Origin: Methanocellales archaeon
GTDB taxonomy: Archaea > Halobacteriota > JAWCLZ01
Assembly (NCBI GenBank): GCA_038850275.1
Contig: JAWCLZ010000003.1
Coordinates: 28,194 to 92,193, forward strand
DNA length: 64,000 nucleotides
Direction: 5' to 3'
The notes beneath the pieces were generated by a model. That model made no database searches. It had not been told where the DNA came from and worked only from the letters and a program-made list of their open reading frames with translations. Both the position numbers and the translations under genes were made by a program. Below are positions 1 through 64,000 of this stretch, piece after piece. Numbering within the stretch: the first letter of the stretch is position 1; each line of letters starts with the position of its first letter.

Positions 1-263
1 GGAATGGTATACCAATAGAACTAGCTATAATTAATGCAAGCATGATCTGCACTATCAAGAATTCCAATGGCTCATAAATCACCATCTTCACTCCCTCTGG
101 AATGAGATATGCCCAGATTGCTGCGATGATTGAATTTGTAAATGGAAAAGCTAAAAATGCAATTACAATGAATACAACTACCACTCTCAGCATTCGATTT
201 CGAAGCTCAATTATATGTTCCAGCAGTGGCATTTTCTTATCAGATGGCAGATCTGGACTCATC
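1..263 (-). CDS. tatC: Twin-arginine translocase subunit TatC, N-terminal part; gene runs off the window start
   Basis: Reverse-strand translation from ATG at 263-261 gives MSPDLPSDKKMPLLEHIIELRNRMLRVVVVFIVIAFLAFPF..., the conserved TatC N-terminus. The frame is open to position 1. It is absent from the ORF track because it is truncated. Confidence 0.7.
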
Positions 264-325
264 GCTAGCATTTATGCAGGCGAAAAGAAATAAGTTTATT
301 GTTTTTCAAGAATTGTTGCAATAAA

Positions 326-1108
326 CTATTTGCCCTTGAACTGTGCTTTCCGTTTTTGCATATAGGCAAGCATGCCTTCTTTTTGATCTTCAGTTGCAAA
401 GCACTTTCCAAATAGCTCAACTTCAAGTTTAAATCCCGAGGTTATGCTTTTATTTAAACCCTCATTTATAGCCTCCTTAGCATATCTCACCGCTAGAGGC
501 GCATTACTCGCGATTTTATTTCCAATTTCTCTAGCAGTCTCCATCAATTTATTTAGAGGTACAACTTTATTCACTAAACCAATTCTCTCAGCCTCTTTTA
601 CATCTATCCTATTACCAGTGTAGATGAGCTCCTTCGCCTTGCCAATTCCAATCCACCTAGCAAGCCGCTGAGTTGCACCCCAGCCAGGGCATATTCCTAA
701 TGTAACTTCAGGCTGGCCAAAGACTGCGTTTTCGCTAGCAATTATAATATCGCAGGCAATTGCAATTTCACATCCCCCTCCTAAGGCATAGCCATTAACA
801 GCAGCAATCACTGGCTTCTTCATTGCCTCAAGTTTAGCAGTAACTCTATGTCCCAGTTCAGCAAATTTTCTAGCTTCATCTATATTTTTATCCTTCATCT
901 CAGTTATATCTGCACCTGCTATAAAAGCGCGGTCACCGCTCCCTGTCAATATCACTACTTTGGTCTCGCTATCTTTATCAATTTGATCCAGTGCTACCTC
1001 GAGCTCGAGCAATGCCTTGCTATTGAGGGAGTTGAGCTTTTCAGGTCTATTTATCTTCAATATCGCAATGCCTTCTTCTTTCTCGATTAAAATGTTTTCA
1101 AACTGCAT
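326..1108 (-). CDS. Enoyl-CoA hydratase/isomerase (crotonase family)
   Basis: 260 aa with a crotonase-fold oxyanion-hole region (AAVNGYALGGGCEIAIACD) and a typical N-terminus ILKINRPEKLNSL. Confidence 0.85.
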   Translation of the reverse strand: MQFENILIEKEEGIAILKINRPEKLNSLNSKALLELEVALDQIDKDSETKVVILTGSGDRAFIAGADITEMKDKNIDEARKFAELGHRVTAKLEAMKKPVIAAVNGYALGGGCEIAIACDIIIASENAVFGQPEVTLGICPGWGATQRLARWIGIGKAKELIYTGNRIDVKEAERIGLVNKVVPLNKLMETAREIGNKIASNAPLAVRYAKEAINEGLNKSITSGFKLEVELFGKCFATEDQKEGMLAYMQKRKAQFKGK

Positions 1109-1164
1109 ATTAACACCACTTTGATCCTGAATTTTTTTATATTTAAACTATAGAGTAGTAAACT

Positions 1165-2301
1165 ATGAAGCCAGAGGTTTTTTTCACAAATGCTCGAGCA
1201 GCTGTTGTAGAACTTGAAAAGTGGTATCAGCCTGAGCTTAGTTTAGTGAGCAAGCTTGAGCGCTTAATAACTAAAAGCCAAGTTCTTGATATCGTTGAAA
1301 AAGGAGACATGGTTGCTTTGAAAACACATTTTGGAGATCGTGGAAATACAAAGATGCTGCGCTCTATATTTATTCGAAAAGTCGCAGAGATGGTGAGAGA
1401 AAGAGGAGCTATGCCATTTGTAACCGAGACCACGGGCTTGGGTATGATTAGAGATCGAAACTATGCAACTGGCAGAATTCAAATAGCTATGGAAAATGGC
1501 TATACCTATGAAACCCTCTCCGCGCCGATAATAATAGCAGATGGCCTTAAAGGATTTGACTATGTGGAGGTTGAAGTTAAAGGCTTGCAGCTTAAAAAAG
1601 TTTATATTGCAAAGGCAATTGCAGAAGCAGATAAGCTAATCTCACTGGCGCACTTCAAAGGCCACTTCAGAAGCGGTTTTGGAGGGACTTTGAAGAACAT
1701 TGGAGTTGGCTGCGTGGCAAAGCCAAGCAAATATGATATTCACATCTACGATCTACCCAAGATAGATAGAGAAAAATGCAACCAGTGCCTCGAGTGTGTA
1801 AAAATTTGCCCGACCAATGCAATTACAAGTCGAAATAATGAGATCGAGTTGATCAAAGAACGCTGCATCCGCTGCTTGGGCTGCTATGAAGTTTGCAAAT
1901 CCAATGCCATTCAAGTAGAGTGGACAATAGGTAGAGATATAGCCGAGCGAATAATTGACTGCGCAAATGCAGTGATCAAGCTTAAAGGCAGAGAGAACTT
2001 TGCTTTTTTGAACTTCTTAGTAGACATAACGCCCCACTGCGACTGCCACCCCTATTCAGATCTCCCAATAGTCCCAGATTTAGGCATAGCTGCTTCAAGG
2101 GAAATTCTATCTCTAGAGAAGGCCTCAATTGATTTGATAAATAGCGCTCCCACAATTCAAGGATCACTTGCGAGTTTGCAAGCGGGAATCGAGGACAAAT
2201 TCCACGCTACTTTCAACTGGAATCACTCTAAATATCAACTTGAGGCAGCGAAGAAAAGTGGATTAGGCACTTTTGATTATGAATTAATATCTATAGATTG
2301 A
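1165..2301 (+). CDS. DUF362-family protein with an inserted 2x[4Fe-4S] ferredoxin domain
   Basis: Two CxxCxxCxxxCP motifs (CNQCLECVKICP and CIRCLGCYEVCK) lie inside a DUF362-like scaffold. Confidence 0.65.
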   Translation: MKPEVFFTNARAAVVELEKWYQPELSLVSKLERLITKSQVLDIVEKGDMVALKTHFGDRGNTKMLRSIFIRKVAEMVRERGAMPFVTETTGLGMIRDRNYATGRIQIAMENGYTYETLSAPIIIADGLKGFDYVEVEVKGLQLKKVYIAKAIAEADKLISLAHFKGHFRSGFGGTLKNIGVGCVAKPSKYDIHIYDLPKIDREKCNQCLECVKICPTNAITSRNNEIELIKERCIRCLGCYEVCKSNAIQVEWTIGRDIAERIIDCANAVIKLKGRENFAFLNFLVDITPHCDCHPYSDLPIVPDLGIAASREILSLEKASIDLINSAPTIQGSLASLQAGIEDKFHATFNWNHSKYQLEAAKKSGLGTFDYELISID

Positions 2302-2314
2302 GATATAGATTGAG

Positions 2315-3040
2315 ATGAAACTCAAGGTAGGCTGCTGTGGGTTCCCCAAGGGTAGAAAGCAATATTATCAGCATTTCAATATAGTGGAACTTCAGAGTAC
2401 TTTTTACTCCCTCCCAGAGCTTGAGCTTGTGAAGAAATGGAGAGCAGAAGCCCCAAGTGATTTTGAATTCACAGTAAAAGGCTCGCAGTTAATCACCCAT
2501 TCCCCTGAGAGTCCAACTTATCGCAGGGTAAAGCTTGAGATAGGTGAAAAAGATAGAGGTAAATATGGACTTTTTAAACCAACGCCAGAAGTATTCAATG
2601 CTTGGGAGCAGACGCGCAAGATCTGCGAAGTATTGAAAGCGAGGATAGTAGTGCTTCAAACCCCAGCTAGCTTTACTCCAAGCGAAGAAAACCTAGCTAA
2701 TATGCATAGTTTTTTCTCAAGCATAGAAAAAGGAAGCTTGGAAATCGCATTAGAACTACGGGGGAAATGGGAAAGCAGTGTTATCAAGCAGCTCTGCGAG
2801 AAATATGATTTAATTCACTGCGTTGATCCATTTGCTTCGCAACCTATTCATTTGAAGCAAACCCTATATTTCCGATTGCATGGATCGCCACCTGGTAAGA
2901 AGATGTATAGCTATAAATATAGCGAAAACGACTTGAGATTGCTGCAGCTAAAAATCAAGAGCTATATGGACAAAGAGATATACTGCATGTTTAACAACAT
3001 TGCAATGTGGGACGATGCACTGCGATTCAAGGAACTATGA
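2315..3040 (+). CDS. DUF72 family protein
   Basis: N-terminal KVGCCGFP motif and the length are typical of DUF72. Confidence 0.55.
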   Translation: MKLKVGCCGFPKGRKQYYQHFNIVELQSTFYSLPELELVKKWRAEAPSDFEFTVKGSQLITHSPESPTYRRVKLEIGEKDRGKYGLFKPTPEVFNAWEQTRKICEVLKARIVVLQTPASFTPSEENLANMHSFFSSIEKGSLEIALELRGKWESSVIKQLCEKYDLIHCVDPFASQPIHLKQTLYFRLHGSPPGKKMYSYKYSENDLRLLQLKIKSYMDKEIYCMFNNIAMWDDALRFKEL

Positions 3041-3082
3041 TAAGCAAAAGTTTTATGGTTTCAGCTACACCATGAAAAACTA

Positions 3083-3155
3083 GGGCTCGTGGTCTAGAGG
3101 TTATGACGTCGCCTTGACGAGGCGGAGTTCCCCGGTTCGAATCCGGGCGAGCCCA
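3083..3155 (+). tRNA. tRNA-Val (anticodon GAC)
   Basis: Hand-folded cloverleaf. Acceptor stem GGGCTCG pairs with CGAGCCC. The anticodon arm TCGCC-TTGACGA-GGCGG carries GAC at positions 34-36. T arm is CCCGG-TTCGAAT-CCGGG, discriminator A. No CCA is encoded and a T-run follows. Confidence 0.85.
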
Positions 3156-3174
3156 TTTTTGATTGGAGATTTTA

Positions 3175-3564
3175 ATGAAAATTTATATAAAGATTTATAT
3201 AGATGGAGGGGTTAAGGGGCATCAATTCAAAAATAAAAGAACTGGTTTTATCGCTTTAGTTTTAAACAGTGAAGAGATAGTTGAAGAAGTTGGAGCAGTG
3301 ACCAATAATCAAGCTGAATATCTCGCTTTAATAAAAGCACTTGAAATAGCTATTCAGAGAAAAATTCCAAGAGTGGAAGTGCTATCTGATAGCGAGTTAT
3401 TGATAAAGCAGATGAAGAACCTATATAAAGTGAGGAGTGAGAATTTGATCCCGCTTCATAAAAAAGCTAGGGAATTAATTTTAAAACTTGATTCATTTAA
3501 AATGACGTGGATACCAAGGGAGCAAAATTTAGCTGGCAGAGTGCTAAGTAGAAAAATATCGTAA
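3175..3564 (+). CDS. rnhA: Ribonuclease HI (type 1 RNase H)
   Basis: IYIDGG...NNQAEYLALIKALE is the RNase H fold signature. ATG at 3175 is preferred over the TTG at 3163 used by the ORF track. Confidence 0.7.
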   Translation: MKIYIKIYIDGGVKGHQFKNKRTGFIALVLNSEEIVEEVGAVTNNQAEYLALIKALEIAIQRKIPRVEVLSDSELLIKQMKNLYKVRSENLIPLHKKARELILKLDSFKMTWIPREQNLAGRVLSRKIS

Positions 3565-3581
3565 AAAAGGAGGTGAAAAAT

Positions 3582-3734
3582 TTGGAGAGAAATGTAACAG
3601 AGATTAGGATTCCTTGGATAGAGGCAATTAAATTCTGGCTAGCAGGCGTGATAGCGATGATAATCGTCTGGGTAATAGTATTGCTTTTCTTCATATCAAT
3701 GTTCATACCAATTATCAGTAGAGCAAGATGGTAA
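3582..3734 (+). CDS. Small single-pass membrane protein, about 50 aa, TTG start
   Basis: A strong SD (AAGGAGGTGA at 3568-3577) lies 4 nt before TTG at 3582. Translation is ERNVTEIRIPWIEAIKFWLAGVIAMIIVWVIVLLFFISMFIPIISRARW. It is below the ORF-track size cutoff. Confidence 0.25.
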   Translation: MERNVTEIRIPWIEAIKFWLAGVIAMIIVWVIVLLFFISMFIPIISRARW

Positions 3735-3812
3735 AAATAGGCAAGAATAAGTTAAAAAAAGGAATTATATTTAATCATAAATATAGAAATTAAATAGCAT
3801 TTTGCATTTAAA

Positions 3813-4199
3813 TTAAAATGATAAGTTGATCACCTCATCAGCACTGCTTATAACCACTTCCCTCTCTCCTTTGTATTCCTGCACTAATCCATATGCTCGA
3901 ATTCTATCCCCAATTTTAATTCTCTTAGCAAGCTCTTTTGCACCAGCACTCTTGGGTATATAGAGCTTGATATTCGTGGAGTTTGAATTCAACTCTATTA
4001 TTAGATTCTCCCCTGTTTTAGTTGGCTGCTTTGCAATCACAACCCCCGTAGCAGATACTCGCTGGCCTACTCTAGAGCTATTTGAATACTCTGGGGCTTC
4101 GCCTTTAGCAGCTGGAAGTAAATAGAAGAGCGAGAGCGAGGCCAATGAAATGATTAATAGCAATACTATTATTCTCTCCTCTTTTTGAAGCATGTTCAA
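3813..4199 (-). CDS. Membrane-anchored OB-fold protein
   Basis: An N-terminal TM helix is followed by an OB-fold-like domain, GQRVSATGVVIA...IKIGDRIRAYGLV. Confidence 0.45.
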   Translation of the reverse strand: MNMLQKEERIIVLLLIISLASLSLFYLLPAAKGEAPEYSNSSRVGQRVSATGVVIAKQPTKTGENLIIELNSNSTNIKLYIPKSAGAKELAKRIKIGDRIRAYGLVQEYKGEREVVISSADEVINLSF

Positions 4200-4306
4200 A
4201 CATCTATGCTCAAATACTTAAATGTATTTTTTTGCAAATTACTCCATTTAAATCGAAACCTTCTTTATATGTTAAGAGTAATTAATAATTGGAGGCTTAT
4301 CAAAAA

Positions 4307-4615
4307 GTGGGCACTGACATCTGCACCGTCTGTGGTTTGCCCAAAGAGCTCTGCATATGTGAGGAGGTTGCGAAGGAGCAGCAAATCATTAGCGTAAAAG
4401 TCAATCAGCGGAGATATGGCAAAGAAGTTACTGTTATTGAAGGCTTGAACCCCAACGAGATCAACCTTCAGGAATTAGCGAGTTTTCTTAAAAGCAAACT
4501 TGCTTGCGGAGGCACTATTAAAAATGGCGTGATAGAGCTGCAGGGCAATCACAGGGAAAAAGTGAAGGAGATACTCACCAGCAAGGGATTTTCTGCTGAG
4601 CAAATAAAAATATAA
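4307..4615 (+). CDS. Translation initiation factor SUI1/aIF1 homolog
   Basis: SUI1 domain ([23 protein letters not shown]) with an N-terminal Cys cluster. GTG at 4307 lies 11 nt after GGAGG. The ORF track starts at TTG 4289. Confidence 0.8.
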
Positions 4616-4671
4616 AGTAACTTTTCAACAAGAAAAATATAAAACTTGGCTCAGCTATAGCAATTAGAAGA

Positions 4672-7362
4672 ATGGATTGGTATTCAAAGAGTATAGAAGA
4701 ACTATTTGTATTATTCAACACAAGTAAGCAAGGTATAACTCAAGAGCAGGCTAAGCAAGCTCTTTTGAAATATGGTTTTAATAAATTAAAGGAGAAGCCA
4801 AAGCCTCATCCCATAATTAAATTCATTGGGCAATTCAAGAGCGTGCCAATTTTAATGCTCATTGCCGCTACTTTTATTCTAGTGCTATTAACCATCTTCA
4901 CGCCTGAGAATAGACTCACTGATGCCATTGTAATTTTAATAGTGATTTTTCTAAATGCAATAATGGGCTACATTCAAGAGGCAAGAGCTGAAAAAGCCAT
5001 GGAGGCTTTGAAGAGGCTCACCAGTCCCAAGGCAAAGGTATTGAGAGATGGCGTGGAGAAGGTAATTGATGTCAAAGAAGTTGTACCTGGAGATATTTTA
5101 CTGCTTGAAGAAGGTGATAGAATACCAGCTGATGGTAGAATTTTGGAATCCCATAATTTAGAAGTAGATGAATCTATGCTCACTGGCGAATCCACTACTG
5201 TTAGAAAAGAAGCAGTTTCACTAGCGGGTAAAGTGCCCATTGCAGATCAAGTAAACATGGTTTTCATGGGCACCATAATTACCAGAGGAAGAGGGAAAGC
5301 TATCGCTGTTGCAACTGGTATGGATACAGAGATAGGTAGAATTGCAAGGTTCATTCAAGAAGAGGAGGAAGAGGAAACACCTCTGCAGCGAAGGCTGAAT
5401 TCAATGGGAAAGCAAATTGGAGCAATTGCACTTGTTGCGATGGTAGTGCTCTTCTCAATAGACATGCTAATACCCCCAAGTAATCTAATTGAGGGATTTT
5501 TGCTTGCTGTGAGCCTCGCAGTTGCAATTATTCCGGAGGGACTGCCAATTGTAACCCTAGTTACTCTAGCTGTTGGCATGCAGATTATGGCTAAGAAAAA
5601 CGCGGTCATAAGGAGGTTAATGTGCGTTGAAACCCTAGGCTGCACTACAGTGATCTGCTCAGATAAAACAGGTACGCTAACTAAAAATGAAATGACCCTT
5701 AGAGAAATGCATATCGCTGGAAAGCGCTATCGAGTTACAGGAGAGGGCTATTCCCCAGAAGGGGAGATCTTGAGCGATGGAGAAAAAGCAGACCTCAATG
5801 ATCCATCACTTAAAAGAGCGTTTGAAATCATGGCTCTCTGCAACAATGCACATTTGATAAAAGAAGGGGGAAAGTGGCACGCAGTTGGCGATCCAACTGA
5901 GGCAGCGCTAGTTGCAGCTGTGGGAAAGGCAAAGCTTAACCCCAAGGAATTGCGAGAAAAGCTTCCAAGAATAGAGGAGAAAATTTTCGACCCCAAGAGG
6001 AAGTATATGACAACTATTCACGCTATAGACAGCGAAGGCAAAATTGCTTTTATAAAAGGCGCTCCTGAGGTGCTACTTGAACTGTCGAAATATATTTTGG
6101 AAAATGGGAGAACTAGGGAAATCACTGAGAGCGATAGAAAAGCAATTGAAAATATAAATCTCGAGTTCGCTTCTAAGGCATATCGCGTGCTCGCCATCGG
6201 CTACAAGCAACTTGGGCAGAGTGAAATGAGTGAGATCGAGAAGGACATGACCCTCGTGGGGATACTTGGAATAGCGGATCCACCTAGGAGTGAGGCAAAG
6301 CGAGCAATAGATCAATGCAGAGAAGCAGGGATTAAAGTGGTGATGATAACTGGGGATCAAAAGAGCACTGCAATTGCAGTGGCAAGAGAACTGGGATTGA
6401 TAACTGGAGATGGCAAGGACAAGGTGCTAACTGGCTGGGAGTTGGATCAAATGGATGATGAGGAGTTCAAAAAGATCGCTGGGGAAGTCAGAGTCTACGC
6501 TAGGGTTTCACCTGAGCATAAGATGAAGATCGTGAATGCATTGAAAAGCAGAGGAGAGATAGTGGCAATGACAGGCGATGGCGTGAACGATGCACCCGCG
6601 CTCACCAAATCAGATATAGGAATCTCCATGGGTATCTCTGGCACGGATGTGGCGAAGGAAGCGAGCGATATGGTGCTCATGGATGATAACTTTGCCAGCA
6701 TAGTTGCAGCAGTTGAGGAAGGGAGGAGGATCTATGATAATATTAGAAAATTCATTAGATATCAACTCTCCACCAACGTTGGAGCAATTCTACTGCTTTT
6801 TCTAGCCACAATTCTCGTGCCATATGCAATACCGATGTACCCAGTTCAATTGCTATGGATAAATATAATGATGGATGGACCACCAGCAATTGCACTTGGC
6901 CTAGAGCCAGCTGATAAAGAAATAATGAAGCGCCCCCCTCGGGATCCAGAGGAAAAGATATTATCTAGTGCGATTTTGAAAGCGATCTTCTTGAATGGAT
7001 GTATAATGGGTCTAGGTGCTTTCCTCCTCTTCTACTGGGCCTACTATTTCAGTGGTCATAGCGATGCCGCGAGATATGCTCAAACCACGACTTTCACAGG
7101 CTATGTTATTTATCAAATGTTCAATGTATTCAACTGCCGATCCCTAGAGAGATCTATTTTTAGCATTGGCTTAACTTCAAATAAATTCCTACTTTTAGCT
7201 GTTTCTACTTCAATTTTCCTTCAAGTGTTGGTAGTCTATGTTCCTTTGTTTAATATTCTCTTTCACACCGTTCCCCTTAAACTAGAGGACTGGGTAGTAA
7301 TACTCATAGCTGCTTCTTCGGTTTTAATCCTTGAGGAGATTAAAAAAGCAATTATTCACTAG
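4672..7362 (+). CDS. P-type cation-transporting ATPase (P2/SERCA-like)
   Basis: 896 aa with TGES, DKTGTLT (phosphorylation site), KGAPE and TGDGVNDAPAL motifs, plus about 10 TM helices. Confidence 0.9.
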   Translation: MDWYSKSIEELFVLFNTSKQGITQEQAKQALLKYGFNKLKEKPKPHPIIKFIGQFKSVPILMLIAATFILVLLTIFTPENRLTDAIVILIVIFLNAIMGYIQEARAEKAMEALKRLTSPKAKVLRDGVEKVIDVKEVVPGDILLLEEGDRIPADGRILESHNLEVDESMLTGESTTVRKEAVSLAGKVPIADQVNMVFMGTIITRGRGKAIAVATGMDTEIGRIARFIQEEEEEETPLQRRLNSMGKQIGAIALVAMVVLFSIDMLIPPSNLIEGFLLAVSLAVAIIPEGLPIVTLVTLAVGMQIMAKKNAVIRRLMCVETLGCTTVICSDKTGTLTKNEMTLREMHIAGKRYRVTGEGYSPEGEILSDGEKADLNDPSLKRAFEIMALCNNAHLIKEGGKWHAVGDPTEAALVAAVGKAKLNPKELREKLPRIEEKIFDPKRKYMTTIHAIDSEGKIAFIKGAPEVLLELSKYILENGRTREITESDRKAIENINLEFASKAYRVLAIGYKQLGQSEMSEIEKDMTLVGILGIADPPRSEAKRAIDQCREAGIKVVMITGDQKSTAIAVARELGLITGDGKDKVLTGWELDQMDDEEFKKIAGEVRVYARVSPEHKMKIVNALKSRGEIVAMTGDGVNDAPALTKSDIGISMGISGTDVAKEASDMVLMDDNFASIVAAVEEGRRIYDNIRKFIRYQLSTNVGAILLLFLATILVPYAIPMYPVQLLWINIMMDGPPAIALGLEPADKEIMKRPPRDPEEKILSSAILKAIFLNGCIMGLGAFLLFYWAYYFSGHSDAARYAQTTTFTGYVIYQMFNVFNCRSLERSIFSIGLTSNKFLLLAVSTSIFLQVLVVYVPLFNILFHTVPLKLEDWVVILIAASSVLILEEIKKAIIH

Positions 7363-7544
7363 CCAAGTTCCCTGCCCATTCTTCGCTTCATTCTCTTTAT
7401 CATTGCAATTTGTTCTTGGCAGAGCTTGCAAACTTCTTGAGTGAAGCTCCCGCATTCCTTGCAGAAGGGGGATGCGCAGTATAGGCATTCGATTACCTGT
7501 TCTACTTCCCTTTCACATATCCTGCAAATAGGCAATCCCATCAC
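7359..7544 (-). CDS. Small zinc-ribbon protein
   Basis: 61 aa with four CxxC pairs (CRIC, CLYC, CKEC, CKLC). It is convergent with, and overlaps, the ATPase stop. Confidence 0.35.
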   Translation of the reverse strand: MMGLPICRICEREVEQVIECLYCASPFCKECGSFTQEVCKLCQEQIAMIKRMKRRMGRELG

Positions 7545-7550
7545 ACCAAT

Positions 7551-7922
7551 TTAAGATAAAAGTTTAACCCATTCCACAAGATCTTGACATCTCTCTGGAT
7601 CGCACTCTGCCCTGCAGCCTGCACATGGAGCAATGATATCTCCAGCTATTAGTAAATGATAGTTGGTTTTCCCCAGTTTTTCTTTCTCCTGCTGTTTAAC
7701 TGCAACTATTCTATAAGTTCTAACCCCATGCGCTGTTTCCCACTCCCGCTTAATCAAACCTTTGGATTCAAGAGCTGTAACTAAGCGCGAGCAAGCTCTG
7801 CTATCTATTTTCAATTTCTTCCAAAGCTCATTCTGTAGAATCCCGTTCTTCCTAGCCTTAATAAGCTTTAAAACATCTTCTTCGGTAACCTTTGACTTCA
7901 CTGAGTTTGTTTTAATCTGCAT
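7551..7922 (-). CDS. Winged-helix DNA-binding protein with a C-terminal Cys cluster
   Basis: wHTH-like core (LQNELWKKLKIDSRACSRLVTALESKGLIKRE) followed by a CAGCRAECDPERC tail. Confidence 0.5.
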   Translation of the reverse strand: MQIKTNSVKSKVTEEDVLKLIKARKNGILQNELWKKLKIDSRACSRLVTALESKGLIKREWETAHGVRTYRIVAVKQQEKEKLGKTNYHLLIAGDIIAPCAGCRAECDPERCQDLVEWVKLLS

Positions 7923-7929
7923 GAATACC

Positions 7930-8193
7930 TTATTCCTGCACTGGTATTATTAGCACTATATTATTCCCACGCAATACCACGGATCCCAGATTTCTCTTTT
8001 TCTCTCCATCGACTATTTCAGTTGTATCAGTTAAATATAGATTTAAATAGTCATCTGCACTTTCCAATTTGCCCTCAAGTATATTTTTCTCACCTTTCAT
8101 CTCCACTTGAATTCTGCTGCCAATCAATGTTTGCACTTTCTTATTTGGAAACAATAAAATCCCCCAACTTTTATTTATAATACCTGCTATCAT
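7930..8193 (-). CDS. Sm-like (LSm) archaeal protein
   Basis: Sm1/Sm2 features (IQVEMKGEKNILEGKLESADDYLNLYL and GSVVLRGNNIVLI). Confidence 0.65.
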   Translation of the reverse strand: MIAGIINKSWGILLFPNKKVQTLIGSRIQVEMKGEKNILEGKLESADDYLNLYLTDTTEIVDGEKKRNLGSVVLRGNNIVLIIPVQE

Positions 8194-8262
8194 AAACCTT
8201 TCTCTCGGCTGATTTCAATTTTAGAAAGCTTTTTACTAGATATACAAGTTTATTTATTTTTA

Positions 8263-8538
8263 ATGAGGGTTAAAGTTAAAACTTTTGCCAGCTTCCGGGA
8301 AATAATTGGCAAGCGGGAGGTCGAAGTGGAGTTAAAAGGCAATTCATCAGTCCGCGACCTCCTAGAGGAGCTTTGCAAGCAATACGATCTCCGAGCTCTG
8401 CTCTTCGAGGGGGATGCCCTGCAGAAATATATAAAAATACTTGTTAACGGCGAGGACGTGGTTTTCCTCCAAGGCTTAGATACAAAGCTAAAGAGTGGAG
8501 ATGAAATAGCTCTTTTCCCACCTGTTGCTGGCGGCTAA
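8263..8538 (+). CDS. MoaD/ThiS-type small archaeal modifier protein (SAMP), C-terminal GG
   Basis: 91-aa beta-grasp protein ending in ...FPPVAGG. Confidence 0.7.
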   Translation: MRVKVKTFASFREIIGKREVEVELKGNSSVRDLLEELCKQYDLRALLFEGDALQKYIKILVNGEDVVFLQGLDTKLKSGDEIALFPPVAGG

Positions 8539-8591
8539 AAATACTAAATTAGATAAAGGAGAGGCATAAAATTAAATGAAAGGTGACACCA

Positions 8592-9332
8592 ATGCAGCGC
8601 ATCATCGATTCCCATATCCATGCCTGCCCTATTAATAATCCCATTGAGCGGATTAAAAAAGAACTTAGAGAAGCTAAGATTGAAGAAGCAGTTTTGATAC
8701 CCTGGGTGAGGGATGAAGCGCTAGAGGGCGAGGGATTTGAGCGAGCAAATAGATATGTACTTGAAATTGCAAAGGCTGAGAAGGAAATGAAGTTCTATCC
8801 CTACTGTTCCATAAGTAGAGATTTAAAGCTGCCTGAGAACCACGAGGAATTCTATGGTGCAAAATGGCACTGCCTTGCTGATATCTATCACTCAGGCTGG
8901 GACTGGAGTGAGGTGAAGCAGCTAATTGAGCGCATCTATAGCGCGAGGTTGAATGTGTTAATTGAGGATAAATTTGAATTGGTATGCAAATTCATAAGCA
9001 TGTGCCCGGCTGATTTAACTATAATCATACCACACATGGGGATTCATCCCCACTATGAAGCAGGGGGTTTAATGGTGGATTTAAGAGTGCTTGGAAGAAG
9101 GTGGAAGATTTTAAAGGGATTGAAAAATGTTTATTTTGACACAGCTCTATCATCTGCAGTTATAATCCAAGATTGCATTGGAGAAGTAGGTTTAACAAGA
9201 GTACTCCACGGTTCTGACTCGCCCTTTGGAAGTATTCAGAGAGAGCTTATGCAAACGGATTTTGCATTGATAAAGCCTTATGAAAAAAGAGCAATTTTAT
9301 ATGAAAATGCATCAAGAATATTGAAGAAATAA
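8592..9332 (+). CDS. Amidohydrolase-2-like metal-dependent hydrolase (TIM barrel)
   Basis: N-terminal IDSHIHA metal-binding motif and later His/Asp residues (HGSDSPFG). Confidence 0.5.
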   Translation: MQRIIDSHIHACPINNPIERIKKELREAKIEEAVLIPWVRDEALEGEGFERANRYVLEIAKAEKEMKFYPYCSISRDLKLPENHEEFYGAKWHCLADIYHSGWDWSEVKQLIERIYSARLNVLIEDKFELVCKFISMCPADLTIIIPHMGIHPHYEAGGLMVDLRVLGRRWKILKGLKNVYFDTALSSAVIIQDCIGEVGLTRVLHGSDSPFGSIQRELMQTDFALIKPYEKRAILYENASRILKK

Positions 9333-9334
9333 AT

Positions 9335-9400
9335 GAAATAAAAGAAATAAAATAATAAAAAATAAAAATAAAAGAGATAAAAGAAATAAAACATCAGTCT
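9335..9400. terminator. A/T-rich low-complexity spacer between convergent genes
   Basis: On the minus strand this is a T-rich run directly after the cdc6 stop. Archaeal oligo-T terminators look like this. Confidence 0.3.
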
Positions 9401-9424
9401 TAAACTGTTGCACTTTTCAAATAT

Positions 9425-10549
9425 TTAGCTCTTTAAAAGTTCAAGTACTTCCTCGGGTTCATATTTCAATGTGATTATTCTAGTTTGACCGCGCTCGCCC
9501 TTGCTTGCCCCTTTAACATCGATCAATCTCAAAGCATCGAGTTTATTGACTAATTCATAGAAAATGGTATAGCCAAGTTTTGTCTTCGCTTGAAATTCCT
9601 TATATAAATCACCAGATCTAAATTCCCCCCTTGATTCAGCTAGAATTCTAAGAAGCAATTTTTCTTCATCCTTAAGTGATTTAATTGTGTATGCTAAATG
9701 AACTAGCCTTGATTTCTCATATGCTTTTTCCACGTCCTCTATAGAGATGGTTCTGCTTGCCCTTCGCTCTGCGTTGAAGCCTGCTCTCTTAAAGAGATCT
9801 ATTCCCACCCTCAAGTCAGCTGAGCTCATAACGCAGTCAACCACTTTATCTAGTACTTCATTTGAGACCACGCCAGGGTAGAAACCGTGCTTCACTCTAT
9901 ATGCAAGGATATCTCTAACCTCGTCTCTAGTGTAAAGCGGGAAATATATCTCTTCAGCTTGAAAAATTGACTGCACTCTTGGATCAAGGACTGAATTGAG
10001 ATTTAGCGAGAGATCACTTGAGATCGCTAGCACGCCTATCTTCGCGCCTGGCTGGGTTTCGTGGGCGCGTAGTAGTGAGTACAGCACGTCATTTACTTCT
10101 TGCTCATAGATTAAATAATTCATATCATCGAGAGCAACAATTAAAACCTTCTCCTTCTCCACAAGCTGCTTGGCGATATTTGAGAAGATTTTTTTAAAGG
10201 AAACACCTGAACTCGGCGGGGTGAAGCCAAAGATTGCATGGAAAATCTTGGAGAAAACTGCGTATCTAGTGGAATCAATCTTGCAGTTCACGTGAACTGG
10301 CACAACTTTTTGAGTTACACTTCGAATTTCCTCAAATAATTTTAAAACAGCGCTTGTCTTCCCTGTGCCAGGCGGGCCTAAGAGATAAGCATCAAGTGGT
10401 CTCATTCCGCGAAGCGCTGGCTTGACACTGAATTTGAGTGCTTCCATTTGCTTCTCGCGATGCAGAATATGTTCAGGCAAAAAGTCGAGCTCGAAGTATT
10501 CTTGATTTTTAAATATCGTTTCATCCCACATCAGCATATCTTTGACCAC
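9425..10549 (-). CDS. cdc6: Orc1/Cdc6 replication initiator
   Basis: AAA+ Walker A LLGPPGTGKT, Walker B VALDDMNYL, and a C-terminal winged helix. Confidence 0.9.
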   Translation of the reverse strand: MVKDMLMWDETIFKNQEYFELDFLPEHILHREKQMEALKFSVKPALRGMRPLDAYLLGPPGTGKTSAVLKLFEEIRSVTQKVVPVHVNCKIDSTRYAVFSKIFHAIFGFTPPSSGVSFKKIFSNIAKQLVEKEKVLIVALDDMNYLIYEQEVNDVLYSLLRAHETQPGAKIGVLAISSDLSLNLNSVLDPRVQSIFQAEEIYFPLYTRDEVRDILAYRVKHGFYPGVVSNEVLDKVVDCVMSSADLRVGIDLFKRAGFNAERRASRTISIEDVEKAYEKSRLVHLAYTIKSLKDEEKLLLRILAESRGEFRSGDLYKEFQAKTKLGYTIFYELVNKLDALRLIDVKGASKGERGQTRIITLKYEPEEVLELLKS

Positions 10550-10631
10550 GTAAATTACACCTTTTGGTAAATAGATGCACTACAAATTAAAGCTATCTAC
10601 TTATTATCTAAAAAGCAATATTTGCCCTCGA

Positions 10632-11377
10632 ATGTCAAACTCAAGCAATATACTTAATCTGGTTGCTGCTTGCGCGGTGGTTTTCTGCACTCAACTTGGT
10701 ACCTTCATGCGTGTTCCAGTGATACCACTCTATGCTGAGCAGTGTCTTTTTCACTATATCTCGCTCGCACGCCACTTGAAATCATGCTGATTTATTCAAT
10801 AGCAGGAATTGGCATTGCCTCATTCACTCTTTCAATAATTGCATTTATTGGCGATATCACGAGAATAGGATACCTAGGGAAATCCTATGGCTTGTTCACC
10901 ACTTTTATGCAGATTGGATAGCAACTGGACCAGCGATTGTGGACTCGTGGCAAGCGCAGTTGGATATCGCAGTTCCTTTCTATCTCTGGCTGCGTTATAC
11001 TCTTCGCAGCACTAGCTGCTGAGATATTACTACCCAACCCAGGCTTTTCTCCCAGTTTATGCAAATAAAATTGGAATAAGTATAATTGCAATAGGCTTGA
11101 TTCTCGCATCTCAAGCAGTTGGAAATGGGATCGCCAGGCTGCCGTTTCGCGCTCGTCAGATAGAACTGGCAGGAGGATGCCATTCATATTGCTTGGCTTA
11201 ATCGTAGCTTCGCTATCCGCTGGTTTACTTGCTTCCCTCGCTGGTTGGGCGAGTTAGTATCCACGCGGAATAGAGGTTTTGCTATGGGTGTTTACAGCAC
11301 TCGCTTTTACGGAGGCAGGCTTAATTGGAGCGCTAGGGGTGTATATACTTGCTGCACGCATGCAGAGGAAAAATTGA
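10632..11377 (+). pseudogene. Disrupted MFS transporter gene with at least 5 frameshifts
   Basis: MFS-like TM segments appear in successive different frames, each ending in a stop: MSNSSNILNLVAACAVVFCTQLGTFMRVPVIPLYA, then MLIYSIAGIGIASFTLSIIAFIGDITRIGYLGKSYGLFTTFMQIG, then GLVASAVGYRSSFLSLAALY, then AFLPVYANKIGISIIAIGLILASQAVGNGIARLPF, then RMPFILLGLIVASLSAGLLASLAGW, then EVLLWVFTALAFTEAGLIGALGVYILAARMQ. Confidence 0.6.
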
Positions 11378-11414
11378 TGCGACTGGAAACCTATTTTAGG
11401 TTAGTGAAATTGAA

Positions 11415-11627
11415 ATGATGGAAGTCATTGATATCTTAATCGTCTTCGGACTAATCCTCGCTGGACTGGGGATATCTGCTGTTAAAACCGAGCTTCTCTA
11501 TCAATATGAAATGAGGAGGATGAAGACTTGGGCTTATCAGAAGAAGAAATACCTCCGAGAGCTCGCTAAGGAGAAGAAAGAGAGGGAGAGGCTAAAGGAG
11601 GGGAGGATTGATAGCCCAAGGAAATAG
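11415..11627 (+). CDS. Small membrane protein with a charged C-terminus
   Basis: An N-terminal TM segment is followed by a Lys/Glu-rich tail. Confidence 0.35.
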   Translation: MMEVIDILIVFGLILAGLGISAVKTELLYQYEMRRMKTWAYQKKKYLRELAKEKKERERLKEGRIDSPRK

Positions 11628-11663
11628 TTTTAAAAGAGAGTTTAGAAAAAAGAGTTTCTAAAT

Positions 11664-12401
11664 ATGAAGGTTGTTTTCCTTGGCACAGGAGTGGTATACC
11701 CGGAGAATGATAGAGCTCAATCTAGTATTCTTGTGAAAACCAGAACTCAAGATATTTTGCTTGACTGTGGCGATGGAGCGCTGAGGCGTGTTTATGAAAG
11801 TGGTAATTCAATCGATGATATTGACCACTTGCTTTTAACTCATAACCACTTGGATCATAACGCTGACTTTTTATCCATAGTTCGAGCTAGGCAAGAGGTG
11901 GGGAAAAATTATTTGCATATCTATGGCCCAGTTGGTACTGAACAATTGCTCAGCATTTTGCTTGAGGCATATAACTTACAATTTGATGCTCAAATTAGAG
12001 AGCTTAGCGATTCTGAAGAAATTGAAATTGGAGAGCTAACTTTAGTCTGCAGGGAAGCAGTGCATAGTATACCAGCGCTTTGCTTTAAAATCCACGCTGA
12101 GGACAAAAATTTGATTTATTCTGGGGATACTGAGCCATGTGAAAACTTGAAATCGCTATGCAGAGACCAAGTTGATCTTTTAATACACGAATGCTCATTT
12201 CCAGATGGATTTGAAAAAGTTGGACACGCAACGCCTGAGCAGTTGGGGAGGCTAATCTCAAATCTCCCAGTTGAGAAACTTGCGATTACCCATCTATACC
12301 CTCAAGCTAGGGCAGTTCTAGATGGGGTAATTGCAAGCATAGCGAGATATTATTCTGGTGAGATAATAGTGGCTGAGGATCTCTTAGAGGTGGAAGTTTG
12401 A
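11664..12401 (+). CDS. MBL-fold metallo-hydrolase (RNase Z/ElaC-like)
   Basis: HxHxDH motif (LTHNHLDHNADF) and downstream His/Asp ligands. Confidence 0.75.
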   Translation: MKVVFLGTGVVYPENDRAQSSILVKTRTQDILLDCGDGALRRVYESGNSIDDIDHLLLTHNHLDHNADFLSIVRARQEVGKNYLHIYGPVGTEQLLSILLEAYNLQFDAQIRELSDSEEIEIGELTLVCREAVHSIPALCFKIHAEDKNLIYSGDTEPCENLKSLCRDQVDLLIHECSFPDGFEKVGHATPEQLGRLISNLPVEKLAITHLYPQARAVLDGVIASIARYYSGEIIVAEDLLEVEV

Positions 12402-13124
12402 ATGCAAGGGGTTATCCTAGCCGCTGGTAGGGGAAATCGATTGCGGCCTTTAACGGATTTTGTGGCAAAGCCTCTTTTACCAATTAAGGGCAAGCCTGCG
12501 ATTATCAGTGTGATTGAAAACTTAAGAGCAGCTGGTATTGAGGAGTTCATAGTTGTAACTGGCTATCTAAGTGAGCAGATCAAAAGATTTCTCTCCAGGG
12601 AAATTGAAATCGAAATTCAATTTGTTGAGCAGCTTGAGTTAACTGGAGCAGCAAATGCATTGCTCTGCGTGAGAGAGCTTGTTAAAGGGGATTTCTTAGC
12701 TTCTGCGAGTGATTGCTTGCTACCAGTGGAGTTTCTAAATTCACTTATAGCATTTCACTTTGCTGAAAAATGTGATGCAACCATTGCTTTGAAGCGTCTC
12801 GATGCAGAGCGAATGATGGAGTCAAGCACTGTTAAGTTGAGTGGGGATAATAGAATATTGCAAATTATAGAAAAACCAGCCAAGCATGAGATTCTAAGTG
12901 AGATTTCAGCTGCCCCAATTTACATATTCAAGCCAAGGGTATTTGAATTTCTATCTAAAGTTGAAAAATCACCACGTGGGGAATATGAGGTTCAAGCTGC
13001 TATTCAAATGATGATCCAAGCCAATCTATGCGTGAAGGGATTGATTGCTGAGCACTGGATTCATCTCTCAAATCTCAAAGATTTCCTCAAGCTGAATTTT
13101 GATTACATGGATGAACTGCTTTAG
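12402..13124 (+). CDS. Sugar-phosphate nucleotidyltransferase family protein
   Basis: N-terminal GVILAAGRGNRLRPLT, the NTP-transferase G-rich loop. Confidence 0.7.
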   Translation: MQGVILAAGRGNRLRPLTDFVAKPLLPIKGKPAIISVIENLRAAGIEEFIVVTGYLSEQIKRFLSREIEIEIQFVEQLELTGAANALLCVRELVKGDFLASASDCLLPVEFLNSLIAFHFAEKCDATIALKRLDAERMMESSTVKLSGDNRILQIIEKPAKHEILSEISAAPIYIFKPRVFEFLSKVEKSPRGEYEVQAAIQMMIQANLCVKGLIAEHWIHLSNLKDFLKLNFDYMDELL

Positions 13125-13126
13125 AG

Positions 13127-14023
13127 TTAAATAAGTTCTCTTAAATAGATCTTGTGCCTCCCGAGTTTTCCCCCGTAGTTACCAGCTGATATCTTTACAA
13201 CTCCAGGGGTGTTAATCCCAGCATTTATTGCTTGCTTCATTGCTTGCTTCACTGCTTCCATTGTTATGCCATTTATCACTATCTCAGGAATGGATTTCAC
13301 GCCATTTGGAACTCTAGATTCAGAGCCTAGTTTTTGCTTTAAAGTGGGGCAGTATGGATGATTTGTGGTTGGACCTATCTCGGGATATTTTGTCTCAGGC
13401 TTTGAGCCAGCACTGCAGATGTCAAAAGAGGTAATTGCGCCTTCTATTTTTTCAATTGCCTTAACTGCTTTCTCCCCAACCTTCAATGCCGCATTGATAC
13501 TAGTGCAGAAATACCAGATGTTGCCTCCCATGATTCCCTTTGCATATCCTAAGTAGCGCTCGATTTTAAAGTCATGGCCCATCATAATAGGCACATTTAT
13601 AACCTTCCTTCCATAGTACTCCTCTTCCCATTCATATCCATCGCCGCAGTGGCCAACTTTATCCATTATATCGATTTTTTTCTCAGAATCAGTGGCATTG
13701 AAAACTGCTGTGGTGGGAACCACTAGTATCCCTTGTCTAATCCTCTTGCCTAATTCAACCTCCAAGGTCTTAACTGCTCCCTCCCCGCCTAATATCCAGA
13801 TCTGGATCAATGCGCCAACTCTTCCATCTGGGGTTTGCTTTTTAGTCAGCCATCCTTCAATTCCACCTTCACTCTGGCCAAGTACAGTCAGAGGCAATGC
13901 AGTTGAAGAGAAAGCTGCACGTTGGAGTAATTTTTTATTCCTAGCGGTTATAAGCAAGCGAGAATATAGGCCATCGAAGGCCTCGCAATAGGTATCCTCT
14001 ATAATAGCCGCCATATCAAACAC
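13127..14023 (-). CDS. ftr: Formylmethanofuran:tetrahydromethanopterin N-formyltransferase
   Basis: 298 aa. Collinear with Ftr from N-terminus (IEDTYCEAFDG...LITA) to C-terminus (ISAGNYGGKLGRHKIYLRELI). Confidence 0.9.
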   Translation of the reverse strand: MFDMAAIIEDTYCEAFDGLYSRLLITARNKKLLQRAAFSSTALPLTVLGQSEGGIEGWLTKKQTPDGRVGALIQIWILGGEGAVKTLEVELGKRIRQGILVVPTTAVFNATDSEKKIDIMDKVGHCGDGYEWEEEYYGRKVINVPIMMGHDFKIERYLGYAKGIMGGNIWYFCTSINAALKVGEKAVKAIEKIEGAITSFDICSAGSKPETKYPEIGPTTNHPYCPTLKQKLGSESRVPNGVKSIPEIVINGITMEAVKQAMKQAINAGINTPGVVKISAGNYGGKLGRHKIYLRELI

Positions 14024-15001
14024 CTAATATTCCCTAGTTATCATATAGTTTGCCAGCTGCGCTAGGAGTGTTCTTGCGTGAGTTTGAGGCAGTACCTCGA
14101 GTTTTTTCTTTCCCTTTTCAACCATGAGCTTAGCTTTTCTCATGGCATATGTAATTGAGCCAGCTTGTTCAAGTATTTCAACTGCCCTTCCTATCTCGCC
14201 CTCGCTGGCTAGTTTGGCAAGTAAATTGAGATCTATACCTTTGGATTGCGCGTGTATCGCAACTAGTGTTTTCTTCTTCTCAATCAAATCACTTCCCCGT
14301 GGTTTTCCAAGTATCTCTTGCGGGGCGATTAGATCTAGGACATCATCTCGTATTTGAAAACCAATTCCAGTTACCAAGCCTATTTCATAAAGCGCATTTA
14401 CCTGCATTTCACTTCCCCCTCCCAGGAGCCCACCTATTGAGGTTGATGCAGCGAATAGCATGCCTGTTTTCTTGCGCACCATCTCTAAGTATTCCTTAAT
14501 GCTCACTGTTTCGCGCTTTTCAAAATCAAGGTCAAGCCATTGTCCTTCGCAGATCTCAGTGAGTGCTCTTGAGAGAATATCTATGCTGGCAACGATTCTC
14601 TCTGGTTGAGCCTTGGATTTAGCTAGGATCTCAAAGGCCTTGCAACATAGGGTATCGCCAGCGAGTATTGCACTTGAGGTATCCCATTTCACGTGCACCG
14701 CTGGTATGCCACGCCTGAGCTCGTCTTCATCCATTATATCATCGTGTATCAAGGTGAAGTTGTGCACTAGTTCAACTGCAACTGCTGCTGGTATTACATT
14801 TTCCGAGTTGCCCAGAACTGCCTCTGCAGCGAGCATGAGCATCACTGGTCTCAATCTCTTTCCCCCTGCATCAAGCAAGTGCCTTGAGGCTCTATAGAGC
14901 TCCTTAGGATGGGAAATTGGGAGATATTTTTTAATTGCTTCGTTAACTAATGCTGTTCTCTTTTTCAATTCAGCTTTTAAATCAAGTTCTTCAACTTTCA
15001 A
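14024..15001 (-). CDS. idsA: Polyprenyl (geranylgeranyl) diphosphate synthase
   Basis: FARM motif LIHDDIMDEDELRRG and SARM motif FQIRDDVLD. Confidence 0.85.
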   Translation of the reverse strand: MKVEELDLKAELKKRTALVNEAIKKYLPISHPKELYRASRHLLDAGGKRLRPVMLMLAAEAVLGNSENVIPAAVAVELVHNFTLIHDDIMDEDELRRGIPAVHVKWDTSSAILAGDTLCCKAFEILAKSKAQPERIVASIDILSRALTEICEGQWLDLDFEKRETVSIKEYLEMVRKKTGMLFAASTSIGGLLGGGSEMQVNALYEIGLVTGIGFQIRDDVLDLIAPQEILGKPRGSDLIEKKKTLVAIHAQSKGIDLNLLAKLASEGEIGRAVEILEQAGSITYAMRKAKLMVEKGKKKLEVLPQTHARTLLAQLANYMITREY

Positions 15002-15009
15002 GGTTTCAC

Positions 15010-16347
15010 CTACTCAAGAATTAATTCCTGGCCATTTCTAAGCACATGCAGGGTATCCCCAAGGATATAACCTGCTTCTTCAGCCATTTCTGCATATGAG
15101 CTATTCATATATATATCGCCGTGTGAGGGAATCACATTCTCAGGGCTAACCATTCGCAAGAGTTCCCAGTGGTCCTCTCTATATGCATGTCCTGAAACAT
15201 GCACATTGGTATATACCCTCGCTCTCTTCATCTTTAGCTTTGTTTCAATTGCATATCTATTAGCTTCATTCACTGGATTTGGTATTACATTAGCGGAGAA
15301 GATCACTCTATCATCAGGCTCTATTTTAAAAGGCGAGTCTCCATTTGCAATCCTATTGAGAACCGAGCCAGGCTCGCCTTGATGTCCAGTTGTGATTAAA
15401 AGATAATTAGCCTTTCCATCTTCCATTACTTGCTTTAGCATGCGATCTATATCTTTCTTATCCCCGCAGATCTTAACTTCTTGGTGCTCGAGATAGCCCA
15501 TTTTAATAGCTGTGCCGTAGTATCTCTCCATAGATCTACCCAGTAGTACTGGCATTCTCCCAATCTCCAAAGCTGCATCAACTATGGATTTGATCCTAGC
15601 TATATGGGAGGAAAAAGTGGTTACTATTATCCCTTTTTTTAAATCCTCCACCCCAAGTAGTGCATCAAATATTAATTCCCTTGCCACGCGCTCGGAGGGG
15701 GTTTTGCCTGATTTGCCTGCGTATATGGTTTCAGTTATCATAGCTATAACTCCCTGCTTTGAAAGCTGTCTGAGGCGAGAAGTATCAGGTGGTTCGCCTA
15801 GAACTGGCAAGCGATCTAATTTGAAGTCATTTGCATATAGCAGTATTCCCCCAGGGGTATGCAGTGCCACGAATACGCAGTCAATTATACTATGCTGTAC
15901 TCTAATGAACTCAGCTTGAATATCTGGGCTAATTTGATAGAATTCACCTGCTTTAAGTGGAATAACTTTATTTTCCACTCCAAATTTCTTCTCAGCAGCG
16001 ATCTCATGCTCTATAAGTGCTGAGGTATAAGGAGTGGAGATAATTGGAGCTGCGTAGCGATGAGCTAGCTTAGGCAACGCTCCAATGTGATCTAGGTGTC
16101 CATGAGTGCATATGATTGCCTTGATCTTTCCAGCTATGTCTTTTATAACGCTATCATCTGGAATGGCACCTATTTTTATTAAATCCATGGAGTGGATTTT
16201 TTCGATCTCAACATCTTCGTGGATCAAGACTCTATCAAGCCTTAATCCCATGTCAAAGATCACTGCTTCATCGCCAATTCTAACTGCAGTCATATTGCGG
16301 CCTACTTCATCGTAGCCTCCTATTGCTATTATTCCAATTTCAGTCAA
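15010..16347 (-). CDS. Archaeal RNase J-like beta-CASP ribonuclease
   Basis: MBL HxHxDH motif (THGHLDHIG), beta-CASP region, about 445 aa. Confidence 0.8.
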   Translation of the reverse strand: MTEIGIIAIGGYDEVGRNMTAVRIGDEAVIFDMGLRLDRVLIHEDVEIEKIHSMDLIKIGAIPDDSVIKDIAGKIKAIICTHGHLDHIGALPKLAHRYAAPIISTPYTSALIEHEIAAEKKFGVENKVIPLKAGEFYQISPDIQAEFIRVQHSIIDCVFVALHTPGGILLYANDFKLDRLPVLGEPPDTSRLRQLSKQGVIAMITETIYAGKSGKTPSERVARELIFDALLGVEDLKKGIIVTTFSSHIARIKSIVDAALEIGRMPVLLGRSMERYYGTAIKMGYLEHQEVKICGDKKDIDRMLKQVMEDGKANYLLITTGHQGEPGSVLNRIANGDSPFKIEPDDRVIFSANVIPNPVNEANRYAIETKLKMKRARVYTNVHVSGHAYREDHWELLRMVSPENVIPSHGDIYMNSSYAEMAEEAGYILGDTLHVLRNGQELILE

Positions 16348-16353
16348 TTTGAT

Positions 16354-17439
16354 CTACCTCGTTGAATAGTGCTTTATATTAAATCCCCTTTGCTCTAGAA
16401 ATTCCCTAGTTTTGCCCGTTATCACTAGTTGAGCTTTCTTCAAATCTTCTATGCAAGCGCAGCCACTCAAGAACATTGCAACTTTAAGTTCTTCCATGAT
16501 TAACTTAAGTTTCTCAATCACAGCTACCTCGCTCTTGAGCGCTGGCTTTAGCAATGGCAAGGCAATTCCACAGAGAGAGGCACCTAAGGCAATTGCTTTT
16601 GCAGCATCCAAGCCTGATCTTATTCCACCTGTGGCAATCACGTGCATGTCCTCACTAACCTTTGACTCCACGATGCTAACCGCAGTTGGAATGCCCCAGT
16701 TCCAGAATAATTTACCAAGGCTTTCTCTAACTGCATTTTTCTCAGCAACTGCTCTATAATATTCCACTCCCGCAAAGCTAGTACCGCCTAAGCCTCCAAC
16801 GTCAATCGCGGCTACCCCTGCTTTTTTCAATTCCCAAGCAACTTTATGTGAGATCCCAGCACCGGTTTCTTTAACGATTATGGGAACTTTGCTGGCTTTG
16901 CATATCTCCTTAATCTCCGCGAGCACGCCTTTAGCATTAACATCCCCCTCAAGCTGAATTGCCTCCTGCAAGAAGTTGAGGTGAATTGCCATCGCATCTG
17001 CATCTATCATTTCAATTGCCCTCTCTATGCCCTCAATTCCATATTTCCTTAGCTGTGCAGCGCCAAGATTGCCATATATAAAAGCACTGGGGGCATAATC
17101 CCTAACCACTCTATATGTATCTTCTAAACTGCTGTTCTCGAGAGCAGCCCTCTGACTTCCAACTCCTATGCCTATTCCCAGTTCTTCAGCTGCTTTAGCA
17201 AGTGCTATGTTTACTTTTTTTGTATCCTTGTGCCCCCCAGTCATTGATGCTATTAGCAATGGTGCCTTAAATTCATGTTCCAAGAAGTTTATGGAATATT
17301 CAATGACATCTTTATCCACCTCTGGGAGTGCATTGTGAATTAGGTATATATCCTCAAATCCACTCCACTTTGACTCAACCTCTTTCTCAGCGCAGATATA
17401 TAGATGTTGAATTTTGCGATTTGATGTCTCGCGAGACAT
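16354..17439 (-). CDS. fni: Isopentenyl-diphosphate delta-isomerase, type 2 (FMN-dependent)
   Basis: IDI-2 TIM-barrel signatures. ATG at 17439 (MSRETSNRKIQHL...) is the likely start. The ORF track extends to an upstream GTG at 17457 that overlaps the tandem repeat. Confidence 0.85.
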   Translation of the reverse strand: MSRETSNRKIQHLYICAEKEVESKWSGFEDIYLIHNALPEVDKDVIEYSINFLEHEFKAPLLIASMTGGHKDTKKVNIALAKAAEELGIGIGVGSQRAALENSSLEDTYRVVRDYAPSAFIYGNLGAAQLRKYGIEGIERAIEMIDADAMAIHLNFLQEAIQLEGDVNAKGVLAEIKEICKASKVPIIVKETGAGISHKVAWELKKAGVAAIDVGGLGGTSFAGVEYYRAVAEKNAVRESLGKLFWNWGIPTAVSIVESKVSEDMHVIATGGIRSGLDAAKAIALGASLCGIALPLLKPALKSEVAVIEKLKLIMEELKVAMFLSGCACIEDLKKAQLVITGKTREFLEQRGFNIKHYSTR

Positions 17440-17447
17440 ATTCTTTG

Positions 17448-17566
17448 CTTTATTCACCTTTTATTAACGTACCTCTTGCTTTATTCACCTTTTATTAACG
17501 TACCTCTTGCTTTATTCACCTTTTATTAACGTACCTCTTGCTTTATTCACCTTTTATTAACGTACC
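17448..17566. repeat. Perfect tandem repeat, 31-bp unit x about 3.8
   Basis: CTTTATTCACCTTTTATTAACGTACCTCTTG is repeated head-to-tail at 17448, 17479, 17510 and 17541 (last copy partial). It fills the ipk-idi2 spacer. On the minus strand each unit carries TAATAA and AAAGGTGA. Confidence 0.9.
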
Positions 17567-18319
17567 AAAATTCTCCTCACCGCTTAAAAAGGCTTCTACA
17601 TATCCCTTTTTAGCTGCATTGAATATTCTAGACTTAATCCCTGCTTTAGCAAGCTCTATAAGCTCTTCAACCTTCCCAAGCATTCCCCCTGTTACATCGA
17701 TGTCTTTTGAATTCCATAGATTTAGTGCTTTAAAAGACTGAGGCGTTATCACTGGAATTAAAACGCCATTTTTATCAAGCACCCCTTCGACATCTGTGCC
17801 TAAGCCGATTTGTTTAGCTTTGAATTGCTTCGCTAGGTATACTACTATTTGATCGCCGGATAAAATACCCACGCCTTTTTTAACATCCATTGCTACATCG
17901 CCGTGGAGCACTGGGAGGATATCCTTCTCAAGCATTGTTTCTATAACTTTACATTCAAATGAAACTATCCTTCCATCTTTTAAAGTTGCAGAGGAAAAAG
18001 GATGAACTGGCGCTGCTTTAACGCCCTGTTCTAACAGTGCTTTGATGAAGCAGTCATTTAAATTCCTCACAGCCTCGTGGGTTATTAATACCCCTGCGAA
18101 GTTTTCATTCCTCAAACCCTGGGTTAGCTTATAGGCCTTTGCTTGAGGGTGACCTTGTGAACCCGCGCCATGCACGAGTATTAGATTCTCAGATTTTGAA
18201 GCAATCTCGCTAGCGATTCTCTTGATCTCCTCTAGCTTAAGCCCACCTGCAGTTTTCTTTTCAGTGAGCACGCTTCCACCAATTTTTAAAATCCTCAGCT
18301 TTTTCCCTTCTTTCATCAA
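17543..18319 (-). CDS. ipk: Isopentenyl phosphate kinase
   Basis: Amino-acid-kinase fold (LKIGGSVLT, LVHGAGSQGH). Confidence 0.85.
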   Translation of the reverse strand: MMKEGKKLRILKIGGSVLTEKKTAGGLKLEEIKRIASEIASKSENLILVHGAGSQGHPQAKAYKLTQGLRNENFAGVLITHEAVRNLNDCFIKALLEQGVKAAPVHPFSSATLKDGRIVSFECKVIETMLEKDILPVLHGDVAMDVKKGVGILSGDQIVVYLAKQFKAKQIGLGTDVEGVLDKNGVLIPVITPQSFKALNLWNSKDIDVTGGMLGKVEELIELAKAGIKSRIFNAAKKGYVEAFLSGEENFGTLIKGE

Positions 18320-18333
18320 TCATTACCCTTCTT

Positions 18334-19239
18334 TCATTCAACCATTACCCCTATATCAGTTGCTCTTGTTTCAATGGCTTTGAAGCCTAAAGCGGAGATG
18401 GCTGAGATTATATCTTGCACGCGTGCTCTAGAGCAAATTGCAAACATGCATCCACCGCCCCCTGCACCCGTAAGCTTCGCTCCATATGCCCCTGCTTTTC
18501 TCGCAACATTGCACATCGTTGAGAGCTGCTCTGTGCTAACTCCAAGAGCTTCAAGCAAGCTTTGATTCATATTCATAAGCCTCCCAACAGCTTGATAGTC
18601 AGCTTTCTCTAGATATTGCAAGCCAGTTTTTGAAATATTGCCAATTGTTTTAATAATCCCTTGAGTTATCTCTGGATATTCTAGGTTCAAACTTCTAACC
18701 CTAGCTATCATTTCCTTGGTTGAAGATGGCTTGCAGGAATCCCCTATTACCATGCCCACATCGATAGCGCTGAATCGCTTTCGCTCTGGAATTACCACGA
18801 TTCCTCCAAATGTTGATACATAGGTATCTGTGGGACTTGCTGCACCTTGTACTTCATATTCAACTTCATGTCCAAGTCTAGCTATCTCATCCAAGTTAAG
18901 CCCTAATTTAAATTCTGCATTAAGCGCAGCTAGGGTTGCAACTGTAACAGCAGCCGAGGATCCAAGATGTGCCTCCGCTGGTATTTGAGATTTTATTTCA
19001 ATTTTAACTTTATTTGATATCTTCTTGCATTCTTTGATCTTCTCAATTGCTTTAATTACATATGGGTAGCTCTCAGCTTTATAGTTGGAATGAATCTCAG
19101 CCTCAAAAGCCCCTGAGTTATGCACTTCTACTTTAACCTTAGTTCTCAGATCTATTGCGCATGCAACTGCATTCTCTCCATATACAACCGCGTGCTCCCC
19201 AAAAAAATAGATCTTGCCAGGAGCTGAGCAGACCTTCAT
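18334..19239 (-). CDS. mvk: Mevalonate kinase (GHMP kinase)
   Basis: PGKIYFFGEHAVVYG N-terminus, GHMP motif LGSSAAV, and C-terminal KLTGAGGGGC. Confidence 0.8.
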   Translation of the reverse strand: MKVCSAPGKIYFFGEHAVVYGENAVACAIDLRTKVKVEVHNSGAFEAEIHSNYKAESYPYVIKAIEKIKECKKISNKVKIEIKSQIPAEAHLGSSAAVTVATLAALNAEFKLGLNLDEIARLGHEVEYEVQGAASPTDTYVSTFGGIVVIPERKRFSAIDVGMVIGDSCKPSSTKEMIARVRSLNLEYPEITQGIIKTIGNISKTGLQYLEKADYQAVGRLMNMNQSLLEALGVSTEQLSTMCNVARKAGAYGAKLTGAGGGGCMFAICSRARVQDIISAISALGFKAIETRATDIGVMVE

Positions 19240-19249
19240 TTTGCGAACC

Positions 19250-20050
19250 TCATTTAATCAAGATTGCAGCATAGCCCACAACTTCAGAACGATCTGGAAT
19301 TATATCTCCACTGGTACCATATTTCAAAAGCTCTCCTCTCTTCGCTCCTAGATTTTTGCTTGCTTGTATGAGCGCTGCGATTGCGCCATATCCGCATACT
19401 GTTGCATTTTTTTCATAGAGCCTTCTATAAAACTCGGATATATCTAAATTCAAGATAGCCTCGATGAAGTATTTATCTTTGGCTCTCGCCACTTGATCTG
19501 GCTCATAGTGTGTGAAATCGCTTGATGCCAGTATTATCGCTTTTCTCCCGGTTTTTTTCACTGCATCACTAACTTCATTGCCTATTTCCATAGCACTCAT
19601 TTCATCCTGTAGAGCTATGCAAATTGGCACTATTTTAAAATCCTTAAATAAATACTGTAGAAATGGCAGTTGCACTTCAAGGGAATGCTCATATCTATGG
19701 GCATCTTCATCTTTATCGATGATCTCAAGGGGCATGGCATTTATGAAATCAAGATCAACCTCCACCTCGCCCAAGGGCGTGCTCCACTTCTCAGTGGAAA
19801 CAGCCACTCCTGAGCCCCTCCCCCTATGATTTGGGCCAATTATTATATATGTCTCAGCTTTTGGAAGTGCTTTATATGCATAAGCTGCCACTGGGCCTGA
19901 GAACATATAGCCAGCGTGAGGCACAACTGCACCTATGCAGGGCATTTCTTTAACATTTGCCCTTGATAGATGCTCTTCAATTTCTCGCACGAGCTCCTCC
20001 CTTCTATAGGGATAGAACTGCCCTGCAACTGCTGGTCTCCTCATTGCCAT
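19250..20050 (-). CDS. MEMO1-family protein (AmmeMemoRadiSam system protein B)
   Basis: N-terminal MRRPAVAGQFYP, the UPF0103/Memo signature. Confidence 0.8.
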   Translation of the reverse strand: MAMRRPAVAGQFYPYRREELVREIEEHLSRANVKEMPCIGAVVPHAGYMFSGPVAAYAYKALPKAETYIIIGPNHRGRGSGVAVSTEKWSTPLGEVEVDLDFINAMPLEIIDKDEDAHRYEHSLEVQLPFLQYLFKDFKIVPICIALQDEMSAMEIGNEVSDAVKKTGRKAIILASSDFTHYEPDQVARAKDKYFIEAILNLDISEFYRRLYEKNATVCGYGAIAALIQASKNLGAKRGELLKYGTSGDIIPDRSEVVGYAAILIK

Positions 20051-20078
20051 AATCTATTGTTTTAATGCCTTATTAAGC

Positions 20079-20711
20079 TTACAATTCAGCTTCGAAGTCA
20101 GTTACGGAGTAATTGAAGAGATGCGATTCCCCTCTTTCTCTGAGAACTTCTCTGGCAAGGAGCCAGTAAATAGTTGCAAGTGCCTTGCGCCCTTTGTTAT
20201 TCGTCGGGATGACTAGATCAACATTTTGAATCATGTTATTAGTATCGCAAAGTGCAACAACTGGAATTCCAACATCCACTGCTTCCTTCACTGCTTGAGC
20301 ATCACCCAAGGGATCTGTTACAATTAAGATGTCTGGCTCGAAGTAATCTCTATAAGCTGGATTGGTTAGCGTTCCAGGAGTGAATCTCCCAACTATTGCT
20401 CGTGCTCCAATCGCTTTAGCAAACATCTCAGCTGGCTTCTGGCCATATTGCCTTGCTGATATTATTAATATCTTAGCTGGATTGTATCTCGCAAGAAGCT
20501 TTGCCGCGATCCTTATCCTCTCATCTGTTGCTTGAACATCGAGTACATATAACCCATCTGTTCTAACTTTATAGATGAATCGCATCATATCTCCTGTCTT
20601 CTGCTGCGTGCCAATATGCACCCCAGCCGCTAAATACTCGTCTATGGGGATGAGCGATTTATATTCAGCTTCTCTAAATTCAACCTCTTTCGCTTCCTTT
20701 TGAAATGCCAT
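20079..20711 (-). CDS. rps2: 30S ribosomal protein S2
   Basis: Archaeal S2 sequence ([32 protein letters not shown]). Confidence 0.9.
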
Positions 20712-20720
20712 GAAATCACC

Positions 20721-21053
20721 TCATTCGATTTCTTCCTCCTCGACAGAGTCCACTGCTTCCACAAATTCGATTTTTCGAACTGGGCGGTGAACTCTTTTGA
20801 TCACTGTGGTTCTTTTAACAGTTATTGGAATAACTCCTTTTTCAAATTCAAGTTCCGCAATTTCAATTGGATCATCGAGCTTGGTCTTCACCAGCACCGG
20901 AGCCCCCATTGCGATTTGAAGTGCCCTCGCGCCAATTATCCTTGCTTTTTCATAGCGTGTATATTTATCCTTTTCAACCAAATAATCACGCTCCAGAAAG
21001 AGAAATTGATGAGGTGAATTCCTTTCCCTTGTTTCTATTGAACCAATCAACAT
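20721..21053 (-). CDS. rpoK: DNA-directed RNA polymerase subunit K (Rpb6 homolog), with a C-terminal extension
   Basis: The core [25 protein letters not shown]...[12 protein letters not shown] matches RpoK. The likely true start is TTG at 20979 (preceded by GGAG), which gives 86 aa. About 30 extra C-terminal residues are not seen in typical RpoK. Confidence 0.75.
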
Positions 21054-21134
21054 ATCATTTCCTTTTGCAGGGTTTATTCTATAAGATGCTTTAGAGATAT
21101 AAAACTAGCTATTCCTTCATTATAAAATTGCTTG

Positions 21135-21764
21135 TTAATCTCTGAAGATTACCTTCAGGAAAATATCTATCAACACCGCTAATATGCCCACTATAAATAT
21201 GGCGTCAAAAATTCCAGCACCGCCGATTACCGCGAATATAGTTCGCTGATGCTGAAAGTTCAACACTTCCTGCAAGTGCAGAATATCAGCTCCTATCAAT
21301 ATTCCAATCGAGCCTGAAACATAAGAGCAAGGCCCAGCTCTGCTCCATTTTTTCCTCGCGGCTAAAACACCAATCAAGCTCGCGGTTACAACTGGAATGT
21401 GGTAGCTGTAGAGCAGTATACCCTCTTCAGGGACTACTTCAGATAAATTATATGCTAGATATGTTATAATTGCTATACCAAGCAAGCTCTCCATCGCTGG
21501 AGCTCGGCGTTGTTCAAGCATTCTTAGGGATAGAAAGATAGGAATTACCGCGCCAGCCACATTTATGCCAATGACAACATTATCACTTTTAAATAATGGT
21601 ATATTTGGAATATATATGTATAGCAGGATTGACAGGAATAGAATTGTGGCTGTTTCAGCGAATGTGAATCCAACGCTTCGAAAAGCAGTGAGGATGATGT
21701 ATATTATAAATGCAGCTATTGTGATTAAAATCCCAAGAGAAGCAAGAGCGAAAATATCGACCAT
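21135..21764 (-). CDS. Polytopic membrane protein of unknown function
   Basis: 209 aa, about 6 TM helices, no catalytic motif recognised. Confidence 0.5.
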   Translation of the reverse strand: MVDIFALASLGILITIAAFIIYIILTAFRSVGFTFAETATILFLSILLYIYIPNIPLFKSDNVVIGINVAGAVIPIFLSLRMLEQRRAPAMESLLGIAIITYLAYNLSEVVPEEGILLYSYHIPVVTASLIGVLAARKKWSRAGPCSYVSGSIGILIGADILHLQEVLNFQHQRTIFAVIGGAGIFDAIFIVGILAVLIDIFLKVIFRD

Positions 21765-21788
21765 TAAATCTCCAAAAAATTGAGAAGT

Positions 21789-22004
21789 TTACTTCTTAGC
21801 CTTGCCTTTGAAGCCAATTATACTCTTGGGCGAGCGCTTAATTCTATTTCTAATCCTTCCCCTTGAATCATAGCGCTGCGCTGGCCCAGGGCGTTTGTAT
21901 ACCATGTCCTTTTTTGGTACAAGCCTGGTTTGGCCCTTTCTACCCTTGATCTGAACCCATTCAACGCTTCCAGTCTTGCCCACTTTTTCACCTCTAAGTC
22001 TCAC
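21789..22004 (-). CDS. Small basic (Lys/Arg-rich) protein, possibly nucleic-acid binding
   Basis: 71 aa, pI clearly basic. I compared it with several small ribosomal and RNA-binding families and found no convincing match. Confidence 0.35.
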   Translation of the reverse strand: MRLRGEKVGKTGSVEWVQIKGRKGQTRLVPKKDMVYKRPGPAQRYDSRGRIRNRIKRSPKSIIGFKGKAKK

Positions 22005-22070
22005 TAGTATTATACAATAGTAAATAAATATTGCGTAGGTGTTGTTTTAATTTGTTTAATTATTTAATTA

Positions 22071-22114
22071 TATTTATCTTCCTCTTACTGTTTATTTATC
22101 TTCCTCTTACTGTT
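22071..22114. repeat. Tandem direct repeat, 22 bp x2
   Basis: TATTTATCTTCCTCTTACTGTT occurs twice head-to-tail at the 3' end of the usp gene. Confidence 0.8.
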
Positions 22115-22530
22115 AGAACTGGAACTGGTGAGGTTCTCACCACTTTCTCCGCCACGCTGCCGATCATGAACTTGCTAATCCCGCTTCTACCCATGGTTCC
22201 CATGACTATGAGGTCAAAGTTATTTTCTTTAGCATATTCAACGATTTTCTTCGCAGGATTCCCCTCGAGTACAACTCCCTCGCAGGGAACTTTCTTAAGC
22301 TCAGCCTCCAGCTTCACCTTCCTAATAGCCTCCTGTCCTCGTTTATGCAGCAGTTCAACGATGTCTCTACCTGAATATTTTATTGCTGGCTCATATTCAT
22401 CAGGGTTAACCACGTATAATGCAAACAATTTGGCTCCTGAAATACTAGCTATTTTTATTGCATAATCAATAGCTCTTTCCACATTCTTAGATCCATCTGT
22501 AGCAAGCAAAATTTTTTCAATTACTGCCAT
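22096..22530 (-). CDS. Universal stress protein (UspA family)
   Basis: ILLATDGS... and LIVMGTMGRSGISKFMIGSVAEKVV, the ATP-binding Usp signature. Confidence 0.8.
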   Translation of the reverse strand: MAVIEKILLATDGSKNVERAIDYAIKIASISGAKLFALYVVNPDEYEPAIKYSGRDIVELLHKRGQEAIRKVKLEAELKKVPCEGVVLEGNPAKKIVEYAKENNFDLIVMGTMGRSGISKFMIGSVAEKVVRTSPVPVLTVRGR

Positions 22531-22620
22531 CGCATTTGCCTATTCCTAGATTGCTATAAATCATTTTCTATTTTATCTCATTTGTTTATTTTCTGTTTTA
22601 TTTTCTTTTAACTCCACAAT

Positions 22621-23850
22621 TTATCTAAACCATTGACTTATATAGAACAAACCAGCCAGTGCTATTATCCCAAGGAAGAATAATCCAATGATCCAGAGTA
22701 TTCTGCTATATTTATCCACGAAGTGATTAACTGCAATTGTAACAGGCTCAGACTTGAAAAGTGTCTTCTGCCGTGGTTCTGAAATATTAAGATCCGCTAG
22801 AGGCTGCTCCATTATGGCTGAGCCCTGAGTTGCGAGAAGTTTAGGAGGTTCTTCTGCTACACCATTGACAATTGCCATTACTCGAACTCTATCATCAAAG
22901 CCCTTACGTATTCTCGCGCCCCAGATTACATTTGCATTTGGATCTAACTCTTTAGTGAATTCCTCTGCAATTTCATTTGCTTCCTCAAGAGTTAAATCAG
23001 GACCTCCAATTATATGCAATAAACAGCCCTTTCCACCTTTGATATCTATGTTCATAAGAGGATTCGAAAGCAAGCTTTTCACCACTTTCTGCACTTTATC
23101 CCTGCCATTTGCCTCTCCAACCAAAAGCGTGCCTACCCCGCCTAGTTCAGCAATTGCCTTGACATCCGCGTAATCAATGTTTATGAGAGATGGCTGAGTT
23201 ATGCTCTCCGAGATACCTTTTATAGTGTCCGCGATTAAATGATCCATTACGTTTAAAGCTTGCTCAATAGGCTGATTAGGCACTAGTTTTACCAAGCCAT
23301 CATTGCTAAGCACGATAACAGTATGGGCATGCTCCCTTAGCTTCTTCAAGCCCATTTCAGCTATCTTAATTCTTCCTCGCTCAACTGCAAATGGCATTGA
23401 TACCATCGCAATTACAATAGCGCCAATTTCCCTTGCAATCTGCGCCACAACAGGGCTAGCACCTGTACCAGTGCCTCCGCCTAAGCCAGCGGTTATGAAT
23501 ACAAGATCTGCTTTTCCTATTGCTTTAGCAATTGCCTCTTTCCCAAGCTCAGCGCTTTTCTCACCTATCTCAGGATTTCCACCTGCACCCAGTCCTTTGG
23601 TTAATGCGCCTATCAATACTTTTTTATCAGCTTGCACAATTTTCAAATGATTTGCATCAGTGTTTATAGCAATGGTTTCAGCACCTGCTATACCAAGGCT
23701 ATGCAAGCGATTAACTGAATTATTACCCGCGCCACCCACTCCCACAACTTTAATTTTTGGCTGGCTGAAATCATCAAAATCTGATTCAGAAGTAGATTTA
23801 TTTAACTCAGAATGAACTATAGCTTCCTGCACAATCTCATCCATCAACAT
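22621..23850 (-). CDS. ftsZ: Cell-division GTPase FtsZ with a C-terminal transmembrane helix
   Basis: GVGGAGNN, NTDA, tubulin signature GGGTGTG. The final approximately 25 aa (ILWIIGLFFLGIIALAGLFYISQWFR) are strongly hydrophobic. Confidence 0.85.
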   Translation of the reverse strand: MLMDEIVQEAIVHSELNKSTSESDFDDFSQPKIKVVGVGGAGNNSVNRLHSLGIAGAETIAINTDANHLKIVQADKKVLIGALTKGLGAGGNPEIGEKSAELGKEAIAKAIGKADLVFITAGLGGGTGTGASPVVAQIAREIGAIVIAMVSMPFAVERGRIKIAEMGLKKLREHAHTVIVLSNDGLVKLVPNQPIEQALNVMDHLIADTIKGISESITQPSLINIDYADVKAIAELGGVGTLLVGEANGRDKVQKVVKSLLSNPLMNIDIKGGKGCLLHIIGGPDLTLEEANEIAEEFTKELDPNANVIWGARIRKGFDDRVRVMAIVNGVAEEPPKLLATQGSAIMEQPLADLNISEPRQKTLFKSEPVTIAVNHFVDKYSRILWIIGLFFLGIIALAGLFYISQWFR

Positions 23851-23987
23851 CCCCTGCCAATTTTTATATTGGTTAAATAATTAAATGCTCAAGGATATAT
23901 ATTTTGCGATGAGAAATTAGAAAAATGTTAATTCTTTAAAAATTATTTTTAATCTTTTTTGCCTTGTTTAACACCTTTTATGTTCTC

Positions 23988-24269
23988 TTATTTTCCTACC
24001 CTAAGTGCTTTTATTTCTTCCTTCAGCTGCTCATCAGTTTTACCCTCAACATTAATACCCATTTCCCTAGCAAGTTTTCTAATCTCACTTTCTTGAGCAG
24101 GCGATGGTTTTTCAAGCGATTTCAACTCAAGCTCAGCCTCCCTCTGGGCTTTCTTGAATTCCCCCATTGATCTACCCATCGCCCTTGCAAGCTCAGGTAA
24201 CTTACTGGCGCCAAAAAGCAGTACAGCTACGCCCAATATCAAAAGTATCTCTGTAGTTCCAATTGCCAT
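23988..24269 (-). CDS. tatA: Twin-arginine translocase subunit TatA/E
   Basis: LLFGASKLPELARAMGRSMGEFKK. Confidence 0.8.
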   Translation of the reverse strand: MAIGTTEILLILGVAVLLFGASKLPELARAMGRSMGEFKKAQREAELELKSLEKPSPAQESEIRKLAREMGINVEGKTDEQLKEEIKALRVGK

Positions 24270-24373
24270 TTTACTTTATACCTCCTTTCAAAAACTTTTT
24301 GATTATTGGATATAAATCTATCGCAAGTTTATTATCTAATCCTTATTTTTTGGTATAACCAAACGCGAAGAGC

Positions 24374-25099
24374 CTATGCTGTAAATTTTGTTATCAATAT
24401 GCTAAGTTCGTAGAAGAAAATCATTGGAAAGGTTAGTAAAATAGGGCTGATTATATCCACCCCAGGAGTTACCCATGTTGCAGCTATTACAATTAATAAA
24501 TAAGCATGTCTTCGATAATATTTCAGCGTAGATCGATCTACAATCCCAAGTCTAACTAGCATGGTAATGAACACTGGCATTTCAAATACCAAGCCGAATA
24601 GAATGCAGCATAATAAAACGAAGTTCACAAATTCAAGGATTGAAAATGTAGCTTCAACTCCAATTGAAGCAGCATCCTCATAGAGGTATCTAAAGAAGAT
24701 AGGAAGCATTATAAAGTAGGTGTAGATCACGCCCAATATGAAGAGCAGAATTGCTGAAATCCCCCCCAGTGCTATAGAAGATTTTCCTACATTTTTGAGC
24801 TTCATCTGTGGAAATCTTTCTTTCAAAATTTTATACCCCTCGAATACGATCAATGGCAGTGCCATCAAAGCACCTATTGCTAGCGAGATCTTCAACTTTA
24901 AAATCAATACCTCTAGAGGAGTGAGATAGATAACTTTAGTTCCCTCTGGAAGGAGGTCTAGTTTTATTCTATTTATCAATAGATCTGTAAAGGGGAATGA
25001 TACAATCGAGCCAGCTATCACCACTCCAACTACCATCATTATCTTTCTTTTGAATTTCGTAAGCGCTGTACTTATGAACTCGAGTTCCTCATAGGCCAT
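24374..25099 (-). CDS. tatC: Twin-arginine translocase subunit TatC
   Basis: 241 aa, 6 TM helices, TatC N-terminal region. Confidence 0.85.
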   Translation of the reverse strand: MAYEELEFISTALTKFKRKIMMVVGVVIAGSIVSFPFTDLLINRIKLDLLPEGTKVIYLTPLEVLILKLKISLAIGALMALPLIVFEGYKILKERFPQMKLKNVGKSSIALGGISAILLFILGVIYTYFIMLPIFFRYLYEDAASIGVEATFSILEFVNFVLLCCILFGLVFEMPVFITMLVRLGIVDRSTLKYYRRHAYLLIVIAATWVTPGVDIISPILLTFPMIFFYELSILITKFTA

Positions 25100-25174
25100 A
25101 ATATGTTTAGAGTTAAGTTGATCTTCTATAAAAAATAAACTAAACCTTGACTATGAGTATGAGAATGCTATATG

Positions 25175-25825
25175 CTATATTATATCTCTTATCTCGCTCA
25201 AGTTCTCCAACATGAAATCTGGAGACACAGATCGAAGTTTTTCAGGAGTGGCAAACCCAGTGAGTACCACTGCTGTCTTGGTGCCTGCATTCTTACCCAT
25301 TAATATATCTTCAATCATATCACCAACGTATAAACTCTTACTTGCACTAATACCTAGGTTTTCAAGTGCAATTTCTAGTTGATATGGAGCTGGTTTGCGC
25401 TTTTCAAAGTCTACTTCATCTCCAAAGATCATTGTATCAAAAAATTTCATCACTCCCTGTGCTTCTATATCACGGAGCACTCTAGATTTATTGCCAGCTG
25501 AAACCAAGCCGATTTTCAAACCATTTGCCTTGAGATATTCAAGCGTGGAGATGCAATCCGGGAACAACTTGCCCTTGCTCCTCTCCTCTTCATATTGCGC
25601 TAGCCATATCTCATCGGCCTCTAACCACTTATCCTCGGGTATTTGCAAGTAGCGGTAAAATTCATACCAATTTGGCGTTGCGCGAGATCTATATTCTTCG
25701 ATTGAAATTGCCTTAATTCCAAAGCGGCTGAATACTTTTAAATAGCAATTATAATTCAACAGCAAGGAGTCATAGAGGGTTCCATCCCAGTCGAACATCA
25801 CTGCTTCCAAGCAATTGCCTTTCAT
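25175..25825 (-). CDS. HAD-superfamily hydrolase
   Basis: Motif I FDWDGTL, motif III K..., motif IV GDMIED. Confidence 0.75.
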   Translation of the reverse strand: MKGNCLEAVMFDWDGTLYDSLLLNYNCYLKVFSRFGIKAISIEEYRSRATPNWYEFYRYLQIPEDKWLEADEIWLAQYEEERSKGKLFPDCISTLEYLKANGLKIGLVSAGNKSRVLRDIEAQGVMKFFDTMIFGDEVDFEKRKPAPYQLEIALENLGISASKSLYVGDMIEDILMGKNAGTKTAVVLTGFATPEKLRSVSPDFMLENLSEIRDII

Positions 25826-26023
25826 CTTTATATCTTAAATTTTCACTTCAATTAATTAATAAATGCTTCTGTTGTATTCTAAAAATAATTTACTTAAATT
25901 TACTCTAAATTGCAACATTAAAGATTGCTATATAATTACAATTCACTATCTCGAGAACGAGAATTGCTTACTAAAAACGGCAAATTGATAAAGAAGTATT
26001 AATTAAAATCAATTGGTGGTTTA

Positions 26024-27307
26024 ATGCCTGAAACTTTAAGGATCGAACTTGGAAGAATGAGGATCTCAGGTAATCAAGCAATTGCAAGGGGAGCAATTGA
26101 AGCGGGAGTTCGAGTTACATGTGCTTACCCAGGCGCTCCAATTTCAGATCTACAGAATACCTTTGAATCTCTAGCAAAGAAACCTGGTTATCCTAGAAAT
26201 AATCCCTTTACCATTAAACTAGGGGAAGCATTGGATAAAGCTGGTTATGAACTCGTTGCCAAATGGGGTGAGATGACCAATGAACCTAATGCTCTTTCCT
26301 TTGCACTTGGAAATATAATCTGCAAAGGGGATAAGAAAGCGCGGGAATATATAACCCCTGAGGAGTATGATGTAATATATGGAGAAACAATTTTCTCTAA
26401 GCAGAAGATCTTAACCAAGGATGAAATCCCAGTTGGCTCCAGAGTTATGTGCTCAGTTAAACATCTTGGAGGTAATACCGCTGCAGACGTGGCTAGAACT
26501 CTCATGAATATAATTCCATATCCAGGGGGTCTTGCGATAGCAAGTGGAGACGATCGCCAGGGAACTGCTTCTCAAACAATGCAGGATAATAAAGTGCTAT
26601 TTGCCTGGCATTTTAGAATGCCAACCTTTGAAGTTCACAATCCAGCTAATGCTCATATAACCGTGAGAAATGCCTATAAACTCTGCGAAGAGCTAGGCGT
26701 GCCATTTGCGATAATTGAGAATTACAATCAATCCTATCGAGAGGTTGCCACTGATGTTACCCTTGAGATAGACATGCAAGCAAATAAAAGAAAAAAGGGA
26801 TTCACCCCAGATCCCTATAACCTTGTTACAATTGGACCGCAGATTAGACCTAAGGAGAAGAGACACTGGGAGAAGATTATTCCACTTATGAAGAAGAAGT
26901 TCTCGGATTACTTTGAATTTTTAAACAACGAGGTTATTCGCTATTCCGAGAATCCAACTAAACTAGTTATAGTTAATGGTCCATTTAGAGAGGACTTCAA
27001 CTACATTAGAAGCAGTGAAGCGAGGGAAAGGGAATTCAAGCGGGTTTATAAAAATCCAGTGGTCATAGCCAGCGATTTAGTGTGGCCTCTTCCCAGTGAG
27101 CTATATAAGAAGATCTTCGAGGAAAGCTCCATCGATGAAGTCTATGTCTTCGAAGAAGGCTATGGCAGAGTGATGTACTTCGAGACTCTGGATTTCATAA
27201 ATAGCAATGAATTCAATGTAAAAGTTAGAAATAGAGGCATTCCATATGAGCCTAGAATGTATGAAAGATTCTCCTACGCTGGCCATATAATGGCAAGCGC
27301 AAGTTAG
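26024..27307 (+). CDS. 2-oxoacid/indolepyruvate:ferredoxin oxidoreductase alpha-like subunit (pyrimidine-binding and transketolase-C-like domains)
   Basis: N-terminal GNQAIARGAIEAGVRVTCAYPGAPISD and ASGDDRQGTASQTMQDNK are collinear with the IorA/PorA N-terminal half. Confidence 0.7.
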   Translation: MPETLRIELGRMRISGNQAIARGAIEAGVRVTCAYPGAPISDLQNTFESLAKKPGYPRNNPFTIKLGEALDKAGYELVAKWGEMTNEPNALSFALGNIICKGDKKAREYITPEEYDVIYGETIFSKQKILTKDEIPVGSRVMCSVKHLGGNTAADVARTLMNIIPYPGGLAIASGDDRQGTASQTMQDNKVLFAWHFRMPTFEVHNPANAHITVRNAYKLCEELGVPFAIIENYNQSYREVATDVTLEIDMQANKRKKGFTPDPYNLVTIGPQIRPKEKRHWEKIIPLMKKKFSDYFEFLNNEVIRYSENPTKLVIVNGPFREDFNYIRSSEAREREFKRVYKNPVVIASDLVWPLPSELYKKIFEESSIDEVYVFEEGYGRVMYFETLDFINSNEFNVKVRNRGIPYEPRMYERFSYAGHIMASAS

Positions 27308-27319
27308 CGAGGTGAAAAC

Positions 27320-28243
27320 ATGCAAGCTGTTACCCTTCCTAAACCTGAGGAGAGAACTATTAAAAGACCAGTTGCAAACTGCCCTGGATGCGGTGCAACC
27401 AAGGTTTCCATGGCCTTGAAGGAGGGACTCAGGAGGTATAATAAGGAGAATAAAACTAACTATAAATTGATTTATGTAGCAGATAGAGGCTGCGGCAATC
27501 TTCAAGGTTGGCATGAATATGGAATAGTGGATGCAATTTACAACATGGGCATGGCTCCAATGGTAGCACTAGGAGCTAGATATTCCTCTGGAGGCCCTGA
27601 GAATGGATATATAGTGGTTTGCGCTAGTGGTGATGGTGCTTATAACTTTAATATTAATGGAATGAAGATCGCAGCTCAAGATCCTCCAAGCATGTACATA
27701 ATCTATGATAACTATTCAATTCGCATGACCGGAGGACAACTGGGCCTGAGGAATGACTATGAAGTTGAAGGTAGAGCCATAGGCTTCGATGTTTACTTCA
27801 TAAATCCCTATAGATATAACGAGAACGCAGAGATCTTCAAGAAACTCATAGGGGAATATTTGAATAAAAAGGCAATTATGGTAGTGGCAGATGGCACTTG
27901 CTCTCGAGACCTAAGGGGAATGATCTCAGGCATGGGGATTAAACTAGGTACATTTGTGAGAAGCGAGGGCTGCAAAGACTTAGTGTATCAAAAAGAGAGG
28001 GAAAAAATAGCGAAGGAAAATCCTGAGAAGCTCAAGGAAATGCCTCCATTTAAATGCAGGCTATGTGGAATGCACCTGCGCTGTCAAGCCTTACTGGAGA
28101 ACGACCCAACCCGCTGCTTTAACTGCGGTGCTTGCGCGCATTATGGATGCGAATTTTTAACCTGCCCCGAGCCAAATCTTGCCATGGTTACTGAGCATCC
28201 TAAGAAGTATCAAGAGTTCTTCGAGAAATATGCTAGGAAGTGA
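27320..28243 (+). CDS. OFOR beta-like TPP-binding subunit with a fused C-terminal Cys-rich (ferredoxin-like) tail
   Basis: CPGCG at the N-terminus. TPP motif GDG-x25-YDNYSIRMTGGQ. The tail is FKCRLCGMHLRC...CFNCGACAHYGCEFLTCP. Confidence 0.7.
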   Translation: MQAVTLPKPEERTIKRPVANCPGCGATKVSMALKEGLRRYNKENKTNYKLIYVADRGCGNLQGWHEYGIVDAIYNMGMAPMVALGARYSSGGPENGYIVVCASGDGAYNFNINGMKIAAQDPPSMYIIYDNYSIRMTGGQLGLRNDYEVEGRAIGFDVYFINPYRYNENAEIFKKLIGEYLNKKAIMVVADGTCSRDLRGMISGMGIKLGTFVRSEGCKDLVYQKEREKIAKENPEKLKEMPPFKCRLCGMHLRCQALLENDPTRCFNCGACAHYGCEFLTCPEPNLAMVTEHPKKYQEFFEKYARK

Positions 28244-28935
28244 TCGCAATGAAGCGAGACTTGGTTATTACCTTTCCCTCTATTGGGGGATCTGGATATC
28301 TAACTTTAGCGGAGACAATTGCGGATGCAGCGATTAAAGCAGGCTATTACTCAGTGGTATATCAATGCCGAGGCTTGGCTCAAGCTGAGGGACCAATGTG
28401 CCTCGATACTTGGATAAGTGAGAGAGAAATCCATGGAGCAGTTGCACAAGAGGTTAATTATATGAATGCCTATGAGATGACTGAGATCTGGCGCATGTTC
28501 ACTGAAGCAGGCAAGCAAGTTGAGAGGGTTTACTCAAGGGATCTTACAATTGTTAGTGATTATAGAGTTATAGAGCCAATTGTGGTGATGACAAGCATAA
28601 AAGGGCCTAGGTATTATTCTAGAGAGGAACTACTTGAGCTGATTAAGAACTATAAGATAGCTGGCAATACACCTAGGATAATTCTATATGACTTCTCTAA
28701 GTACAAGCAATATGCCTCTGTTTTAAAAGGGCCTTATTCTTTTGGCGTGATCGTCGCTGATCTCGAGCAGCGGGATGATATCATTAAAATTCCAAAGGAG
28801 GAAGCTAGGGAAGCGGTCTATGAGGGAGCGCCTAAGAAGGGCAAACTTCCTGAGTTGAACGTAGAAGCCTTTGAAAGAGGATATGAAGATCGAAGCAAGG
28901 CGAAGGCAAAAGAAGCAAAGGTAATCATAATTTAA
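28240..28935 (+). CDS. OFOR gamma-like subunit (divergent)
   Basis: VITFPSIGGSGYLTLAETIADAAIKAGY aligns to the gamma-subunit GRGGQG...AA...G region but with GGSG. Its start overlaps the previous stop by 4 nt. Confidence 0.5.
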   Translation: MIAMKRDLVITFPSIGGSGYLTLAETIADAAIKAGYYSVVYQCRGLAQAEGPMCLDTWISEREIHGAVAQEVNYMNAYEMTEIWRMFTEAGKQVERVYSRDLTIVSDYRVIEPIVVMTSIKGPRYYSREELLELIKNYKIAGNTPRIILYDFSKYKQYASVLKGPYSFGVIVADLEQRDDIIKIPKEEAREAVYEGAPKKGKLPELNVEAFERGYEDRSKAKAKEAKVIII

Positions 28936-28949
28936 TTTAATTTTATTTT

Positions 28950-29003
28950 ATTATTATTGAGCGTTGTATTATTATTGAGCGTTGTATTATTATTGAGCGT
29001 TGT
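28950..29003. repeat. Perfect tandem repeat, 18 bp x3
   Basis: ATTATTATTGAGCGTTGT repeats at 28950, 28968 and 28986. It lies between convergent genes and overlaps the last codons of the minus-strand gene. Confidence 0.85.
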
Positions 29004-29433
29004 TGATTATCTTTAAATATCTACGCAGGTCTGGAGTAAGGGGTATTGAAATTCTCTCTCCCTTATGGGTGTTTACTAAGTAATAGGTCTCTGGGAGGAG
29101 TGGTACTTCGTAAATTTGATTGTTTATTTTGATTTTAAAATAAGTTAGCCCGTTTTTGCCTTTTATTTCTGAGATCTCGCTCACTATTCCCCTAATCGCG
29201 TTGGAATCAAATGCATCTTTGCTCATGGATTTGCGAGTAGCTAGGAATATCAAGCTGAAGATTAGAATGGCAATTGGGATCAAGGCAAGGTGAATTATTT
29301 TTTCATCCAAGTTGATGTTAACAAGTAAAATTCTAGTTAATTCAAAGCTAAATACTGCAGCTGCTATTAGGAATAGGAGATTGAGGACGTAAGCTAAGCT
29401 GACTTTAGCATTCAGCTTAAGCAATTCAATCAC
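28990..29433 (-). CDS. Membrane protein (2 TM plus a C-terminal soluble domain), unknown function
   Basis: Hydrophobic segments at residues about 15-35 and 45-65. Confidence 0.45.
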   Translation of the reverse strand: MIELLKLNAKVSLAYVLNLLFLIAAAVFSFELTRILLVNINLDEKIIHLALIPIAILIFSLIFLATRKSMSKDAFDSNAIRGIVSEISEIKGKNGLTYFKIKINNQIYEVPLLPETYYLVNTHKGERISIPLTPDLRRYLKIINNAQ

Positions 29434-29480
29434 CGTAACTTAAGGTTAATATTAGTTATATATAAAGCTAACTACGAAAT

Positions 29481-29519
29481 CTTTATATATAACAATTTAC
29501 TAACATTTGGTTACTAACC
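29481..29519 (+). promoter_or_regulatory. Putative hsp20 promoter: TATA-like element plus an 11-bp palindrome
   Basis: CTTTATATATAAC lies about 55-60 bp upstream of ATG 29544. GGTTACTAACC at 29509-29519 is a perfect palindrome, and TTACTAAC occurs twice. An SD (AAGGAGGTGA) follows. Confidence 0.35.
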
Positions 29520-29543
29520 CAAGGTTAAGGAGGTGATAATTCT

Positions 29544-30020
29544 ATGTTCAGGAGATGGTGGTGGGACCCATTTGAGGAATTAAGGAGGATGCAGGAGAGA
29601 ATGTCAAGGATCTTCAACGAACTTGAGCCATTGTTCGGCGAGCGACTCGCATTACCTAGTGAAAGAGGCTGGATAAGGCCATATGGAGAACCATACACCC
29701 TAGAGCCATTTGCAGATATACGCGAGACCGAAAAGGAGATCATCGTAACTGTTGACCTCCCTGGAGTTGACAAAAAAGACATTAACATCGAAGTTCAAGG
29801 AGACCAACTGGAGATCAGCGCTGAGAAGAAATATGAAGCAGAGGAAGAGAGCAAGGGATACATCAGGAGAGAACGAGCATACAATAAATTCTATAAATCA
29901 ATGAGACTTCCAACTGAAGTTGACGAGACCAAAGCCGAAGCCTCGCTTACCAATGGAGTGCTGGAAATCAGACTCCCTAAAATTAAAGCTGCAAAAGCAC
30001 GTACCATACCAGTGAAGTAA
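29544..30020 (+). CDS. Small heat-shock protein (Hsp20/alpha-crystallin)
   Basis: Alpha-crystallin domain (ETEKEIIVTVDLPGVDKKDINIEV, GVLEIRLPK). Confidence 0.85.
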   Translation: MFRRWWWDPFEELRRMQERMSRIFNELEPLFGERLALPSERGWIRPYGEPYTLEPFADIRETEKEIIVTVDLPGVDKKDINIEVQGDQLEISAEKKYEAEEESKGYIRRERAYNKFYKSMRLPTEVDETKAEASLTNGVLEIRLPKIKAAKARTIPVK

Positions 30021-30038
30021 AAAATTATTTAAAAAATT

Positions 30039-30473
30039 TTATTTTTTATCAAATAGTTTTAAAATCCTCAACGCAAGATATGCAGCATTTTCAGCATTAT
30101 CTATGCCAACGCAAGCCACAGGAACACCTTTTGGCATCTGAGCTATAGAGAGCAAAGCATCCAATCCCATAAGCTTGCCACTTACTGGCACGCCAATAAC
30201 AGGCTTATTGGTCTTCGCAGCTATAACTCCTGGAAGAGCAGCTGATAAACCTGCTATTGCAATGAATATCTTTGCTTCACAGCTGCGCACATAATCATCA
30301 AGCTTCTCAGGATCGCGATGCGCTGAAATAACTTGCATGTCATATTTCACCTTTGCCTCACTCAAGATCTTCGCTGCTTTCTCAGCTATATGCATATCTG
30401 AATCTGAACCCATTATTATAGCCACTTCTAGCTTTTTCCTTCTTGCCATTTTCCCAAATATAGAAGCAAGCAA
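30039..30473 (-). CDS. purE: N5-carboxyaminoimidazole ribonucleotide mutase
   Basis: [17 protein letters not shown]...[11 protein letters not shown]...[24 protein letters not shown]. Confidence 0.85.
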
Positions 30474-30526
30474 GTATTTAAATCCGCTGATGTATTAAAA
30501 TAAAAGAATTTAACTAACATAAAGCG

Positions 30527-31621
30527 ATGGATATGGACCTTGAAACAAGACTTTCATTAATCAAGGGAGTGGGCGAGGAGATCGTTACAGAAGAAGAATT
30601 GAGAACTCTGCTTGAAACCAAAGAAAGACCAGTTGCTTACGATGGCTTTGAGCCAAGTGGAATTGCGCATCTACCAATTGGAGTCTTTCGACCGCTTTTG
30701 ATAAAGGATTTGATAAAAGCAAAGGTTCACTTTAAACTCTTAATCGCAGATTCATTTGCTTGGATTAACAACAAACTTGGAGGGGACTTAGAGAAAATTC
30801 GAGACTGCGGGAGATACTTCATCGAAGTCTGGAAAGCAGCAGGAGTGGATATGGACAAGGTTGAGGTGATTTGGCATAAAGAGCACTTCGACAACCCTGA
30901 GTACTGGAAAAAGGTCATACTCATTGCAAAGGAACATACTCTAGCACGCACCCTTCGTGCTCTAACAATTGCAGGTAGAATAGGCAGTGAGAGCAATCCA
31001 GCTGCTTATACCTTCTATCCCTCAATGCAGTGCGCAGATATCTTCCAGCTTCAATGCGACATCTGCCAGCTTGGCTTAGACCAGCGTAAAGTAAACATGC
31101 TAGCGAGAGAAATAGGGCCTAAAATTGGCTTCTGGAAACCAGTTGTGATAGGTCACCACATGCTCCTAGGTTTACAGGGGCCAAGAGACCTAGAGGGCTA
31201 CGATGAACTTGCAGTTTACGATAGAGCCATAAGCTCTAAAATGAGTAAGAGTAAGCCAGAAACATCGATATTTGTGCATGACTCAAGAGAGGAGATATTT
31301 CGAAAGATACGCGCTGCATATTGCCCTGAGAAAGTGGTTGAAGATAACCCGATCTTGGATTATTCAAAGCATATAATCTTTCGAGCCTTCAAATCCATGC
31401 TCATAGAGCGCCCTGCGAAATATGGAGGCAATTTAGAGCTATATAGCTATAGTGAGCTCGAGGAAGAATATCGCAGCGGTAGACTTCATCCCCTTGATTT
31501 AAAGCTCGCGGTTGCAAATCATCTTGATAGATTAATAGCACCAATTAGAGAACATTTTGAAAAGGATAAAAAAGCAAGAGAGCTCTACGAATTTGTTAGA
31601 AAAATTGAAGTCACTAGGTAG
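30527..31621 (+). CDS. tyrS: Tyrosyl-tRNA synthetase (archaeal type)
   Basis: GFEPSG and KMSKS motifs. The C-terminal region (AAYCPEKVVEDNPIL...KYGGNLELYSYSELEEEYRSGRLHPLDLKLAVA) is collinear with archaeal TyrRS. Confidence 0.85.
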   Translation: MDMDLETRLSLIKGVGEEIVTEEELRTLLETKERPVAYDGFEPSGIAHLPIGVFRPLLIKDLIKAKVHFKLLIADSFAWINNKLGGDLEKIRDCGRYFIEVWKAAGVDMDKVEVIWHKEHFDNPEYWKKVILIAKEHTLARTLRALTIAGRIGSESNPAAYTFYPSMQCADIFQLQCDICQLGLDQRKVNMLAREIGPKIGFWKPVVIGHHMLLGLQGPRDLEGYDELAVYDRAISSKMSKSKPETSIFVHDSREEIFRKIRAAYCPEKVVEDNPILDYSKHIIFRAFKSMLIERPAKYGGNLELYSYSELEEEYRSGRLHPLDLKLAVANHLDRLIAPIREHFEKDKKARELYEFVRKIEVTR

Positions 31622-31622
31622 T

Positions 31623-31795
31623 TTAACCTCGTTTTTTCCTACATTTTTTCCTAGGTCTTAATTCATCTGGGAGGTCTTTAAAGGCTAAGATTAAATCCTC
31701 AGTGCAAGTTCGCTCAAATTCAGCCCCTGGAATGAGCAGCTCGATTTTTTCGGGTTGAATAACTTCCTTCTTCACCCTTGATTTTCTCTGCCTCA
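31623..31795 (-). CDS. Small basic protein, 57 aa, possibly co-transcribed with mtd
   Basis: MRQRKSRVKKEVIQPEKIELLIPGAEFERTCTEDLILAFKDLPDELRPRKKCRKKRG. It sits 39 bp downstream of the mtd stop and is below the ORF-track cutoff. Confidence 0.25.
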
Positions 31796-31834
31796 TTTCC
31801 CTTGCTTCATAAAAAAAATTAAAAAATTAGAAAG

Positions 31835-32674
31835 TTACGCTGGCTTCTCAAGCAGTGCAACTTTCTTGAGGAGCTTTCCTTCTTTATCGTGGGGCTCTCG
31901 GAACACTGAATCATTTGCCTTCTCGATCTCCCTCGCCTCATCAGCGAGCTTGGCAGCTGTCCTCATTAAATCGTGAGAAGCTGCCCCGAGGATTATATAT
32001 TTATTTGGATCCTGCTCCACGAAGCAAGTTCGCACATTTATACTTCCCACGAGTTCAGCCATACTCAAAGCTGCAAATGCCTTTGCCTTAGCATAGGGAT
32101 TCTTGAAGTTTGCTCTCTCAACACAGCGCTCTGGGTTAGCAATTATGGTTGGAAGCGTCAATGCTTGGCCTGCTTTAGCTTGTTCAATCAACTTATCAAG
32201 TTCCTCTTGAACAAGTCTAACTGCTCCACAAATTGCTAGCACTTTGATTGCATCTGCATTGAAATTTGCCATTTCAGCTGGATCTAGAAATTCTCTCCTA
32301 GCAGCAATCAAGGGATCCACTGGTAGCAATATATATCCAAATCCCTCTGCCTTAAGCGCTGCTCTGAAGTCCTTGGATTTCTGATCCCCGCCAGCAGGAC
32401 CATCTGAGATTATCAAAGTGGGCTTGCCCTTGAAAAATGCCCTCGCTGCCGTAGGCCCAGCTGCACTGCAATTAGGGCTGATTATTACATAGAAGTTGCA
32501 GTTATATGCGAGTAGTTTTTCCGCTTCTGGAGCTTCATCCTTGCCCATCTTGGCCCCTGTTCCAACTACTCTACAGGCAATATCCCCTCGATCTGCTCTT
32601 TCATCAAGCAACAGCTCAACCATCGCACTCGTGGCGATGTTCCCCATTTTCATAACTCCAATTTTCACAACCAT
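31835..32674 (-). CDS. mtd: F420-dependent methylenetetrahydromethanopterin dehydrogenase
   Basis: 279 aa, collinear with Mtd (MVVKIGVMKMGNIATSAMVELLLDERADRGDI...CFVEQDPNKYI...DEAREIEKANDSV). Confidence 0.9.
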   Translation of the reverse strand: MVVKIGVMKMGNIATSAMVELLLDERADRGDIACRVVGTGAKMGKDEAPEAEKLLAYNCNFYVIISPNCSAAGPTAARAFFKGKPTLIISDGPAGGDQKSKDFRAALKAEGFGYILLPVDPLIAARREFLDPAEMANFNADAIKVLAICGAVRLVQEELDKLIEQAKAGQALTLPTIIANPERCVERANFKNPYAKAKAFAALSMAELVGSINVRTCFVEQDPNKYIILGAASHDLMRTAAKLADEAREIEKANDSVFREPHDKEGKLLKKVALLEKPA

Positions 32675-32851
32675 ATTTAAGTCCCCTTTCCAAGTCTCCC
32701 TTTGATTCTCGTGAATATAAATTTTGTTAAATTATGCGGCTCTCCAAGAAATCTATTTTCCATAAAATAGGATCTCGTAAATTTCAAGAGCATCGTTTCA
32801 AGAGCATTCAAAATCTTTTTAATCAAAAGCTTCGATAACTAGGATTAATTA

Positions 32852-33763
32852 ATGAAAAACGATGTAAAGCTAAAAGCTGCGTTGCTATCAATTACCTCAA
32901 ATATTTCATTGATAGTTCTAAAGCTCACAACTGGAGTGCTGATTTCTTCCATTAGTGTTATCTCCGAAGGAATCCACTCAGGCTTGGATTTAATTGCAGC
33001 AATTATAACCTATGCTTCACTCAAGAAATCCTCTCAACCGCCAGATGATACCCATAGATTTGGACATGGAAAGGTTGAGGATATATCTGGAGCTGTAGAA
33101 GCTATTTTAATATTCGGGGCAGCCTTCTTCATCATTTACATCTCAATCGAAAAGCTATTGAAAGGGGGAGAAATTGAAATGACCACTCCAGGGATTGCTA
33201 TCATGGCTATATCAGCGATTTTAAACTTCTTCGTCTCGAAGAAGCTGCTTAAAGTTGCAAGAGAAACCGACTCCATTGCTCTTGAAGCAGATGGCTGGCA
33301 CCTACGCACTGATGTTTACACCTCCACAGGAGTTCTAGGAGGTCTTCTTTTAATTGCAATCACAGGTTTGAAAATTCTAGACCCAGTTTTTGCAATCATA
33401 GTGGCACTCTTTATAATTAAAGCTGGCTTTGAATTAACCAAGCGCTCAATCTATGATCTAACTGATTATAAACTCCCGGATGAAGATGAATTAAAGATTA
33501 AATCCATACTAGAGGAACATACTTCTCAATTTGTAGAATTCCACAAGCTTCGAACTAGAAGATCTGGCTCGGATAAGTTCGTGGACCTCCACTTAGTGGT
33601 TTCAAAAAACTTAACTCTAGATGAAGCCCATAATTTATGCTATCATTTAGAGGATGACCTGAAAAAAGCTTTTCCAACTATGAATGTGATGATCCACATT
33701 GAGCCTTGCGGGCAGAATTGCATCTCCTGTCGAATCGAATGTAGAGCGAAGGAATCTACTTGA
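32852..33763 (+). CDS. Cation diffusion facilitator (CDF) transporter
   Basis: 6 TM helices plus a C-terminal cytoplasmic domain. Motifs HSGLDLIAA and DGWHLRTD. Confidence 0.8.
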   Translation: MKNDVKLKAALLSITSNISLIVLKLTTGVLISSISVISEGIHSGLDLIAAIITYASLKKSSQPPDDTHRFGHGKVEDISGAVEAILIFGAAFFIIYISIEKLLKGGEIEMTTPGIAIMAISAILNFFVSKKLLKVARETDSIALEADGWHLRTDVYTSTGVLGGLLLIAITGLKILDPVFAIIVALFIIKAGFELTKRSIYDLTDYKLPDEDELKIKSILEEHTSQFVEFHKLRTRRSGSDKFVDLHLVVSKNLTLDEAHNLCYHLEDDLKKAFPTMNVMIHIEPCGQNCISCRIECRAKEST

Positions 33764-34250
33764 ATCTACTATTGAACATTTCCTCCCCGTGAAGTGGATA
33801 TACCTTGATTAAAAAATCACGGATCATCTGCTTGCCATCGACAGCACTGTTAAAACCACACCAAATGTACTTCATAGAGGCGCCGAAGTAGAAAAAGCGC
33901 TTCCCCAGCGCTTCAAGGGAATCCGCGATTCTAAGTATTGCACTTTCCTCAACGTGGACAACGACATCAAAATGGTTTGCAATTGCTAGAGCTCGAAGTG
34001 CATCCTCTCCAAATTGCATGCAGTCAACATAATCAGCGAGGTCTAATCTATGGAAAATTCCAATTTTCTCTGAATCGATCTTATCAATTATCTCAAGTTT
34101 AATATCACAATCCCTCATAAAGTCCGCTATCACATCGCTTGTGAAAAAATTTCCCTCTTCATCCTCATAGAATACCACTACATTGGCTTGAGCTAAAACA
34201 TCTGCTCGCTTCCTCTCCTCTTGATCCATTGCAAATTTTACAATCATCAT
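33756..34250 (-). CDS. Acidic hypothetical protein
   Basis: 164 aa, no recognisable motif. Confidence 0.4.
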   Translation of the reverse strand: MMIVKFAMDQEERKRADVLAQANVVVFYEDEEGNFFTSDVIADFMRDCDIKLEIIDKIDSEKIGIFHRLDLADYVDCMQFGEDALRALAIANHFDVVVHVEESAILRIADSLEALGKRFFYFGASMKYIWCGFNSAVDGKQMIRDFLIKVYPLHGEEMFNSRFK

Positions 34251-34309
34251 TTATACTTTTTCTTTAATAAGTGAAAAACTTAATGCTTTACATCTACATA
34301 TCTAGCGCT

Positions 34310-35098
34310 ATGCTCAAACTTCAAGATCTCGCCCTAGATTTGGAGAGTGTTAAAAAAACAATTGAGAGTTTTATAAAAAACGAGGTTAAAGCTGCAAAAG
34401 CAAAGGGAGCTATCATTGGAATGAGCGGAGGACTGGACTCCTCAACTGTAGCGAAGCTATGCGTAAATGCTCTGGGTTCAAACAATGTCTTAGGGCTAAT
34501 TCTACCATTTAGCGAGGAAGATATAGATAGCTCTGATGCAGTTAACTTGGCGAGGACACTTAGAATTGCATATGAAGTAATCAATATCAAGCAAATATTA
34601 AATGCTTATCAACAGAGCTGCGAGCACTTCAAGCGTAGGAAGAGGCTTCCCAAGGCAAATTTAATCCCGAGGATTCGCATGGCAATGCTGTATTATCATG
34701 CAAATCTATTGAACTACTTAGTGATTGGAACCGGGAATAAAAGCGAGATTTCAACTGGCTACTTCACTAAATATGGCGATGGAGCAGCTGATATTCTACC
34801 AATAGGAGATCTATATAAAACCCAGGTTCGAATGCTTGCGGAGTATATTGGGATTCCAAAGCATATCTTAAAAAAAGTCCCAACCCCAGGGCTCTGGAGG
34901 GGGCAAACTGATGAGGGCGAGCTAGGGATAACTTATCCAGAACTTGACTTAATCTTATTTGCTCTAGAGAGAGGACTATCTGTGGGGGAAATTCAAAGAG
35001 AGACACAATTCCCTAAGCATAAAATTGAAATGGTTATATCTAGGCTCGCAAGAAGTAAGCATAAGAGAGAGATGCCACCTGTGGCTAAGATTAATTAA
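34310..35098 (+). CDS. nadE: NH3-dependent NAD+ synthetase
   Basis: PP-loop GMSGGLDSST. ATG at 34310 is preferred over the upstream GTG at 34271. Confidence 0.8.
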   Translation: MLKLQDLALDLESVKKTIESFIKNEVKAAKAKGAIIGMSGGLDSSTVAKLCVNALGSNNVLGLILPFSEEDIDSSDAVNLARTLRIAYEVINIKQILNAYQQSCEHFKRRKRLPKANLIPRIRMAMLYYHANLLNYLVIGTGNKSEISTGYFTKYGDGAADILPIGDLYKTQVRMLAEYIGIPKHILKKVPTPGLWRGQTDEGELGITYPELDLILFALERGLSVGEIQRETQFPKHKIEMVISRLARSKHKREMPPVAKIN

Positions 35099-35105
35099 TC
35101 CAAAA

Positions 35106-35594
35106 TCATCTCCCAATTAACCGCTGCTTGATCCAGTCGAAAATAAGTGTAACATAGCCCACATAGGGTATCTTTACCTTTGCAACTCCAATGACCCACT
35201 CAGGCTTAACTGGATATCTCACATTTGGAAGTCCACCTTGATCATAATATTTATTATTATCCCCCTTGGTTATGTAGCCTGCGAATGGTGCTATTTTACC
35301 ATTAGGCATGAGATCACCTGCGTTTACCCAGTACATTGCCCTATGGATAATTGGGGTCATCCTTGAATCACCATCTGGCTTGTAGAGAATAACATCCCCA
35401 TAGTCCCCGAACATCTTATAATTAATTTCCTTTCCCTCACGATATGTTATGATCTTTGTATAAGTTGGGCTTTGGATGAATAAAACATCCCCTATATTAA
35501 TATTCGGCACCATGCTTGGTGACTCAGGCACCACCATTGGAGGCCAAGTTCCAGATAAACTATAAAGCACAAGAGCTATTATGGAAACAAGCAA
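35106..35594 (-). CDS. Archaeal type I signal peptidase (S26B/Sec11-like)
   Basis: TM anchor then PESPSMVPNINIGDVLFIQ, the catalytic Ser box. TTG start. No in-frame ATG was found upstream before a stop. Confidence 0.7.
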   Translation of the reverse strand: MLVSIIALVLYSLSGTWPPMVVPESPSMVPNINIGDVLFIQSPTYTKIITYREGKEINYKMFGDYGDVILYKPDGDSRMTPIIHRAMYWVNAGDLMPNGKIAPFAGYITKGDNNKYYDQGGLPNVRYPVKPEWVIGVAKVKIPYVGYVTLIFDWIKQRLIGR

Positions 35595-35800
35595 TAGTGC
35601 AGATAAAAGATCTCTAACTAATGCTACAAAGGGGTCTTCGCTTTTAAGGAATCTTTGAACTTGTAGTTTGAGGAATTCATCGAATTTAATGCTATTTCCT
35701 CCAATTTTAAATTAATGAGATGCTTTATTGAAAAATCTTATGCCAATTGCATTGGAAATATCTTTAAATAGTTTTTTTGGTAAAAGTATGATTGAGTTAA

Positions 35801-36055
35801 ATGAAGGTACAGCGTATTGAACTCAAGAAGGGCAAATTTGAGGTTTACAAAGTGGGAAATATGAGATTCGAGAGAATCTTTGAATGCGGTGAGTCCAAGG
35901 GAGAGAGATGGGTGGGCTTCTTTGAGGATAAGGATCGCGACATTCCTGTATTCGCGCGCTCTAAAGAAGGCTTTACTATTGATGAAATTCGCGAAACATT
36001 GAAGGCGACTCAGAAGTTCATAGAGGTGGTGAAAAAGCGTTCAAAGCCAGAATAG
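35801..36055 (+). CDS. Hypothetical protein
   Basis: 84 aa, soluble, no motif. Confidence 0.35.
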   Translation: MKVQRIELKKGKFEVYKVGNMRFERIFECGESKGERWVGFFEDKDRDIPVFARSKEGFTIDEIRETLKATQKFIEVVKKRSKPE

Positions 36056-36061
36056 GAATAG

Positions 36062-36436
36062 TCAAGTACTTGCTTGCTGAGATGAGAGATTCTCCACTAA
36101 CTGCATTATTGCTCTATGAGCTCTCCTCCCTTTTTCAGTTAATGTATACTGCTTGAAAATCCCCTTCTGAACAAGTCCCTCGCTCTCAAGCTCGCTGAGA
36201 TGGTCTATTATATTTGACCTCGACCTCCCGAGTTCCTCAGGAATATCCCTCTCAGTGAGGTCTTTTTGAAGCGAGCAGTAAATCATAGTGGATGTTAATC
36301 CCTGCTCCTCGTGGAAAAGTAAATTTATAATGTAAAGCCGGGCAAAGCTCTTTGTGATATCTCTTACACCAGATGAGGTTAGAATTTGATATACCTTGTG
36401 AACATCATTGGTAATTTTTTCCTTAGCATTTTCCAT
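36062..36436 (-). CDS. ArsR-like winged-HTH transcriptional regulator
   Basis: HTH region (SNIIDHLSELESEGLVQKG). Confidence 0.55.
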   Translation of the reverse strand: MENAKEKITNDVHKVYQILTSSGVRDITKSFARLYIINLLFHEEQGLTSTMIYCSLQKDLTERDIPEELGRSRSNIIDHLSELESEGLVQKGIFKQYTLTEKGRRAHRAIMQLVENLSSQQAST

Positions 36437-36549
36437 AGCATTTTATAATTCATGGTAATGATATTATTACTTTTTTGTTTTTTAACTAATATAGCTTTCA
36501 AAAAATCTTTAAAATTAAAGTTTAATAAGAAATAAGTTGGAGGAGAGAA

Positions 36550-36765
36550 TTGCCCAACCTAAGTACTGCGATTGAAATAATTGTGCTGCTGATAGGGGGA
36601 ATAATACTTTTCTCAGTAATAGGACTCCTTTTGAAGTTCTACGAGGGTATGTCTATTCAGAGGAGAATCGATCAATTTCACCGATATAGAGCTTATATAA
36701 TTGATAGAGTAACAGGTGCTTTAACAATAGTGGGCCGCCCGGTTAAGAGGAGGAAAGATAAATAA
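36550..36765 (+). CDS. Small membrane protein
   Basis: 71 aa, one TM helix (IEIIVLLIGGIILFSVIGLL). Confidence 0.3.
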   Translation: MPNLSTAIEIIVLLIGGIILFSVIGLLLKFYEGMSIQRRIDQFHRYRAYIIDRVTGALTIVGRPVKRRKDK

Positions 36766-36768
36766 GGG

Positions 36769-36981
36769 CTATCGCTTCATTGCAGCTTTCTTATCCTTAT
36801 AGCGCTTGATATTCCAAGCAGCTAATAACATCCAGCCCAAACCTAGAATTATGACTACAATTACCCCAAGTGCATACTCAGGATAGATCTTCTTCACTTG
36901 CGTCATTGCTATGGCTATTATCGTGAAAGCAATGCTAATAGCTAGATTTATCTGAAGTTTGGTGTATGGATCAGTTGCCAT
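36769..36981 (-). CDS. Small membrane protein (2 TM)
   Basis: 70 aa, two hydrophobic helices. Confidence 0.35.
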   Translation of the reverse strand: MATDPYTKLQINLAISIAFTIIAIAMTQVKKIYPEYALGVIVVIILGLGWMLLAAWNIKRYKDKKAAMKR

Positions 36982-37145
36982 TTTCCAATACCTCTTTATA
37001 AATGCCTTACATCTAATCCCTTATAATTTTATCCATAAAGAAAAGAAGATTAAGAAATATAAAATTGAAGAAAAAGAAATAGAAAACAGATGAAAATCCA
37101 GATAGATATAAGAGCCTGAAAAAGAAATAAAAGGAAATAAAAATT

Positions 37146-37218
37146 GGGCTTGTGGGGTAGCGGACTATCCTAGCGGGCTTCGGACCCGCTGACCTGGGTT
37201 CAAATCCCAGCAGGCCCG
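37146..37218 (+). tRNA. tRNA-Arg (anticodon TCG)
   Basis: Acceptor stem GGGCTTG pairs with CAGGCCC (one G-U). The anticodon arm GCGGG-CTTCGGA-CCCGC carries TCG. T arm is CTGGG-TTCAAAT-CCCAG, discriminator G. No CCA is encoded. Confidence 0.85.
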
Positions 37219-37412
37219 TGCTTCTTTGCTCCAACCTAGCTAAGTGCTACGCCTTTAATTAAGGCTTCTCCAAAGGCTTTTGTTATCGAGCTTCGAAAAC
37301 GAGCTTTCTCCCTCCAAGAACCTTCTCATTATAAACGATTATGCGTCTTTGTTATGTCGAGTGAGCTTCATCAATCGCTCTCTATCTTCATTACTCCTCT
37401 TTCTTTCAATCA

Positions 37413-37643
37413 CTACTTTCTGAAGAGTTGCCTAAGCTCGGGATATCGCTTTTTCAAGAGTTCATTAATGTCAGGTCGAACAGCAATCCTTATTCCTTTA
37501 CCATCTCTTCTCCAGAAAGTCATCGCTATCTTGCCATAGTCTCTATAGATCAATGCATTGTTACCAAAAGTACAACCTGTGACAAATTGGATGCCATCGC
37601 TGAAACAGTTATTAGTCTCTACAATTGCAAGTACCTCTTCCAT
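37413..37643 (-). CDS. Small Cys-containing protein of unknown function, divergent from nikR
   Basis: 76 aa, [18 protein letters not shown]. No family assignment. Confidence 0.3.
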
Positions 37644-38044
37644 ATTGTGTTATAATTTTATTTTTCATGTTGCTTAGAAAGTTCGATGAAGTAATTGAGG
37701 AAAAGGGCTATATGAATAGATCAGAGGCAATTAGAGATCTAATTAGAGATTTTCTAGTTAGCGAGGAATGGGAGAGGGGGAAAGAAGTTATAGGTTCTCT
37801 CACCCTTTTATATGACCACGAAGTTAGAGGTGTAGATGAGAAGCTTACTGATATTCAGCATTCTCATCACGCGCATATTATTTCCAGCATGCATGTGCAC
37901 TTAGATGAGCGAAATTGCATAGAAGTATTGGTTATTAAAGGAGTGTCTGAAGAGGTGAAGAAGATAGCGGACACTTTAATCAGTGCTCGAGGAGTAAAGC
38001 ACGGGAAATTAGTGATGACCTCAACAGGTAGAGAAATAACATAG
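37625..38044 (+). CDS. nikR: Nickel-responsive regulator NikR, atypical N-terminus
   Basis: [25 protein letters not shown] is RHH helices A and B. The C-terminal metal-binding domain carries the His-rich motif HSHHAHI...[17 protein letters not shown]. The residues preceding helix A ([15 protein letters not shown]) do not resemble the RHH beta-strand. Confidence 0.75.
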
Positions 38045-38364
38045 CTTTTTTAATACCTAGTTTAGCAATAGCTTACCATTACACATTGCACCTCATCTGC
38101 CTTGGCTATGAGAAGATTTCCTCATTTGTATCAAGTTCTCCTTTTTAAATTTTTCTCGGATTCCATAGCTGTATCTTAAATGTCTTTTCGTCCATTTTGT
38201 CCACTTCGCTGAGCTACTGCATTCTCATTCATCCCGGGAATGCATTATCAATACTTCACTCATCCCGAAAATCTCTCCAAGAAGTATTAAGCTATGGAAA
38301 AATTTTCCTGAATCAATTAGTTTGGAGGAAAACTGATGCATTTGATACAAGGAGGAATTTGAAT

Positions 38365-39200
38365 TTAGCTTTTATGCCATTGACACTTTCCATTGACACA
38401 TTTGCATTCCAATTCATATTTCTTTGCATCATAGCATTCTCTCCATTCACATGTTGTAATTATTGGTTCTTCATATTTGGATTGGCAAACTTGTCCAGAG
38501 CAGCCGCTTTTTATGCAATCAAAATCAGATGAGCAATTCCCATAAGTTGACCAACCGCAGAATGGCTTGCATTCCCCTCTGTAAAATGCCCATTCTTCGC
38601 ATTCGCTTCCATCTGGGAAAATACATACACCATATTCATTTCCTTCTTTATCCTTTCTAAACTCCCACCTTGCTCCATACAATAAATTGAGGCTGGATTT
38701 GGTAGTGTCTCTTCATTTTCAATTTCAATATTTACTTCTTTTTGCCATAAAAGTTCTCCAGCGATGCTTTCAAATTCGACACCCCAGATTTGAATTATAT
38801 ATTTCCCTTTCCCTAGAGGCCCAATTTTCATGTTAACTTCATAATCACATATACATCTGCATATTTCACCCTCATTTTTTTCTTTTATTTTAATCAAAAT
38901 ATAATTTTTATAGGTTTCTACGTGGTTCAAATAAACCTTAATTTTGGCACAGCAGACATAGCTCAAGTGATGAGTTAAATTGATAAAACCATCGTTGAGT
39001 TTTAAATCCACTTTTTCCACGCCTTTCGTCCTTGTATACTCTCTTTCAATCTTTTCCTCGCACCCGCTTATATTATAATAAAGTTTTATCTCAAGAGAAG
39101 GAGCAGTTAACTTCTCAAAATACATAAAATATAGAAATAAACCAATTGCTGCAACTAAAACACTGAGCAATAAAACTCCAAGGATTGATTTACTTCTCAT
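38365..39200 (-). pseudogene. Secreted Cys-rich DUF333-domain protein interrupted by a -1/+2 frameshift
   Basis: The upstream ORF (signal peptide plus an N-terminal domain) ends ...NPASIYCMEQGGSLE. The DUF333 continuation WEFRKDKEGNEYGVCIFPDGSECEEWAFYRGEC plus a C-terminal 8-Cys domain is in another frame. The junction is at about 38650-38665. Confidence 0.6.
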
Positions 39201-39313
39201 AAGTTTAAAGATGATTCTATTCCCATTTATTTTTTATTCAAATTCAATTCCCTACGATAGTAGATGCATAAGTTTATATATAGTTTTATCAATTACTGAG
39301 CTCAGGTGAGAAA

Positions 39314-39691
39314 TTGAAGTGGCAAGCTCAGTCCAAGCGAAAGTTAACAGGAGGTCGAGTTCCACAGCTTAGGAGAAAGCGCAAGTTTGAGATGGGAAGA
39401 ACAGCTACCGAGCCGACCATTGGGGAGAGGAGATGTAAGAAGATCCAAGGCCTTGGAACTACTGAGAAGATGCGCTTGTTTAAATGCGATGTAGCAAATG
39501 TAACCGATCCCAAGACTGGTGTTACAAAAAAAGCGAAGATCGAGACCGTCCTTGAGAACCCTGCAAATCTCCATTATGTTAGAAGAAATATCTTAACAAA
39601 AGGTGCGATAATCAAAACTGAGTTGGGCAAAGCAAGGATAACCAACCGCCCTGCTCAAGATGGCGTGGTGAATGCGGTTTTAATCGAATAA
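39314..39691 (+). CDS. rps8e: 30S ribosomal protein S8e
   Basis: ENPANLHYVRRNILTKGAIIKTELGKARITNRPAQDGVVNAVLIE is the S8e C-terminus. Confidence 0.9.
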   Translation: MKWQAQSKRKLTGGRVPQLRRKRKFEMGRTATEPTIGERRCKKIQGLGTTEKMRLFKCDVANVTDPKTGVTKKAKIETVLENPANLHYVRRNILTKGAIIKTELGKARITNRPAQDGVVNAVLIE

Positions 39692-39694
39692 AAT

Positions 39695-40402
39695 TCAAGC
39701 TACTTTTAAATTAATTTTTGAAATGCCGCAATATAGTTTTGTTCCAGGGAAAGTAATGATGGCTATTTTTCCCTCGCCATAGCTAACATTTAACCCTAGG
39801 GTTTCATTGAAATATCTGCCCCATTCTCTATAGTAATTGCTTTTAATTATCACAGTAGTGTTATTGGTATAAATCGGAGAGGCTAATTTACTGGCTTTTG
39901 CTATTATTCTAATCACTCCTTCTCCAGCCTTTGAGTCCGAGCCAGCTAGCTCTATTACTGGTAAATATGAAACATTGCCCTTTGAAGCTCTAGGTGGCGC
40001 TAGAATTAAGGTGCTTTCCTCATATAAATATTTCACGAAGACAGCGCTGTTTTCATAGGCTATCACACGGTCAGCTAGCTCATACTCCACTGAGCCCAAG
40101 GAATATCGAGTTCCTTCGATTTCTATCCAGCTTTCGTTTACTAGAGAAATGCATCCATCTTTTATTTTTACCTCGCTCGTTCTCGATGGAGCCTGTGCGA
40201 GTGCCACTTCATCGATATTTGCCTTGAGCACTGAAAAGCTCTGCTCCATTTCACTAAGATGCGTCGACTTCTCAGCTGCATCGAGTACAGGCAAGCCATG
40301 GGTGTAAAAAAGCATTCCTGCCATGAGCACTGTGGAGAGTATTAATATATATCCAATTGCATTTGTAAGCGCGTCTTCCATCTTCAACATATTTTGCCTC
40401 AC
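39695..40402 (-). CDS. Pilin-like protein with an N-terminal TM/class-III-like signal (operon gene 5)
   Basis: N-terminus KMEDALTNAIGYILILSTVLMAGMLF, then a beta-rich domain. Start overlaps the stop of the upstream gene. Confidence 0.45.
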   Translation of the reverse strand: MRQNMLKMEDALTNAIGYILILSTVLMAGMLFYTHGLPVLDAAEKSTHLSEMEQSFSVLKANIDEVALAQAPSRTSEVKIKDGCISLVNESWIEIEGTRYSLGSVEYELADRVIAYENSAVFVKYLYEESTLILAPPRASKGNVSYLPVIELAGSDSKAGEGVIRIIAKASKLASPIYTNNTTVIIKSNYYREWGRYFNETLGLNVSYGEGKIAIITFPGTKLYCGISKINLKVA

Positions 40403-41859
40403 GAGCTGTATTTAATGAATACTTGAACGCAGTCCCAAGTTATTTCATCAAGCTTATTTTTCTTCGATATATAGACCCTCAAGTTATAAGCTGTGTTATT
40501 ACTCGGGCTTGCAGTTTCATTGAACCAGTAGGTTTTAGCTCCATTTAGCTCTATGGATTTATCTGAGATCAAGCCTGAAACTTCGAGGTGCAGGTTATCA
40601 CTGCCTCCATTCTGAGTGTGGCTGCTGATATTTATTGCTATATCGACTTCAAAGCCATGCATACCGCTGGGAAAGACTGGTGTAAATGAATAAATTTTTT
40701 CAAGAGAACCGCCTGATGGCGTGAAGCTCGCTGGTTCTAAGTCGCTGCTATTCCAAGTACCTATAATTGGTATAGTTACATTCACTACGTTGGATAGCGC
40801 TCCCTCAACTCCACTGTTGTTAACAACGGTAACTGCGTAGTAATATGTCATTCCCTGAGTTTTAACACTTGAATCTAGGTAGCTTGCGGGTGAGTCAAAC
40901 CAAGAGTTCGCTAGAAGCGTGGCTGTACCTAGATTTGAGTCATTTATGGGCTCGGTGCTTCTATAGATTTTATAGCTTGCCACTGATCCTATGGCTGGCT
41001 TTGTCCATCTAAGAAGTACGTCGGGATATGTTAAAACCACTGCATTTAAATCGCTAACATTACCAGGGGGTAGTCCAATTACTTTATATACCCTTAAATC
41101 ACTCGCAGTGTTGCCAGTTCGATCATAGGCTATGGCTTTAACTCTATATTCCCCATTTGGATATCTCTCGGTATTCCACTCCCATTGATAGGGATATTCA
41201 GCTGTGTAAACAAGGGTATCATTTAAGTAGTACTCCACTTTAACTACATATATATTATCCACTGCATTTACCCTTAGTTTCACTGTTTGTGAAATAGTTG
41301 AGCCATTTGCAGGACTAGGTGCAGTGAATGCGATTACCGGTGGCGTAGTGTCTATTGATGCATCGCATTCTCCAATAGTAATTACGCCAGTTGTGCGATT
41401 GAATCTCAAGATCTTTGTTTTTTCCGCGCTGGATATACTGCAATTTGCCACCGCTATTAATGGACTGATTGGTATTTTCACCTCTATATTGCGATTGACC
41501 TCAGGAACTAGTTTCACTAATCCTCTTTGTATTGCTATGGTGTAGAAGCTACCTCCTGCTTTGCTGGGAATTTCGACTTGAGAGGTTAATTCAATTATTT
41601 CTCCAGCTATGCTCGCGGTATTTATAACTCCATCAAAATCTTGGATTTTTGAGACTAAATCGCTGCCAATTGAACTGAGCTCGCGATATATAGCTATGTC
41701 AGTGGTGCTTATTAATATGCCTTGAAAGGATAGCGCTATGATGGAGAGTAAAACTGCAGAGATAGAGAAGGTTAATAGCAATTCAACTGTTACTGTCAAT
41801 GCATTTTCATCTTTCATATATATCCACCTTGATTTTTTCCTCGAGCTTAAGGATTCCAT
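40399..41859 (-). CDS. Large surface protein with a pilin-like N-terminus and FN3/Ig-like domains (operon gene 4)
   Basis: N-terminus KDENALTVTVELLLTFSISAVLLSII. It has many N-glycosylation sequons, and YKVIGLPPGNVSDLNAVVLTYPDVLLRWTKPAIGSVASYKIYRS is FN3-like. Confidence 0.5.
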   Translation of the reverse strand: MESLSSRKKSRWIYMKDENALTVTVELLLTFSISAVLLSIIALSFQGILISTTDIAIYRELSSIGSDLVSKIQDFDGVINTASIAGEIIELTSQVEIPSKAGGSFYTIAIQRGLVKLVPEVNRNIEVKIPISPLIAVANCSISSAEKTKILRFNRTTGVITIGECDASIDTTPPVIAFTAPSPANGSTISQTVKLRVNAVDNIYVVKVEYYLNDTLVYTAEYPYQWEWNTERYPNGEYRVKAIAYDRTGNTASDLRVYKVIGLPPGNVSDLNAVVLTYPDVLLRWTKPAIGSVASYKIYRSTEPINDSNLGTATLLANSWFDSPASYLDSSVKTQGMTYYYAVTVVNNSGVEGALSNVVNVTIPIIGTWNSSDLEPASFTPSGGSLEKIYSFTPVFPSGMHGFEVDIAINISSHTQNGGSDNLHLEVSGLISDKSIELNGAKTYWFNETASPSNNTAYNLRVYISKKNKLDEITWDCVQVFIKYSS

Positions 41860-42232
41860 CTTGGTATACTAAAGTGAGATTGAGATAGTCTAACGTTTGA
41901 TTTAGGTAATCTAAGTGGATTTCAACAGCTTCACCTCTCGCTGCATATAGCAAGGTAGTTGCGTTTACATAGGAATTGAAGTAGGAATGAAAGGTTGAAT
42001 TGAAAAAATCGCTACTGGTTTTATTTGCTTTTAAAACTGCATTTCTTGCCTCGCGAATTGTCATTTCCTGAAGGGATTTGAAGTGCTGCTTGCTTGGATA
42101 AAGTCCCGTCCCTGGAATGTTGCTTGTCAAGATTACATCGTTGAGTAGAATGGTTATTAATAGTAGGCTTAGCAACATGATGAATGCACTTAAGAGGATC
42201 ATTTGTCCCTCTCCATCTTTTTCCACATTCAT
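41807..42232 (-). CDS. Type IV pilin-like protein (operon gene 3)
   Basis: N-terminus GEGQMILLSAFIMLLSLLLITILL, with G-Q at the putative class III cleavage site. Confidence 0.45.
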   Translation of the reverse strand: MNVEKDGEGQMILLSAFIMLLSLLLITILLNDVILTSNIPGTGLYPSKQHFKSLQEMTIREARNAVLKANKTSSDFFNSTFHSYFNSYVNATTLLYAARGEAVEIHLDYLNQTLDYLNLTLVYQDGILKLEEKIKVDIYER

Positions 42233-42234
42233 GG

Positions 42235-42795
42235 CTACATCCTCCAGAGGGTGAGTTTAACTAGCACTAGGTTGTAAAAATCTGAGGTGCTATCTATATC
42301 TTTAATTGGATTGTTTTTATTGATTTTATCGCTATCGTAAATAACCACGGATTCATATACTGTAACCGCGTTATCAGAAGGCTCTCCATTCCAGATTATT
42401 GCTCCCGTTGCGAGATCCCATTTTGATGTGTTTATATATATTATTTCTAAATCATAGGCTATGCCTCGATTTGAGAGCGTGGAGATGAGGAGTTTTTCAA
42501 ATTCACTAAGATTCAATTTCCCCTGTAAGTTATTCTCTCGAGTCCCAGTCCAGTTTAATATGTTGCTTTTCAATGGCGAGCTGATATTCAAGGGATCTGG
42601 AGAGTAGTTAGATGTAGTTAATAAATCTTGACCAAGCATTGCTAAGTAAAACTCGATTTGCTGATTCGATGCAGAGGAGGTAAGGGGAGTTAGTGGGGTG
42701 GCTTTGGTTATGAATAGGAGTGCTGCTAGGATTAATGAAGCAGCTGCAAGTGCTTCTAAGGTGTAGAGTTGTCCAGATTCGTTTAATTTCACCAT
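42235..42795 (-). CDS. Type IV pilin-like protein (operon gene 2)
   Basis: N-terminus ESGQLYTLEALAAASLILAALLFI, a G-Q...E motif. Confidence 0.45.
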   Translation of the reverse strand: MVKLNESGQLYTLEALAAASLILAALLFITKATPLTPLTSSASNQQIEFYLAMLGQDLLTTSNYSPDPLNISSPLKSNILNWTGTRENNLQGKLNLSEFEKLLISTLSNRGIAYDLEIIYINTSKWDLATGAIIWNGEPSDNAVTVYESVVIYDSDKINKNNPIKDIDSTSDFYNLVLVKLTLWRM

Positions 42796-43292
42796 ATCAT
42801 CACCAATAGTATCAATCTTTCTTCCAATTCACTTGCGAGCACTACTCTCTTGGCTTGAGCAACTGTTGAGAAATCTGGTGGCGTTTTTCCAACCTTGAGC
42901 ACTGCCTGTGAATTTTCTAGGTATATGCTGTCATTTAAAAATCGAAGCTCTAGGTATAGTTCGTATTTTCTATTTGCTGTTACTAGTCCAAGTTCATTTA
43001 TTTTACTCTCATAGGAATTGCTTAGTGAACTATTCAACTCTCTAGCTTTTTCAAGTGAGATCAAGCCGGGGTTTTGAGGATTTACTGCAAGTCCTCTTGG
43101 GTCTTCAATTAAAAAGGCTGCTATTCTATTTGCTAGGAAATTCACATTCTCTGATTCAGATTGAAATGGAACGAAAAGTCCAGTTATGCTTTGAAAAAGA
43201 AATAAAAATGCCAGTGAGAATATGATTATTCCAGCTATGAAATCCAAGCTAATTTGAGCACAGGAGTCTAGTCTCTTAATCATTTCTTTCAC
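42789..43292 (-). CDS. Type IV pilin-like protein, DUF361-type signal (operon gene 1)
   Basis: N-terminus RLDSCAQISLDFIAGIIIFSLAFLFLF, matching the archaeal QxSxEF-type class III signal. Confidence 0.5.
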   Translation of the reverse strand: MKEMIKRLDSCAQISLDFIAGIIIFSLAFLFLFQSITGLFVPFQSESENVNFLANRIAAFLIEDPRGLAVNPQNPGLISLEKARELNSSLSNSYESKINELGLVTANRKYELYLELRFLNDSIYLENSQAVLKVGKTPPDFSTVAQAKRVVLASELEERLILLVMIW

Positions 43293-43422
43293 TTTTGATT
43301 AATATTCTAATTTATCTTCATTATATATCAATTATTACCAATATAATTAAAATTTTTCTAATAATTTTAAAAAACTTTGAAAAAGAAATCTTTAAGCATA
43401 GAGATTTGAATAACATAAAGCA

Positions 43423-44163
43423 GTGGAAATGGAATTGAGATTTGGAGAGAGAGTCTTTAAACCCGAGGTTAGGAAATTATATGATATGAAAGAGGTGATT
43501 TTCGATAGAGAGTGGCTTAAAACCGCTCCTAATTTAGAGCTATATTATATGTATCGCGATCTCACGTTGAGTAAAAAGGATGAAAACGCTAGTAGGCAAT
43601 ATTGCTTAAGATATGATATCACCATAATCCCATCTTTCAATCTCGGCAGAGAATATGTGAAAACCGCTGGTCATTATCATCCACCTTTAAATTCAAATTT
43701 AACCTACCCCGAGCTCTATGAAGTCCTAGAGGGGAAAGCACATTATTTGCTGCAGAAGCCAGAGAAAACAGATATAAGCAGAATTCTAGACGTGGTATTG
43801 ATCGAAGCTGAAGCAGGGGACAAGGTAATAATACCTCCAAATTACGGTCACATAACCATAAATCCAACTAAGAAAACCTTGAAAATGGCAAACTGGGTTT
43901 CTAGGAATTTCACTTCCATCTACGATCCCTATCGAAGAATGGGAGGGGGAGCATATTTTGAATTAACAAATGGCGAATTCATAAAAAACAAAAACTATAT
44001 CCAAGTTCCAGAGATTCGATTCCTAAAACCAGCGAATTTCTCTGAATTTGGCTTACAAAAAAACAAAGAGATCTATGGATTAATACGTAATCCAGAAAAA
44101 CTTGAGTTTTTGAATAAACCTTCTCAATATAAAGCACTCTTTGATAGAGTATTAAGCGGCTAA
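43423..44163 (+). CDS. Cupin-domain protein, cupin-type phosphoglucose isomerase-like
   Basis: Cupin motifs TAGHYHP...E...G and GDKVIIPPNYGHITIN. Confidence 0.5.
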   Translation: MEMELRFGERVFKPEVRKLYDMKEVIFDREWLKTAPNLELYYMYRDLTLSKKDENASRQYCLRYDITIIPSFNLGREYVKTAGHYHPPLNSNLTYPELYEVLEGKAHYLLQKPEKTDISRILDVVLIEAEAGDKVIIPPNYGHITINPTKKTLKMANWVSRNFTSIYDPYRRMGGGAYFELTNGEFIKNKNYIQVPEIRFLKPANFSEFGLQKNKEIYGLIRNPEKLEFLNKPSQYKALFDRVLSG

Positions 44164-44177
44164 AGGAAAATAAAGTC

Positions 44178-44219
44178 GTAGGAGATAAATGCAAGTAGGA
44201 GATAAATGCAAGTAGGAGT
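44178..44219. repeat. Tandem duplication (17 bp x about 2.5) of the RBS/start region of the MTAP gene
   Basis: GTAGGAGATAAATGCAA repeats at 44178 and 44195, with a partial third copy. This creates two ATGs (44189 and 44206). The first opens an 8-codon uORF MQVGDKCK*. Confidence 0.8.
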
Positions 44220-44937
44220 AATCCTAGGCTCTGGATACGATGAGTTTCTTGATGTCGGGAAAAGTTTCCAAGTTCGCACAAGCTATGGCGAAGTTGAAGC
44301 TAGGGAATTGAAGATCGGGGAGATAAAAACATTTATCCTCAATAGACATGGTAAAGAAGCTGCAACTCCAGCGAATAAGATAAATCATAAAGCTAATATT
44401 GCAGCGCTTCAGCAGCTTGGAGTTGAGCGAATAATTGCTCTCTCAACAGTGGGAAGCATGCATAGATCCATAAAAGTGGGAGACCTTGTGCTCCTAGATC
44501 AATTTATAGACTTAAGTTCTTGGTCTATAAGTTTTGAGGATAAATACTTCGATGTAAGCGAGCCTTTCTGCGAGGAATTGAGGAGCATAATATTGAAGTC
44601 AGCTAGAGCACTTGAACTTAAACTACATCCCAGAGGAACCTATATCTGCGTGCGCGGCCCGAGGTATGAAACCAAGGCGGAGATAAAGGCTTATCAAAAA
44701 CTAGGGGGAGAAGTTGTTGGCATGACAATTGCACCTGAATGTACCCTTGCAAGAGAAATAAATATATGCTATGCAGCAGTTTCACTCGTTACAAATTTTG
44801 CAGCTGGCTTAGGGAAAGCAAAGTTAAGCCATCAAAAAGTTCTTGAAGTATGCTCTCAGAAGAGGAAAAATTTGGAGAAATTAATCCTTAAAGTAATCCC
44901 TGAGATACCTATGGATAAAAAATGCAAATGCAGCTAG
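44206..44937 (+). CDS. mtnP: 5'-methylthioadenosine/purine nucleoside phosphorylase
   Basis: PNP/MTAP family (RHGKEAATPANKINHKANIAALQQLGVERIIALSTVGS...GMTIAPE). Confidence 0.8.
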   Translation: MQVGVILGSGYDEFLDVGKSFQVRTSYGEVEARELKIGEIKTFILNRHGKEAATPANKINHKANIAALQQLGVERIIALSTVGSMHRSIKVGDLVLLDQFIDLSSWSISFEDKYFDVSEPFCEELRSIILKSARALELKLHPRGTYICVRGPRYETKAEIKAYQKLGGEVVGMTIAPECTLAREINICYAAVSLVTNFAAGLGKAKLSHQKVLEVCSQKRKNLEKLILKVIPEIPMDKKCKCS

Positions 44938-45932
44938 CTTTTCTTTAAAATCCAGATATATCTCGTTAAGCTTCTATGCACACGTTGCTCTATAACTTCG
45001 AGCACTTCAAATTTAGCATTCTCAGCTAAAGATTTAATTGATCGATCAGAGACCACGACAGCGATTTTATTCTGCTTCAATACGCGATTCATCTCCAAGA
45101 GTGATTTACTATAAAGGTCTTCAATATCCCTAGCTTCAATTTTAGCTGATCTTCCATATGGTGGATCTGTGACAATGGCATCTACACAGCTATCCTTCAA
45201 GGGTAAATTGCGAGCATCGCTTATTAAGAGATAGTAACTTGCTCCATAGTAATCTAAGTTTAACTTCGCTCCTCTCACCATCTTATATTGAAAATCACCT
45301 CCAATTACCCGTGCACCTACGAGGGCTGCTTCAACTAAAATTCCACCTGCACCGCAAAAGGGATCAAGCAATAGCTCATTGCTTTTAACACCTGAGATAT
45401 TAACCAATGCGCGTGCGATATGAGGCATAAGCACGCCTGGATAGAAAAAGGGCTTCAATTTTGGCTTTCGCTTTGCAAATTCCCCTCTTTTTAAAGCTGC
45501 TATAAGCTTTCCGAAGATTGCTAATTCATCTGTTAAAATCACTCTGAATATAATCTCAGGATGCTCGAGATCAACGCGATAGCCTCGCTTGTGAATTAAC
45601 TCACCTAAGATATTCTCCAACCGAGGAGTGGCTTTAGATCTAGACTTCACTCTTACGCAGAAGCTTTTCGCATTTAAATTTAGATTCAATCTTTCCACTA
45701 AGTTAATGATACTTTGCTCATGCGGCTTGCACATCCCAAGGACTTCAATTATGCGATGCACCATTCCAAGGCGAGATTCGATCTCTGTTGGGTAAAAATC
45801 AACCTCAATAATTAATATCTGACCTGAAAAAGCCACTTCGCGGTATCTCACTCCAGAGGAATCTAGAAATCTAAGTACCTCTAGCCTTGGAAGTGTTTTA
45901 TGTTCGCCTGAGAGCTCAAAGGCCAAGATCAT
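44934..45932 (-). CDS. THUMP-domain tRNA (guanine-N2)-methyltransferase (Trm14/TrmN-like)
   Basis: THUMP N-terminal domain, SAM site LLDPFCGAGGILVEAA, catalytic DPPYG. Confidence 0.8.
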   Translation of the reverse strand: MILAFELSGEHKTLPRLEVLRFLDSSGVRYREVAFSGQILIIEVDFYPTEIESRLGMVHRIIEVLGMCKPHEQSIINLVERLNLNLNAKSFCVRVKSRSKATPRLENILGELIHKRGYRVDLEHPEIIFRVILTDELAIFGKLIAALKRGEFAKRKPKLKPFFYPGVLMPHIARALVNISGVKSNELLLDPFCGAGGILVEAALVGARVIGGDFQYKMVRGAKLNLDYYGASYYLLISDARNLPLKDSCVDAIVTDPPYGRSAKIEARDIEDLYSKSLLEMNRVLKQNKIAVVVSDRSIKSLAENAKFEVLEVIEQRVHRSLTRYIWILKKS

Positions 45933-45971
45933 ATAATTTTTAGATATGCACCTTAAAATATTAATAACAGC

Positions 45972-46352
45972 TTGATGATCTCTAAAAACGTGTACGCACC
46001 TCCAAATCGACTTCCAAAGGTTGTTAAAGCAATAATGCTTGAGGGCGAGCGGATTTTATTTCACTTGCATCAAACTCGAGCTAAGCATCCAATAACACCT
46101 GATACTATTTATATCACCAATTTCCGAGTTATAAGATACAGCCCAAAATTACTAGGACTTAAGCATGAAACTGAGGATTATTACTACAAAGATATAGCCA
46201 ATGTAAAGATCGATAAGGGCTTGATTTATTCCTCAATTTTACTTAAAGTTCGATTTCTATCCCACGATTTAATATTTGAGGATATTTCAACCAGAGACGC
46301 TGAGGAAATGTTTAGGATAATTGGGGAAATAATCAAGCAAGAAATTAAATGA
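45972..46352 (+). CDS. Bacterial-type PH-domain (bPH/YdbS-like) protein
   Basis: 126 aa with a beta-sandwich-like pattern. Confidence 0.4.
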   Translation: MMISKNVYAPPNRLPKVVKAIMLEGERILFHLHQTRAKHPITPDTIYITNFRVIRYSPKLLGLKHETEDYYYKDIANVKIDKGLIYSSILLKVRFLSHDLIFEDISTRDAEEMFRIIGEIIKQEIK

Positions 46353-46453
46353 GCTTAAAAATTTATTGAAAATAGTTTTTATATACTAAAAATACTTTAA
46401 ATACTTCTTTACTGAAGATTTAAATACTTCTTTAATTGAGTGGAGATGAAAAT

Positions 46454-47020
46454 ATGTCCAAAGCCGAAGAGGCAAAGGCAACCATAAAGATTGAAAATGT
46501 CGTAGCTTCAACATCCATTGGACGTGAAATTGATTTAAAAGCCATAACCCAAGCCCTAGAGGGCGCTGATTACGATCCTGAGCAATTCCCAGGATTGGTT
46601 TATCGCACTAAAGACCCTAAAACAGCTGCATTGATTTTTAGATCAGGCAAGATAGTATGCACAGGTGCGAAGAGCATAGAGGATGTTGATAAGGGTCTGA
46701 AAAAAGTTTTCAAAAAAATGGAGGCAGTGGGAATACAAGTAGCTGAGACACCTGAAATCACTGTTCAAAATATAGTGGCATCGGCAGATTTAGGTTCTGA
46801 GCTGAATCTAAATGCAATTGCGATAGGACTTGGACTTGAAAACATAGAATATGAACCTGAGCAATTCCCAGGATTGGTTTATCGCATATCTGAGCCAAAA
46901 GTGGTTGTGCTGCTTTTTGGCTCTGGAAAACTAGTCGTAACTGGTGGGAAAAAACCTCAAGATGCAGGAGCAGCGGTTGAGAGAATAGTGAAAGAACTTG
47001 AGAGTCTTGCACTGCTGTAG
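46454..47020 (+). CDS. tbp: TATA-box binding protein
   Basis: Two TBP repeats ([16 protein letters not shown]...QFPGLVYR and [16 protein letters not shown]...QFPGLVYR). ATG at 46454 is preferred over the upstream TTG. Confidence 0.9.
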
Positions 47021-47695
47021 ATGATAATCCCGGAGAGCGAGCGTTCCAAAGAGCCCCTAGTGGGAGAGAAAGTGATAACTCATCCCGATATCATTAGGGC
47101 AAATGAGTGGATTTTAACTGAATACAAGCCGCCTAAGAGAGAACTCTGCATCTTCGTGCCCTGCGCCAAGGTCAAGCCTTACCACGCTAGTCCATCCCAT
47201 AAGACCTATGATAAAGTGATCTTCAGCTTGCTTCCAAGGGAGAAAGTGCATATTGTGGCATTTGGAACTTGTGGTGTAACACCGAGAGAGCTTGACACCG
47301 AATATCCATTCATGCACTACAACTTCATGCTTGGCAAGTGCAATGTACCAGAAGTTAAAAAGCAATTCATAGAGATCGAGAGCCAGAGGCTCAGGAGATA
47401 TCTGGAGAAAACCAGAGAAAACTATAAATATAGAATAGCATATTGCATTGGAGATTTTCGCACGGCAATGCTCAAAGCCATTGAACTCAGCGGGATCGAA
47501 GTTATAGTAGTGCCAAGAATAGAAACCCTAGAGCGATGTAAAATTGCGAACAAAACCTTTGCATATGGCAGTTTAAGTAGAAGGGAGTACCTCCAAGACT
47601 TAGCTGATGCCATTGCAGATTTATTTAAAATGGAGAGGCGAGTGGTTGAAATATCTGAGATGCCGCGTGATAACTACGACTGGTATCTACTATGA
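47021..47695 (+). CDS. Conserved archaeal protein, possibly DUF5591-like (ArcS-associated domain)
   Basis: LCIFVPCAKVKPYHASPSH is the motif I associate with DUF5591. This is recalled from memory, not verified. Confidence 0.4.
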   Translation: MIIPESERSKEPLVGEKVITHPDIIRANEWILTEYKPPKRELCIFVPCAKVKPYHASPSHKTYDKVIFSLLPREKVHIVAFGTCGVTPRELDTEYPFMHYNFMLGKCNVPEVKKQFIEIESQRLRRYLEKTRENYKYRIAYCIGDFRTAMLKAIELSGIEVIVVPRIETLERCKIANKTFAYGSLSRREYLQDLADAIADLFKMERRVVEISEMPRDNYDWYLL

Positions 47696-48141
47696 ACACC
47701 TTTTACTCTCCAAAGCTGGAGCTATATATAAACATTCAGATGGAGAATGGTATTATCAAAAGGCTAATGTTCAGCAGAGCACCTATGGGCAAGGAAGCCA
47801 AAAGCAGGGTTATTGAGGACCTGAGGAGATATTTAAATGGAGAAGCGATTGATTTTTCAAAGTATAACATTTCCCTTTCAAGCTTCACTCAGTTTGAAAG
47901 AGCAGTATTGCTTGAAACTCGGAAGATACCCTTCGGCGTGACTATATGCTACTCCGAGCTTGCAAAACTCGTGGGAACAAGTGCGGTTAGAGCAGTTGGC
48001 AATGCTCTAGCTAAAAATCCAGTCCCCCTATTAATTCCATGCCATAGAGTAATTCGCAAAAATGGCTCACTAGGGGGCTATACCGCTGGAGTTAATGTGA
48101 AGCAAAAATTGCTGGAAATTGAAGGAATTAGAGGAGGATAA
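47692..48141 (+). CDS. ogt: Methylated-DNA-protein-cysteine methyltransferase
   Basis: Active site IPCHRVI and a helix-turn-helix. Confidence 0.85.
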
Positions 48142-48142
48142 A

Positions 48143-48952
48143 ATGAATAAGAGAAGAATAATTCCCTGTTTAGATACCAAGTTTGATGAAACAGGTAAAC
48201 CAGTAGTGGTAAAGGGAATTGAATTTGAGAATTTGCGCTACGCAGGCAATCCAGTTGAACTTGCAGAGCTATATTCCCTTCAAGGAGCGGATGAACTCGT
48301 GTTCCTTGACATCAGTGCTTCCATTGAAAATAGAAATACAATGGTCGAGACTGTGAAAACTATTTCGAAGGTTGTATCTATTCCCTTAACAGTTGGCGGG
48401 GGAATCAAGAGTATTAGAGATATAGAGTTAATTCTAGCAGCTGGTGCAGATAAGGTTAGCATAAATACCGCTGCGGTGAAAAATCCAAATTTAATAAAGG
48501 AAGCGGCTCAGAAATTTGGAAGCCAGCGGATTGTTTCGGCCATAGATTGCAAGCGCAACTTCAAATTCGAAGCAGGTAGAAATATGATTGAACTCGAAGA
48601 TGGAGGTAAAGCTTGGTACGAGGTTGTGATCTACAGTGGAAAGCAGCATACTAATATAGATGCAGTGCAATGGGCAAAGCAAGTTGAGGAATTAGGTGCT
48701 GGTGAGATTTTACTAACAAGTAAAGATAGAGATGGCACCAAACTTGGCTACGATATACCTATAACCAGAGCAATAGCGCAAGCAGTGGATATACCTGTTA
48801 TTGCAAGTGGAGGTGTAGGAAAACTGGAGCACTTCTATCAAGCATTCATAAACGGTGCCAGCGCTTGCTTAGCTGCAAGTATTTTCCACTATGGAGAATA
48901 TACCATAAAAGAGGTAAAAAATTATCTGCGTGAGAGGGGAATTGAAATTTAA
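48143..48952 (+). CDS. hisF: Imidazole glycerol phosphate synthase cyclase subunit
   Basis: RIIPCLD...[10 protein letters not shown]...VGGGI. SD GAGGAGGA lies before ATG 48143. The ogt stop overlaps the RBS. Confidence 0.85.
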
Positions 48953-48961
48953 GATCTTTTT

Positions 48962-49546
48962 TCAAGCCCTAGATCTACCTGCGGATTCACCATAGGTAAT
49001 TGCAGTTGCAATTAAATGAGCAACTCTAAGGGGCTCTGGTATTCTACTGCGAGTTGAAGCCAGTTTCACGATTTTCTCTGCATCTTCTGGTTCAATGCCA
49101 GTGCATTGCATATAAACCGGTAGTCCCCTTGGCTGGGTTTTAACTTCATAAATCTTCCCCGCGCGCTTTATAATCGCTAGTCTCAATTTGGGTTTGCTTA
49201 GATTTTGAAGTGCTGCCTCTATCGCAGTATAATCTGGCTTGGAACGCATTACAACTATTACTGGAACTTTGACTTCTTTGAAGACTTTTTTGACATCCAC
49301 AACATTAAAACCAGCTAGGGTAACTCCATTCAGCAATATCACTCTGATTTGAGGATAGTGCTTGGAATTTTTAACCATCATAATTATCTGTCTCGTGGCA
49401 TCTAAGCCATCTCGCTCAACCTCGGCTTTAAGCACGCCATCTAGCCACTTGCCTCCTCTAAATATGGTTCCAATTAAAAAGACTTTTTTTGAAACAAGTG
49501 GAGAATCATCGATGCCTAAAATGCGTATCTCAGGCTTGATATGCAT
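48962..49546 (-). CDS. UPF0215/DUF99-family protein
   Basis: N-terminal ILGIDDSP and the length are typical of DUF99. Confidence 0.55.
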   Translation of the reverse strand: MHIKPEIRILGIDDSPLVSKKVFLIGTIFRGGKWLDGVLKAEVERDGLDATRQIIMMVKNSKHYPQIRVILLNGVTLAGFNVVDVKKVFKEVKVPVIVVMRSKPDYTAIEAALQNLSKPKLRLAIIKRAGKIYEVKTQPRGLPVYMQCTGIEPEDAEKIVKLASTRSRIPEPLRVAHLIATAITYGESAGRSRA

Positions 49547-49824
49547 ATCAATTGGATAAGATTATGGCTAGATTTAAAAGGATATGCATTGAAAGGATAT
49601 TGAAAAGATAATAAGCATTGAAGTATAATTATTTTTGACAGGAATTATTTAACAGGAAGGTTTTTAAAATGAGAATATGGAAAGTGCACTGTATATATTT
49701 CGTGGAAGCGGAGTCTGAGAAAGAAGCTTGGCTGAAAGCTAGAGAATTCGCTGATAAGGTATCCTCCTTGGGAGAGGTGATTAAAATAGAAGATATTGAG
49801 GCAAGTGGAGTTGCCATTGCCTAG

Positions 49825-49857
49825 CTATTGCTTAGTTATTGCTTAGTTATTGCTTAG
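49825..49857. repeat. Tandem repeat, 11 bp x3
   Basis: (C/T)TATTGCTTAG repeated three times directly at the 3' end of rpoL. Confidence 0.6.
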
Positions 49858-50138
49858 CTATCCCTTTGGGTTGCAGTTAAGAATTTCTTTTTAAATTCAT
49901 CCAACTGCTTGCTTACCTGAGAGGCAGCGTCCCTTAAAACCTCAACTGGATCCGAGCCATCTGTTCTCACATAGAGTATTGGATCGCTTATCAATGGATG
50001 TTCAATGTCATAGGTCGCTGCTTCCACTCGTTTATCCTGAAGCAAGGCTGATTTCAGTAGATTTAAAAAGGTATGTCCTTCTCCACCGATTTCAATTTCA
50101 ATTTCCCTCTCAGATTTAGATAAAACTTTTATCTCCAT
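49854..50138 (-). CDS. rpoL: DNA-directed RNA polymerase subunit L (Rpb11 homolog)
   Basis: IEIGGEGHTFLNLLKSALL...ATYDIEHPL. Confidence 0.8.
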   Translation of the reverse strand: MEIKVLSKSEREIEIEIGGEGHTFLNLLKSALLQDKRVEAATYDIEHPLISDPILYVRTDGSDPVEVLRDAASQVSKQLDEFKKKFLTATQRDS

Positions 50139-50165
50139 ATTTATTTCAGCTCCTCAATTTTTCCA

Positions 50166-50252
50166 GATTCTCAATTTTTCAGCTTTAAATTACCGATTCT
50201 CAATTTTTCAGCTTTAAATTACCGATTCTCAATTTTTCAGCTTTAAATTACT
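50166..50252. repeat. Perfect tandem repeat, 29 bp x3
   Basis: GATTCTCAATTTTTCAGCTTTAAATTACC repeats at 50166, 50195 and 50224. It fills the csl4-rpoL spacer and overlaps the last codons of csl4. Confidence 0.9.
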
Positions 50253-50815
50253 CCCAAGCCGTAGTCTTCAGAGATCTTCCTAGTTTCAATACGCTCACAC
50301 CTCGGGCAGATAAGAATATAAGTGTTATTTTTTCGCTTTAGCGAAGCTCTGCATCTAGTGCAATATGCTTTAACAACGCCGAGGTGTCTATCTGCTGTGC
50401 TAAGCCTCATTGTACGCGAGTCGATAACTTTTGCTTTCACTATATCGTTAACTGCAAATTCCTTACTGAGTTCATTCACATAAGAACTTTTCACATTTGA
50501 AATATGTATCGAGCCTTGCGCAATACTTGGTATTTCTCTATCTTCCTTACCCTTGATTCGAGCTATCTCCACAACCGCCATAGAGTTTTTTAAATCAACA
50601 ATTCTCCCCACCACTACATCACCATTTTTAGGAACAGGAGGTACATTTGCGCTCGGGAGCACACTTACCACTCTATCCCTGCGGTTTATTTTGACATAGC
50701 CAATTATACTGGCAAATATACTTCCTTTTTCTTCATAAGTACCCGCACCTGCGATGAATTCTTCAGAAGTGCCTATGAAGTCCCCGGGGATTACGAATTT
50801 ATTTTCCATAGTCAT
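50243..50815 (-). CDS. csl4: Exosome complex RNA-binding subunit Csl4
   Basis: N-terminal domain, S1 domain (GDVVVGRIVDL), and a C-terminal Zn-ribbon CTRC...CPRC. Confidence 0.8.
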   Translation of the reverse strand: MTMENKFVIPGDFIGTSEEFIAGAGTYEEKGSIFASIIGYVKINRRDRVVSVLPSANVPPVPKNGDVVVGRIVDLKNSMAVVEIARIKGKEDREIPSIAQGSIHISNVKSSYVNELSKEFAVNDIVKAKVIDSRTMRLSTADRHLGVVKAYCTRCRASLKRKNNTYILICPRCERIETRKISEDYGLGVI

Positions 50816-51405
50816 CGCCTTTCGAGTCTATATAGCTCCACTTCTATACGCTCGATGTCTCTTTTATGAAATTTAAACGTGCGCTTAAGAGGGAAAAGCA
50901 TTCGCTTGAAATGAGTAATTCTAGCTTTACCCTGAATAAATTCTTCAATGAACTGCTTGCTCCCAGCATTATGAATTGAATACACCACCTTAGCGATTTC
51001 TAACGCTTTATTTAAGAATGGGCGATCGCTTCCCTTTTTTTGAGCGCCAAAGGGAGGATTCATCACAACTGTATCTGCACTCCCTCTCACGTGGGAAACA
51101 TCGCACGCGATAAATTCCACTTCCACGTCAAGCTGCTTTGCATTTTCTCTTGCTATTCTAAGCGCATTTATATCGCTGTCTATACCTATAACTTTTTCTG
51201 CCCCAAGCAATTTTGCTCCTATAGCTAAGATCCCAGTTCCGCATCCAAGATCGTAAACCACTCCTTTTAAATCTCCCTGCATATATGCAAAATGTAAGAG
51301 CTCAGCAGCGATTGAAGCTGGTGTGAAATACTGCTCCATCTCAACTTTTGCATCTGGGAAGCCCTTTACCCTCTCCAAGAGTATTTCAAGTTGCTTTTGC
51401 TTCAT
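50812..51405 (-). CDS. SAM-dependent methyltransferase (N6-adenine/UPF0020-like; NPPFG)
   Basis: VYDLGCGTGIL and NPPFG motifs. Confidence 0.7.
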   Translation of the reverse strand: MKQKQLEILLERVKGFPDAKVEMEQYFTPASIAAELLHFAYMQGDLKGVVYDLGCGTGILAIGAKLLGAEKVIGIDSDINALRIARENAKQLDVEVEFIACDVSHVRGSADTVVMNPPFGAQKKGSDRPFLNKALEIAKVVYSIHNAGSKQFIEEFIQGKARITHFKRMLFPLKRTFKFHKRDIERIEVELYRLERR

Positions 51406-51438
51406 TTACAAATTAAAAATCTCCACACAACTATTTGT

Positions 51439-51996
51439 TTATTTTCTCCTCTTCGCTAAGTCGCAGTAATATTTAAGCATGGAGCTGTGCTCAATCATCG
51501 AGGTGAAAACATAGGCTTCCTCAAGGGTTTTGCCGGCTGCAAAAGTACCATGCCCCTTAACTATAACGCCTTTATGTTCTTTCAGCGCAAGGCTCACGCT
51601 TTTCGCTAGCTCTTTAGAGCCCATGGGTCCTGAGACGATTGGTATTCTATAGAGGAAGTACTGCCCTTCAGTATCCAAGGGTTCCAAGTATTTCCTCCTA
51701 AGAAGTAGAGATTCTATGACTGCATATGGAGAATGAGCGTGTATTATCGCGAGTGCAGAAGTTTGCTTGTATATCTCGCGATGTACAATTGTTTCAGTCG
51801 ATGCTATTAAGTCGAAACTGGTAGGCCTTTCAATCTCCACTTCCACTATTGAATTCTTATCAAGCTCATCTAACTTAGCGCCTGTTCTAGTTATTAAAAT
51901 TTTATTTCCCACGCGAGTGCTTATGTTGCCGAAGTGGCCGCTAACTAAGCCTCTTTCCACAAGTATTTTTCCATATTTTGCTATTTCATGCCACAT
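51439..51996 (-). CDS. Class II aldolase/adducin-family protein
   Basis: Zn-binding pattern HAHSPYA and a FucA-like fold. Confidence 0.7.
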   Translation of the reverse strand: MWHEIAKYGKILVERGLVSGHFGNISTRVGNKILITRTGAKLDELDKNSIVEVEIERPTSFDLIASTETIVHREIYKQTSALAIIHAHSPYAVIESLLLRRKYLEPLDTEGQYFLYRIPIVSGPMGSKELAKSVSLALKEHKGVIVKGHGTFAAGKTLEEAYVFTSMIEHSSMLKYYCDLAKRRK

Positions 51997-53711
51997 TTCT
52001 CAGCCTCGCTTTGAAGTTGAAGTGCTTTAAGCTTATTCAACAGCGGCACTCCTTCAGCACTCCAGCCTCGAATTTCATAGTATTCTCTCAATGCGAGTTC
52101 AAATTCTTTTCTACTCAATCCATCGCTGAAGAATCTCTCAGGCAATTTATCATCTTTACACGTGAAACCTTCTCGAATATTAAAAAGCCGCTCCAGATTC
52201 CAAATTCTCTCCCCAGTTGTAAGTAAATCTTGAGAGGTTATTTCCTCTCCAACTGCAGCGCTCAAAAGGTCAGCATATTCCTCTTCAGTTAATGCTAGAG
52301 ATGAAAATCTGCAGAGTATTAGAGAATCAACTGCAGCTGATAAATTCTGAATCAGCGCCACTAGCGCGGGCTTTCCAGTGAAGGTATTGCGATCTATGAG
52401 CTTTGGCTTGCCGAGGATTTCCATAGCAACCATATAAGCTCGAAGATGGCAAGCACCACGGTTGGAAGTGGCATATGCAAGTGCCTGTCCACATAAACCT
52501 CTAGGGTCATAAGCAGGTATCTCAAGTGCTTTAACAGTCATGCTTGCCTCGGGTTTCTCTTTTGCTCTGCAATAGGCAAGGGATCCTTCGCTCAACATTT
52601 CTCCAACTCCTTTTTTCTCAGCCACTTTTTTCACGAGTTCCCCAAGATTTTTAATCTCGCTGTTATTCAACTCGGCATAGCTCGCTAATGTTGCTCCAGT
52701 GGAAATTGTATCAATTCCATAGTCATTGCAGAGTTCATTCACTTCTATGATTTTTCTTATATCATGATTATTGAGATTGGCGCCAAATGCCCAAATTGTT
52801 TCATATTCAGGTATAGAGAGATTTGAATTCTTAATAACTCTTTTACAGCCAATTGCACATTTAGCGCATGATTTTCTTTCAAGTTCAAAGTTCTCCTTGA
52901 TATATTCACCTGATATTTCTTCAGCGCGTGTGAACCCTCTTTCGCGGAAGTTATTAGCAGGTAGAATTCGCATGTGATTCATTAAATTCACAAGTGCTGG
53001 GGTGCCGTATTCAGCTAGACCCTTGGTTAATGCTTGACTCGCCTTGATTAAGCGTAGCGCTTGGGCTTCAGCGTGGCGGTATTTCTTTTCATTCATAGGT
53101 TTTAAAGATAAATCTATTGAGCTATTCACAATTATTGCTTTAAGTTTTTTAGACCCCATAACCGCACCTAAGCCTCCTCTCCCGCAAGCGTGGTTTCCAT
53201 CGTTGATTATATTAGCAAGTTTGATCAACTTTTCCCCTGCTCTACCAATGCAGGCAACTCGACCTTTTTTCGATAAAATATTAATAGTTTCTTTAACATT
53301 TAGCCCCCAGAGTTTGCTTCCATCTTTTATATCTATATCTTCATTGTGAATCTCAATATAAACTGGTGAATCTGCCATTCCTTTGAATATCAATGAGGCA
53401 TAGCCACAGTGCTTTAATTCTACGCCGAAGAAGCCCCCCGCACTGGAGTCAAAAATCGTATTGGTGAGTGGGGATTTTGAAATCACAGCGTGCCTACCTG
53501 ACATGGGTGCTATACCTGTTAACGGGCCAACTGTGAAGATGATTGCATTTTCAGCTGAAAGTGGATCTATAGCTGGTGGTATGGAATCAAATAATAGCTT
53601 CACCCCTAGCCCTCGCCCGCCTAGGTAGTTTTTAGCGAGTTTTTTATCTAGATTTTTTACCTTGATTTTCCCATTGCTTAAATCTATATCTGCAATTTTA
53701 GCTTCCCACAT
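51981..53711 (-). CDS. aor: Tungsten-containing aldehyde:ferredoxin oxidoreductase
   Basis: N-terminal domain with LGGRGLG, 576 aa, AOR-family middle and C-terminal domains. Confidence 0.85.
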   Translation of the reverse strand: MWEAKIADIDLSNGKIKVKNLDKKLAKNYLGGRGLGVKLLFDSIPPAIDPLSAENAIIFTVGPLTGIAPMSGRHAVISKSPLTNTIFDSSAGGFFGVELKHCGYASLIFKGMADSPVYIEIHNEDIDIKDGSKLWGLNVKETINILSKKGRVACIGRAGEKLIKLANIINDGNHACGRGGLGAVMGSKKLKAIIVNSSIDLSLKPMNEKKYRHAEAQALRLIKASQALTKGLAEYGTPALVNLMNHMRILPANNFRERGFTRAEEISGEYIKENFELERKSCAKCAIGCKRVIKNSNLSIPEYETIWAFGANLNNHDIRKIIEVNELCNDYGIDTISTGATLASYAELNNSEIKNLGELVKKVAEKKGVGEMLSEGSLAYCRAKEKPEASMTVKALEIPAYDPRGLCGQALAYATSNRGACHLRAYMVAMEILGKPKLIDRNTFTGKPALVALIQNLSAAVDSLILCRFSSLALTEEEYADLLSAAVGEEITSQDLLTTGERIWNLERLFNIREGFTCKDDKLPERFFSDGLSRKEFELALREYYEIRGWSAEGVPLLNKLKALQLQSEAEKCGMK

Positions 53712-53900
53712 TACTTCATCATATATTCAATTCTTCTTTTAACATTTCTCTATAAAATAGATGTGAATCTAGCGCAAAAATAATATTTTCAAAAGATATA
53801 TTAGTGAATGTAAACTATTTCTCTGAAATATTCTTAAATTATCCTTATTTTTAGAAAGATTTAAATAGAAAAAGAGATAATATATTCACGTGTTCACTAA

Positions 53901-53954
53901 AACGGCGTTGGGGATGGATGTGCAGTACAGGATAACGGCATATGGGGATGGATG
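53901..53954 (+). promoter_or_regulatory. Direct repeat pair upstream of a wHTH gene (putative operator)
   Basis: AACGGCGTTGGGGATGGATG (53901-53920) and AACGGCATATGGGGATGGATG (53934-53954) are separated by 13 nt. This region is unusually G-rich for the locus. Confidence 0.3.
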
Positions 53955-53979
53955 ATTGTGCGTGGAGAGTAAGAGTAAG

Positions 53980-54432
53980 ATGAAGATCCAGCTCCAGATC
54001 GAGGATGAAAGCGGTGAAAAAACCAAGATAATAACCTCCAGCAGTAAAATAGCCAAGAAAATTATTGAAGCCCTCGAAGCAATGGAGATCGGATCTTCAT
54101 CGAAACCACTCTCCAAACCCGCTCCTATTTTTTCTAGAAAACGCATGTTAACGCCTGAGATAAAAGAACTTACAAAAGAAACCCTCACTTTAAAAGAGCG
54201 ATTGCAGGGATTCATCAAATATGAATATCCTAGAGTCTGGTTTAAATCCCTAGATTTGAAAAAGAGCTTTGAGGAAACTTTTGATACCCAGATAAGTTTA
54301 AGTACAATCTCAGAATACCTCGCAAGGATGCATCGAGAAGGCTTGTTGGAGAGAAGAGGAAATCGAACTCAATGGGAGTATAAACTAGTGGAGAAAAACC
54401 AAGAGGCGAGGATTACTCAAGCAACGCAGTGA
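53980..54432 (+). CDS. Winged-helix DNA-binding protein
   Basis: C-terminal wHTH (LSTISEYLARMHREGLLERRGNRTQWEYKL). ATG at 53980 is preferred over the upstream TTG. Confidence 0.45.
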   Translation: MKIQLQIEDESGEKTKIITSSSKIAKKIIEALEAMEIGSSSKPLSKPAPIFSRKRMLTPEIKELTKETLTLKERLQGFIKYEYPRVWFKSLDLKKSFEETFDTQISLSTISEYLARMHREGLLERRGNRTQWEYKLVEKNQEARITQATQ

Positions 54433-54619
54433 ATGAATAAAAGCGTGAATCTTTTTTCACCTATTCATAAGATTTCAAAGGCTGCTTCAAAGGCTGCTTC
54501 GACTTAATCCCAGAATAACTAAGCTTGAGCGACTGAGAATTTGAGAAGTCCATATCCCAATGGATAAAGTCCATATCCAAAGAATAATAAGACATTATCA
54601 ATATGTTAAAGGTGGGAAT

Positions 54620-55633
54620 ATGAGAGAGGCATTGCTTTATGAAAAACTAGGAGATGGGAGGGTTAAATGCCACTTATGCAATCACTACTGCACAATCTCA
54701 CCTGGGAAACGCGGTATATGCGCGGTTAGAGAAAATAGAGATGGCACGTTGTATTCCCTTGTGTATGGCAAAGTTATTGCAGCGCATATAGATCCAATTG
54801 AGAAAAAACCCCTCTTCCATTTTTATCCAGGCTCTAAATCTTATTCCATTGCAACTGTTGGGTGTAACTTCAAATGTGACCACTGCCAGAACTATGAGAT
54901 ATCTCAATATCCAAAGGAATACTATCCTGATATCCCAGGAGTTGAGATGACGCCTGAGCAAGTAGTTAAGGAGGCAAAGAGAGCTCGCTGCATAAGCATA
55001 TCCTATACTTATACTGAGCCAACGGTTTTCTTCGAATTTGCATATGACTGCGCTAAGCTCGCGCGCGAAAATGGAATTAAAAATGTTTTCGTCAGCAATG
55101 GATACACAAGCCCTGAGGCAACTAAGCTCATTGCGCCTTACTTAGATGCAAATAACATCGATTTAAAAGGGGATGAGGATTTCTATAGAAAGGTTTCAGG
55201 GGCAAGGCTTCAGCCTGTGCTTGATACAATTAAATTGATGAAAGAACTTGGAGTTTGGGTTGAGGTAACCACGCTTGTAATTCCAAATTACAATGACTCC
55301 GAGGATTTTTTGCGATGGGCAGCTGAATTCATTAAATCCATAGATCCCTCGATTCCATGGCACGTGACTCAATTCTATCCAACTTATAAATTACTTGATC
55401 AGCCTAGAACGCCTATTAGCACGCTCAGGAAAGCGAGGGAAATAGGTTTAAAAGTAGGGCTAGAGTATGTCTATGAAGGCAATGTGCCTGGAGAGGGAGG
55501 GGAGAATACTTATTGCCATAACTGCGGGGAATTGCTCATTGAGCGATTTGGATATCTTTTAACCAAGATAAGGATGAAGCACTCCACGTGCATTAAATGC
55601 GGCGCGAAGATAGCTGGCGTGGGGATGCCTTAA
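54620..55633 (+). CDS. AmmeMemoRadiSam-system radical SAM enzyme
   Basis: N-terminal Cys-rich segment CHLCNHYC...CAVR, radical SAM motif GCNFKCDHCQNY, and a C-terminal CHNCG...CIKCG motif. Confidence 0.8.
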   Translation: MREALLYEKLGDGRVKCHLCNHYCTISPGKRGICAVRENRDGTLYSLVYGKVIAAHIDPIEKKPLFHFYPGSKSYSIATVGCNFKCDHCQNYEISQYPKEYYPDIPGVEMTPEQVVKEAKRARCISISYTYTEPTVFFEFAYDCAKLARENGIKNVFVSNGYTSPEATKLIAPYLDANNIDLKGDEDFYRKVSGARLQPVLDTIKLMKELGVWVEVTTLVIPNYNDSEDFLRWAAEFIKSIDPSIPWHVTQFYPTYKLLDQPRTPISTLRKAREIGLKVGLEYVYEGNVPGEGGENTYCHNCGELLIERFGYLLTKIRMKHSTCIKCGAKIAGVGMP

Positions 55634-55648
55634 GATCAATGGTTAGTT

Positions 55649-57739
55649 TTAAAAATGGCACTCCCAAGCTGGGCAGCCGCCTGAGTACTCTGACGCAGCG
55701 CTTACGTGCTCTTCGCCAGGGATTGAGCCTATGTATAATACTTGAGTTTTTTTACTTCCATATCTATAAACAGTTATTCCCTTGCATCGCAGTTTATAAG
55801 CGAGCATGAAAACCTCGCGCACATCCTCTATGGTTGCATCGTGGGGGAGATTCACAGTTTTAGCAACGGCGTTATCCACGTATTTTTGAAATGCAGCTTG
55901 CATTTTAACGTGCCACTCAGGGGCTATATCTAGAGCTGTGACGAATATTCTGCGAATATCCAATGGAATGCTCTCGATCTGCTGAATGCTTCCTCTTTTA
56001 GCGACCTCCAGCATTAATTCTTCGCTATAGAATCCTCTTTTCATCGCTATTTCTTCGAAATATGGATTCACTTCAATTAAGCGAGTGCCCTCCATTACAT
56101 CGCGTATGTATGAAACTGCAAATAGAGGCTCAATCCCACTGCTTGCACCTGCGATTATTGAAATTGTACCAGTGGGTGCAATGGTTGTAAGCGTTGCATT
56201 TCTAATTGCAGTGTATCCCTTTTTATCCCAGATGCTGCCCTTAAAATTTGGGAAAGAGCCTCTCTCCTCAGCGATTTCAATGGATTTTTTAATTGCCTCC
56301 TCGCTTATGAATTTCATTATTTTCTCCGCTATCTCAATGGCTTCATTTGAATCATATGGTACCTTAAGTTGAATCAGCATATCAGCAAACCCCATTACCC
56401 CCAAGCCGATCTTTCTATTTGCCTTGGTAATTTGCTCGATCTCTGGCATTGGGAATTTATTTGCATCTATCACATTATCCAAAAAATGTACCCCTAGTCT
56501 AACTATTCTACGGAGTTTCTCCCAGTCTATCTCTCCATTTCTAACCATCTTAGCAAGATTAATGGAGCCTAAATTGCAGGATTCATATGGCAATAGGGGT
56601 AATTCACCGCATGGATTAGTGCTTTCAATCTCACCAAGCTGTGGGGTTGGATTATGGCGATTAATTTCATCGAGGAATATAATTCCTGGGTCGCCAGTTC
56701 GCCAAGCCATTGTTATGATTAAGTCAAAAACATCTCTAGCGCTTAGTTTTTTAACAACTTGTTTATTCCTTGGGTTTATCAATTCATATTCCTTGTTCTT
56801 TTCAACTGCTTGCATGAAGCTATCAGTTACTCCCACTGAGAGGTTGAAGTTGCTTAGTGCTCTTTCATCTTGCTTTGCAGCTATGAACTCCAAGATATCT
56901 GGGTGGTCAACGCGAAGCACGCCCATATTCGCTCCTCTTCTCCTCCCACCTTGCTTTACCACTTCAGTTGCCACGTCGAATACTCGCATGAATGAAACAG
57001 GTCCAGAGGCAACTCCCATTGTTGAGCCAACTATATCTCCCTTAGGCCTTAGTTTAGAGAATGAGAAACCAGTTCCTCCCCCTGATTTATGGATTAATGC
57101 CATGTATTTAACTGCATCAAATATGGCATCCAAGGAATCTTCCACTGGAAGTACAAAGCAAGCTGAAAGCTGCCCTATTTGAGTACCAGCATTCATTAGC
57201 GTTGGGGAGTTAGGTAGAAATTCAAGGTTCACCATTGCACGATAGAATTGCTCCCTAGTTTCTTCAACTTCATCTTTACTTCGATATTTTAAATCAACCT
57301 CTGCAATTGCCCTTGCTACTCTCGCGAACATTCCACTAGTGCTCTCTATTATTTTACCAGTTTCATCCCTCAATAGATAGCGCTGCTTGAGCACTCTAAC
57401 TGCATTTACCGATAATTTAAGTTCATCAACTACTCCTAAAAATTGCTTTATTCTTCGAATTTCAGCTCTCTTCTTACGATAGAGTATATAAGCCTTGGCT
57501 GCATCTGCATATCCATGTTTTATCAATGTTTTTTCCACCAAATCTTGAACATCTTCAACATTAGGTATGGCTTCTGGAAAATGCTCATCCAAAGTGGAAA
57601 CAACTTCCCTAGCGAGGCGCTCTGCTGCTTCCCGGTCAGGCTTGTTGATCGCTACGGTTGCCTTATAGATTGCATTTGCAATTTTTTCTATTTCAAATGG
57701 AACAATTTTTCCATCGCGTTTCCGAATTTTAACAGGCAT
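55649..57739 (-). CDS. nrdJ: Ribonucleotide reductase large subunit with an ATP-cone, probably class II (B12-dependent)
   Basis: ATP cone (KIRKRDGKIVPFEIEKIANAIYKA), active-site NPCGE...CNLGS, and a C-terminal Cys pair. A class I alpha subunit cannot be excluded from the sequence alone. Confidence 0.75.
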   Translation of the reverse strand: MPVKIRKRDGKIVPFEIEKIANAIYKATVAINKPDREAAERLAREVVSTLDEHFPEAIPNVEDVQDLVEKTLIKHGYADAAKAYILYRKKRAEIRRIKQFLGVVDELKLSVNAVRVLKQRYLLRDETGKIIESTSGMFARVARAIAEVDLKYRSKDEVEETREQFYRAMVNLEFLPNSPTLMNAGTQIGQLSACFVLPVEDSLDAIFDAVKYMALIHKSGGGTGFSFSKLRPKGDIVGSTMGVASGPVSFMRVFDVATEVVKQGGRRRGANMGVLRVDHPDILEFIAAKQDERALSNFNLSVGVTDSFMQAVEKNKEYELINPRNKQVVKKLSARDVFDLIITMAWRTGDPGIIFLDEINRHNPTPQLGEIESTNPCGELPLLPYESCNLGSINLAKMVRNGEIDWEKLRRIVRLGVHFLDNVIDANKFPMPEIEQITKANRKIGLGVMGFADMLIQLKVPYDSNEAIEIAEKIMKFISEEAIKKSIEIAEERGSFPNFKGSIWDKKGYTAIRNATLTTIAPTGTISIIAGASSGIEPLFAVSYIRDVMEGTRLIEVNPYFEEIAMKRGFYSEELMLEVAKRGSIQQIESIPLDIRRIFVTALDIAPEWHVKMQAAFQKYVDNAVAKTVNLPHDATIEDVREVFMLAYKLRCKGITVYRYGSKKTQVLYIGSIPGEEHVSAASEYSGGCPAWECHF

Positions 57740-57780
57740 TAATTCCTATATCACTTGTTTGCGTGATATATTTTTCTGCA

Positions 57781-58611
57781 TTAAATTGGGGAAATTATCC
57801 TTCTGAAATTAGAGAGAATTTTACGCTCATAAACTTCCACATTCAGTTTTCCATTTAAAAAAAGCTCATCAGTGGTGTAGAAGAGCTTGACACATTCCCA
57901 GATCAAGTTGAAATCCTGTTTTAATTTATTTGCATATTTCATCAATTCACTTGCTGGCTTTGGATCTATAAGTTTTTTCATCAATTTCACTTCCTTTGCA
58001 ACAGGTACTTTTTTAACTCCGCTGAATGGATTTAGATATTTATTCAATGCATAGTCTATGAAGTAAGATTTCAAGCTGCATTCCTCGCATTTGCTTGAAA
58101 TACCGTGTGGGCAGATGCATAGCTTTGGCAAGCCATAGCTGTTACTCAAGCGCTTTTCAAGCATGAGATCTAAACCAGCGAGGGCAAGAGCTTTCCACCT
58201 CAGCTCTAGCGGTATTGCCTCGATTTGCTCAAAAAGCGCTTTAAATGTCAAATTGCAATGCTGTTTAACCATTTCTGCTTCTTCTTCAGCCAACTTTTTT
58301 TCACGCATTCTCCTTTCAATATGACTATGAAGCTGGTCATAGACTAATGCAAGTGCATCTTTATAAGTACGTGCGTACCACTCCTTCCCCCCTCTGGTTT
58401 TACGTGATATTTCAAGGAATTCCTTTTCCAGTAGCCTTGAGATTATATATCGAACTGTGCCATAGGATATGCCAAGCCTGCTTTGAATTTCCTTACAGCA
58501 TTTAAGCTCAAAGCTCGCTTGCTCAAGAATGCTTTCATATTGAAAGGGTTTTATCTCACTCCTCCCGCTGTAAATTTCGTATATGAAATGGGCAAGCTCC
58601 ATAAAATCCAT
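57781..58611 (-). CDS. HTH-domain protein with a central Cys cluster (CICPHG...CEEC), putative regulator upstream of nrdJ
   Basis: N-terminal wHTH-like segment (LGISYGTVRYIISRLLEKEFLEISRKTRGGKEWYART). Confidence 0.4.
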   Translation of the reverse strand: MDFMELAHFIYEIYSGRSEIKPFQYESILEQASFELKCCKEIQSRLGISYGTVRYIISRLLEKEFLEISRKTRGGKEWYARTYKDALALVYDQLHSHIERRMREKKLAEEEAEMVKQHCNLTFKALFEQIEAIPLELRWKALALAGLDLMLEKRLSNSYGLPKLCICPHGISSKCEECSLKSYFIDYALNKYLNPFSGVKKVPVAKEVKLMKKLIDPKPASELMKYANKLKQDFNLIWECVKLFYTTDELFLNGKLNVEVYERKILSNFRRIISPI

Positions 58612-58641
58612 TTATTCACCTTAGCTGCCCATAGATTGGGT

Positions 58642-60138
58642 TTATTTCTTCATATTGAATACTATGGTTTTTATAGTGGTCATTTCATCTATGCTATAGC
58701 CCAGGCCCTCTCTCCCAACTCCAGATTCTTTAACCCCTCCAAAGGGGAAGTTGCCTACTCCATGTGCAGGTGCATCATTAATAGTTATTTCCCCAACTTG
58801 CAAGGATTTAGCAGCTTGCCAAGCGTGGAATAAATTTGAAGTAAATATTGCGCTATCTAAGCCATATTTAGATTGATTTGCTATTTCAATTGCTTCATCT
58901 AAATCTTTGACTCTTATAATTGTAAGCACAGGCCCAAATGTTTCCTCCCATGTTATATCAGCATTTAATGGCACGTGGTCTAGAATGGTTGGATGGTAAT
59001 AGTTTTTCTCAAAATTGCCTCCTGCTAAAAGTTTAGCCCCTTTTGCTATGGCATCTTTTACCAAGCGATCCACTTTTTTAACTGCAACTTCATTTGTAAG
59101 TGGACCTATTCTCGTCTCTCTATCTCTAGGGTCACCTATCTTCCATTCCTCAATTTCTTTTAAAGCTTTAGCTACAAATAGGTCTGCTATTTTCTCACAT
59201 ACCAAAACTCTGCTTATGGCATCACATCTTTGTCCTGAGTTTTTAAGCGCGCCCTCAACGCATTTTTTAACAGCTAGGTCTAAATCCGCGTCTTCTAAAA
59301 CAATAGCTGCTGCTTTGCCCCCAAGTTCTAAGTGGCGCTTCTTCATTCCAGCTAAACTTGCGATTCTCTTTCCAACTTCAGTGCTGCCTGTGAAGGAGAT
59401 CATGTTGATTTTTTCATGTTTAATAAGCAAATCACCTATTTCCCCGCCGCCTCCCACTACCACGTTCAAGCATCCTTCTTTCACTCCTGCTTCTTCGAGT
59501 ATTCGAGTGAATAATAGCAGGGTTATGGGTGTATCGGTGGAGGGCTTGGCAACTACTGTGTTGCCACTGGCTAAAGCTGGAATTATCTTAGCAGCTGCTA
59601 TGTAAAGCGGGTAGTTGAATGGCGCTATAGCTGCTACAACTCCAAGGGGTTCTCTTATTACTATTGCGAATTTGCCAATTGTATCTTTAACAAATTCTCC
59701 AGGTATATATTCCCCTGCAATTTTCCTCACTTCTTCCATCGCTAGCTCTAAGCGCTCAGCAGTTGCAATTACTTCACTCTCAGCTGCTCTTAATGGCTTG
59801 CCTAGTTCAACAACTATAGTTGAGGCAATTTCGGCTTTATGTTTCAATAATAGCTCACGAGCTCTTTGAAAGATTTCCAGTTTTTCTATCACTGGTATAT
59901 CTCTACTTTTTTTCCTATTTTCATGGGCTGCATTTATCGCTGCTTCTATCTCTCTCTTACTTGCTTTTGCTACCCTTGCAAATATGCTATTATCAATTGG
60001 GGTATCCACCTCGATGGTTTCACCTGTGAAAATCCACTTTCCATTGATGTATATTTTAAACTTAGGAAGACCGTCGTGGTCGATTTCATATATAGGTCTG
60101 AAGAAATCCCCAAGTTCTATTTTTGGCTTCTCTCTCAT
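58642..60138 (-). CDS. NAD(P)-dependent aldehyde dehydrogenase
   Basis: ALDH catalytic Glu (ELGGKAA) and Cys (GQRC) motifs, 498 aa. Confidence 0.85.
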   Translation of the reverse strand: MREKPKIELGDFFRPIYEIDHDGLPKFKIYINGKWIFTGETIEVDTPIDNSIFARVAKASKREIEAAINAAHENRKKSRDIPVIEKLEIFQRARELLLKHKAEIASTIVVELGKPLRAAESEVIATAERLELAMEEVRKIAGEYIPGEFVKDTIGKFAIVIREPLGVVAAIAPFNYPLYIAAAKIIPALASGNTVVAKPSTDTPITLLLFTRILEEAGVKEGCLNVVVGGGGEIGDLLIKHEKINMISFTGSTEVGKRIASLAGMKKRHLELGGKAAAIVLEDADLDLAVKKCVEGALKNSGQRCDAISRVLVCEKIADLFVAKALKEIEEWKIGDPRDRETRIGPLTNEVAVKKVDRLVKDAIAKGAKLLAGGNFEKNYYHPTILDHVPLNADITWEETFGPVLTIIRVKDLDEAIEIANQSKYGLDSAIFTSNLFHAWQAAKSLQVGEITINDAPAHGVGNFPFGGVKESGVGREGLGYSIDEMTTIKTIVFNMKK

Positions 60139-60185
60139 TGCTCATCACTTCCTCCTAACCTATGTTTATCTCTACATTGAAAAAG

Positions 60186-60425
60186 CTATGCCAAGGCTTT
60201 TTCAGGACTTAATTGAATATGCTCTTTTTTAAGAGCTTCAGAGATTGCTTTCCCCAAGAGAAGTATTGCTTTTTTATGCTGTTTTCGACTTTTATGCACG
60301 TGCATTGGATTAACATTTAAAGCATTGTATTTACTAAGGTCGCAGGCTATTTGATTTTGCTCTAGAAATTCCTTTACTTGATATAAAGCTAGATGGATTT
60401 TAATTAATTCAAGCTTATTCATCAA
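60186..60425 (-). CDS. Small hypothetical protein
   Basis: 79 aa, basic, no motif. Confidence 0.3.
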   Translation of the reverse strand: MMNKLELIKIHLALYQVKEFLEQNQIACDLSKYNALNVNPMHVHKSRKQHKKAILLLGKAISEALKKEHIQLSPEKALA

Positions 60426-60484
60426 TCAAACTATTATCAATTTAAAGTTATATATTTTTTGATAGTTATCAAAAAAATGATAAC

Positions 60485-60835
60485 TTATTCGATACATTGC
60501 TCGAGCAATCCAGTTGGCTTTAGTCTAGCAAGCATCTCTTCATATTTCTTCTTGTCCCCAAGCATGTCGTTCAAAAGCCTTTCTTGAGCATGAGTGCCTT
60601 TTTTCACTCTAACCTCAACTTCTTTGCCAAGCTTTTTCTCCAATGCATATTTAATAACTACCCCAATCAACCCGCCCATGGGGCAAAAAGGTGAAGTTGG
60701 TTTGAACTCGATTCTAGCTTTATCACCCTCTAAAGAGATATCCTCAGCTTCCACGATTTTCAAATCGAGAACCGACATGGGATGCTCTGGGTCGTAGACT
60801 TTTTTAAGAATATCTAGAATTTCCTTTTTATCCAT
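60485..60835 (-). CDS. DUF59/MIP18-family Fe-S cluster assembly protein
   Basis: VYDPEHPMSVLDLKIV...FCPMGG. Confidence 0.75.
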   Translation of the reverse strand: MDKKEILDILKKVYDPEHPMSVLDLKIVEAEDISLEGDKARIEFKPTSPFCPMGGLIGVVIKYALEKKLGKEVEVRVKKGTHAQERLLNDMLGDKKKYEEMLARLKPTGLLEQCIE

Positions 60836-60962
60836 TTTTAAGCCTCTAATTTACTTCTCCTCTAAATATATTTATATCTTTCAAATAATTTGTTCGTATA
60901 TTTACGAACATTCGATTAATATCGAATAATTTTATATATTCTTTTTGCTTTTATATTTTACT

Positions 60963-62267
60963 ATGGAAATATTCGCCACCAAAAAAGGAATAATAGCAGT
61001 TAAAAATCCAGTTCGAATTCAAATTTTAGAGGCACTTCAAAAATCCGATTGCACATTCGAAGAACTCGTAGAGTGCGTTCAAAAAGCCAAGTCAACGGTT
61101 TCAGTACATCTTGAAAAAATGCAGAAAGATGGATTAATAAGCTCCAGCTTAGATAAGAAAGACAAACGCAAGAAGATCTATCGCTGCATCGCAACCTATA
61201 TTGGCACGACAACTGCAAGTAAATATGAACTTACTGAACAGATAAAAGAAGATATTCGCTTAAATGTAAGCGAAATGAATCGCTTTTTAAATGCAATTCG
61301 AGAATTAAAAACTGGAGATCATATTTGCTTTCTCTATGAAACAGAGGAGGAAAGAAATAAAGCACTTGTGCCCTACTTCGAAGAAGCTCTGAATAAAAAT
61401 GAGCAATGCCTCTACATTACTTTTGGTGAACAAGCTAAAGCAAAAAAAGTCCTAGACTTGAACTCGAAGCGGCTTGATGTAATTATCCAAAAAAATTTCA
61501 ATCCCGAGAACTTGCTAGCCTTAATAAAAAGAGAATTAGAATTAGCACTTGACAAGGGATATAGTGGACTGAGGATAGCTGTTGAAGTAGCTGAAAATAA
61601 TTTAAATAAACTTCTTGAATATGAATCCAAGCTCAACCTCTATCTCCCGAGTTCAAAAGCACTCTTGATTTGCCAATATAGTAGAAATAAATTCCCCCCA
61701 CAAGTGCTCTTGGAAATCCTCAAGATGCATGCATTTGTTATTGCAATGGACACCATATGCCGAAATTTCTACTACATACCTTCAAAAGGTGGAGAAGAAG
61801 AACTAAATAACTATCTTTTTAACCTAATGGAAATCGAAAAACTCCATAATCAAAAGCCATTTAACTATATGCGCTCTTTATTCCGAGCAATGCGCTACAT
61901 AACTCAAGCAATAGGGATAGATATAAAGCCAGTGCTTAAGCTCACCGGACGGGAAGTAGGCAGAGAACTCGCTGGATTAATGCATGCTACCGAGCCCATT
62001 GCTTTAATAAAAGAGATCGCAAGTTTCTGGGAATCGAATAAAATGGGGAAGCTCACCATACTTAAATCACAGCCTCCCATTGAGATTATAATTGAAAATT
62101 GCTATGAATGCGGTGGAATGCCCAACGTTGGCACTACGCTTTGCGCACTAGATGAAGGACTTATAAGTGCAATCCTAGATGAGAAACTAGGTGTTAAAAG
62201 CACTGTAAGGGAAAAAGAATGCTGGGGAACTGGATATAACCACTGTCGCTTCACAATCGAATGGTAG
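60963..62267 (+). CDS. Transcriptional regulator with HTH, MEDS and V4R domains
   Basis: N-terminal ArsR-like HTH, MEDS-like core (GDHICFLYETEEERNKALVPYFEEALNKNEQCLYITF), and a C-terminal V4R-like Cys pattern (CYECGGMPNVGTTLCALDEG...CWGTGYNHCRFTIEW). Confidence 0.6.
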   Translation: MEIFATKKGIIAVKNPVRIQILEALQKSDCTFEELVECVQKAKSTVSVHLEKMQKDGLISSSLDKKDKRKKIYRCIATYIGTTTASKYELTEQIKEDIRLNVSEMNRFLNAIRELKTGDHICFLYETEEERNKALVPYFEEALNKNEQCLYITFGEQAKAKKVLDLNSKRLDVIIQKNFNPENLLALIKRELELALDKGYSGLRIAVEVAENNLNKLLEYESKLNLYLPSSKALLICQYSRNKFPPQVLLEILKMHAFVIAMDTICRNFYYIPSKGGEEELNNYLFNLMEIEKLHNQKPFNYMRSLFRAMRYITQAIGIDIKPVLKLTGREVGRELAGLMHATEPIALIKEIASFWESNKMGKLTILKSQPPIEIIIENCYECGGMPNVGTTLCALDEGLISAILDEKLGVKSTVREKECWGTGYNHCRFTIEW

Positions 62268-62493
62268 GGAAAATTATTTTTGCTAGTGAAATAATTAAGA
62301 AATAGATGCAGCCAGAGACAACAAGGGTAATTATAGTACTAGGTTTTCTATTTGCAGTACTTGCTATTTCTATTCTAAAGATGGAGACCTTAGTGAGAGC
62401 CATTTTAAAGCGTTTTTAGCAATTTTTTAGTGATTGCAAATCAAAAAAGCTAAGTATATATCATACAAGCATTATCTGCGGGTGGAATAAATT

Positions 62494-63477
62494 ATGCAGG
62501 ATAAAACAGCAATAACCTTGAAGAGTCTTGAAGCAATAGAGGCCATAGCAGTCATAGGATATATATACTATGTACTCACTGGGAGATATGCATTTGCACT
62601 CATCGCTCCCAAAACAGCGATATTTCAAGTCTTCCTAGGTATATTTTTCATCATATTCATCATAGGAATAATCAATTTATTATATCGCTGGACACTTCCA
62701 CTCCATGGAAGTGGATTTTCAAAAATTCTAACTAGCTTTCTACGCTGGTTCAAAAACAATATATTAAGCTGGAAAATTTTTTTAATACTCGAAGCACTTG
62801 TGATTCAAGGTTTTCTGCAGAGCAGAGTATTCAAGCAGAGTAAGCTCCGTTGGTTTATGCACATGACACTTGCCTGGGGCTGCTTGATTTTCCTAGTGCT
62901 CTATATAATTGATATTAAAGAGATAATTGAAAAACTTCCACTTGGAGGCGTGCTTACCCAAGCGATTGATGTCACGATTATACTCATCTTTTTACTCACA
63001 ATTATAGGTGCATTAACAGCAATTGTTAAAAACTGGAATAGATCGCCTGAGATCATGGTTATATTGATAATAGCTGGGATAACAATGTGGTACATAATCT
63101 CCCAAGGTGAAGCTACTTTTAATTATCTATATAGCACTGGTCTATTCATCTATGAAAAATTACTTTACAATTTAGCAGCTGTATTGGTTTTCATTGGATT
63201 AACCATAGTATTCATTCGCAGGCGATCAAAGGAAGTTAAGCCCCTCACCGACTTCAAAATAGATATAAGACCAATTATATTAATCACAATATTATCTGCA
63301 ACTGGCTTCGCTGGCTTCTATCTTCAATATATCTCAACACTTGCTCACGAGATAGTTATACACGTGCACTTCATCACCACCTTCGGGGTAATAGCCTACT
63401 TCCCATTCAGCAAATTCCTACATATAGCCACTGCAAAACTAAGCTATATCCTAAATGCAGTGGAGGTGCATCATTAA
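62494..63477 (+). CDS. Polytopic membrane protein, candidate cytochrome-b-like (HdrE/DsrM/NarI-type) anchor
   Basis: About 8-9 TM helices with His residues inside them (WFMHMTLAWG, LAHEIVIHVHFITTFG). Its stop overlaps the start of the next gene (TAATG). Confidence 0.45.
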   Translation: MQDKTAITLKSLEAIEAIAVIGYIYYVLTGRYAFALIAPKTAIFQVFLGIFFIIFIIGIINLLYRWTLPLHGSGFSKILTSFLRWFKNNILSWKIFLILEALVIQGFLQSRVFKQSKLRWFMHMTLAWGCLIFLVLYIIDIKEIIEKLPLGGVLTQAIDVTIILIFLLTIIGALTAIVKNWNRSPEIMVILIIAGITMWYIISQGEATFNYLYSTGLFIYEKLLYNLAAVLVFIGLTIVFIRRRSKEVKPLTDFKIDIRPIILITILSATGFAGFYLQYISTLAHEIVIHVHFITTFGVIAYFPFSKFLHIATAKLSYILNAVEVHH

Positions 63478-64000
63478 TGCAAGCTAAATTCCAGCCCAAG
63501 AATTTAAGCTTCAAGCAAATGATCGAAGTCGACGCTTGCATGCGCTGCAATGAATGCTTGAAATTCTGCCCAGTTGTGGATATATATGGAAATGAAGTTA
63601 GCCCAAAAGGTAAAATCCACTTCTTCCGAGAGTTGATTAAGTCCAATGATTTAATTGCAAAATTGCTAGGCAGAGGGAAAAATGTAACCGAGGAGGAGGT
63701 CAATAAATATACTCAGAATTTATACATCTGCACCTCTTGCTTGCAATGCAGAGAAGTTTGCGAAGCAGGTATAAATACCGTTCCAATGTGGGAAGCAATG
63801 CGAGCGGATTTAGTTGAGAGAGGCAACGGCCCAATGCCCGCGCATAGAGCAATAAGAGAGAGAGTGGAGAAATTAGGTAATCCCTATAATGAGCCACCAG
63901 AGAAGCGCCTTGCTTGGATTCAGCCTGGGATGAAAATTGCTGAGAAAGCGGATTTGCTTTTCTTCGTTGGCTGCACCTCTGCACTTAGAATGACGATGCT
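63477..64000 (+). CDS. HdrD/DsrK/GlpC-like Fe-S protein (2x[4Fe-4S] plus CCG domain), 5' part; gene runs off the window end
   Basis: CMRCNECLKFCP and CTSCLQCREVCE ferredoxin motifs followed by a CCG-domain start (FFVGCTSA). Absent from the ORF track because it is truncated. Confidence 0.7.
   Translation, partial: MQAKFQPKNLSFKQMIEVDACMRCNECLKFCPVVDIYGNEVSPKGKIHFFRELIKSNDLIAKLLGRGKNVTEEEVNKYTQNLYICTSCLQCREVCEAGINTVPMWEAMRADLVERGNGPMPAHRAIRERVEKLGNPYNEPPEKRLAWIQPGMKIAEKADLLFFVGCTSALRMTM

Follow-up and report, generated by a model that had tools for sequence, protein, structure and literature searches.

A five-gene pilin and pilin-like cassette of the known euryarchaeal clade 2 pilus system in a Methanocellales archaeon

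Five minus-strand genes of a Methanocellales archaeon form an operon that is real, yet already catalogued; it adds one more, ordinary member to a known PilB4-type pilus system, itself known from genes alone. The operon probably encodes a five-protein cassette of pilins and pilin-like proteins belonging to a pilus of the euryarchaeal clade 2 / system 2 (PilB4-type) and acting as an accessory complex, with gene 4 as the adhesive component. The window, meaning the whole stretch of DNA that was analysed, comprised 64 000 nucleotides of one contig.

Family identity and organization of the cassette

The five genes matched, in order, the Pfam families DUF7287, DUF7288, DUF7261, DUF7266 and DUF7289 (Table 1). 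Dedicated families were matched by four of the five with E values from 3e-5 to 2e-38 (gene 1, 2.2e-18; gene 4, 3e-5; gene 5, 2.3e-20), and gene 3 matched DUF7261 at 2.4e-4, under the gathering score, and was recruited to the position-3 family by an iterative profile search. Gene order was identical in all 78 related loci fetched, which were drawn from Methanosarcinales, Methanoperedens, ANME-2, Archaeoglobi and Methanocellales-like genomes. Co-ordering of the families in these loci, together with the E values, indicates that the operon is more than a chance grouping.

Table 1. Positions in the window of the cassette genes, the upstream region and the modules of gene 4
Feature	Position	Strand	Length	Description
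Gene 1	42789-43292	minus	167 aa	DUF7287; cassette position 1; arCOG06117 in PMC4858521
Gene 2	42235-42795	minus	186 aa	DUF7288; position 2; arCOG04652
Gene 3	41807-42232	minus	141 aa	DUF7261-like; position 3; arCOG07777/06552
Gene 4	40399-41817	minus	472 aa (486 aa from 41859 ATG)	DUF7266; position 4; arCOG03926
Gene 5	39695-40402	minus	235 aa (231 aa from 40390 ATG)	DUF7289; position 5; arCOG02911
Divergent intergenic region	43293..43422		130 bp	Between cassette and cupin-type PGI gene
Gene 4, residues 1-153	41359..41817	minus		Signal peptide, hydrophobic helix and conserved DUF7266 domain; pilin-type (hhalign)
Gene 4, residues ~160-246	41080..41340	minus		Big_7 Ig-like; Pfam E = 7.2e-16; confident beta domain (AF2)
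Gene 4, residues ~250-348	40774..41070	minus		FN3-like; homologue annotation and Foldseek
Gene 4, residues ~350-472	40402..40770	minus		C-terminal beta-sandwich; all-beta AF2 model

As judged by gene order and family sizes, the cassette corresponds to arCOG06117-04652-07777/06552-03926-02911. Archaeoglobus operons of this composition appear among the clade 2 pilins in Table S4 of Makarova et al. 2016 (PMC4858521) and make up the pilins of the PilB4-type variant of the type IV pilus of euryarchaeal clade 2 / system 2 (Fig. 4B). The family of gene 5, arCOG02911, serves as signature pilin for euryarchaeal systems of clade 2. The cassette has the same five families, order and N-terminal motifs as this set, and the A. 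fulgidus copy likewise lies away from the ATPase/TadC genes and has an enlarged fourth protein. The clade of the window differs from the clade 2 set in lacking its usual sixth gene, in having the shortest gene 3 of a family that spans 141 to ~800 aa, and in the extension of gene 4 by Big_7, FN3-like and beta-sandwich modules. The sixth gene, present in most lineages, encodes a second DUF7289 protein of ~450–500 aa, with DUF7308 in addition in Methanolobus.

All of the ORFs and junctions of the overlapping or abutting genes listed in a preliminary description were found and comprised, in gene order 1 to 5, a 7-nt overlap, a 2-nt gap, a 53-nt overlap and a 4-nt overlap. The third of these shrinks to 11 nt with a better start for gene 4: an AGGTGG Shine–Dalgarno-like motif lies 8 nt upstream of the ATG at 41817 and is missing from the ATG at 41859, and the NCBI record also places the start at 41817, which is most likely correct and yields 472 aa. 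Shine–Dalgarno-like motifs precede genes 2–4, and gene 5 may start at 40390, as in its orthologues. The upstream region, previously noted as AT-rich and shared, had a computed A+T content of 84.6 %, and the divergent gene beyond it encodes a cupin-type glucose-6-phosphate isomerase (PGI; PF06560 in syntenic loci). A ATATATAA element is located ~30–40 nt upstream of the gene 1 start, and the region presumably holds the promoters of both the cassette and the PGI gene.

N-termini and relationship to pilins

The preliminary description regarded all five proteins as pilin-like, each with a charged start ahead of a hydrophobic helix. A single N-terminal hydrophobic segment was confirmed in each protein, and the motifs AQISLDF, GQLYTLE, GQMILLS, DENALT and MEDALT were all found, within N-termini reading (arrow after the junction Gly or Ala) ...DSCA↓QISLDF, ...ESG↓QLYTLE, ...GEG↓QMILLS, ...DENA↓LTVTVE and ...MEDA↓LTNAIG for genes 1 to 5. 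When conservation was computed over about 100 sequences per family, a near-invariant Gly or Ala was present at the polar/hydrophobic junction in all five families. The gene 1 family had Gly or Ala in 97 %, Gln at +1 in 96 % and Asp at +5 in 99 %, the gene 2 family had Glu at +6 in 98 %, Gln at +1 was conserved in 100 % of the gene 3 family and Ala occupied −1 in 92 % of the gene 5 family. The −2 residues of genes 1–3 are Cys, Ser and Glu, mostly not the Lys or Arg typical of FlaFind-positive proteins.

Homology to PilA-like pilins (Pilin_N-type set) was detected with hhalign for the N-terminus of gene 4 (95.1 %, E = 3.3e-8) and for gene 5 (94.5 %, E = 7.4e-8), and was not detected with PilA-type pilins for genes 1–3 (0.6–1.0 %; gene 1, 0.6 %). 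At the level of sequence profiles, homology to the N-termini of archaeal type IV pilins can be demonstrated for genes 4 and 5 alone; it backs the earlier assignment for these two but not for genes 1–3, in which a Gly/Ala-Gln junction precedes the hydrophobic helix. None of the five proteins matched Pfam Pilin_N or Class_IIIsignal at E ≤ 1. This result and the several non-canonical −2 residues would fit ordinary Sec signal peptides or anchors on unrelated proteins clustered by accident. Such an origin, already disfavoured, is very improbable given that the families keep one order in 78 loci and are joined into pilB–pilC operons in haloarchaea, that the conserved Gly/Ala lies before and not after the hydrophobic segment, and that genes 4 and 5 align at ~95 % with PilA-like N-termini.

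In the confident model of gene 2, a transmembrane helix and then a long helix precede an alpha/beta head domain. No pilin was present among its structural neighbours and the nearest structures were extracytoplasmic sensor domains (PDC/PAS), an observation that counts against the pilin and pilin-like cassette. Together with the absence of detectable pilin homology, it suggests that genes 1–3 could be membrane-anchored parts of the machinery. These three proteins, perhaps all five, would then not be filament subunits and would instead form a bitopic envelope scaffold (like PilN/PilO, GspL/GspM or FlaF/FlaG), or a short pseudopilus that displays gene 4 without a long pilus. This is quite unlikely, as Gly/Ala-Gln, whose distance to the hydrophobic helix is fixed, looks more like a site of processing than like a simple anchor, the conserved acidic residues of genes 1 (+5) and 2 (+6) are pilin-like features, and a scaffold would be expected to be linked to pilB/pilC but the cassette is usually unlinked.

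An analogy with EppA-processed DUF361 pilins, drawn in the preliminary description, proved to be a resemblance only. PF04021 (DUF361) was not matched by any of the five proteins in Pfam, and EppA is confined to organisms that have a clade 1 system, a type missing from Methanocellales and Methanosarcinales (PMC4858521). Because of this restriction, a PibD/FlaK-type peptidase is the likelier processing enzyme. The Epd pilins of Methanococcus maripaludis (EppA, DUF361 / Class_IIIsignal, clade 1) have the Gly/Ala-Gln junction of genes 1–3, an acidic residue at +5 in QxSxEF as in QISLDF of gene 1, and, as predicted for the cassette, a requirement for several minor pilin-like proteins beside a separately encoded major pilin. 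However, the cassette families lack a PF04021 match and go with clade 2 ATPases (PilB3_N/C domains). At the N-terminus of genes 4 and 5, a likeness was seen with the adhesion pilins PilA1-6 of Haloferax volcanii, whose DA↓VS and RA↓VS sites match the type D/E-x-A↓V/L-S/T and which have profile homology to these two genes at the PilA-like N-termini. These pilins, used with PilB3-PilC3, are also encoded in trans to the motor, a principle common to the cassette. Each of them is a small major pilin that stands alone, and their hydrophobic domains are almost identical, whereas the cassette consists of five dissimilar co-transcribed proteins, three of them with Gln at +1.

Position relative to the assembly motor genes

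No assembly ATPase, platform protein or prepilin peptidase was detected in the window, in agreement with the earlier reading. T2SSE ATPase, T2SSF platform and A24 peptidase families were not found by Pfam in ORFs of ≥200 aa outside ~30–53 kb or, for the 30–53 kb part, among the Pfam assignments precomputed for the syntenic locus L002. Similarly, tblastn gave no match in the window with haloarchaeal PilB and PilC of the same system type (E ≤ 1e-3) or with Methanoperedens PilB and PilC (E ≤ 1e-2); the haloarchaeal queries did recover their Methanoperedens orthologues, with E values of 1e-123 and 1e-79. The available flanks of 77 of the 78 related loci contained no pilB or pilC, and separation from these genes is how the cassette occurs as a rule in related lineages and does not set the window apart.

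Linkage was observed in other lineages. Plasmids of Halobaculum and Haloferax mediterranei carry T2SSE(PilB3_N/C)-T2SSF with the five families directly downstream, and in a Methanoperedens locus (L018) pilB, pilC and a Pilin_N pilin lie 1.5–6.7 kb downstream of the cassette; separate small Pilin_N genes are found beside pilB/pilC in L018, L084 and L085. In three other Methanocellales-labelled MAGs (L087–L089), pilB-pilC-kaiC is located between a permuted, related cassette, which is divergent from it, and the same PGI gene. In the window, the cassette and the PGI gene have nothing between them. Occupation of the equivalent spot in these MAGs suggests that pilB-pilC-kaiC was lost or moved from the window locus.

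This absence, and that of the sixth gene of most lineages, could mark the cassette as a decaying, non-functional remnant, a possibility that is highly improbable because none of the five reading frames is broken, either in the window or in the loci that represent four related species (L002, L006, L007 and L008), dN/dS is 0.08–0.23 for all five genes, and the detached arrangement is the norm. The ratios were obtained across these four species of the clade without adjacent pilB/pilC (L003 and L004 duplicate L002) and were 0.11–0.18 for gene 1, ~0.14 for gene 3, 0.15–0.23 for gene 4 and 0.15–0.17 for gene 5. This indicates that all five genes are under purifying selection, with function retained.

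Gene 4 modules and the predicted role of the cassette

Gene 4 was previously described as large, sequon-rich and FN3-like, which was borne out with a correction of its length from 486 to 472 aa. Residues 1–153 had a pLDDT of <50 and a predicted pattern of two helices followed by strands. The Pfam fn3 family was not matched in gene 4; the FN3-like region can be aligned with the homologue P0082, which has fn3 among its precomputed Pfam assignments, and the model matched tandem FN3/Ig structures with Foldseek E values down to 3e-9. The C-terminal module (pLDDT mostly 87–94, with dips to 69–79) had no Pfam match and was conserved only within eight close homologues. Lengths vary widely at positions 3 and 4 and in the sixth gene; the gene 4 family ranged from 147 to 605 aa in the fetched loci (~157 aa in most Methanosarcinaceae, ~600 aa in Methanoperedens and ANME-2) and reaches 959 aa in A. 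fulgidus. Sequon density was 24.7–35.5 per 1000 aa for genes 2–5 and 12.0 for gene 1, as compared with 3.6 for 41 other window genes (3.3 to 10 times the background), and argues for surface exposure of the cassette proteins.

The gene 4 family, arCOG03926, was predicted to be a major and not a minor pilin (PMC4858521), which is at odds with an accessory role. The cassette would in that case be the whole filament, with DUF7266/arCOG03926 as major pilin and the other four proteins as minor subunits (Makarova et al. 2016, Fig. 4B), in keeping with the PilA-type homology of the gene 4 N-terminus and with the typical major-pilin size of this protein in most Methanosarcinaceae. For the window this is rather unlikely: a 472 aa protein with three extra beta domains, and one of ~600 or 959 aa elsewhere, would be hard to pack in bulk, gene 4 is one among five overlapping genes with no sign of higher expression, and small Pilin_N genes accompany pilB/pilC in the three loci noted above. 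An accessory role is favoured by cassette genes that are single-copy and overlapping, by the variable lengths at positions 3 and 4 and in the sixth gene, and by the separate Pilin_N genes.

Minor-pilin priming or tip complexes of bacteria include GspH-I-J-K of type II secretion and FimU-PilV-W-X-E with PilY1, and PilB and PilC of Streptococcus sanguinis are modular pilins. Like the former, the cassette is an operon in which four to five dissimilar pilin-like proteins, other than the major pilin, are encoded in a fixed order, and, like the latter, it has one member with a grafted module, adhesive in bacteria and predicted to be so in gene 4. It has no sequence or demonstrated structural homology to these bacterial systems and differs from them in its archaeal N-termini and in the type of peptidase; for the cassette, formation of a complex and location at the tip are predictions.

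Under the favoured reading of an accessory complex, the N-terminal hydrophobic helices would insert all five proteins into the membrane, where a PibD/FlaK-type class III signal peptidase would cut after the conserved Gly/Ala. The cassette proteins would then be handled in trans by a PilB3-like ATPase and a PilC/TadC platform, whose genes would lie at another place in the genome. These proteins would not be the bulk of the filament, which would consist mainly of a separate small PilA-type pilin, and may instead form a roughly equimolar complex at its base or tip that primes or caps it. The pilin-type N-terminus of gene 4 would plug into this complex, and its glycosylated Big_7, FN3-like and beta-sandwich modules would face outward as the adhesive part.

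Family identity and layout of the cassette

On one strand and in transcription order, the five genes correspond to the Pfam families DUF7287, DUF7288, DUF7261, DUF7266 and DUF7289, the ordered set by which a clade 2 (system 2, PilB4-type) cassette of archaeal type IV pili is recognized. Three of the five Pfam matches exceeded the gathering score, with DUF7261 and DUF7266 slightly under. DUF7266 is among the Pfam domains precomputed for the gene 4 product in NCBI, and iterative profiles assigned all five genes to the position-specific families of 78 related loci. NCBIfam returned nothing for any of the five proteins, a PDB sequence search with gene 5 found none at E <= 10, and no papers were found in a literature search on the DUF numbers. 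Makarova, Koonin and Albers (2016; PMC4858521) list this ordered set in their Table S4 as the Archaeoglobus operon for clade 2 pilins, in the order arCOG06117, arCOG04652, arCOG07777 or arCOG06552, arCOG03926 and then arCOG02911 once or twice, and regard it as the PilB4-type form of type IV pilus in euryarchaea. The correspondence between Pfam DUFs and arCOGs is drawn from gene order and protein size, not from a direct cross-reference. The preliminary description was correct in its observation and right in its general interpretation; the system itself has been catalogued since 2016 (PMC4858521) and has its own Pfam families, and the window adds no new kind of system. It holds a new five-gene form with a Big_7/FN3-extended DUF7266 protein, an enlarged fourth protein being already known from A. 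fulgidus.

Coordinates of the cassette genes, of other features of the window and of features in related loci (L-numbers, loci fetched from other genomes; Pfam E-values)
Sequence	Feature	Position	Strand	Length	Annotation
Window	Gene 1	42789-43292	minus	167 aa ORF	DUF7287, E = 2e-18
Window	Gene 2	42235-42795	minus	186 aa ORF	DUF7288, E = 2e-38
Window	Gene 3	41807-42232	minus	141 aa ORF	DUF7261, E = 2e-4, below gathering score
Window	Gene 4	40399-41859	minus	486 aa ORF from upstream ATG	DUF7266, E = 3e-5, just below gathering score; Big_7, E = 7e-16
Window	Gene 5	39695-40402	minus	235 aa ORF	DUF7289, E = 2e-20
Window	Ribosomal protein S8e	ends 39691	plus
Window	Cupin-type glucose-6-phosphate isomerase (PGI)	starts 43423	plus
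Window	DUF333 gene	38365-39200	minus	229-aa and overlapping 105-aa ORFs	NPASIYCMEQGG; WEFRKDKEGNEYGVCIFPDGSECEEWAFYRGEC
Window	ORF upstream of TPP_enzyme_C and POR domain genes	26024-27307	plus	427 aa
Window	Cdc6/Orc1 gene, then stretch without ORF >= 120 aa	9425-11663		stretch of 1.1 kb
L087	Permuted cassette and motor block	6253-15184
L088	Permuted cassette and motor block	4171-12969
L089	Permuted cassette and motor block	6231-15026
L088	TFIIB gene split by intein	869-3370			PF14890, PF14528
L089	TFIIB gene split by intein	2989-5484			PF14890, PF14528
L005	Six-gene cassette, tandemly duplicated	4732-14232
L024	Second, more divergent five-gene cassette	14305-17377
L081	Coiled-coil protein directly upstream of cassette	1825-5082		1085 aa	FlaD/E domain, PF04659, E = 4e-28
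L059	Giant surface protein	3115-9180		2021 aa	VWA and Big_1 domains

The five genes are consecutive and overlap or lie <=2 nt apart, and the overlapping or abutting minus-strand ORFs of the preliminary description were all recovered, as were the N-terminal strings that it had quoted from the proteins. Plus-strand genes bound the cassette on both sides, which makes it a self-contained transcription unit, preceded by a 130-bp divergent region of 84.6% A+T. The start of gene 4 is most likely 41817, giving 472 aa, as AGGTGG precedes the ATG at this position and the NCBI record uses it; for gene 5 a start at 40390, matching that of its orthologues, is possible. (In NCBI, window proteins carry locus tags QXJ68_ and accessions MEM29244xx, and the contig measures 98.5 kb.) Each protein has one hydrophobic segment, located at the N-terminus, in agreement with the hydrophobic helix first described for all five. 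Sequons are frequent in genes 2-5 (24.7-35.5 per 1000 aa; 12 sequons in gene 4), with 12.0 per 1000 aa in gene 1 and 3.6 in 41 other genes of the window.

Three other features of the window were recorded. The longer ORF of the DUF333 gene has an N-terminal membrane segment and stops just where the DUF333 domain begins, and the overlapping ORF carries the domain on in another frame; this looks like a frameshift near 38690, from a pseudogene or an assembly error. For the ORF immediately upstream of the TPP_enzyme_C and POR domain genes, Pfam gave no match at E <= 0.01, a surprising outcome if this ORF encodes the alpha subunit of a 2-oxoacid:ferredoxin oxidoreductase. The ORF-free stretch beside Cdc6/Orc1 is a candidate replication origin; a search of it for direct or inverted repeats >= 14 bp found none.

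Pilin character of the five proteins

Alignment of about 100 N-termini per family gave a class III signal pattern in all five families, consisting of a polar N-region, Gly or Ala at -1 (97-100% per family) and a hydrophobic stretch of about 20 residues. As a sequence pattern, this marks a putative cleavage site. With an arrow at the predicted cut, the gene 1 family has [G/A]↓Q-x-x-x-D-[Y/F] (G/A 97%, Gln+1 96%, Asp+5 99%), the gene 2 family [A/G]↓Q-x-[H/Y]-T-L-E (Gln+1 95%, Thr+4 97%, Glu+6 98%), the gene 3 family [A/G]↓Q (Gln+1 100%), the gene 4 family D-E-x-[A/G]↓[V/L]-[S/T] and the gene 5 family E-x-A↓[V/L]-[S/T] (Ala-1 92%). A FlaFind-type rule places a charged residue (K/R/D/E) at -2. At this position the window proteins have, from gene 1 to gene 5, Cys, Ser, Glu, Asn and Asp, and K, R or N is most frequent there across the gene 1 family.

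The families were compared, profile against profile, with four PilA-like pilins from loci L018, L084 and L085, the L018 member of which scores E = 5e-25 with PF07790 (Pilin_N). The gene 4 family matched this set at 95.1% (E = 3e-8) and the gene 5 family at 94.5% (E = 7e-8), indicating that both are pilins by homology. Their junctions are of the same type as the DA↓VS and RA↓VS sites of Haloferax PilA1-6. The gene 1, 2 and 3 families reached only 0.6%, 0.8% and 1.0%. On these profiles genes 4 and 5 appear to be the only true PilA-type pilins among the five, so that the original grouping of five pilin-like proteins holds by homology for this pair, while genes 1-3 would be pilin-like only through their junction motif, hydrophobic helix and genomic company. 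It is for these three that a second alternative has to be weighed, namely that they encode parts of a membrane scaffold and not filament subunits. The predicted structure of gene 2 matched no solved pilin or pseudopilin; the gene 2 and gene 4 families matched each other at 66%, with their junctions aligned.

Of the archaeal pilin and DUF361 models proposed as a check, neither PF07790 nor PF04021 matched any of the five proteins at E <= 1. Genes 1-3 recall the Methanococcus EppA substrates in their Gln+1. However, the clade 1 EppA/DUF361 motif QxSxEF has Gln+1 and Glu+5, whereas gene 1 has Asp+5 and gene 2 has Glu+6. EppA is reported only from organisms with clade 1 systems. Together with the lack of a PF04021 match, this makes a broad-specificity PibD-type peptidase a likelier candidate than the EppA/DUF361-type processing suggested at first.

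The AlphaFold model of gene 4 was unreliable for residues 1-153 and confident for residues 154-472, which form three beta domains: an Ig-like Big_7 domain, an FN3-like domain (residues about 250-348) and a beta-sandwich without family assignment. Only eight full-length homologues, all of the same clade, were present in the protein collection, and with an alignment of only nine sequences the N-terminal domain was not confidently modelled (pLDDT < 50). No fn3 (PF00041) match was found in gene 4 by Pfam. The FN3-like residues align with a chitodextrinase-like homologue, P0082, which has fn3 among its precomputed Pfam domains, and the model matches tandem Ig/FN3 structures (Foldseek, E down to 3e-9). 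The earlier idea of an FN3 adhesin seems reasonable at the level of the modelled fold, with adhesion as a putative function. These modules bear on the main alternative for this protein: arCOG03926, to which gene 4 would correspond, is a 'Pilin, FlaG/FlaF/PilA family' and was predicted to be the major pilin in PMC4858521. The homology of gene 4 to PilA-like pilins is consistent with such a role, but its Ig/FN3 modules and its variability suit a minor pilin that presents an adhesin better than they suit a major pilin.

Related loci and linkage to the motor genes

One genome per species was scanned with a DUF7288 alignment, giving 78 loci from Methanocellales-labelled MAGs, Methanoperedens, ANME-2, Methanolobus, Methanococcoides, Methanohalophilus, Methanomethylovorans, Methanohalobium and Archaeoglobaceae. 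The DUF7288 profile matched 568 representatives among 1.84 billion proteins, a family of medium size, and its named homologues are all archaeal. Two short cassette contigs in bacterial MAGs (L020, 3.2 kb, Anaerolineales; L032, 1.5 kb, Ignavibacteria) most likely result from contamination during binning. With the five window proteins as queries, iterative profile searches recovered the order 1-2-3-4-5 in every sufficiently long locus. Most lineages have an extra sixth gene, encoding a second DUF7289 protein of about 450-500 aa, which in Methanolobus additionally carries DUF7308.

Lengths of the gene 3 and gene 4 products and presence of the sixth gene, by lineage
Lineage	Gene 3 (aa)	Gene 4 (aa)	Sixth gene
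Window clade (L002-L004, L006-L008)	140-144	477-486	absent
Methanosarcinaceae	about 285	about 157	present
Methanoperedens and ANME-2	about 550-590 in many loci; about 245-280 in others	about 600, with the same DUF7266 and Big_7 start, in many loci; about 155-170 in others	present
Archaeoglobi	about 790	about 153	present

Several loci had further elaborations. Methanolobus and some other Methanosarcinaceae have the six-gene cassette as a tandem duplication (L005, L015, L021, L022, L056, L061 and L079), and many Methanolobus loci, such as L024, contain a second, more divergent cassette with a gene 1 of 308-327 aa. The coiled-coil protein of the Methanohalobium locus L081, with its C-terminal archaeal flagella FlaD/E domain, belongs to a cluster present in 11 loci (median 659 aa). 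Giant proteins like that of L059 form a cluster from 18 loci and recur near the cassette in Methanolobus-type loci; vWA proteins are named in PMC4858521 as possible modulators of type IV pili.

Copies of the cassette were found on haloarchaeal plasmids by tblastn with gene 2 as the query. In Halobaculum halophilum and Haloferax mediterranei they are annotated as a type II/IV secretion ATPase, a type II secretion F protein and then five 'hypothetical' genes, which Pfam resolved as T2SSE with PilB3_N/C, T2SSF, DUF7287, DUF7288, DUF7261, DUF7266 and DUF7289. This indicates that on these plasmids the cassette physically belongs to operons with the motor genes pilB (ATPase) and pilC (platform). The window and the 78 loci were then searched by tblastn with the authentic haloarchaeal PilB and PilC. 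No match was obtained in the window, and the sole match among the loci was in Methanoperedens L018, with pilB and pilC 3.7-6.7 kb downstream of the cassette and the Pilin_N pilin 1.5 kb downstream. About 781 kb of flanks were searched in the 78 loci, with >= 5 kb on both sides in only 19 of them. Walker-A regular expressions for PilB had matched only ABC, Rad50/SMC, A-ATPase and EF-1alpha proteins in the loci and were superseded by tblastn. Pfam found no T2SSE, T2SSF or A24 peptidase in window ORFs >= 200 aa outside about 30-53 kb; for 30-53 kb, coverage comes from Pfam domains precomputed for the syntenic locus L002. Both approaches bear out the initial statement that no assembly ATPase or platform is present, the Pfam results also bear it out for the prepilin peptidase, and a clade 2 VirB11/PilB-type ATPase and TadC/PilC platform are not associated with the cassette within the 64-kb window.

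An association of cassette and motor was seen in relatives, namely on the haloarchaeal plasmids, in L018 and in L087-L089. The A. fulgidus copy sits between TFIIE and ribosomal protein genes (PMC4858521), and detached copies of this kind indicate that motor linkage is typical and not obligatory. Outside haloarchaea the cassette is nearly always unlinked from the motor; with PilB/PilC matches in only one of the 78 loci, L018, detachment is the rule in these lineages and not a peculiarity of the window. It is argued in PMC4858521 that ATPase/TadC modules can serve pilins encoded in trans.

Local history and proposed role of the cassette

Three other Methanocellales-labelled MAGs (L087, L088 and L089) came to light in a homology search with Methanoperedens PilB. 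Among the matches listed (120 of 7979), there were four Methanocellales-labelled PilB, all from assemblies other than the source MAG. The cassette order in L087-L089 is DUF7289, DUF7266, DUF7287, an enlarged DUF7288 (418-434 aa) and a 130-141-aa protein, which was found to have a gene 3-type N-terminus in L087. Divergent from this cassette are genes for a PilB3-like ATPase, T2SSF, a KaiC-like ATPase (PF06745 and DUF7125) and a cupin-type PGI, with NAD synthase close by after PGI, and methylene-H4MPT dehydrogenase (MTD) too in L087. The TFIIB gene beside the pil locus in L088 and L089 is split by an intein with a LAGLIDADG endonuclease.

PGI (62% identity to L087), NAD synthase (47%) and MTD (50%) all lie around the window cassette, with an interval of just 130 bp between gene 1 and PGI. 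These arrangements would be explained most simply if pilB-pilC-kaiC once lay between cassette and PGI and was then lost or relocated, with inversion of the segment. The window and L087-L089 cassettes differ in gene order and share only 22-33% identity, so one type of cassette may instead have been exchanged for another at this position. The cassette shows no decay: each of its five genes is intact in loci that stand for four related species, with pairwise dN/dS against the window of 0.08-0.23, and it is under purifying selection.

For a clade 2 pilus cassette established as having two pilin-type subunits and a modular fourth subunit, and as being under purifying selection in a motor-free window, the following mechanism may be proposed. 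A PibD/FlaK-type peptidase would cleave the proteins after the conserved Gly or Ala, a PilB3-like/PilC pair from another locus would handle them, and they would form an accessory (priming or tip) complex and not the bulk filament. An accessory complex is favoured because the five genes are single-copy and translationally coupled, because the products at positions 3 and 4 and of the sixth gene range in length between lineages from about 140 to about 960 aa, which suits display subunits, and because small Pilin_N genes adjoin pilB/pilC wherever the motor is in view.

A broader and rather doubtful extension is that the cassette might be the archaeal counterpart of the bacterial minor-pilin priming/tip complex, a portable and self-contained module serviced in trans by any resident clade 2 PilB-PilC. 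Positions 3, 4 and the sixth gene would then be exchangeable adhesive display sites. The conserved Gln+1 trio and PilA-type pair would be two classes that differ in processing or assembly, such as initiators close to the membrane and subunits compatible with the filament, and the motor would have been excised here from between cassette and PGI while the cassette was kept under selection. If this were true, motor excision with a selected cassette would be natural evidence for servicing in trans.

Methanogens, methane oxidisers and haloarchaea widely carry PilB4-type (system 2) loci; according to a 2026 preprint on type IV filaments of archaea, what system 2 loci besides pilB3C3 do is still unclear, and the Haloferax papers describe the role of PilB4-PilC4 likewise. 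The value of the comparison across loci lies in the division between two pilin-type proteins and three with Gln+1, the almost general separation of cassette and motor outside haloarchaea and the apparent excision of pilB-pilC-kaiC here. Surface adhesion and cell-cell contact matter in the consortia of ANME and Methanoperedens relatives, and those relatives carry the same extended gene 4.

Follow-up and report, generated by a model that had tools for sequence, protein, structure and literature searches.

According to our analysis, the window, by which we mean the whole 64,000-nucleotide stretch of DNA analyzed, ends in a run of genes on the plus strand that encode a regulator, a small peptide, a polytopic membrane protein, and an Fe-S protein, preceded by a divergent gene on the minus strand. 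The gaps within the run are 38 bp from the regulator to the small open reading frame (ORF) and 74 bp from the latter to the membrane protein gene. The final A of the TAA stop codon of the membrane protein gene (63475-63477) is also the first base of the ATG at 63477, and this one-base overlap (TAATG) is retained in relatives. The order of regulator, small ORF, and membrane/Fe-S protein pair is kept in the window and in the related loci L002, L003/L006, L005, and L009; it says little, since the genomes sharing this synteny are close relatives (65 to 83% identity in the membrane protein). The sequence-only reading, made before any database search, had pointed to energy metabolism of the methanogen, ANME, or Archaeoglobus type; a methanogen-type organism agrees both with the presence of ftr in the window (13127-14023, minus strand) and with the label "Methanocellales archaeon" given by NCBI to identical proteins. 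Cultured Methanocellales are grouped with the methanogens without cytochromes.

The regulator gene (60963..62267, plus strand; ATG at 60963, stop at 62267) encodes a protein of 434 amino acids (aa) in which an ArsR-type helix-turn-helix (HTH), a MEDS domain, and a V4R domain had been read from the sequence, and all three are recovered with scores exceeding the Pfam gathering scores. The winged HTH matches HTH_5 (PF01022) over residues 15-61 (61005..61145; E 1.1e-11), MEDS (PF14417) covers residues 119-256 and is followed by a helical linker (61317-61730; E 7.3e-28, 97.9 bits versus 29.8, profile positions 1-160 of 161), and V4R (PF02830) occupies residues 374-433 (62082..62261; E 5.1e-15). We identify the regulator as an MsvR, a member of the methanogen family of redox-sensing repressors. 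It passes the cutoff of the NCBIfam MsvR equivalog NF053755 (236.2 bits, cutoff 220, E 3.9e-70), with a match split into two stretches on either side of the MEDS block. Its V4R domain is assigned to the cysteine-rich, redox-sensing MsvR type: Cys380, Cys383, Cys394, Cys420, and Cys428 are invariant in 14 aligned homologues, and alignment with 10 canonical MsvRs places the CX2CX3P motif in the domain. Three conserved V4R cysteines (here Cys394, Cys420, and Cys428) and an H-to-P replacement in a motif of the CX2CX3P type belong to the published description of the family (PMC3729527). The recognition-helix region, AKSTVSVHL, is almost invariant among MsvR homologues, and the AlphaFold2 (AF2) model displays three confident domains (pLDDT 84), of which the HTH resembles NolR and the V4R resembles MJ1460, PoxR, and MopR in Foldseek searches. 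The proposal that the protein is a sensor of small hydrocarbons or methyl compounds is not sustained, given the MsvR cutoff passed, the redox-type V4R cysteines, and the published MsvR boxes upstream of the gene.

The characterized MsvRs of Methanothermobacter thermautotrophicus (MTH1349) and Methanosarcina acetivorans (MA1458) likewise have an N-terminal ArsR-type winged HTH, a C-terminal V4R with conserved cysteines including CX2CX3P, and two TTCGN8CGAA operators directly 5' of their own TATA box. They differ from the window regulator in length (~245 aa versus 434 aa) and in the MEDS block lying between the two domains. Since this insertion of ~190 aa breaks the two-domain architecture of ~240 to 260 aa, outside which the protein falls, we file the regulator as an MsvR variant and not as a typical member.

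The inserted block (residues 106-295; 61278..61847) appears as one clean insertion of ~190 aa when aligned with the 10 canonical MsvRs of ~245 aa, in which it corresponds to a gap. An orthologous MsvR that lacks MEDS (P0005, 246 aa) is 72 to 75% identical to the parts of the regulator flanking the block and sits in the same synteny as in the window, with Aldedh, UPF0058, FeS_assembly_P (minus strand), msvR, and a 37-aa ORF. We conclude from these alignments that MEDS was inserted in place, between HTH and V4R, in the lineage of the window. A word-indexed search covering 5.8 billion clustered proteins found the HTH-MEDS-V4R architecture in only four 90%-identity clusters, and the closest other MEDS sequences, ~33% identical, belong to archaeal proteins of the PAS/HisKA type. 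The AF2 model predicts for residues 115-270 an alpha/beta domain with pLDDT mostly above 85, whose fold matches FlaH (4yds), KaiC, and RAD51 paralogues (Foldseek, E 1e-4 to 1e-3). MEDS has been classed as an inactivated KaiC (PMC5847659), and inspection of the MEDS block revealed no Walker A motif (GxxxxGK[ST]). Such an inactive KaiC-like domain may bring in a second input, from a partner protein or a small ligand, or create a new surface for oligomerization. The MEDS regulators DcmR, EtnR2, and RsbA also feature a full-length PF14417 fused to a DNA-binding or signaling module; in the window protein, MEDS is instead internal to a complete two-domain regulator and not a terminal sensor domain.

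Upstream of the regulator gene, two matches to TTCGN8CGAA occur side by side, and these are the only ones in the 64 kb, where 0.45 would be expected. Box 1 (TTCGTATATTTACGAA, 60893..60908, plus strand) fits exactly the published MsvR operator motif TTCGTAN4TACGAA (PMC3729527), and box 2 (TTCGATTAATATCGAA, 60911..60926, plus strand) fits TTCGN8CGAA. In the loci L001 to L004, exact matches to TTCGN7-9CGAA are likewise confined to this spot; in L008, both boxes are present in the alignment, with the left half of box 1 degenerate. The boxes abut the putative promoter element of the regulator itself, the TATA-like TTTTATATAT (60930..60939, plus strand), which is near-invariant over five loci, and this arrangement mirrors PmsvR of M. 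acetivorans. As the element lies ~25 nt 5' of the ATG, a leaderless transcript or a very short 5' untranslated region is implied. On the other side of the boxes, the divergent gene (60485..60835, minus strand) encodes a SufT/MIP18-like Fe-S assembly protein of 116 aa, for which PF01883 is recorded on orthologues and NCBIfam gives subthreshold matches to SUF_assoc (6.7e-8, 32.8 bits versus a cutoff of 143.4) and SufT (1.5e-6). A candidate TATA-like A/T-rich element read from the sequence (60864..60878, minus strand) precedes its ATG at 60835 by ~35 to 40 nt.

By analogy with M. acetivorans MsvR, a thiol-reduced dimer of the regulator would bind both palindromes and repress its own promoter. It would probably also repress the divergent promoter, because the boxes fall between the two TATA-like elements, so that the operators likely act on the SufT-like gene as a second target. 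Once the conserved V4R cysteines are oxidized, the regulator would leave the DNA. Both this redox-dependent binding and the choice of target promoters are predictions. The msvR/fpaA locus of M. thermautotrophicus shares with the window a regulator gene divergent from a stress-related gene, the difference being that the neighbor in the window is the SufT-like Fe-S assembly gene and not fpaA-rlp-rub.

The membrane protein gene (62494..63477, plus strand) encodes 327 aa with ~8 to 9 hydrophobic segments and histidines at positions 71, 123, 285, 290, 292, 310, 326, and 327, in accordance with the polytopic, histidine-containing protein with a TAATG overlap described from the sequence alone. As a single sequence, it reaches only 17.4 bits against NarI (PF02665), below the gathering score of 22.9 and over just its C-terminal 37 residues; its AF2 model has a pLDDT of 39, and a direct search of the PDB gave no match. 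A profile built on its family (A1) does match NarI-domain proteins, some of which bear the IMG name HdrE; the best of them (P0050, E 1.8e-10) itself carries PF02665 at 39.7 bits. A wider profile (A3) finds E. coli NarI (1Q16_C, E 1.3e-10) and Mycobacterium smegmatis EtfD (9ojn_A, E 2.5e-6). We therefore assign the protein to the NarI/HdrE family as an extremely diverged member, and the initial description as cytochrome b-like holds at this level of profile comparison.

When the profiles are aligned, H123, H310, and R242 correspond to H78, H241, and R137 of EtfD, and H310 and H292 correspond to H205 and H187 of NarI. In EtfD, H78 and H241 ligate a single heme b and R137 touches a heme propionate (PMC13083937). 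H123 and H310, with R242, are thus candidate heme b ligands. Comparison with the four histidines that ligate two b hemes in NarI, which had been proposed as a check, gives a divided answer: three of the four are kept (H123, H292, and H310), while the fourth position, that of the distal ligand on helix II, is occupied by Y137 in each of the five family members, with a His at +14 in many relatives. EtfD binds a single heme although the third histidine is retained, as in the window protein. Within the family, no variation is seen at H123, H292, H310, R242/R243, D257, or the PFSKFxH motif, and the same residues, except the nearly invariant R242, are invariant across relatives that are 20 to 28% identical. 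With E. coli NarI (PDB 1Q16, chain C) the protein shares the helix V spacing H-x17-H and PFS[KR]xxH; it differs in the missing equivalent of NarI H66, in the absence of NarGH partners, and in its extra helices, the family having ~2 additional transmembrane (TM) helices within the NarI core and an additional N-terminal hydrophobic segment.

HdrE and HdrD form a membrane enzyme pair of methanogens that recycles two key cofactors. The last gene of the window (63477..64000, plus strand) is present as its 5' part, 174 codons, and runs past the window end. The fragment contains two CxxCxxCxxxC [4Fe-4S] ferredoxin motifs (CMRCNECLKFC and CTSCLQCREVC), matches Pfam Fer4_8 (E 1.3e-8), and shares 41% identity with M. 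thermophila HdrD. Of CCG domain 1 it includes just the first Cys; the CCG domains as such lie past base 64000 and were read in orthologues with 93% identity to the fragment across the 170 aa in common. There, as a look beyond the window was meant to establish, both motifs are complete (GCTSAL...ELCCG...CAGC and PCHIG...MCCGAGGG...CPFC), each with a Cys-Cys doublet as in HdrB; the first motif of EtfD reads CTG, its ETCTG aligning with ELCCG of the orthologue. The full-length orthologue (399 aa) is 43 to 45% identical to Methanosarcina HdrD over 98 to 100% of the length (E ~1e-109), and its best outside matches, wherever their name specifies a function, are called HdrD or disulfide reductase; the remaining named ones have generic labels ("(Fe-S)-binding protein" and "Fe-S oxidoreductase"). 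We identify the Fe-S protein as an HdrD orthologue and the pair as HdrED type; of the initial designation as an HdrD/DsrK-type Fe-S/CCG protein, the HdrD part stands and the DsrK part does not, the CCG domains being located outside the window.

Other assignments of the Fe-S protein were considered. DsrK was rejected at 72.1 bits against an NCBIfam equivalog cutoff of 400. TfrB is the best NCBIfam match but remains below threshold (265 bits versus a cutoff of 385); since the match spans only profile positions 126-487, the N-terminal SdhB-like [2Fe-2S] part of TfrB is absent. EtfD was discarded because two separate genes are found here and ELCCG stands in place of the single-Cys ETCTG; the first CCG domain of EtfD, with its single Cys, binds a linear [3Fe-4S] cluster (PMC13083937).

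The methanophenazine-dependent HdrED of Methanosarcinales is similar to the pair in having the membrane subunit gene first, followed by hdrD, in a membrane partner of the NarI/HdrE family, and in an HdrD that combines two [4Fe-4S] motifs with a complete pair of CCG motifs (the latter in the window orthologues) at 41 to 45% identity. It differs in its membrane subunit, as that of the window is ~25% identical to IMG-annotated HdrE, has 327 aa and ~8 to 9 hydrophobic segments versus ~260 aa and 5 TM helices, and carries three of the four NarI-type histidines, and also in its host, the window being labelled Methanocellales, an order reported with HdrD but without HdrE. EtfD (M. smegmatis, PDB 9OJN; Rv0338c in M. 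tuberculosis) is the closest solved structure by sequence to both window proteins; its NarI-like membrane domain, which holds one heme b between two histidines, precedes two [4Fe-4S] domains and a pair of CCG domains. Unlike the two separate proteins found here, EtfD is a single fused chain with an extended disordered tail, and it oxidizes ETF and reduces menaquinone. Both CCG motifs of the window orthologues have the Hdr-type Cys-Cys.

In our preferred explanation, which we consider probable as a whole, the locus combines an autoregulated MsvR containing MEDS, a small TM peptide, and a separate operon of HdrED type. The hdrE-like and hdrD genes would form a translationally coupled operon with its own promoter, and their products would constitute a membrane-bound heterodisulfide reductase. 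A membrane carrier would hand electrons to a single bis-His heme b (H123/H310) located toward the cytoplasm, and two cubane [4Fe-4S] clusters would relay them to the two noncubane clusters of the CCG domains, where CoM-S-S-CoB, the presumed substrate, would be reduced.

The pair could instead be another membrane-anchored CCG oxidoreductase, be it EtfD-like, DsrMK/HmeCD-like, or a module of the thiol:fumarate, lactate, or glycerol-3-phosphate type. The CCG/HdrD superfamily does include enzymes with different substrates, the membrane partner is very distant from annotated HdrE, TfrB is the top NCBIfam hit, and EtfD, which fuses both modules and also combines three NarI histidines with a single heme, is the nearest structure for the Fe-S part (E 8.3e-37) as for the membrane part (2.5e-6). 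We nevertheless hold this rather unlikely in view of the full-length identity to Methanosarcina HdrD, the much weaker scores for DsrK, GlpC, LdhH, TmcB, and TfrB, and the Cys-Cys doublet in both CCG motifs, which EtfD lacks in its first domain; moreover, no genes for ETF, Dsr, or a fumarate reductase flavoprotein adjoin the pair in any locus. Still less probable, to our judgment, is a heme-free membrane protein that acts as a mere anchor or scaffold for HdrD, with electrons supplied by some other partner, cytoplasmic or not, as has been suggested for the HdrD of the cytochrome-free Methanocellales and Methanomassiliicoccales. The replacement of the fourth ligand by Tyr, the extra TM helices, and the report that cultured Methanocellales lack HdrE (PMC3146512) would suit such an anchor; the family-wide invariance of the three histidines, R242/R243, D257, and PFSKFxH argues against it, as does the exact correspondence of H123, H310, and R242 to the heme-binding set of the EtfD structure.

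Control of the HdrED-type pair by the regulator, as the sequence-only reading had suggested, is not upheld, since the operators are found only at the regulator's own promoter and the adjacency is seen in a few close genomes. The 226 bp that precede the membrane protein gene (62268-62493) contain no MsvR operator at 0 or 1 mismatch. This interval contains a putative BRE/TATA-like element (AAAAAAGCTAAGTATATAT, 62443..62461, plus strand), conserved in five close loci and with its core, GCTAAGTAT.TAATA, also present in L007, which is probably the pair's own promoter. As there is no operator upstream and the pair has its own promoter-like element, the argument for control comes down to adjacency, and we regard a direct link as unlikely; read-through transcription from the regulator into the pair may occur. 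Somewhat more doubtful is a scheme in which MEDS and/or V4R would let the HTH-MEDS-V4R protein recognize a methyl- or hydrocarbon-type substrate and directly switch the downstream module on or off. It would account for the conserved order of the genes on one strand with short gaps and only T-rich stretches as terminator-like signals between them, and MEDS is found in regulators (DcmR and EtnR2) of C1/C2-compound metabolism, some of which is CoM linked. It fits poorly with a protein that meets the MsvR definition and has redox-sensing V4R cysteines, with operators confined to its own promoter, with the separate conserved promoter element of the pair, and with the MEDS-less orthologue that a sister lineage has at this locus; in L007, a more distant lineage, a transposase-like fragment precedes the pair in place of the regulator.

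Taken at face value, the regulator is a known kind of MsvR with an extra domain, and the pair is a very diverged form of the known HdrE/HdrD. A bolder reading, to which we give only a slim chance, is that a complete heme-dependent membrane heterodisulfide reductase of the HdrED type operates in an uncultured, probably thermophilic lineage with the Methanocellales label, using a single-heme HdrE variant of 8 to 9 segments and possibly the 37-aa TM peptide as a subunit, its expression being tied, by read-through or an unrecognized operator, to a dual-input MsvR that responds to thiol redox state through V4R and to a second signal through the inserted MEDS. If so, the missing membrane partner of HdrD would be identified in at least part of the Methanocellales, this MsvR would be the first to couple redox-stress sensing to energy conservation, and the HdrE variant would be a previously unrecognized one.

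The small ORF (MQPETTRVIIVLGFLFAVLAISILKMETLVRAILKRF, 62306..62419, plus strand) had no family match in the NCBIfam search. It would represent a separate unit between the regulator and the pair, coding for a conserved single-TM peptide of 37 aa. It is called as a gene in several loci and occurs in nine sequences, i.e., the window and eight loci, including the MEDS-less L008, and its substitutions are distributed over the three codon positions as 172:66:490.

According to the open reading frame (ORF) listing and direct reading of the sequence, the locus opens with a 116-aa SufT/MIP18-like Fe-S assembly gene on the minus strand (60485 to 60835), which is followed, after a 127-bp intergenic region, by plus-strand genes encoding the regulator (434 aa, ATG at 60963, stop at 62267), a 37-aa ORF with a single transmembrane segment (62306 to 62419), a hydrophobic membrane protein of 327 aa (62494 to 63477), and an Fe-S protein that starts at 63477 and runs off the window end. 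The ATG of the last gene overlaps the preceding TAA by a single base (TAATG), as noticed in the sequence-only reading. The HTH-MEDS-V4R architecture described there is borne out by Pfam matches to HTH_5 (E 1.1e-11), MEDS (E 7.3e-28, a full-length profile match), and V4R (E 5.1e-15). The observation is therefore confirmed; its interpretation, a regulator sensing a methyl- or hydrocarbon-type substrate and controlling a membrane Hdr-like module, is partly supported.

MsvR is, to our knowledge, the only methanogen-specific transcription factor that has been characterised as a redox sensor. The regulator scores 236.2 bits against the NCBIfam MsvR equivalog (cutoff, 220), with two matching stretches flanking the MEDS block. 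Among 5.8 billion clustered proteins, a word-indexed search returned an identical protein under the name "MEDS domain-containing protein [Methanocellales archaeon]"; the HTH-MEDS-V4R architecture was shared by only three more clusters, and about 36 matches were canonical HTH+V4R proteins of 239 to 259 aa. When the four long proteins were aligned with ten canonical MsvRs, they differed by one clean insertion of about 190 aa (residues 106 to 295), while AKSTVSVHL in the recognition-helix region was nearly invariant and Cys380, 383, 394, 420, and 428 were invariant, within a motif CYECGGMP that reads CX2CX3P. The MsvR family depends on three conserved V4R cysteines for its redox-dependent binding to DNA and carries a CX2CX3H motif in which Pro replaces His in other homologues (Isom et al. 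2013, PMC3729527); the V4R cysteines and the CX2CX3P motif of the regulator match this published signature. An AF2 model built on a 44-sequence alignment shows three domains predicted with confidence and, between them, linkers of low confidence (pLDDT 84, pTM 0.50). In Foldseek, the N terminus matches NolR, the middle domain FlaH, KaiC, and RAD51 paralogues, and the C-terminal domain the V4R protein MJ1460 and the PoxR/MopR phenol-sensor domains. The matches of the middle domain fit the published view of MEDS as a KaiC-like domain that has been inactivated (PMC5847659), and inspection found no Walker A motif in it. Sensing of hydrocarbon derivatives by MEDS is a prediction from genomic context. 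On these grounds, we regard the regulator as a new architectural variant of MsvR.

The insertion has a counterpart at the same locus in a sister lineage, where P0005, a 246-aa MsvR without MEDS, is 72 to 75% identical to the regulator on either side of it and has the same neighbours in the same order (aldehyde dehydrogenase, UPF0058, FeS_assembly_P on the minus strand, msvR on the plus strand, 37-aa ORF). Since all other MsvRs lack MEDS, its gain in place within the sub-lineage of the window is the simplest reading of these sequences. A fusion created by chimeric assembly is ruled out, since the four clusters come from independent NCBI, Logan, and JGI assemblies and their inserted blocks are 61 to 70% identical. 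The HTH part (about 90%) and the V4R part (82 to 84%) are more similar among the four, so the block is conserved but under looser constraint. An MsvR with MEDS and an orthologue without it at the same locus offer a natural comparison for the role of MEDS and for the signal path from V4R to HTH.

The promoter of the regulator also follows the MsvR pattern. The family operator, TTCGTAN4TACGAA or TTCGN7-9CGAA, is found upstream of every msvR gene (PMC3729527), and TTCGN8CGAA has only two matches in the 64 kb, against 0.45 expected: box 1, TTCGTATATTTACGAA (60893 to 60908), and box 2 (60911 to 60926), 2 bp apart. A conserved TTTTATATAT element lies directly downstream of them, about 25 nt ahead of the regulator ATG. 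The same boxes are the sole exact matches in the related loci L001 to L004 (2 to 21 kb), and both align in the MEDS-less sister lineage (L008), where the left half of box 1 is degenerate. The layout of operators and TATA copies that of PmsvR in M. acetivorans. Since divergent TATA-like elements lie on both sides of the boxes, the layout is also similar to the msvR/fpaA arrangement of M. thermautotrophicus, although the divergent partner here is the SufT/MIP18-like gene instead of fpaA. Allowing one mismatch gave 18 matches against 16.4 expected, which is noise. A scan for sigma-70 promoters and intrinsic terminators, which is inapplicable to archaea, gave counts no higher than in shuffled sequence and was disregarded; one reported "terminator" was operator box 1.

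The membrane protein, which has the locus tag QXJ68_02340 and is annotated as "hypothetical," forms only five clusters at 90% identity, and an exact-sequence look-up of it returned no record. When 1.84 billion representatives were scanned exhaustively with HMMER, the family collapsed to one representative and the next match had an E value of 1.8e-10; the remote matches are NarI-domain proteins, many of them fused to ferredoxin domains and some named "heterodisulfide reductase subunit E" by IMG. Across relatives 20 to 28% identical, R119, W120, H123, G235, R243, D257, G271, H292, P304, K307, and H310 are invariant. PDB sequence searches with the protein alone and with a 5-sequence family profile gave no matches, and only the broader 18-sequence profile of diverged relatives reached E. 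coli NarI (E 1.3e-10) and the EtfD membrane domain (E 2.5e-6). In the profile alignments, H310 corresponds to EtfD H241 and NarI H205, H292 to EtfD H223 and NarI H187, and R242 to EtfD R137, while H123 corresponds to EtfD H78 and falls outside the alignment coverage of NarI. In the EtfD structure, a single heme b is ligated by H78 and H241, and R137 binds a propionate (PMC13083937). H123, H292, and H310 are kept; the fourth His, found 14 residues past the first in many relatives, is an invariant Tyr137 in this family. Its members also have about two additional hydrophobic helices inserted in the NarI core, and one more at the N terminus. An AF2 model from five sequences (pLDDT 39.5) was set aside. 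We consider the protein a very diverged NarI/HdrE-family member, and its most economical reading is a predicted single-heme, EtfD-like HdrE variant. In one lineage (L009, 4844 to 6001; L004, 11564 onward), it carries a Lys/Glu-rich N-terminal extension (MEQDKEKNKDKGKEKEKDKEK...), for a total of 385 aa.

Within the window, the Fe-S gene encodes only a pair of ferredoxin-type CxxCxxCxxxC motifs and one CCG-domain cysteine, the first; the CCG domains themselves lie past base 64000. Since an exact-sequence look-up with the regulator returned only a 2.3-kb contig, the remainder was read from orthologous loci, where the full protein has 399 to 412 aa and two complete CCG motifs. Over its 174 in-window residues, the protein shares 41% identity with M. 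thermophila HdrD. The best homologues outside the lineage with function-specific names are all HdrD or disulfide reductase from Methanosarcina or Thermoplasmata (43 to 47% identity over 95 to 100% of the length, E of about 1e-109), and the other named ones carry generic labels such as "(Fe-S)-binding protein." Of the proposed HdrD/DsrK type, the HdrD half holds; DsrK, along with TfrB, GlpC, LdhH, and TmcB, is ruled out by scores well under the curated-model cutoffs, that of DsrK being far under. Among solved structures, mycobacterial EtfD comes closest (9OJN, E 8.3e-37); it has ETCTG in place of the ELCCG that the Fe-S protein shares with HdrB. The linear [3Fe-4S] cluster of EtfD results from its single-Cys motif (PMC13083937), and an EtfD identity is ruled out by the CCG Cys-Cys doublet and by the EtfD gene fusion. 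The pair is thus best described as a predicted diverged HdrED-type module. In L003, hdrD is split into ORFs of 102 and 296 aa (12543 to 13753) and a U32 peptidase gene into three (17031 to 19449); since the contig name gives a coverage of 4.1, these are likely sequencing errors, not pseudogenes.

The proposed control of the pair by the regulator fared less well. No MsvR box, exact or with one mismatch, occurs in the 226 bp that precede the membrane gene, and the pair has a conserved element of its own, AAAAAAGCTAAGTATATA, about 35 nt ahead of the membrane-gene ATG, whose core is kept in the more distant lineage L007 (63% identity). There, a transposase-like fragment precedes the pair, and neither msvR nor the small ORF occurs within about 590 nt; either the regulator is not adjacent to the pair in L007 or an IS element broke the assembly. 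The order of regulator, small ORF, and pair is kept in the window, L002, L003/L006, L005, and L009, which as close relatives of the window lend it little weight. Taken together, these points leave direct control with no support other than adjacency. Read-through transcription from the regulator into the pair is possible. The contig of L008 stops 140 nt past the small ORF, and its tail is unlike the N terminus of the membrane protein. The contig of L007 opens (1 to 300, minus strand), directly upstream of the pair, with the N-terminal part of an ORF (...PKLRLLCAIHRKEGKSIDDIA...GRPPKLT...). This part presumably corresponds to an IS630-type transposase HTH, which it resembles. An inverted repeat, GCAGAT...ATCTGC, flanks the conserved BRE/TATA-like element ahead of the membrane gene in the relatives (L002, 9400 to 9470) and has one mismatch in the window (62436 to 62479); it could be a candidate operator for some other regulator.

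Methanocella genomes were reported to contain an HdrD homologue without HdrE (Sakai et al. 2011, PMC3146512). From 2011 on, the HdrD of Methanocellales has lacked a known membrane partner; the hdrD of this locus is coupled in translation to the gene of a "hypothetical" membrane protein. As the HMMER scan of 1.84 billion representatives found no close relative of this protein in cultured Methanocellales, it would be a lineage-specific partner, not a general answer to the HdrE gap. The exact heme-binding residues of EtfD, which it retains, may bear on the spread of cytochrome-dependent energy conservation among class II methanogens. The family is limited to a handful of related MAGs, with predicted functions.

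The 37-aa ORF is kept in nine sequences (the window and eight loci), the MEDS-less lineage included, and its substitutions by codon position (172:66:490) show a strong third-position bias. It has no family match, probably encodes a real small membrane protein, and its product is possibly an Hdr-complex subunit. Downstream of hdrD, L002 (11701 to 17916) and L009 (7276 to 13215) encode hisB (IGPD), DUF169, an MFS transporter, NikR, a large U32 peptidase, and an Fe/Mn superoxide dismutase, which places an oxidative-stress gene about 6 kb from the MsvR locus in these relatives; no MsvR box was found there. In the window, which also encodes AFOR and ribonucleotide reductase, a 276-aa protein with an HTH-looking segment (RLGISYGTVRYIISRLLEKEFLE) lies between ribonucleotide reductase and aldehyde dehydrogenase (57781 to 58611, minus strand); it is conserved in L002, L004, L008, and L009, and its orthologues have no recorded Pfam match. 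On the minus strand from 13127 to 19239, ftr (13127 to 14023) is directly followed by genes for a polyprenyl synthetase, an RNase J-like beta-CASP protein, an FMN-dependent dehydrogenase (IDI2-like), an amino-acid-kinase-fold protein (isopentenyl phosphate kinase-like), and a GHMP kinase, which look like an archaeal mevalonate-pathway cluster. A further minus-strand cluster (39695 to 43292), encoding DUF7287, DUF7288, and DUF7289 proteins and a Big_7 Ig-domain protein, may be an archaeal pilin-like or surface-structure operon.
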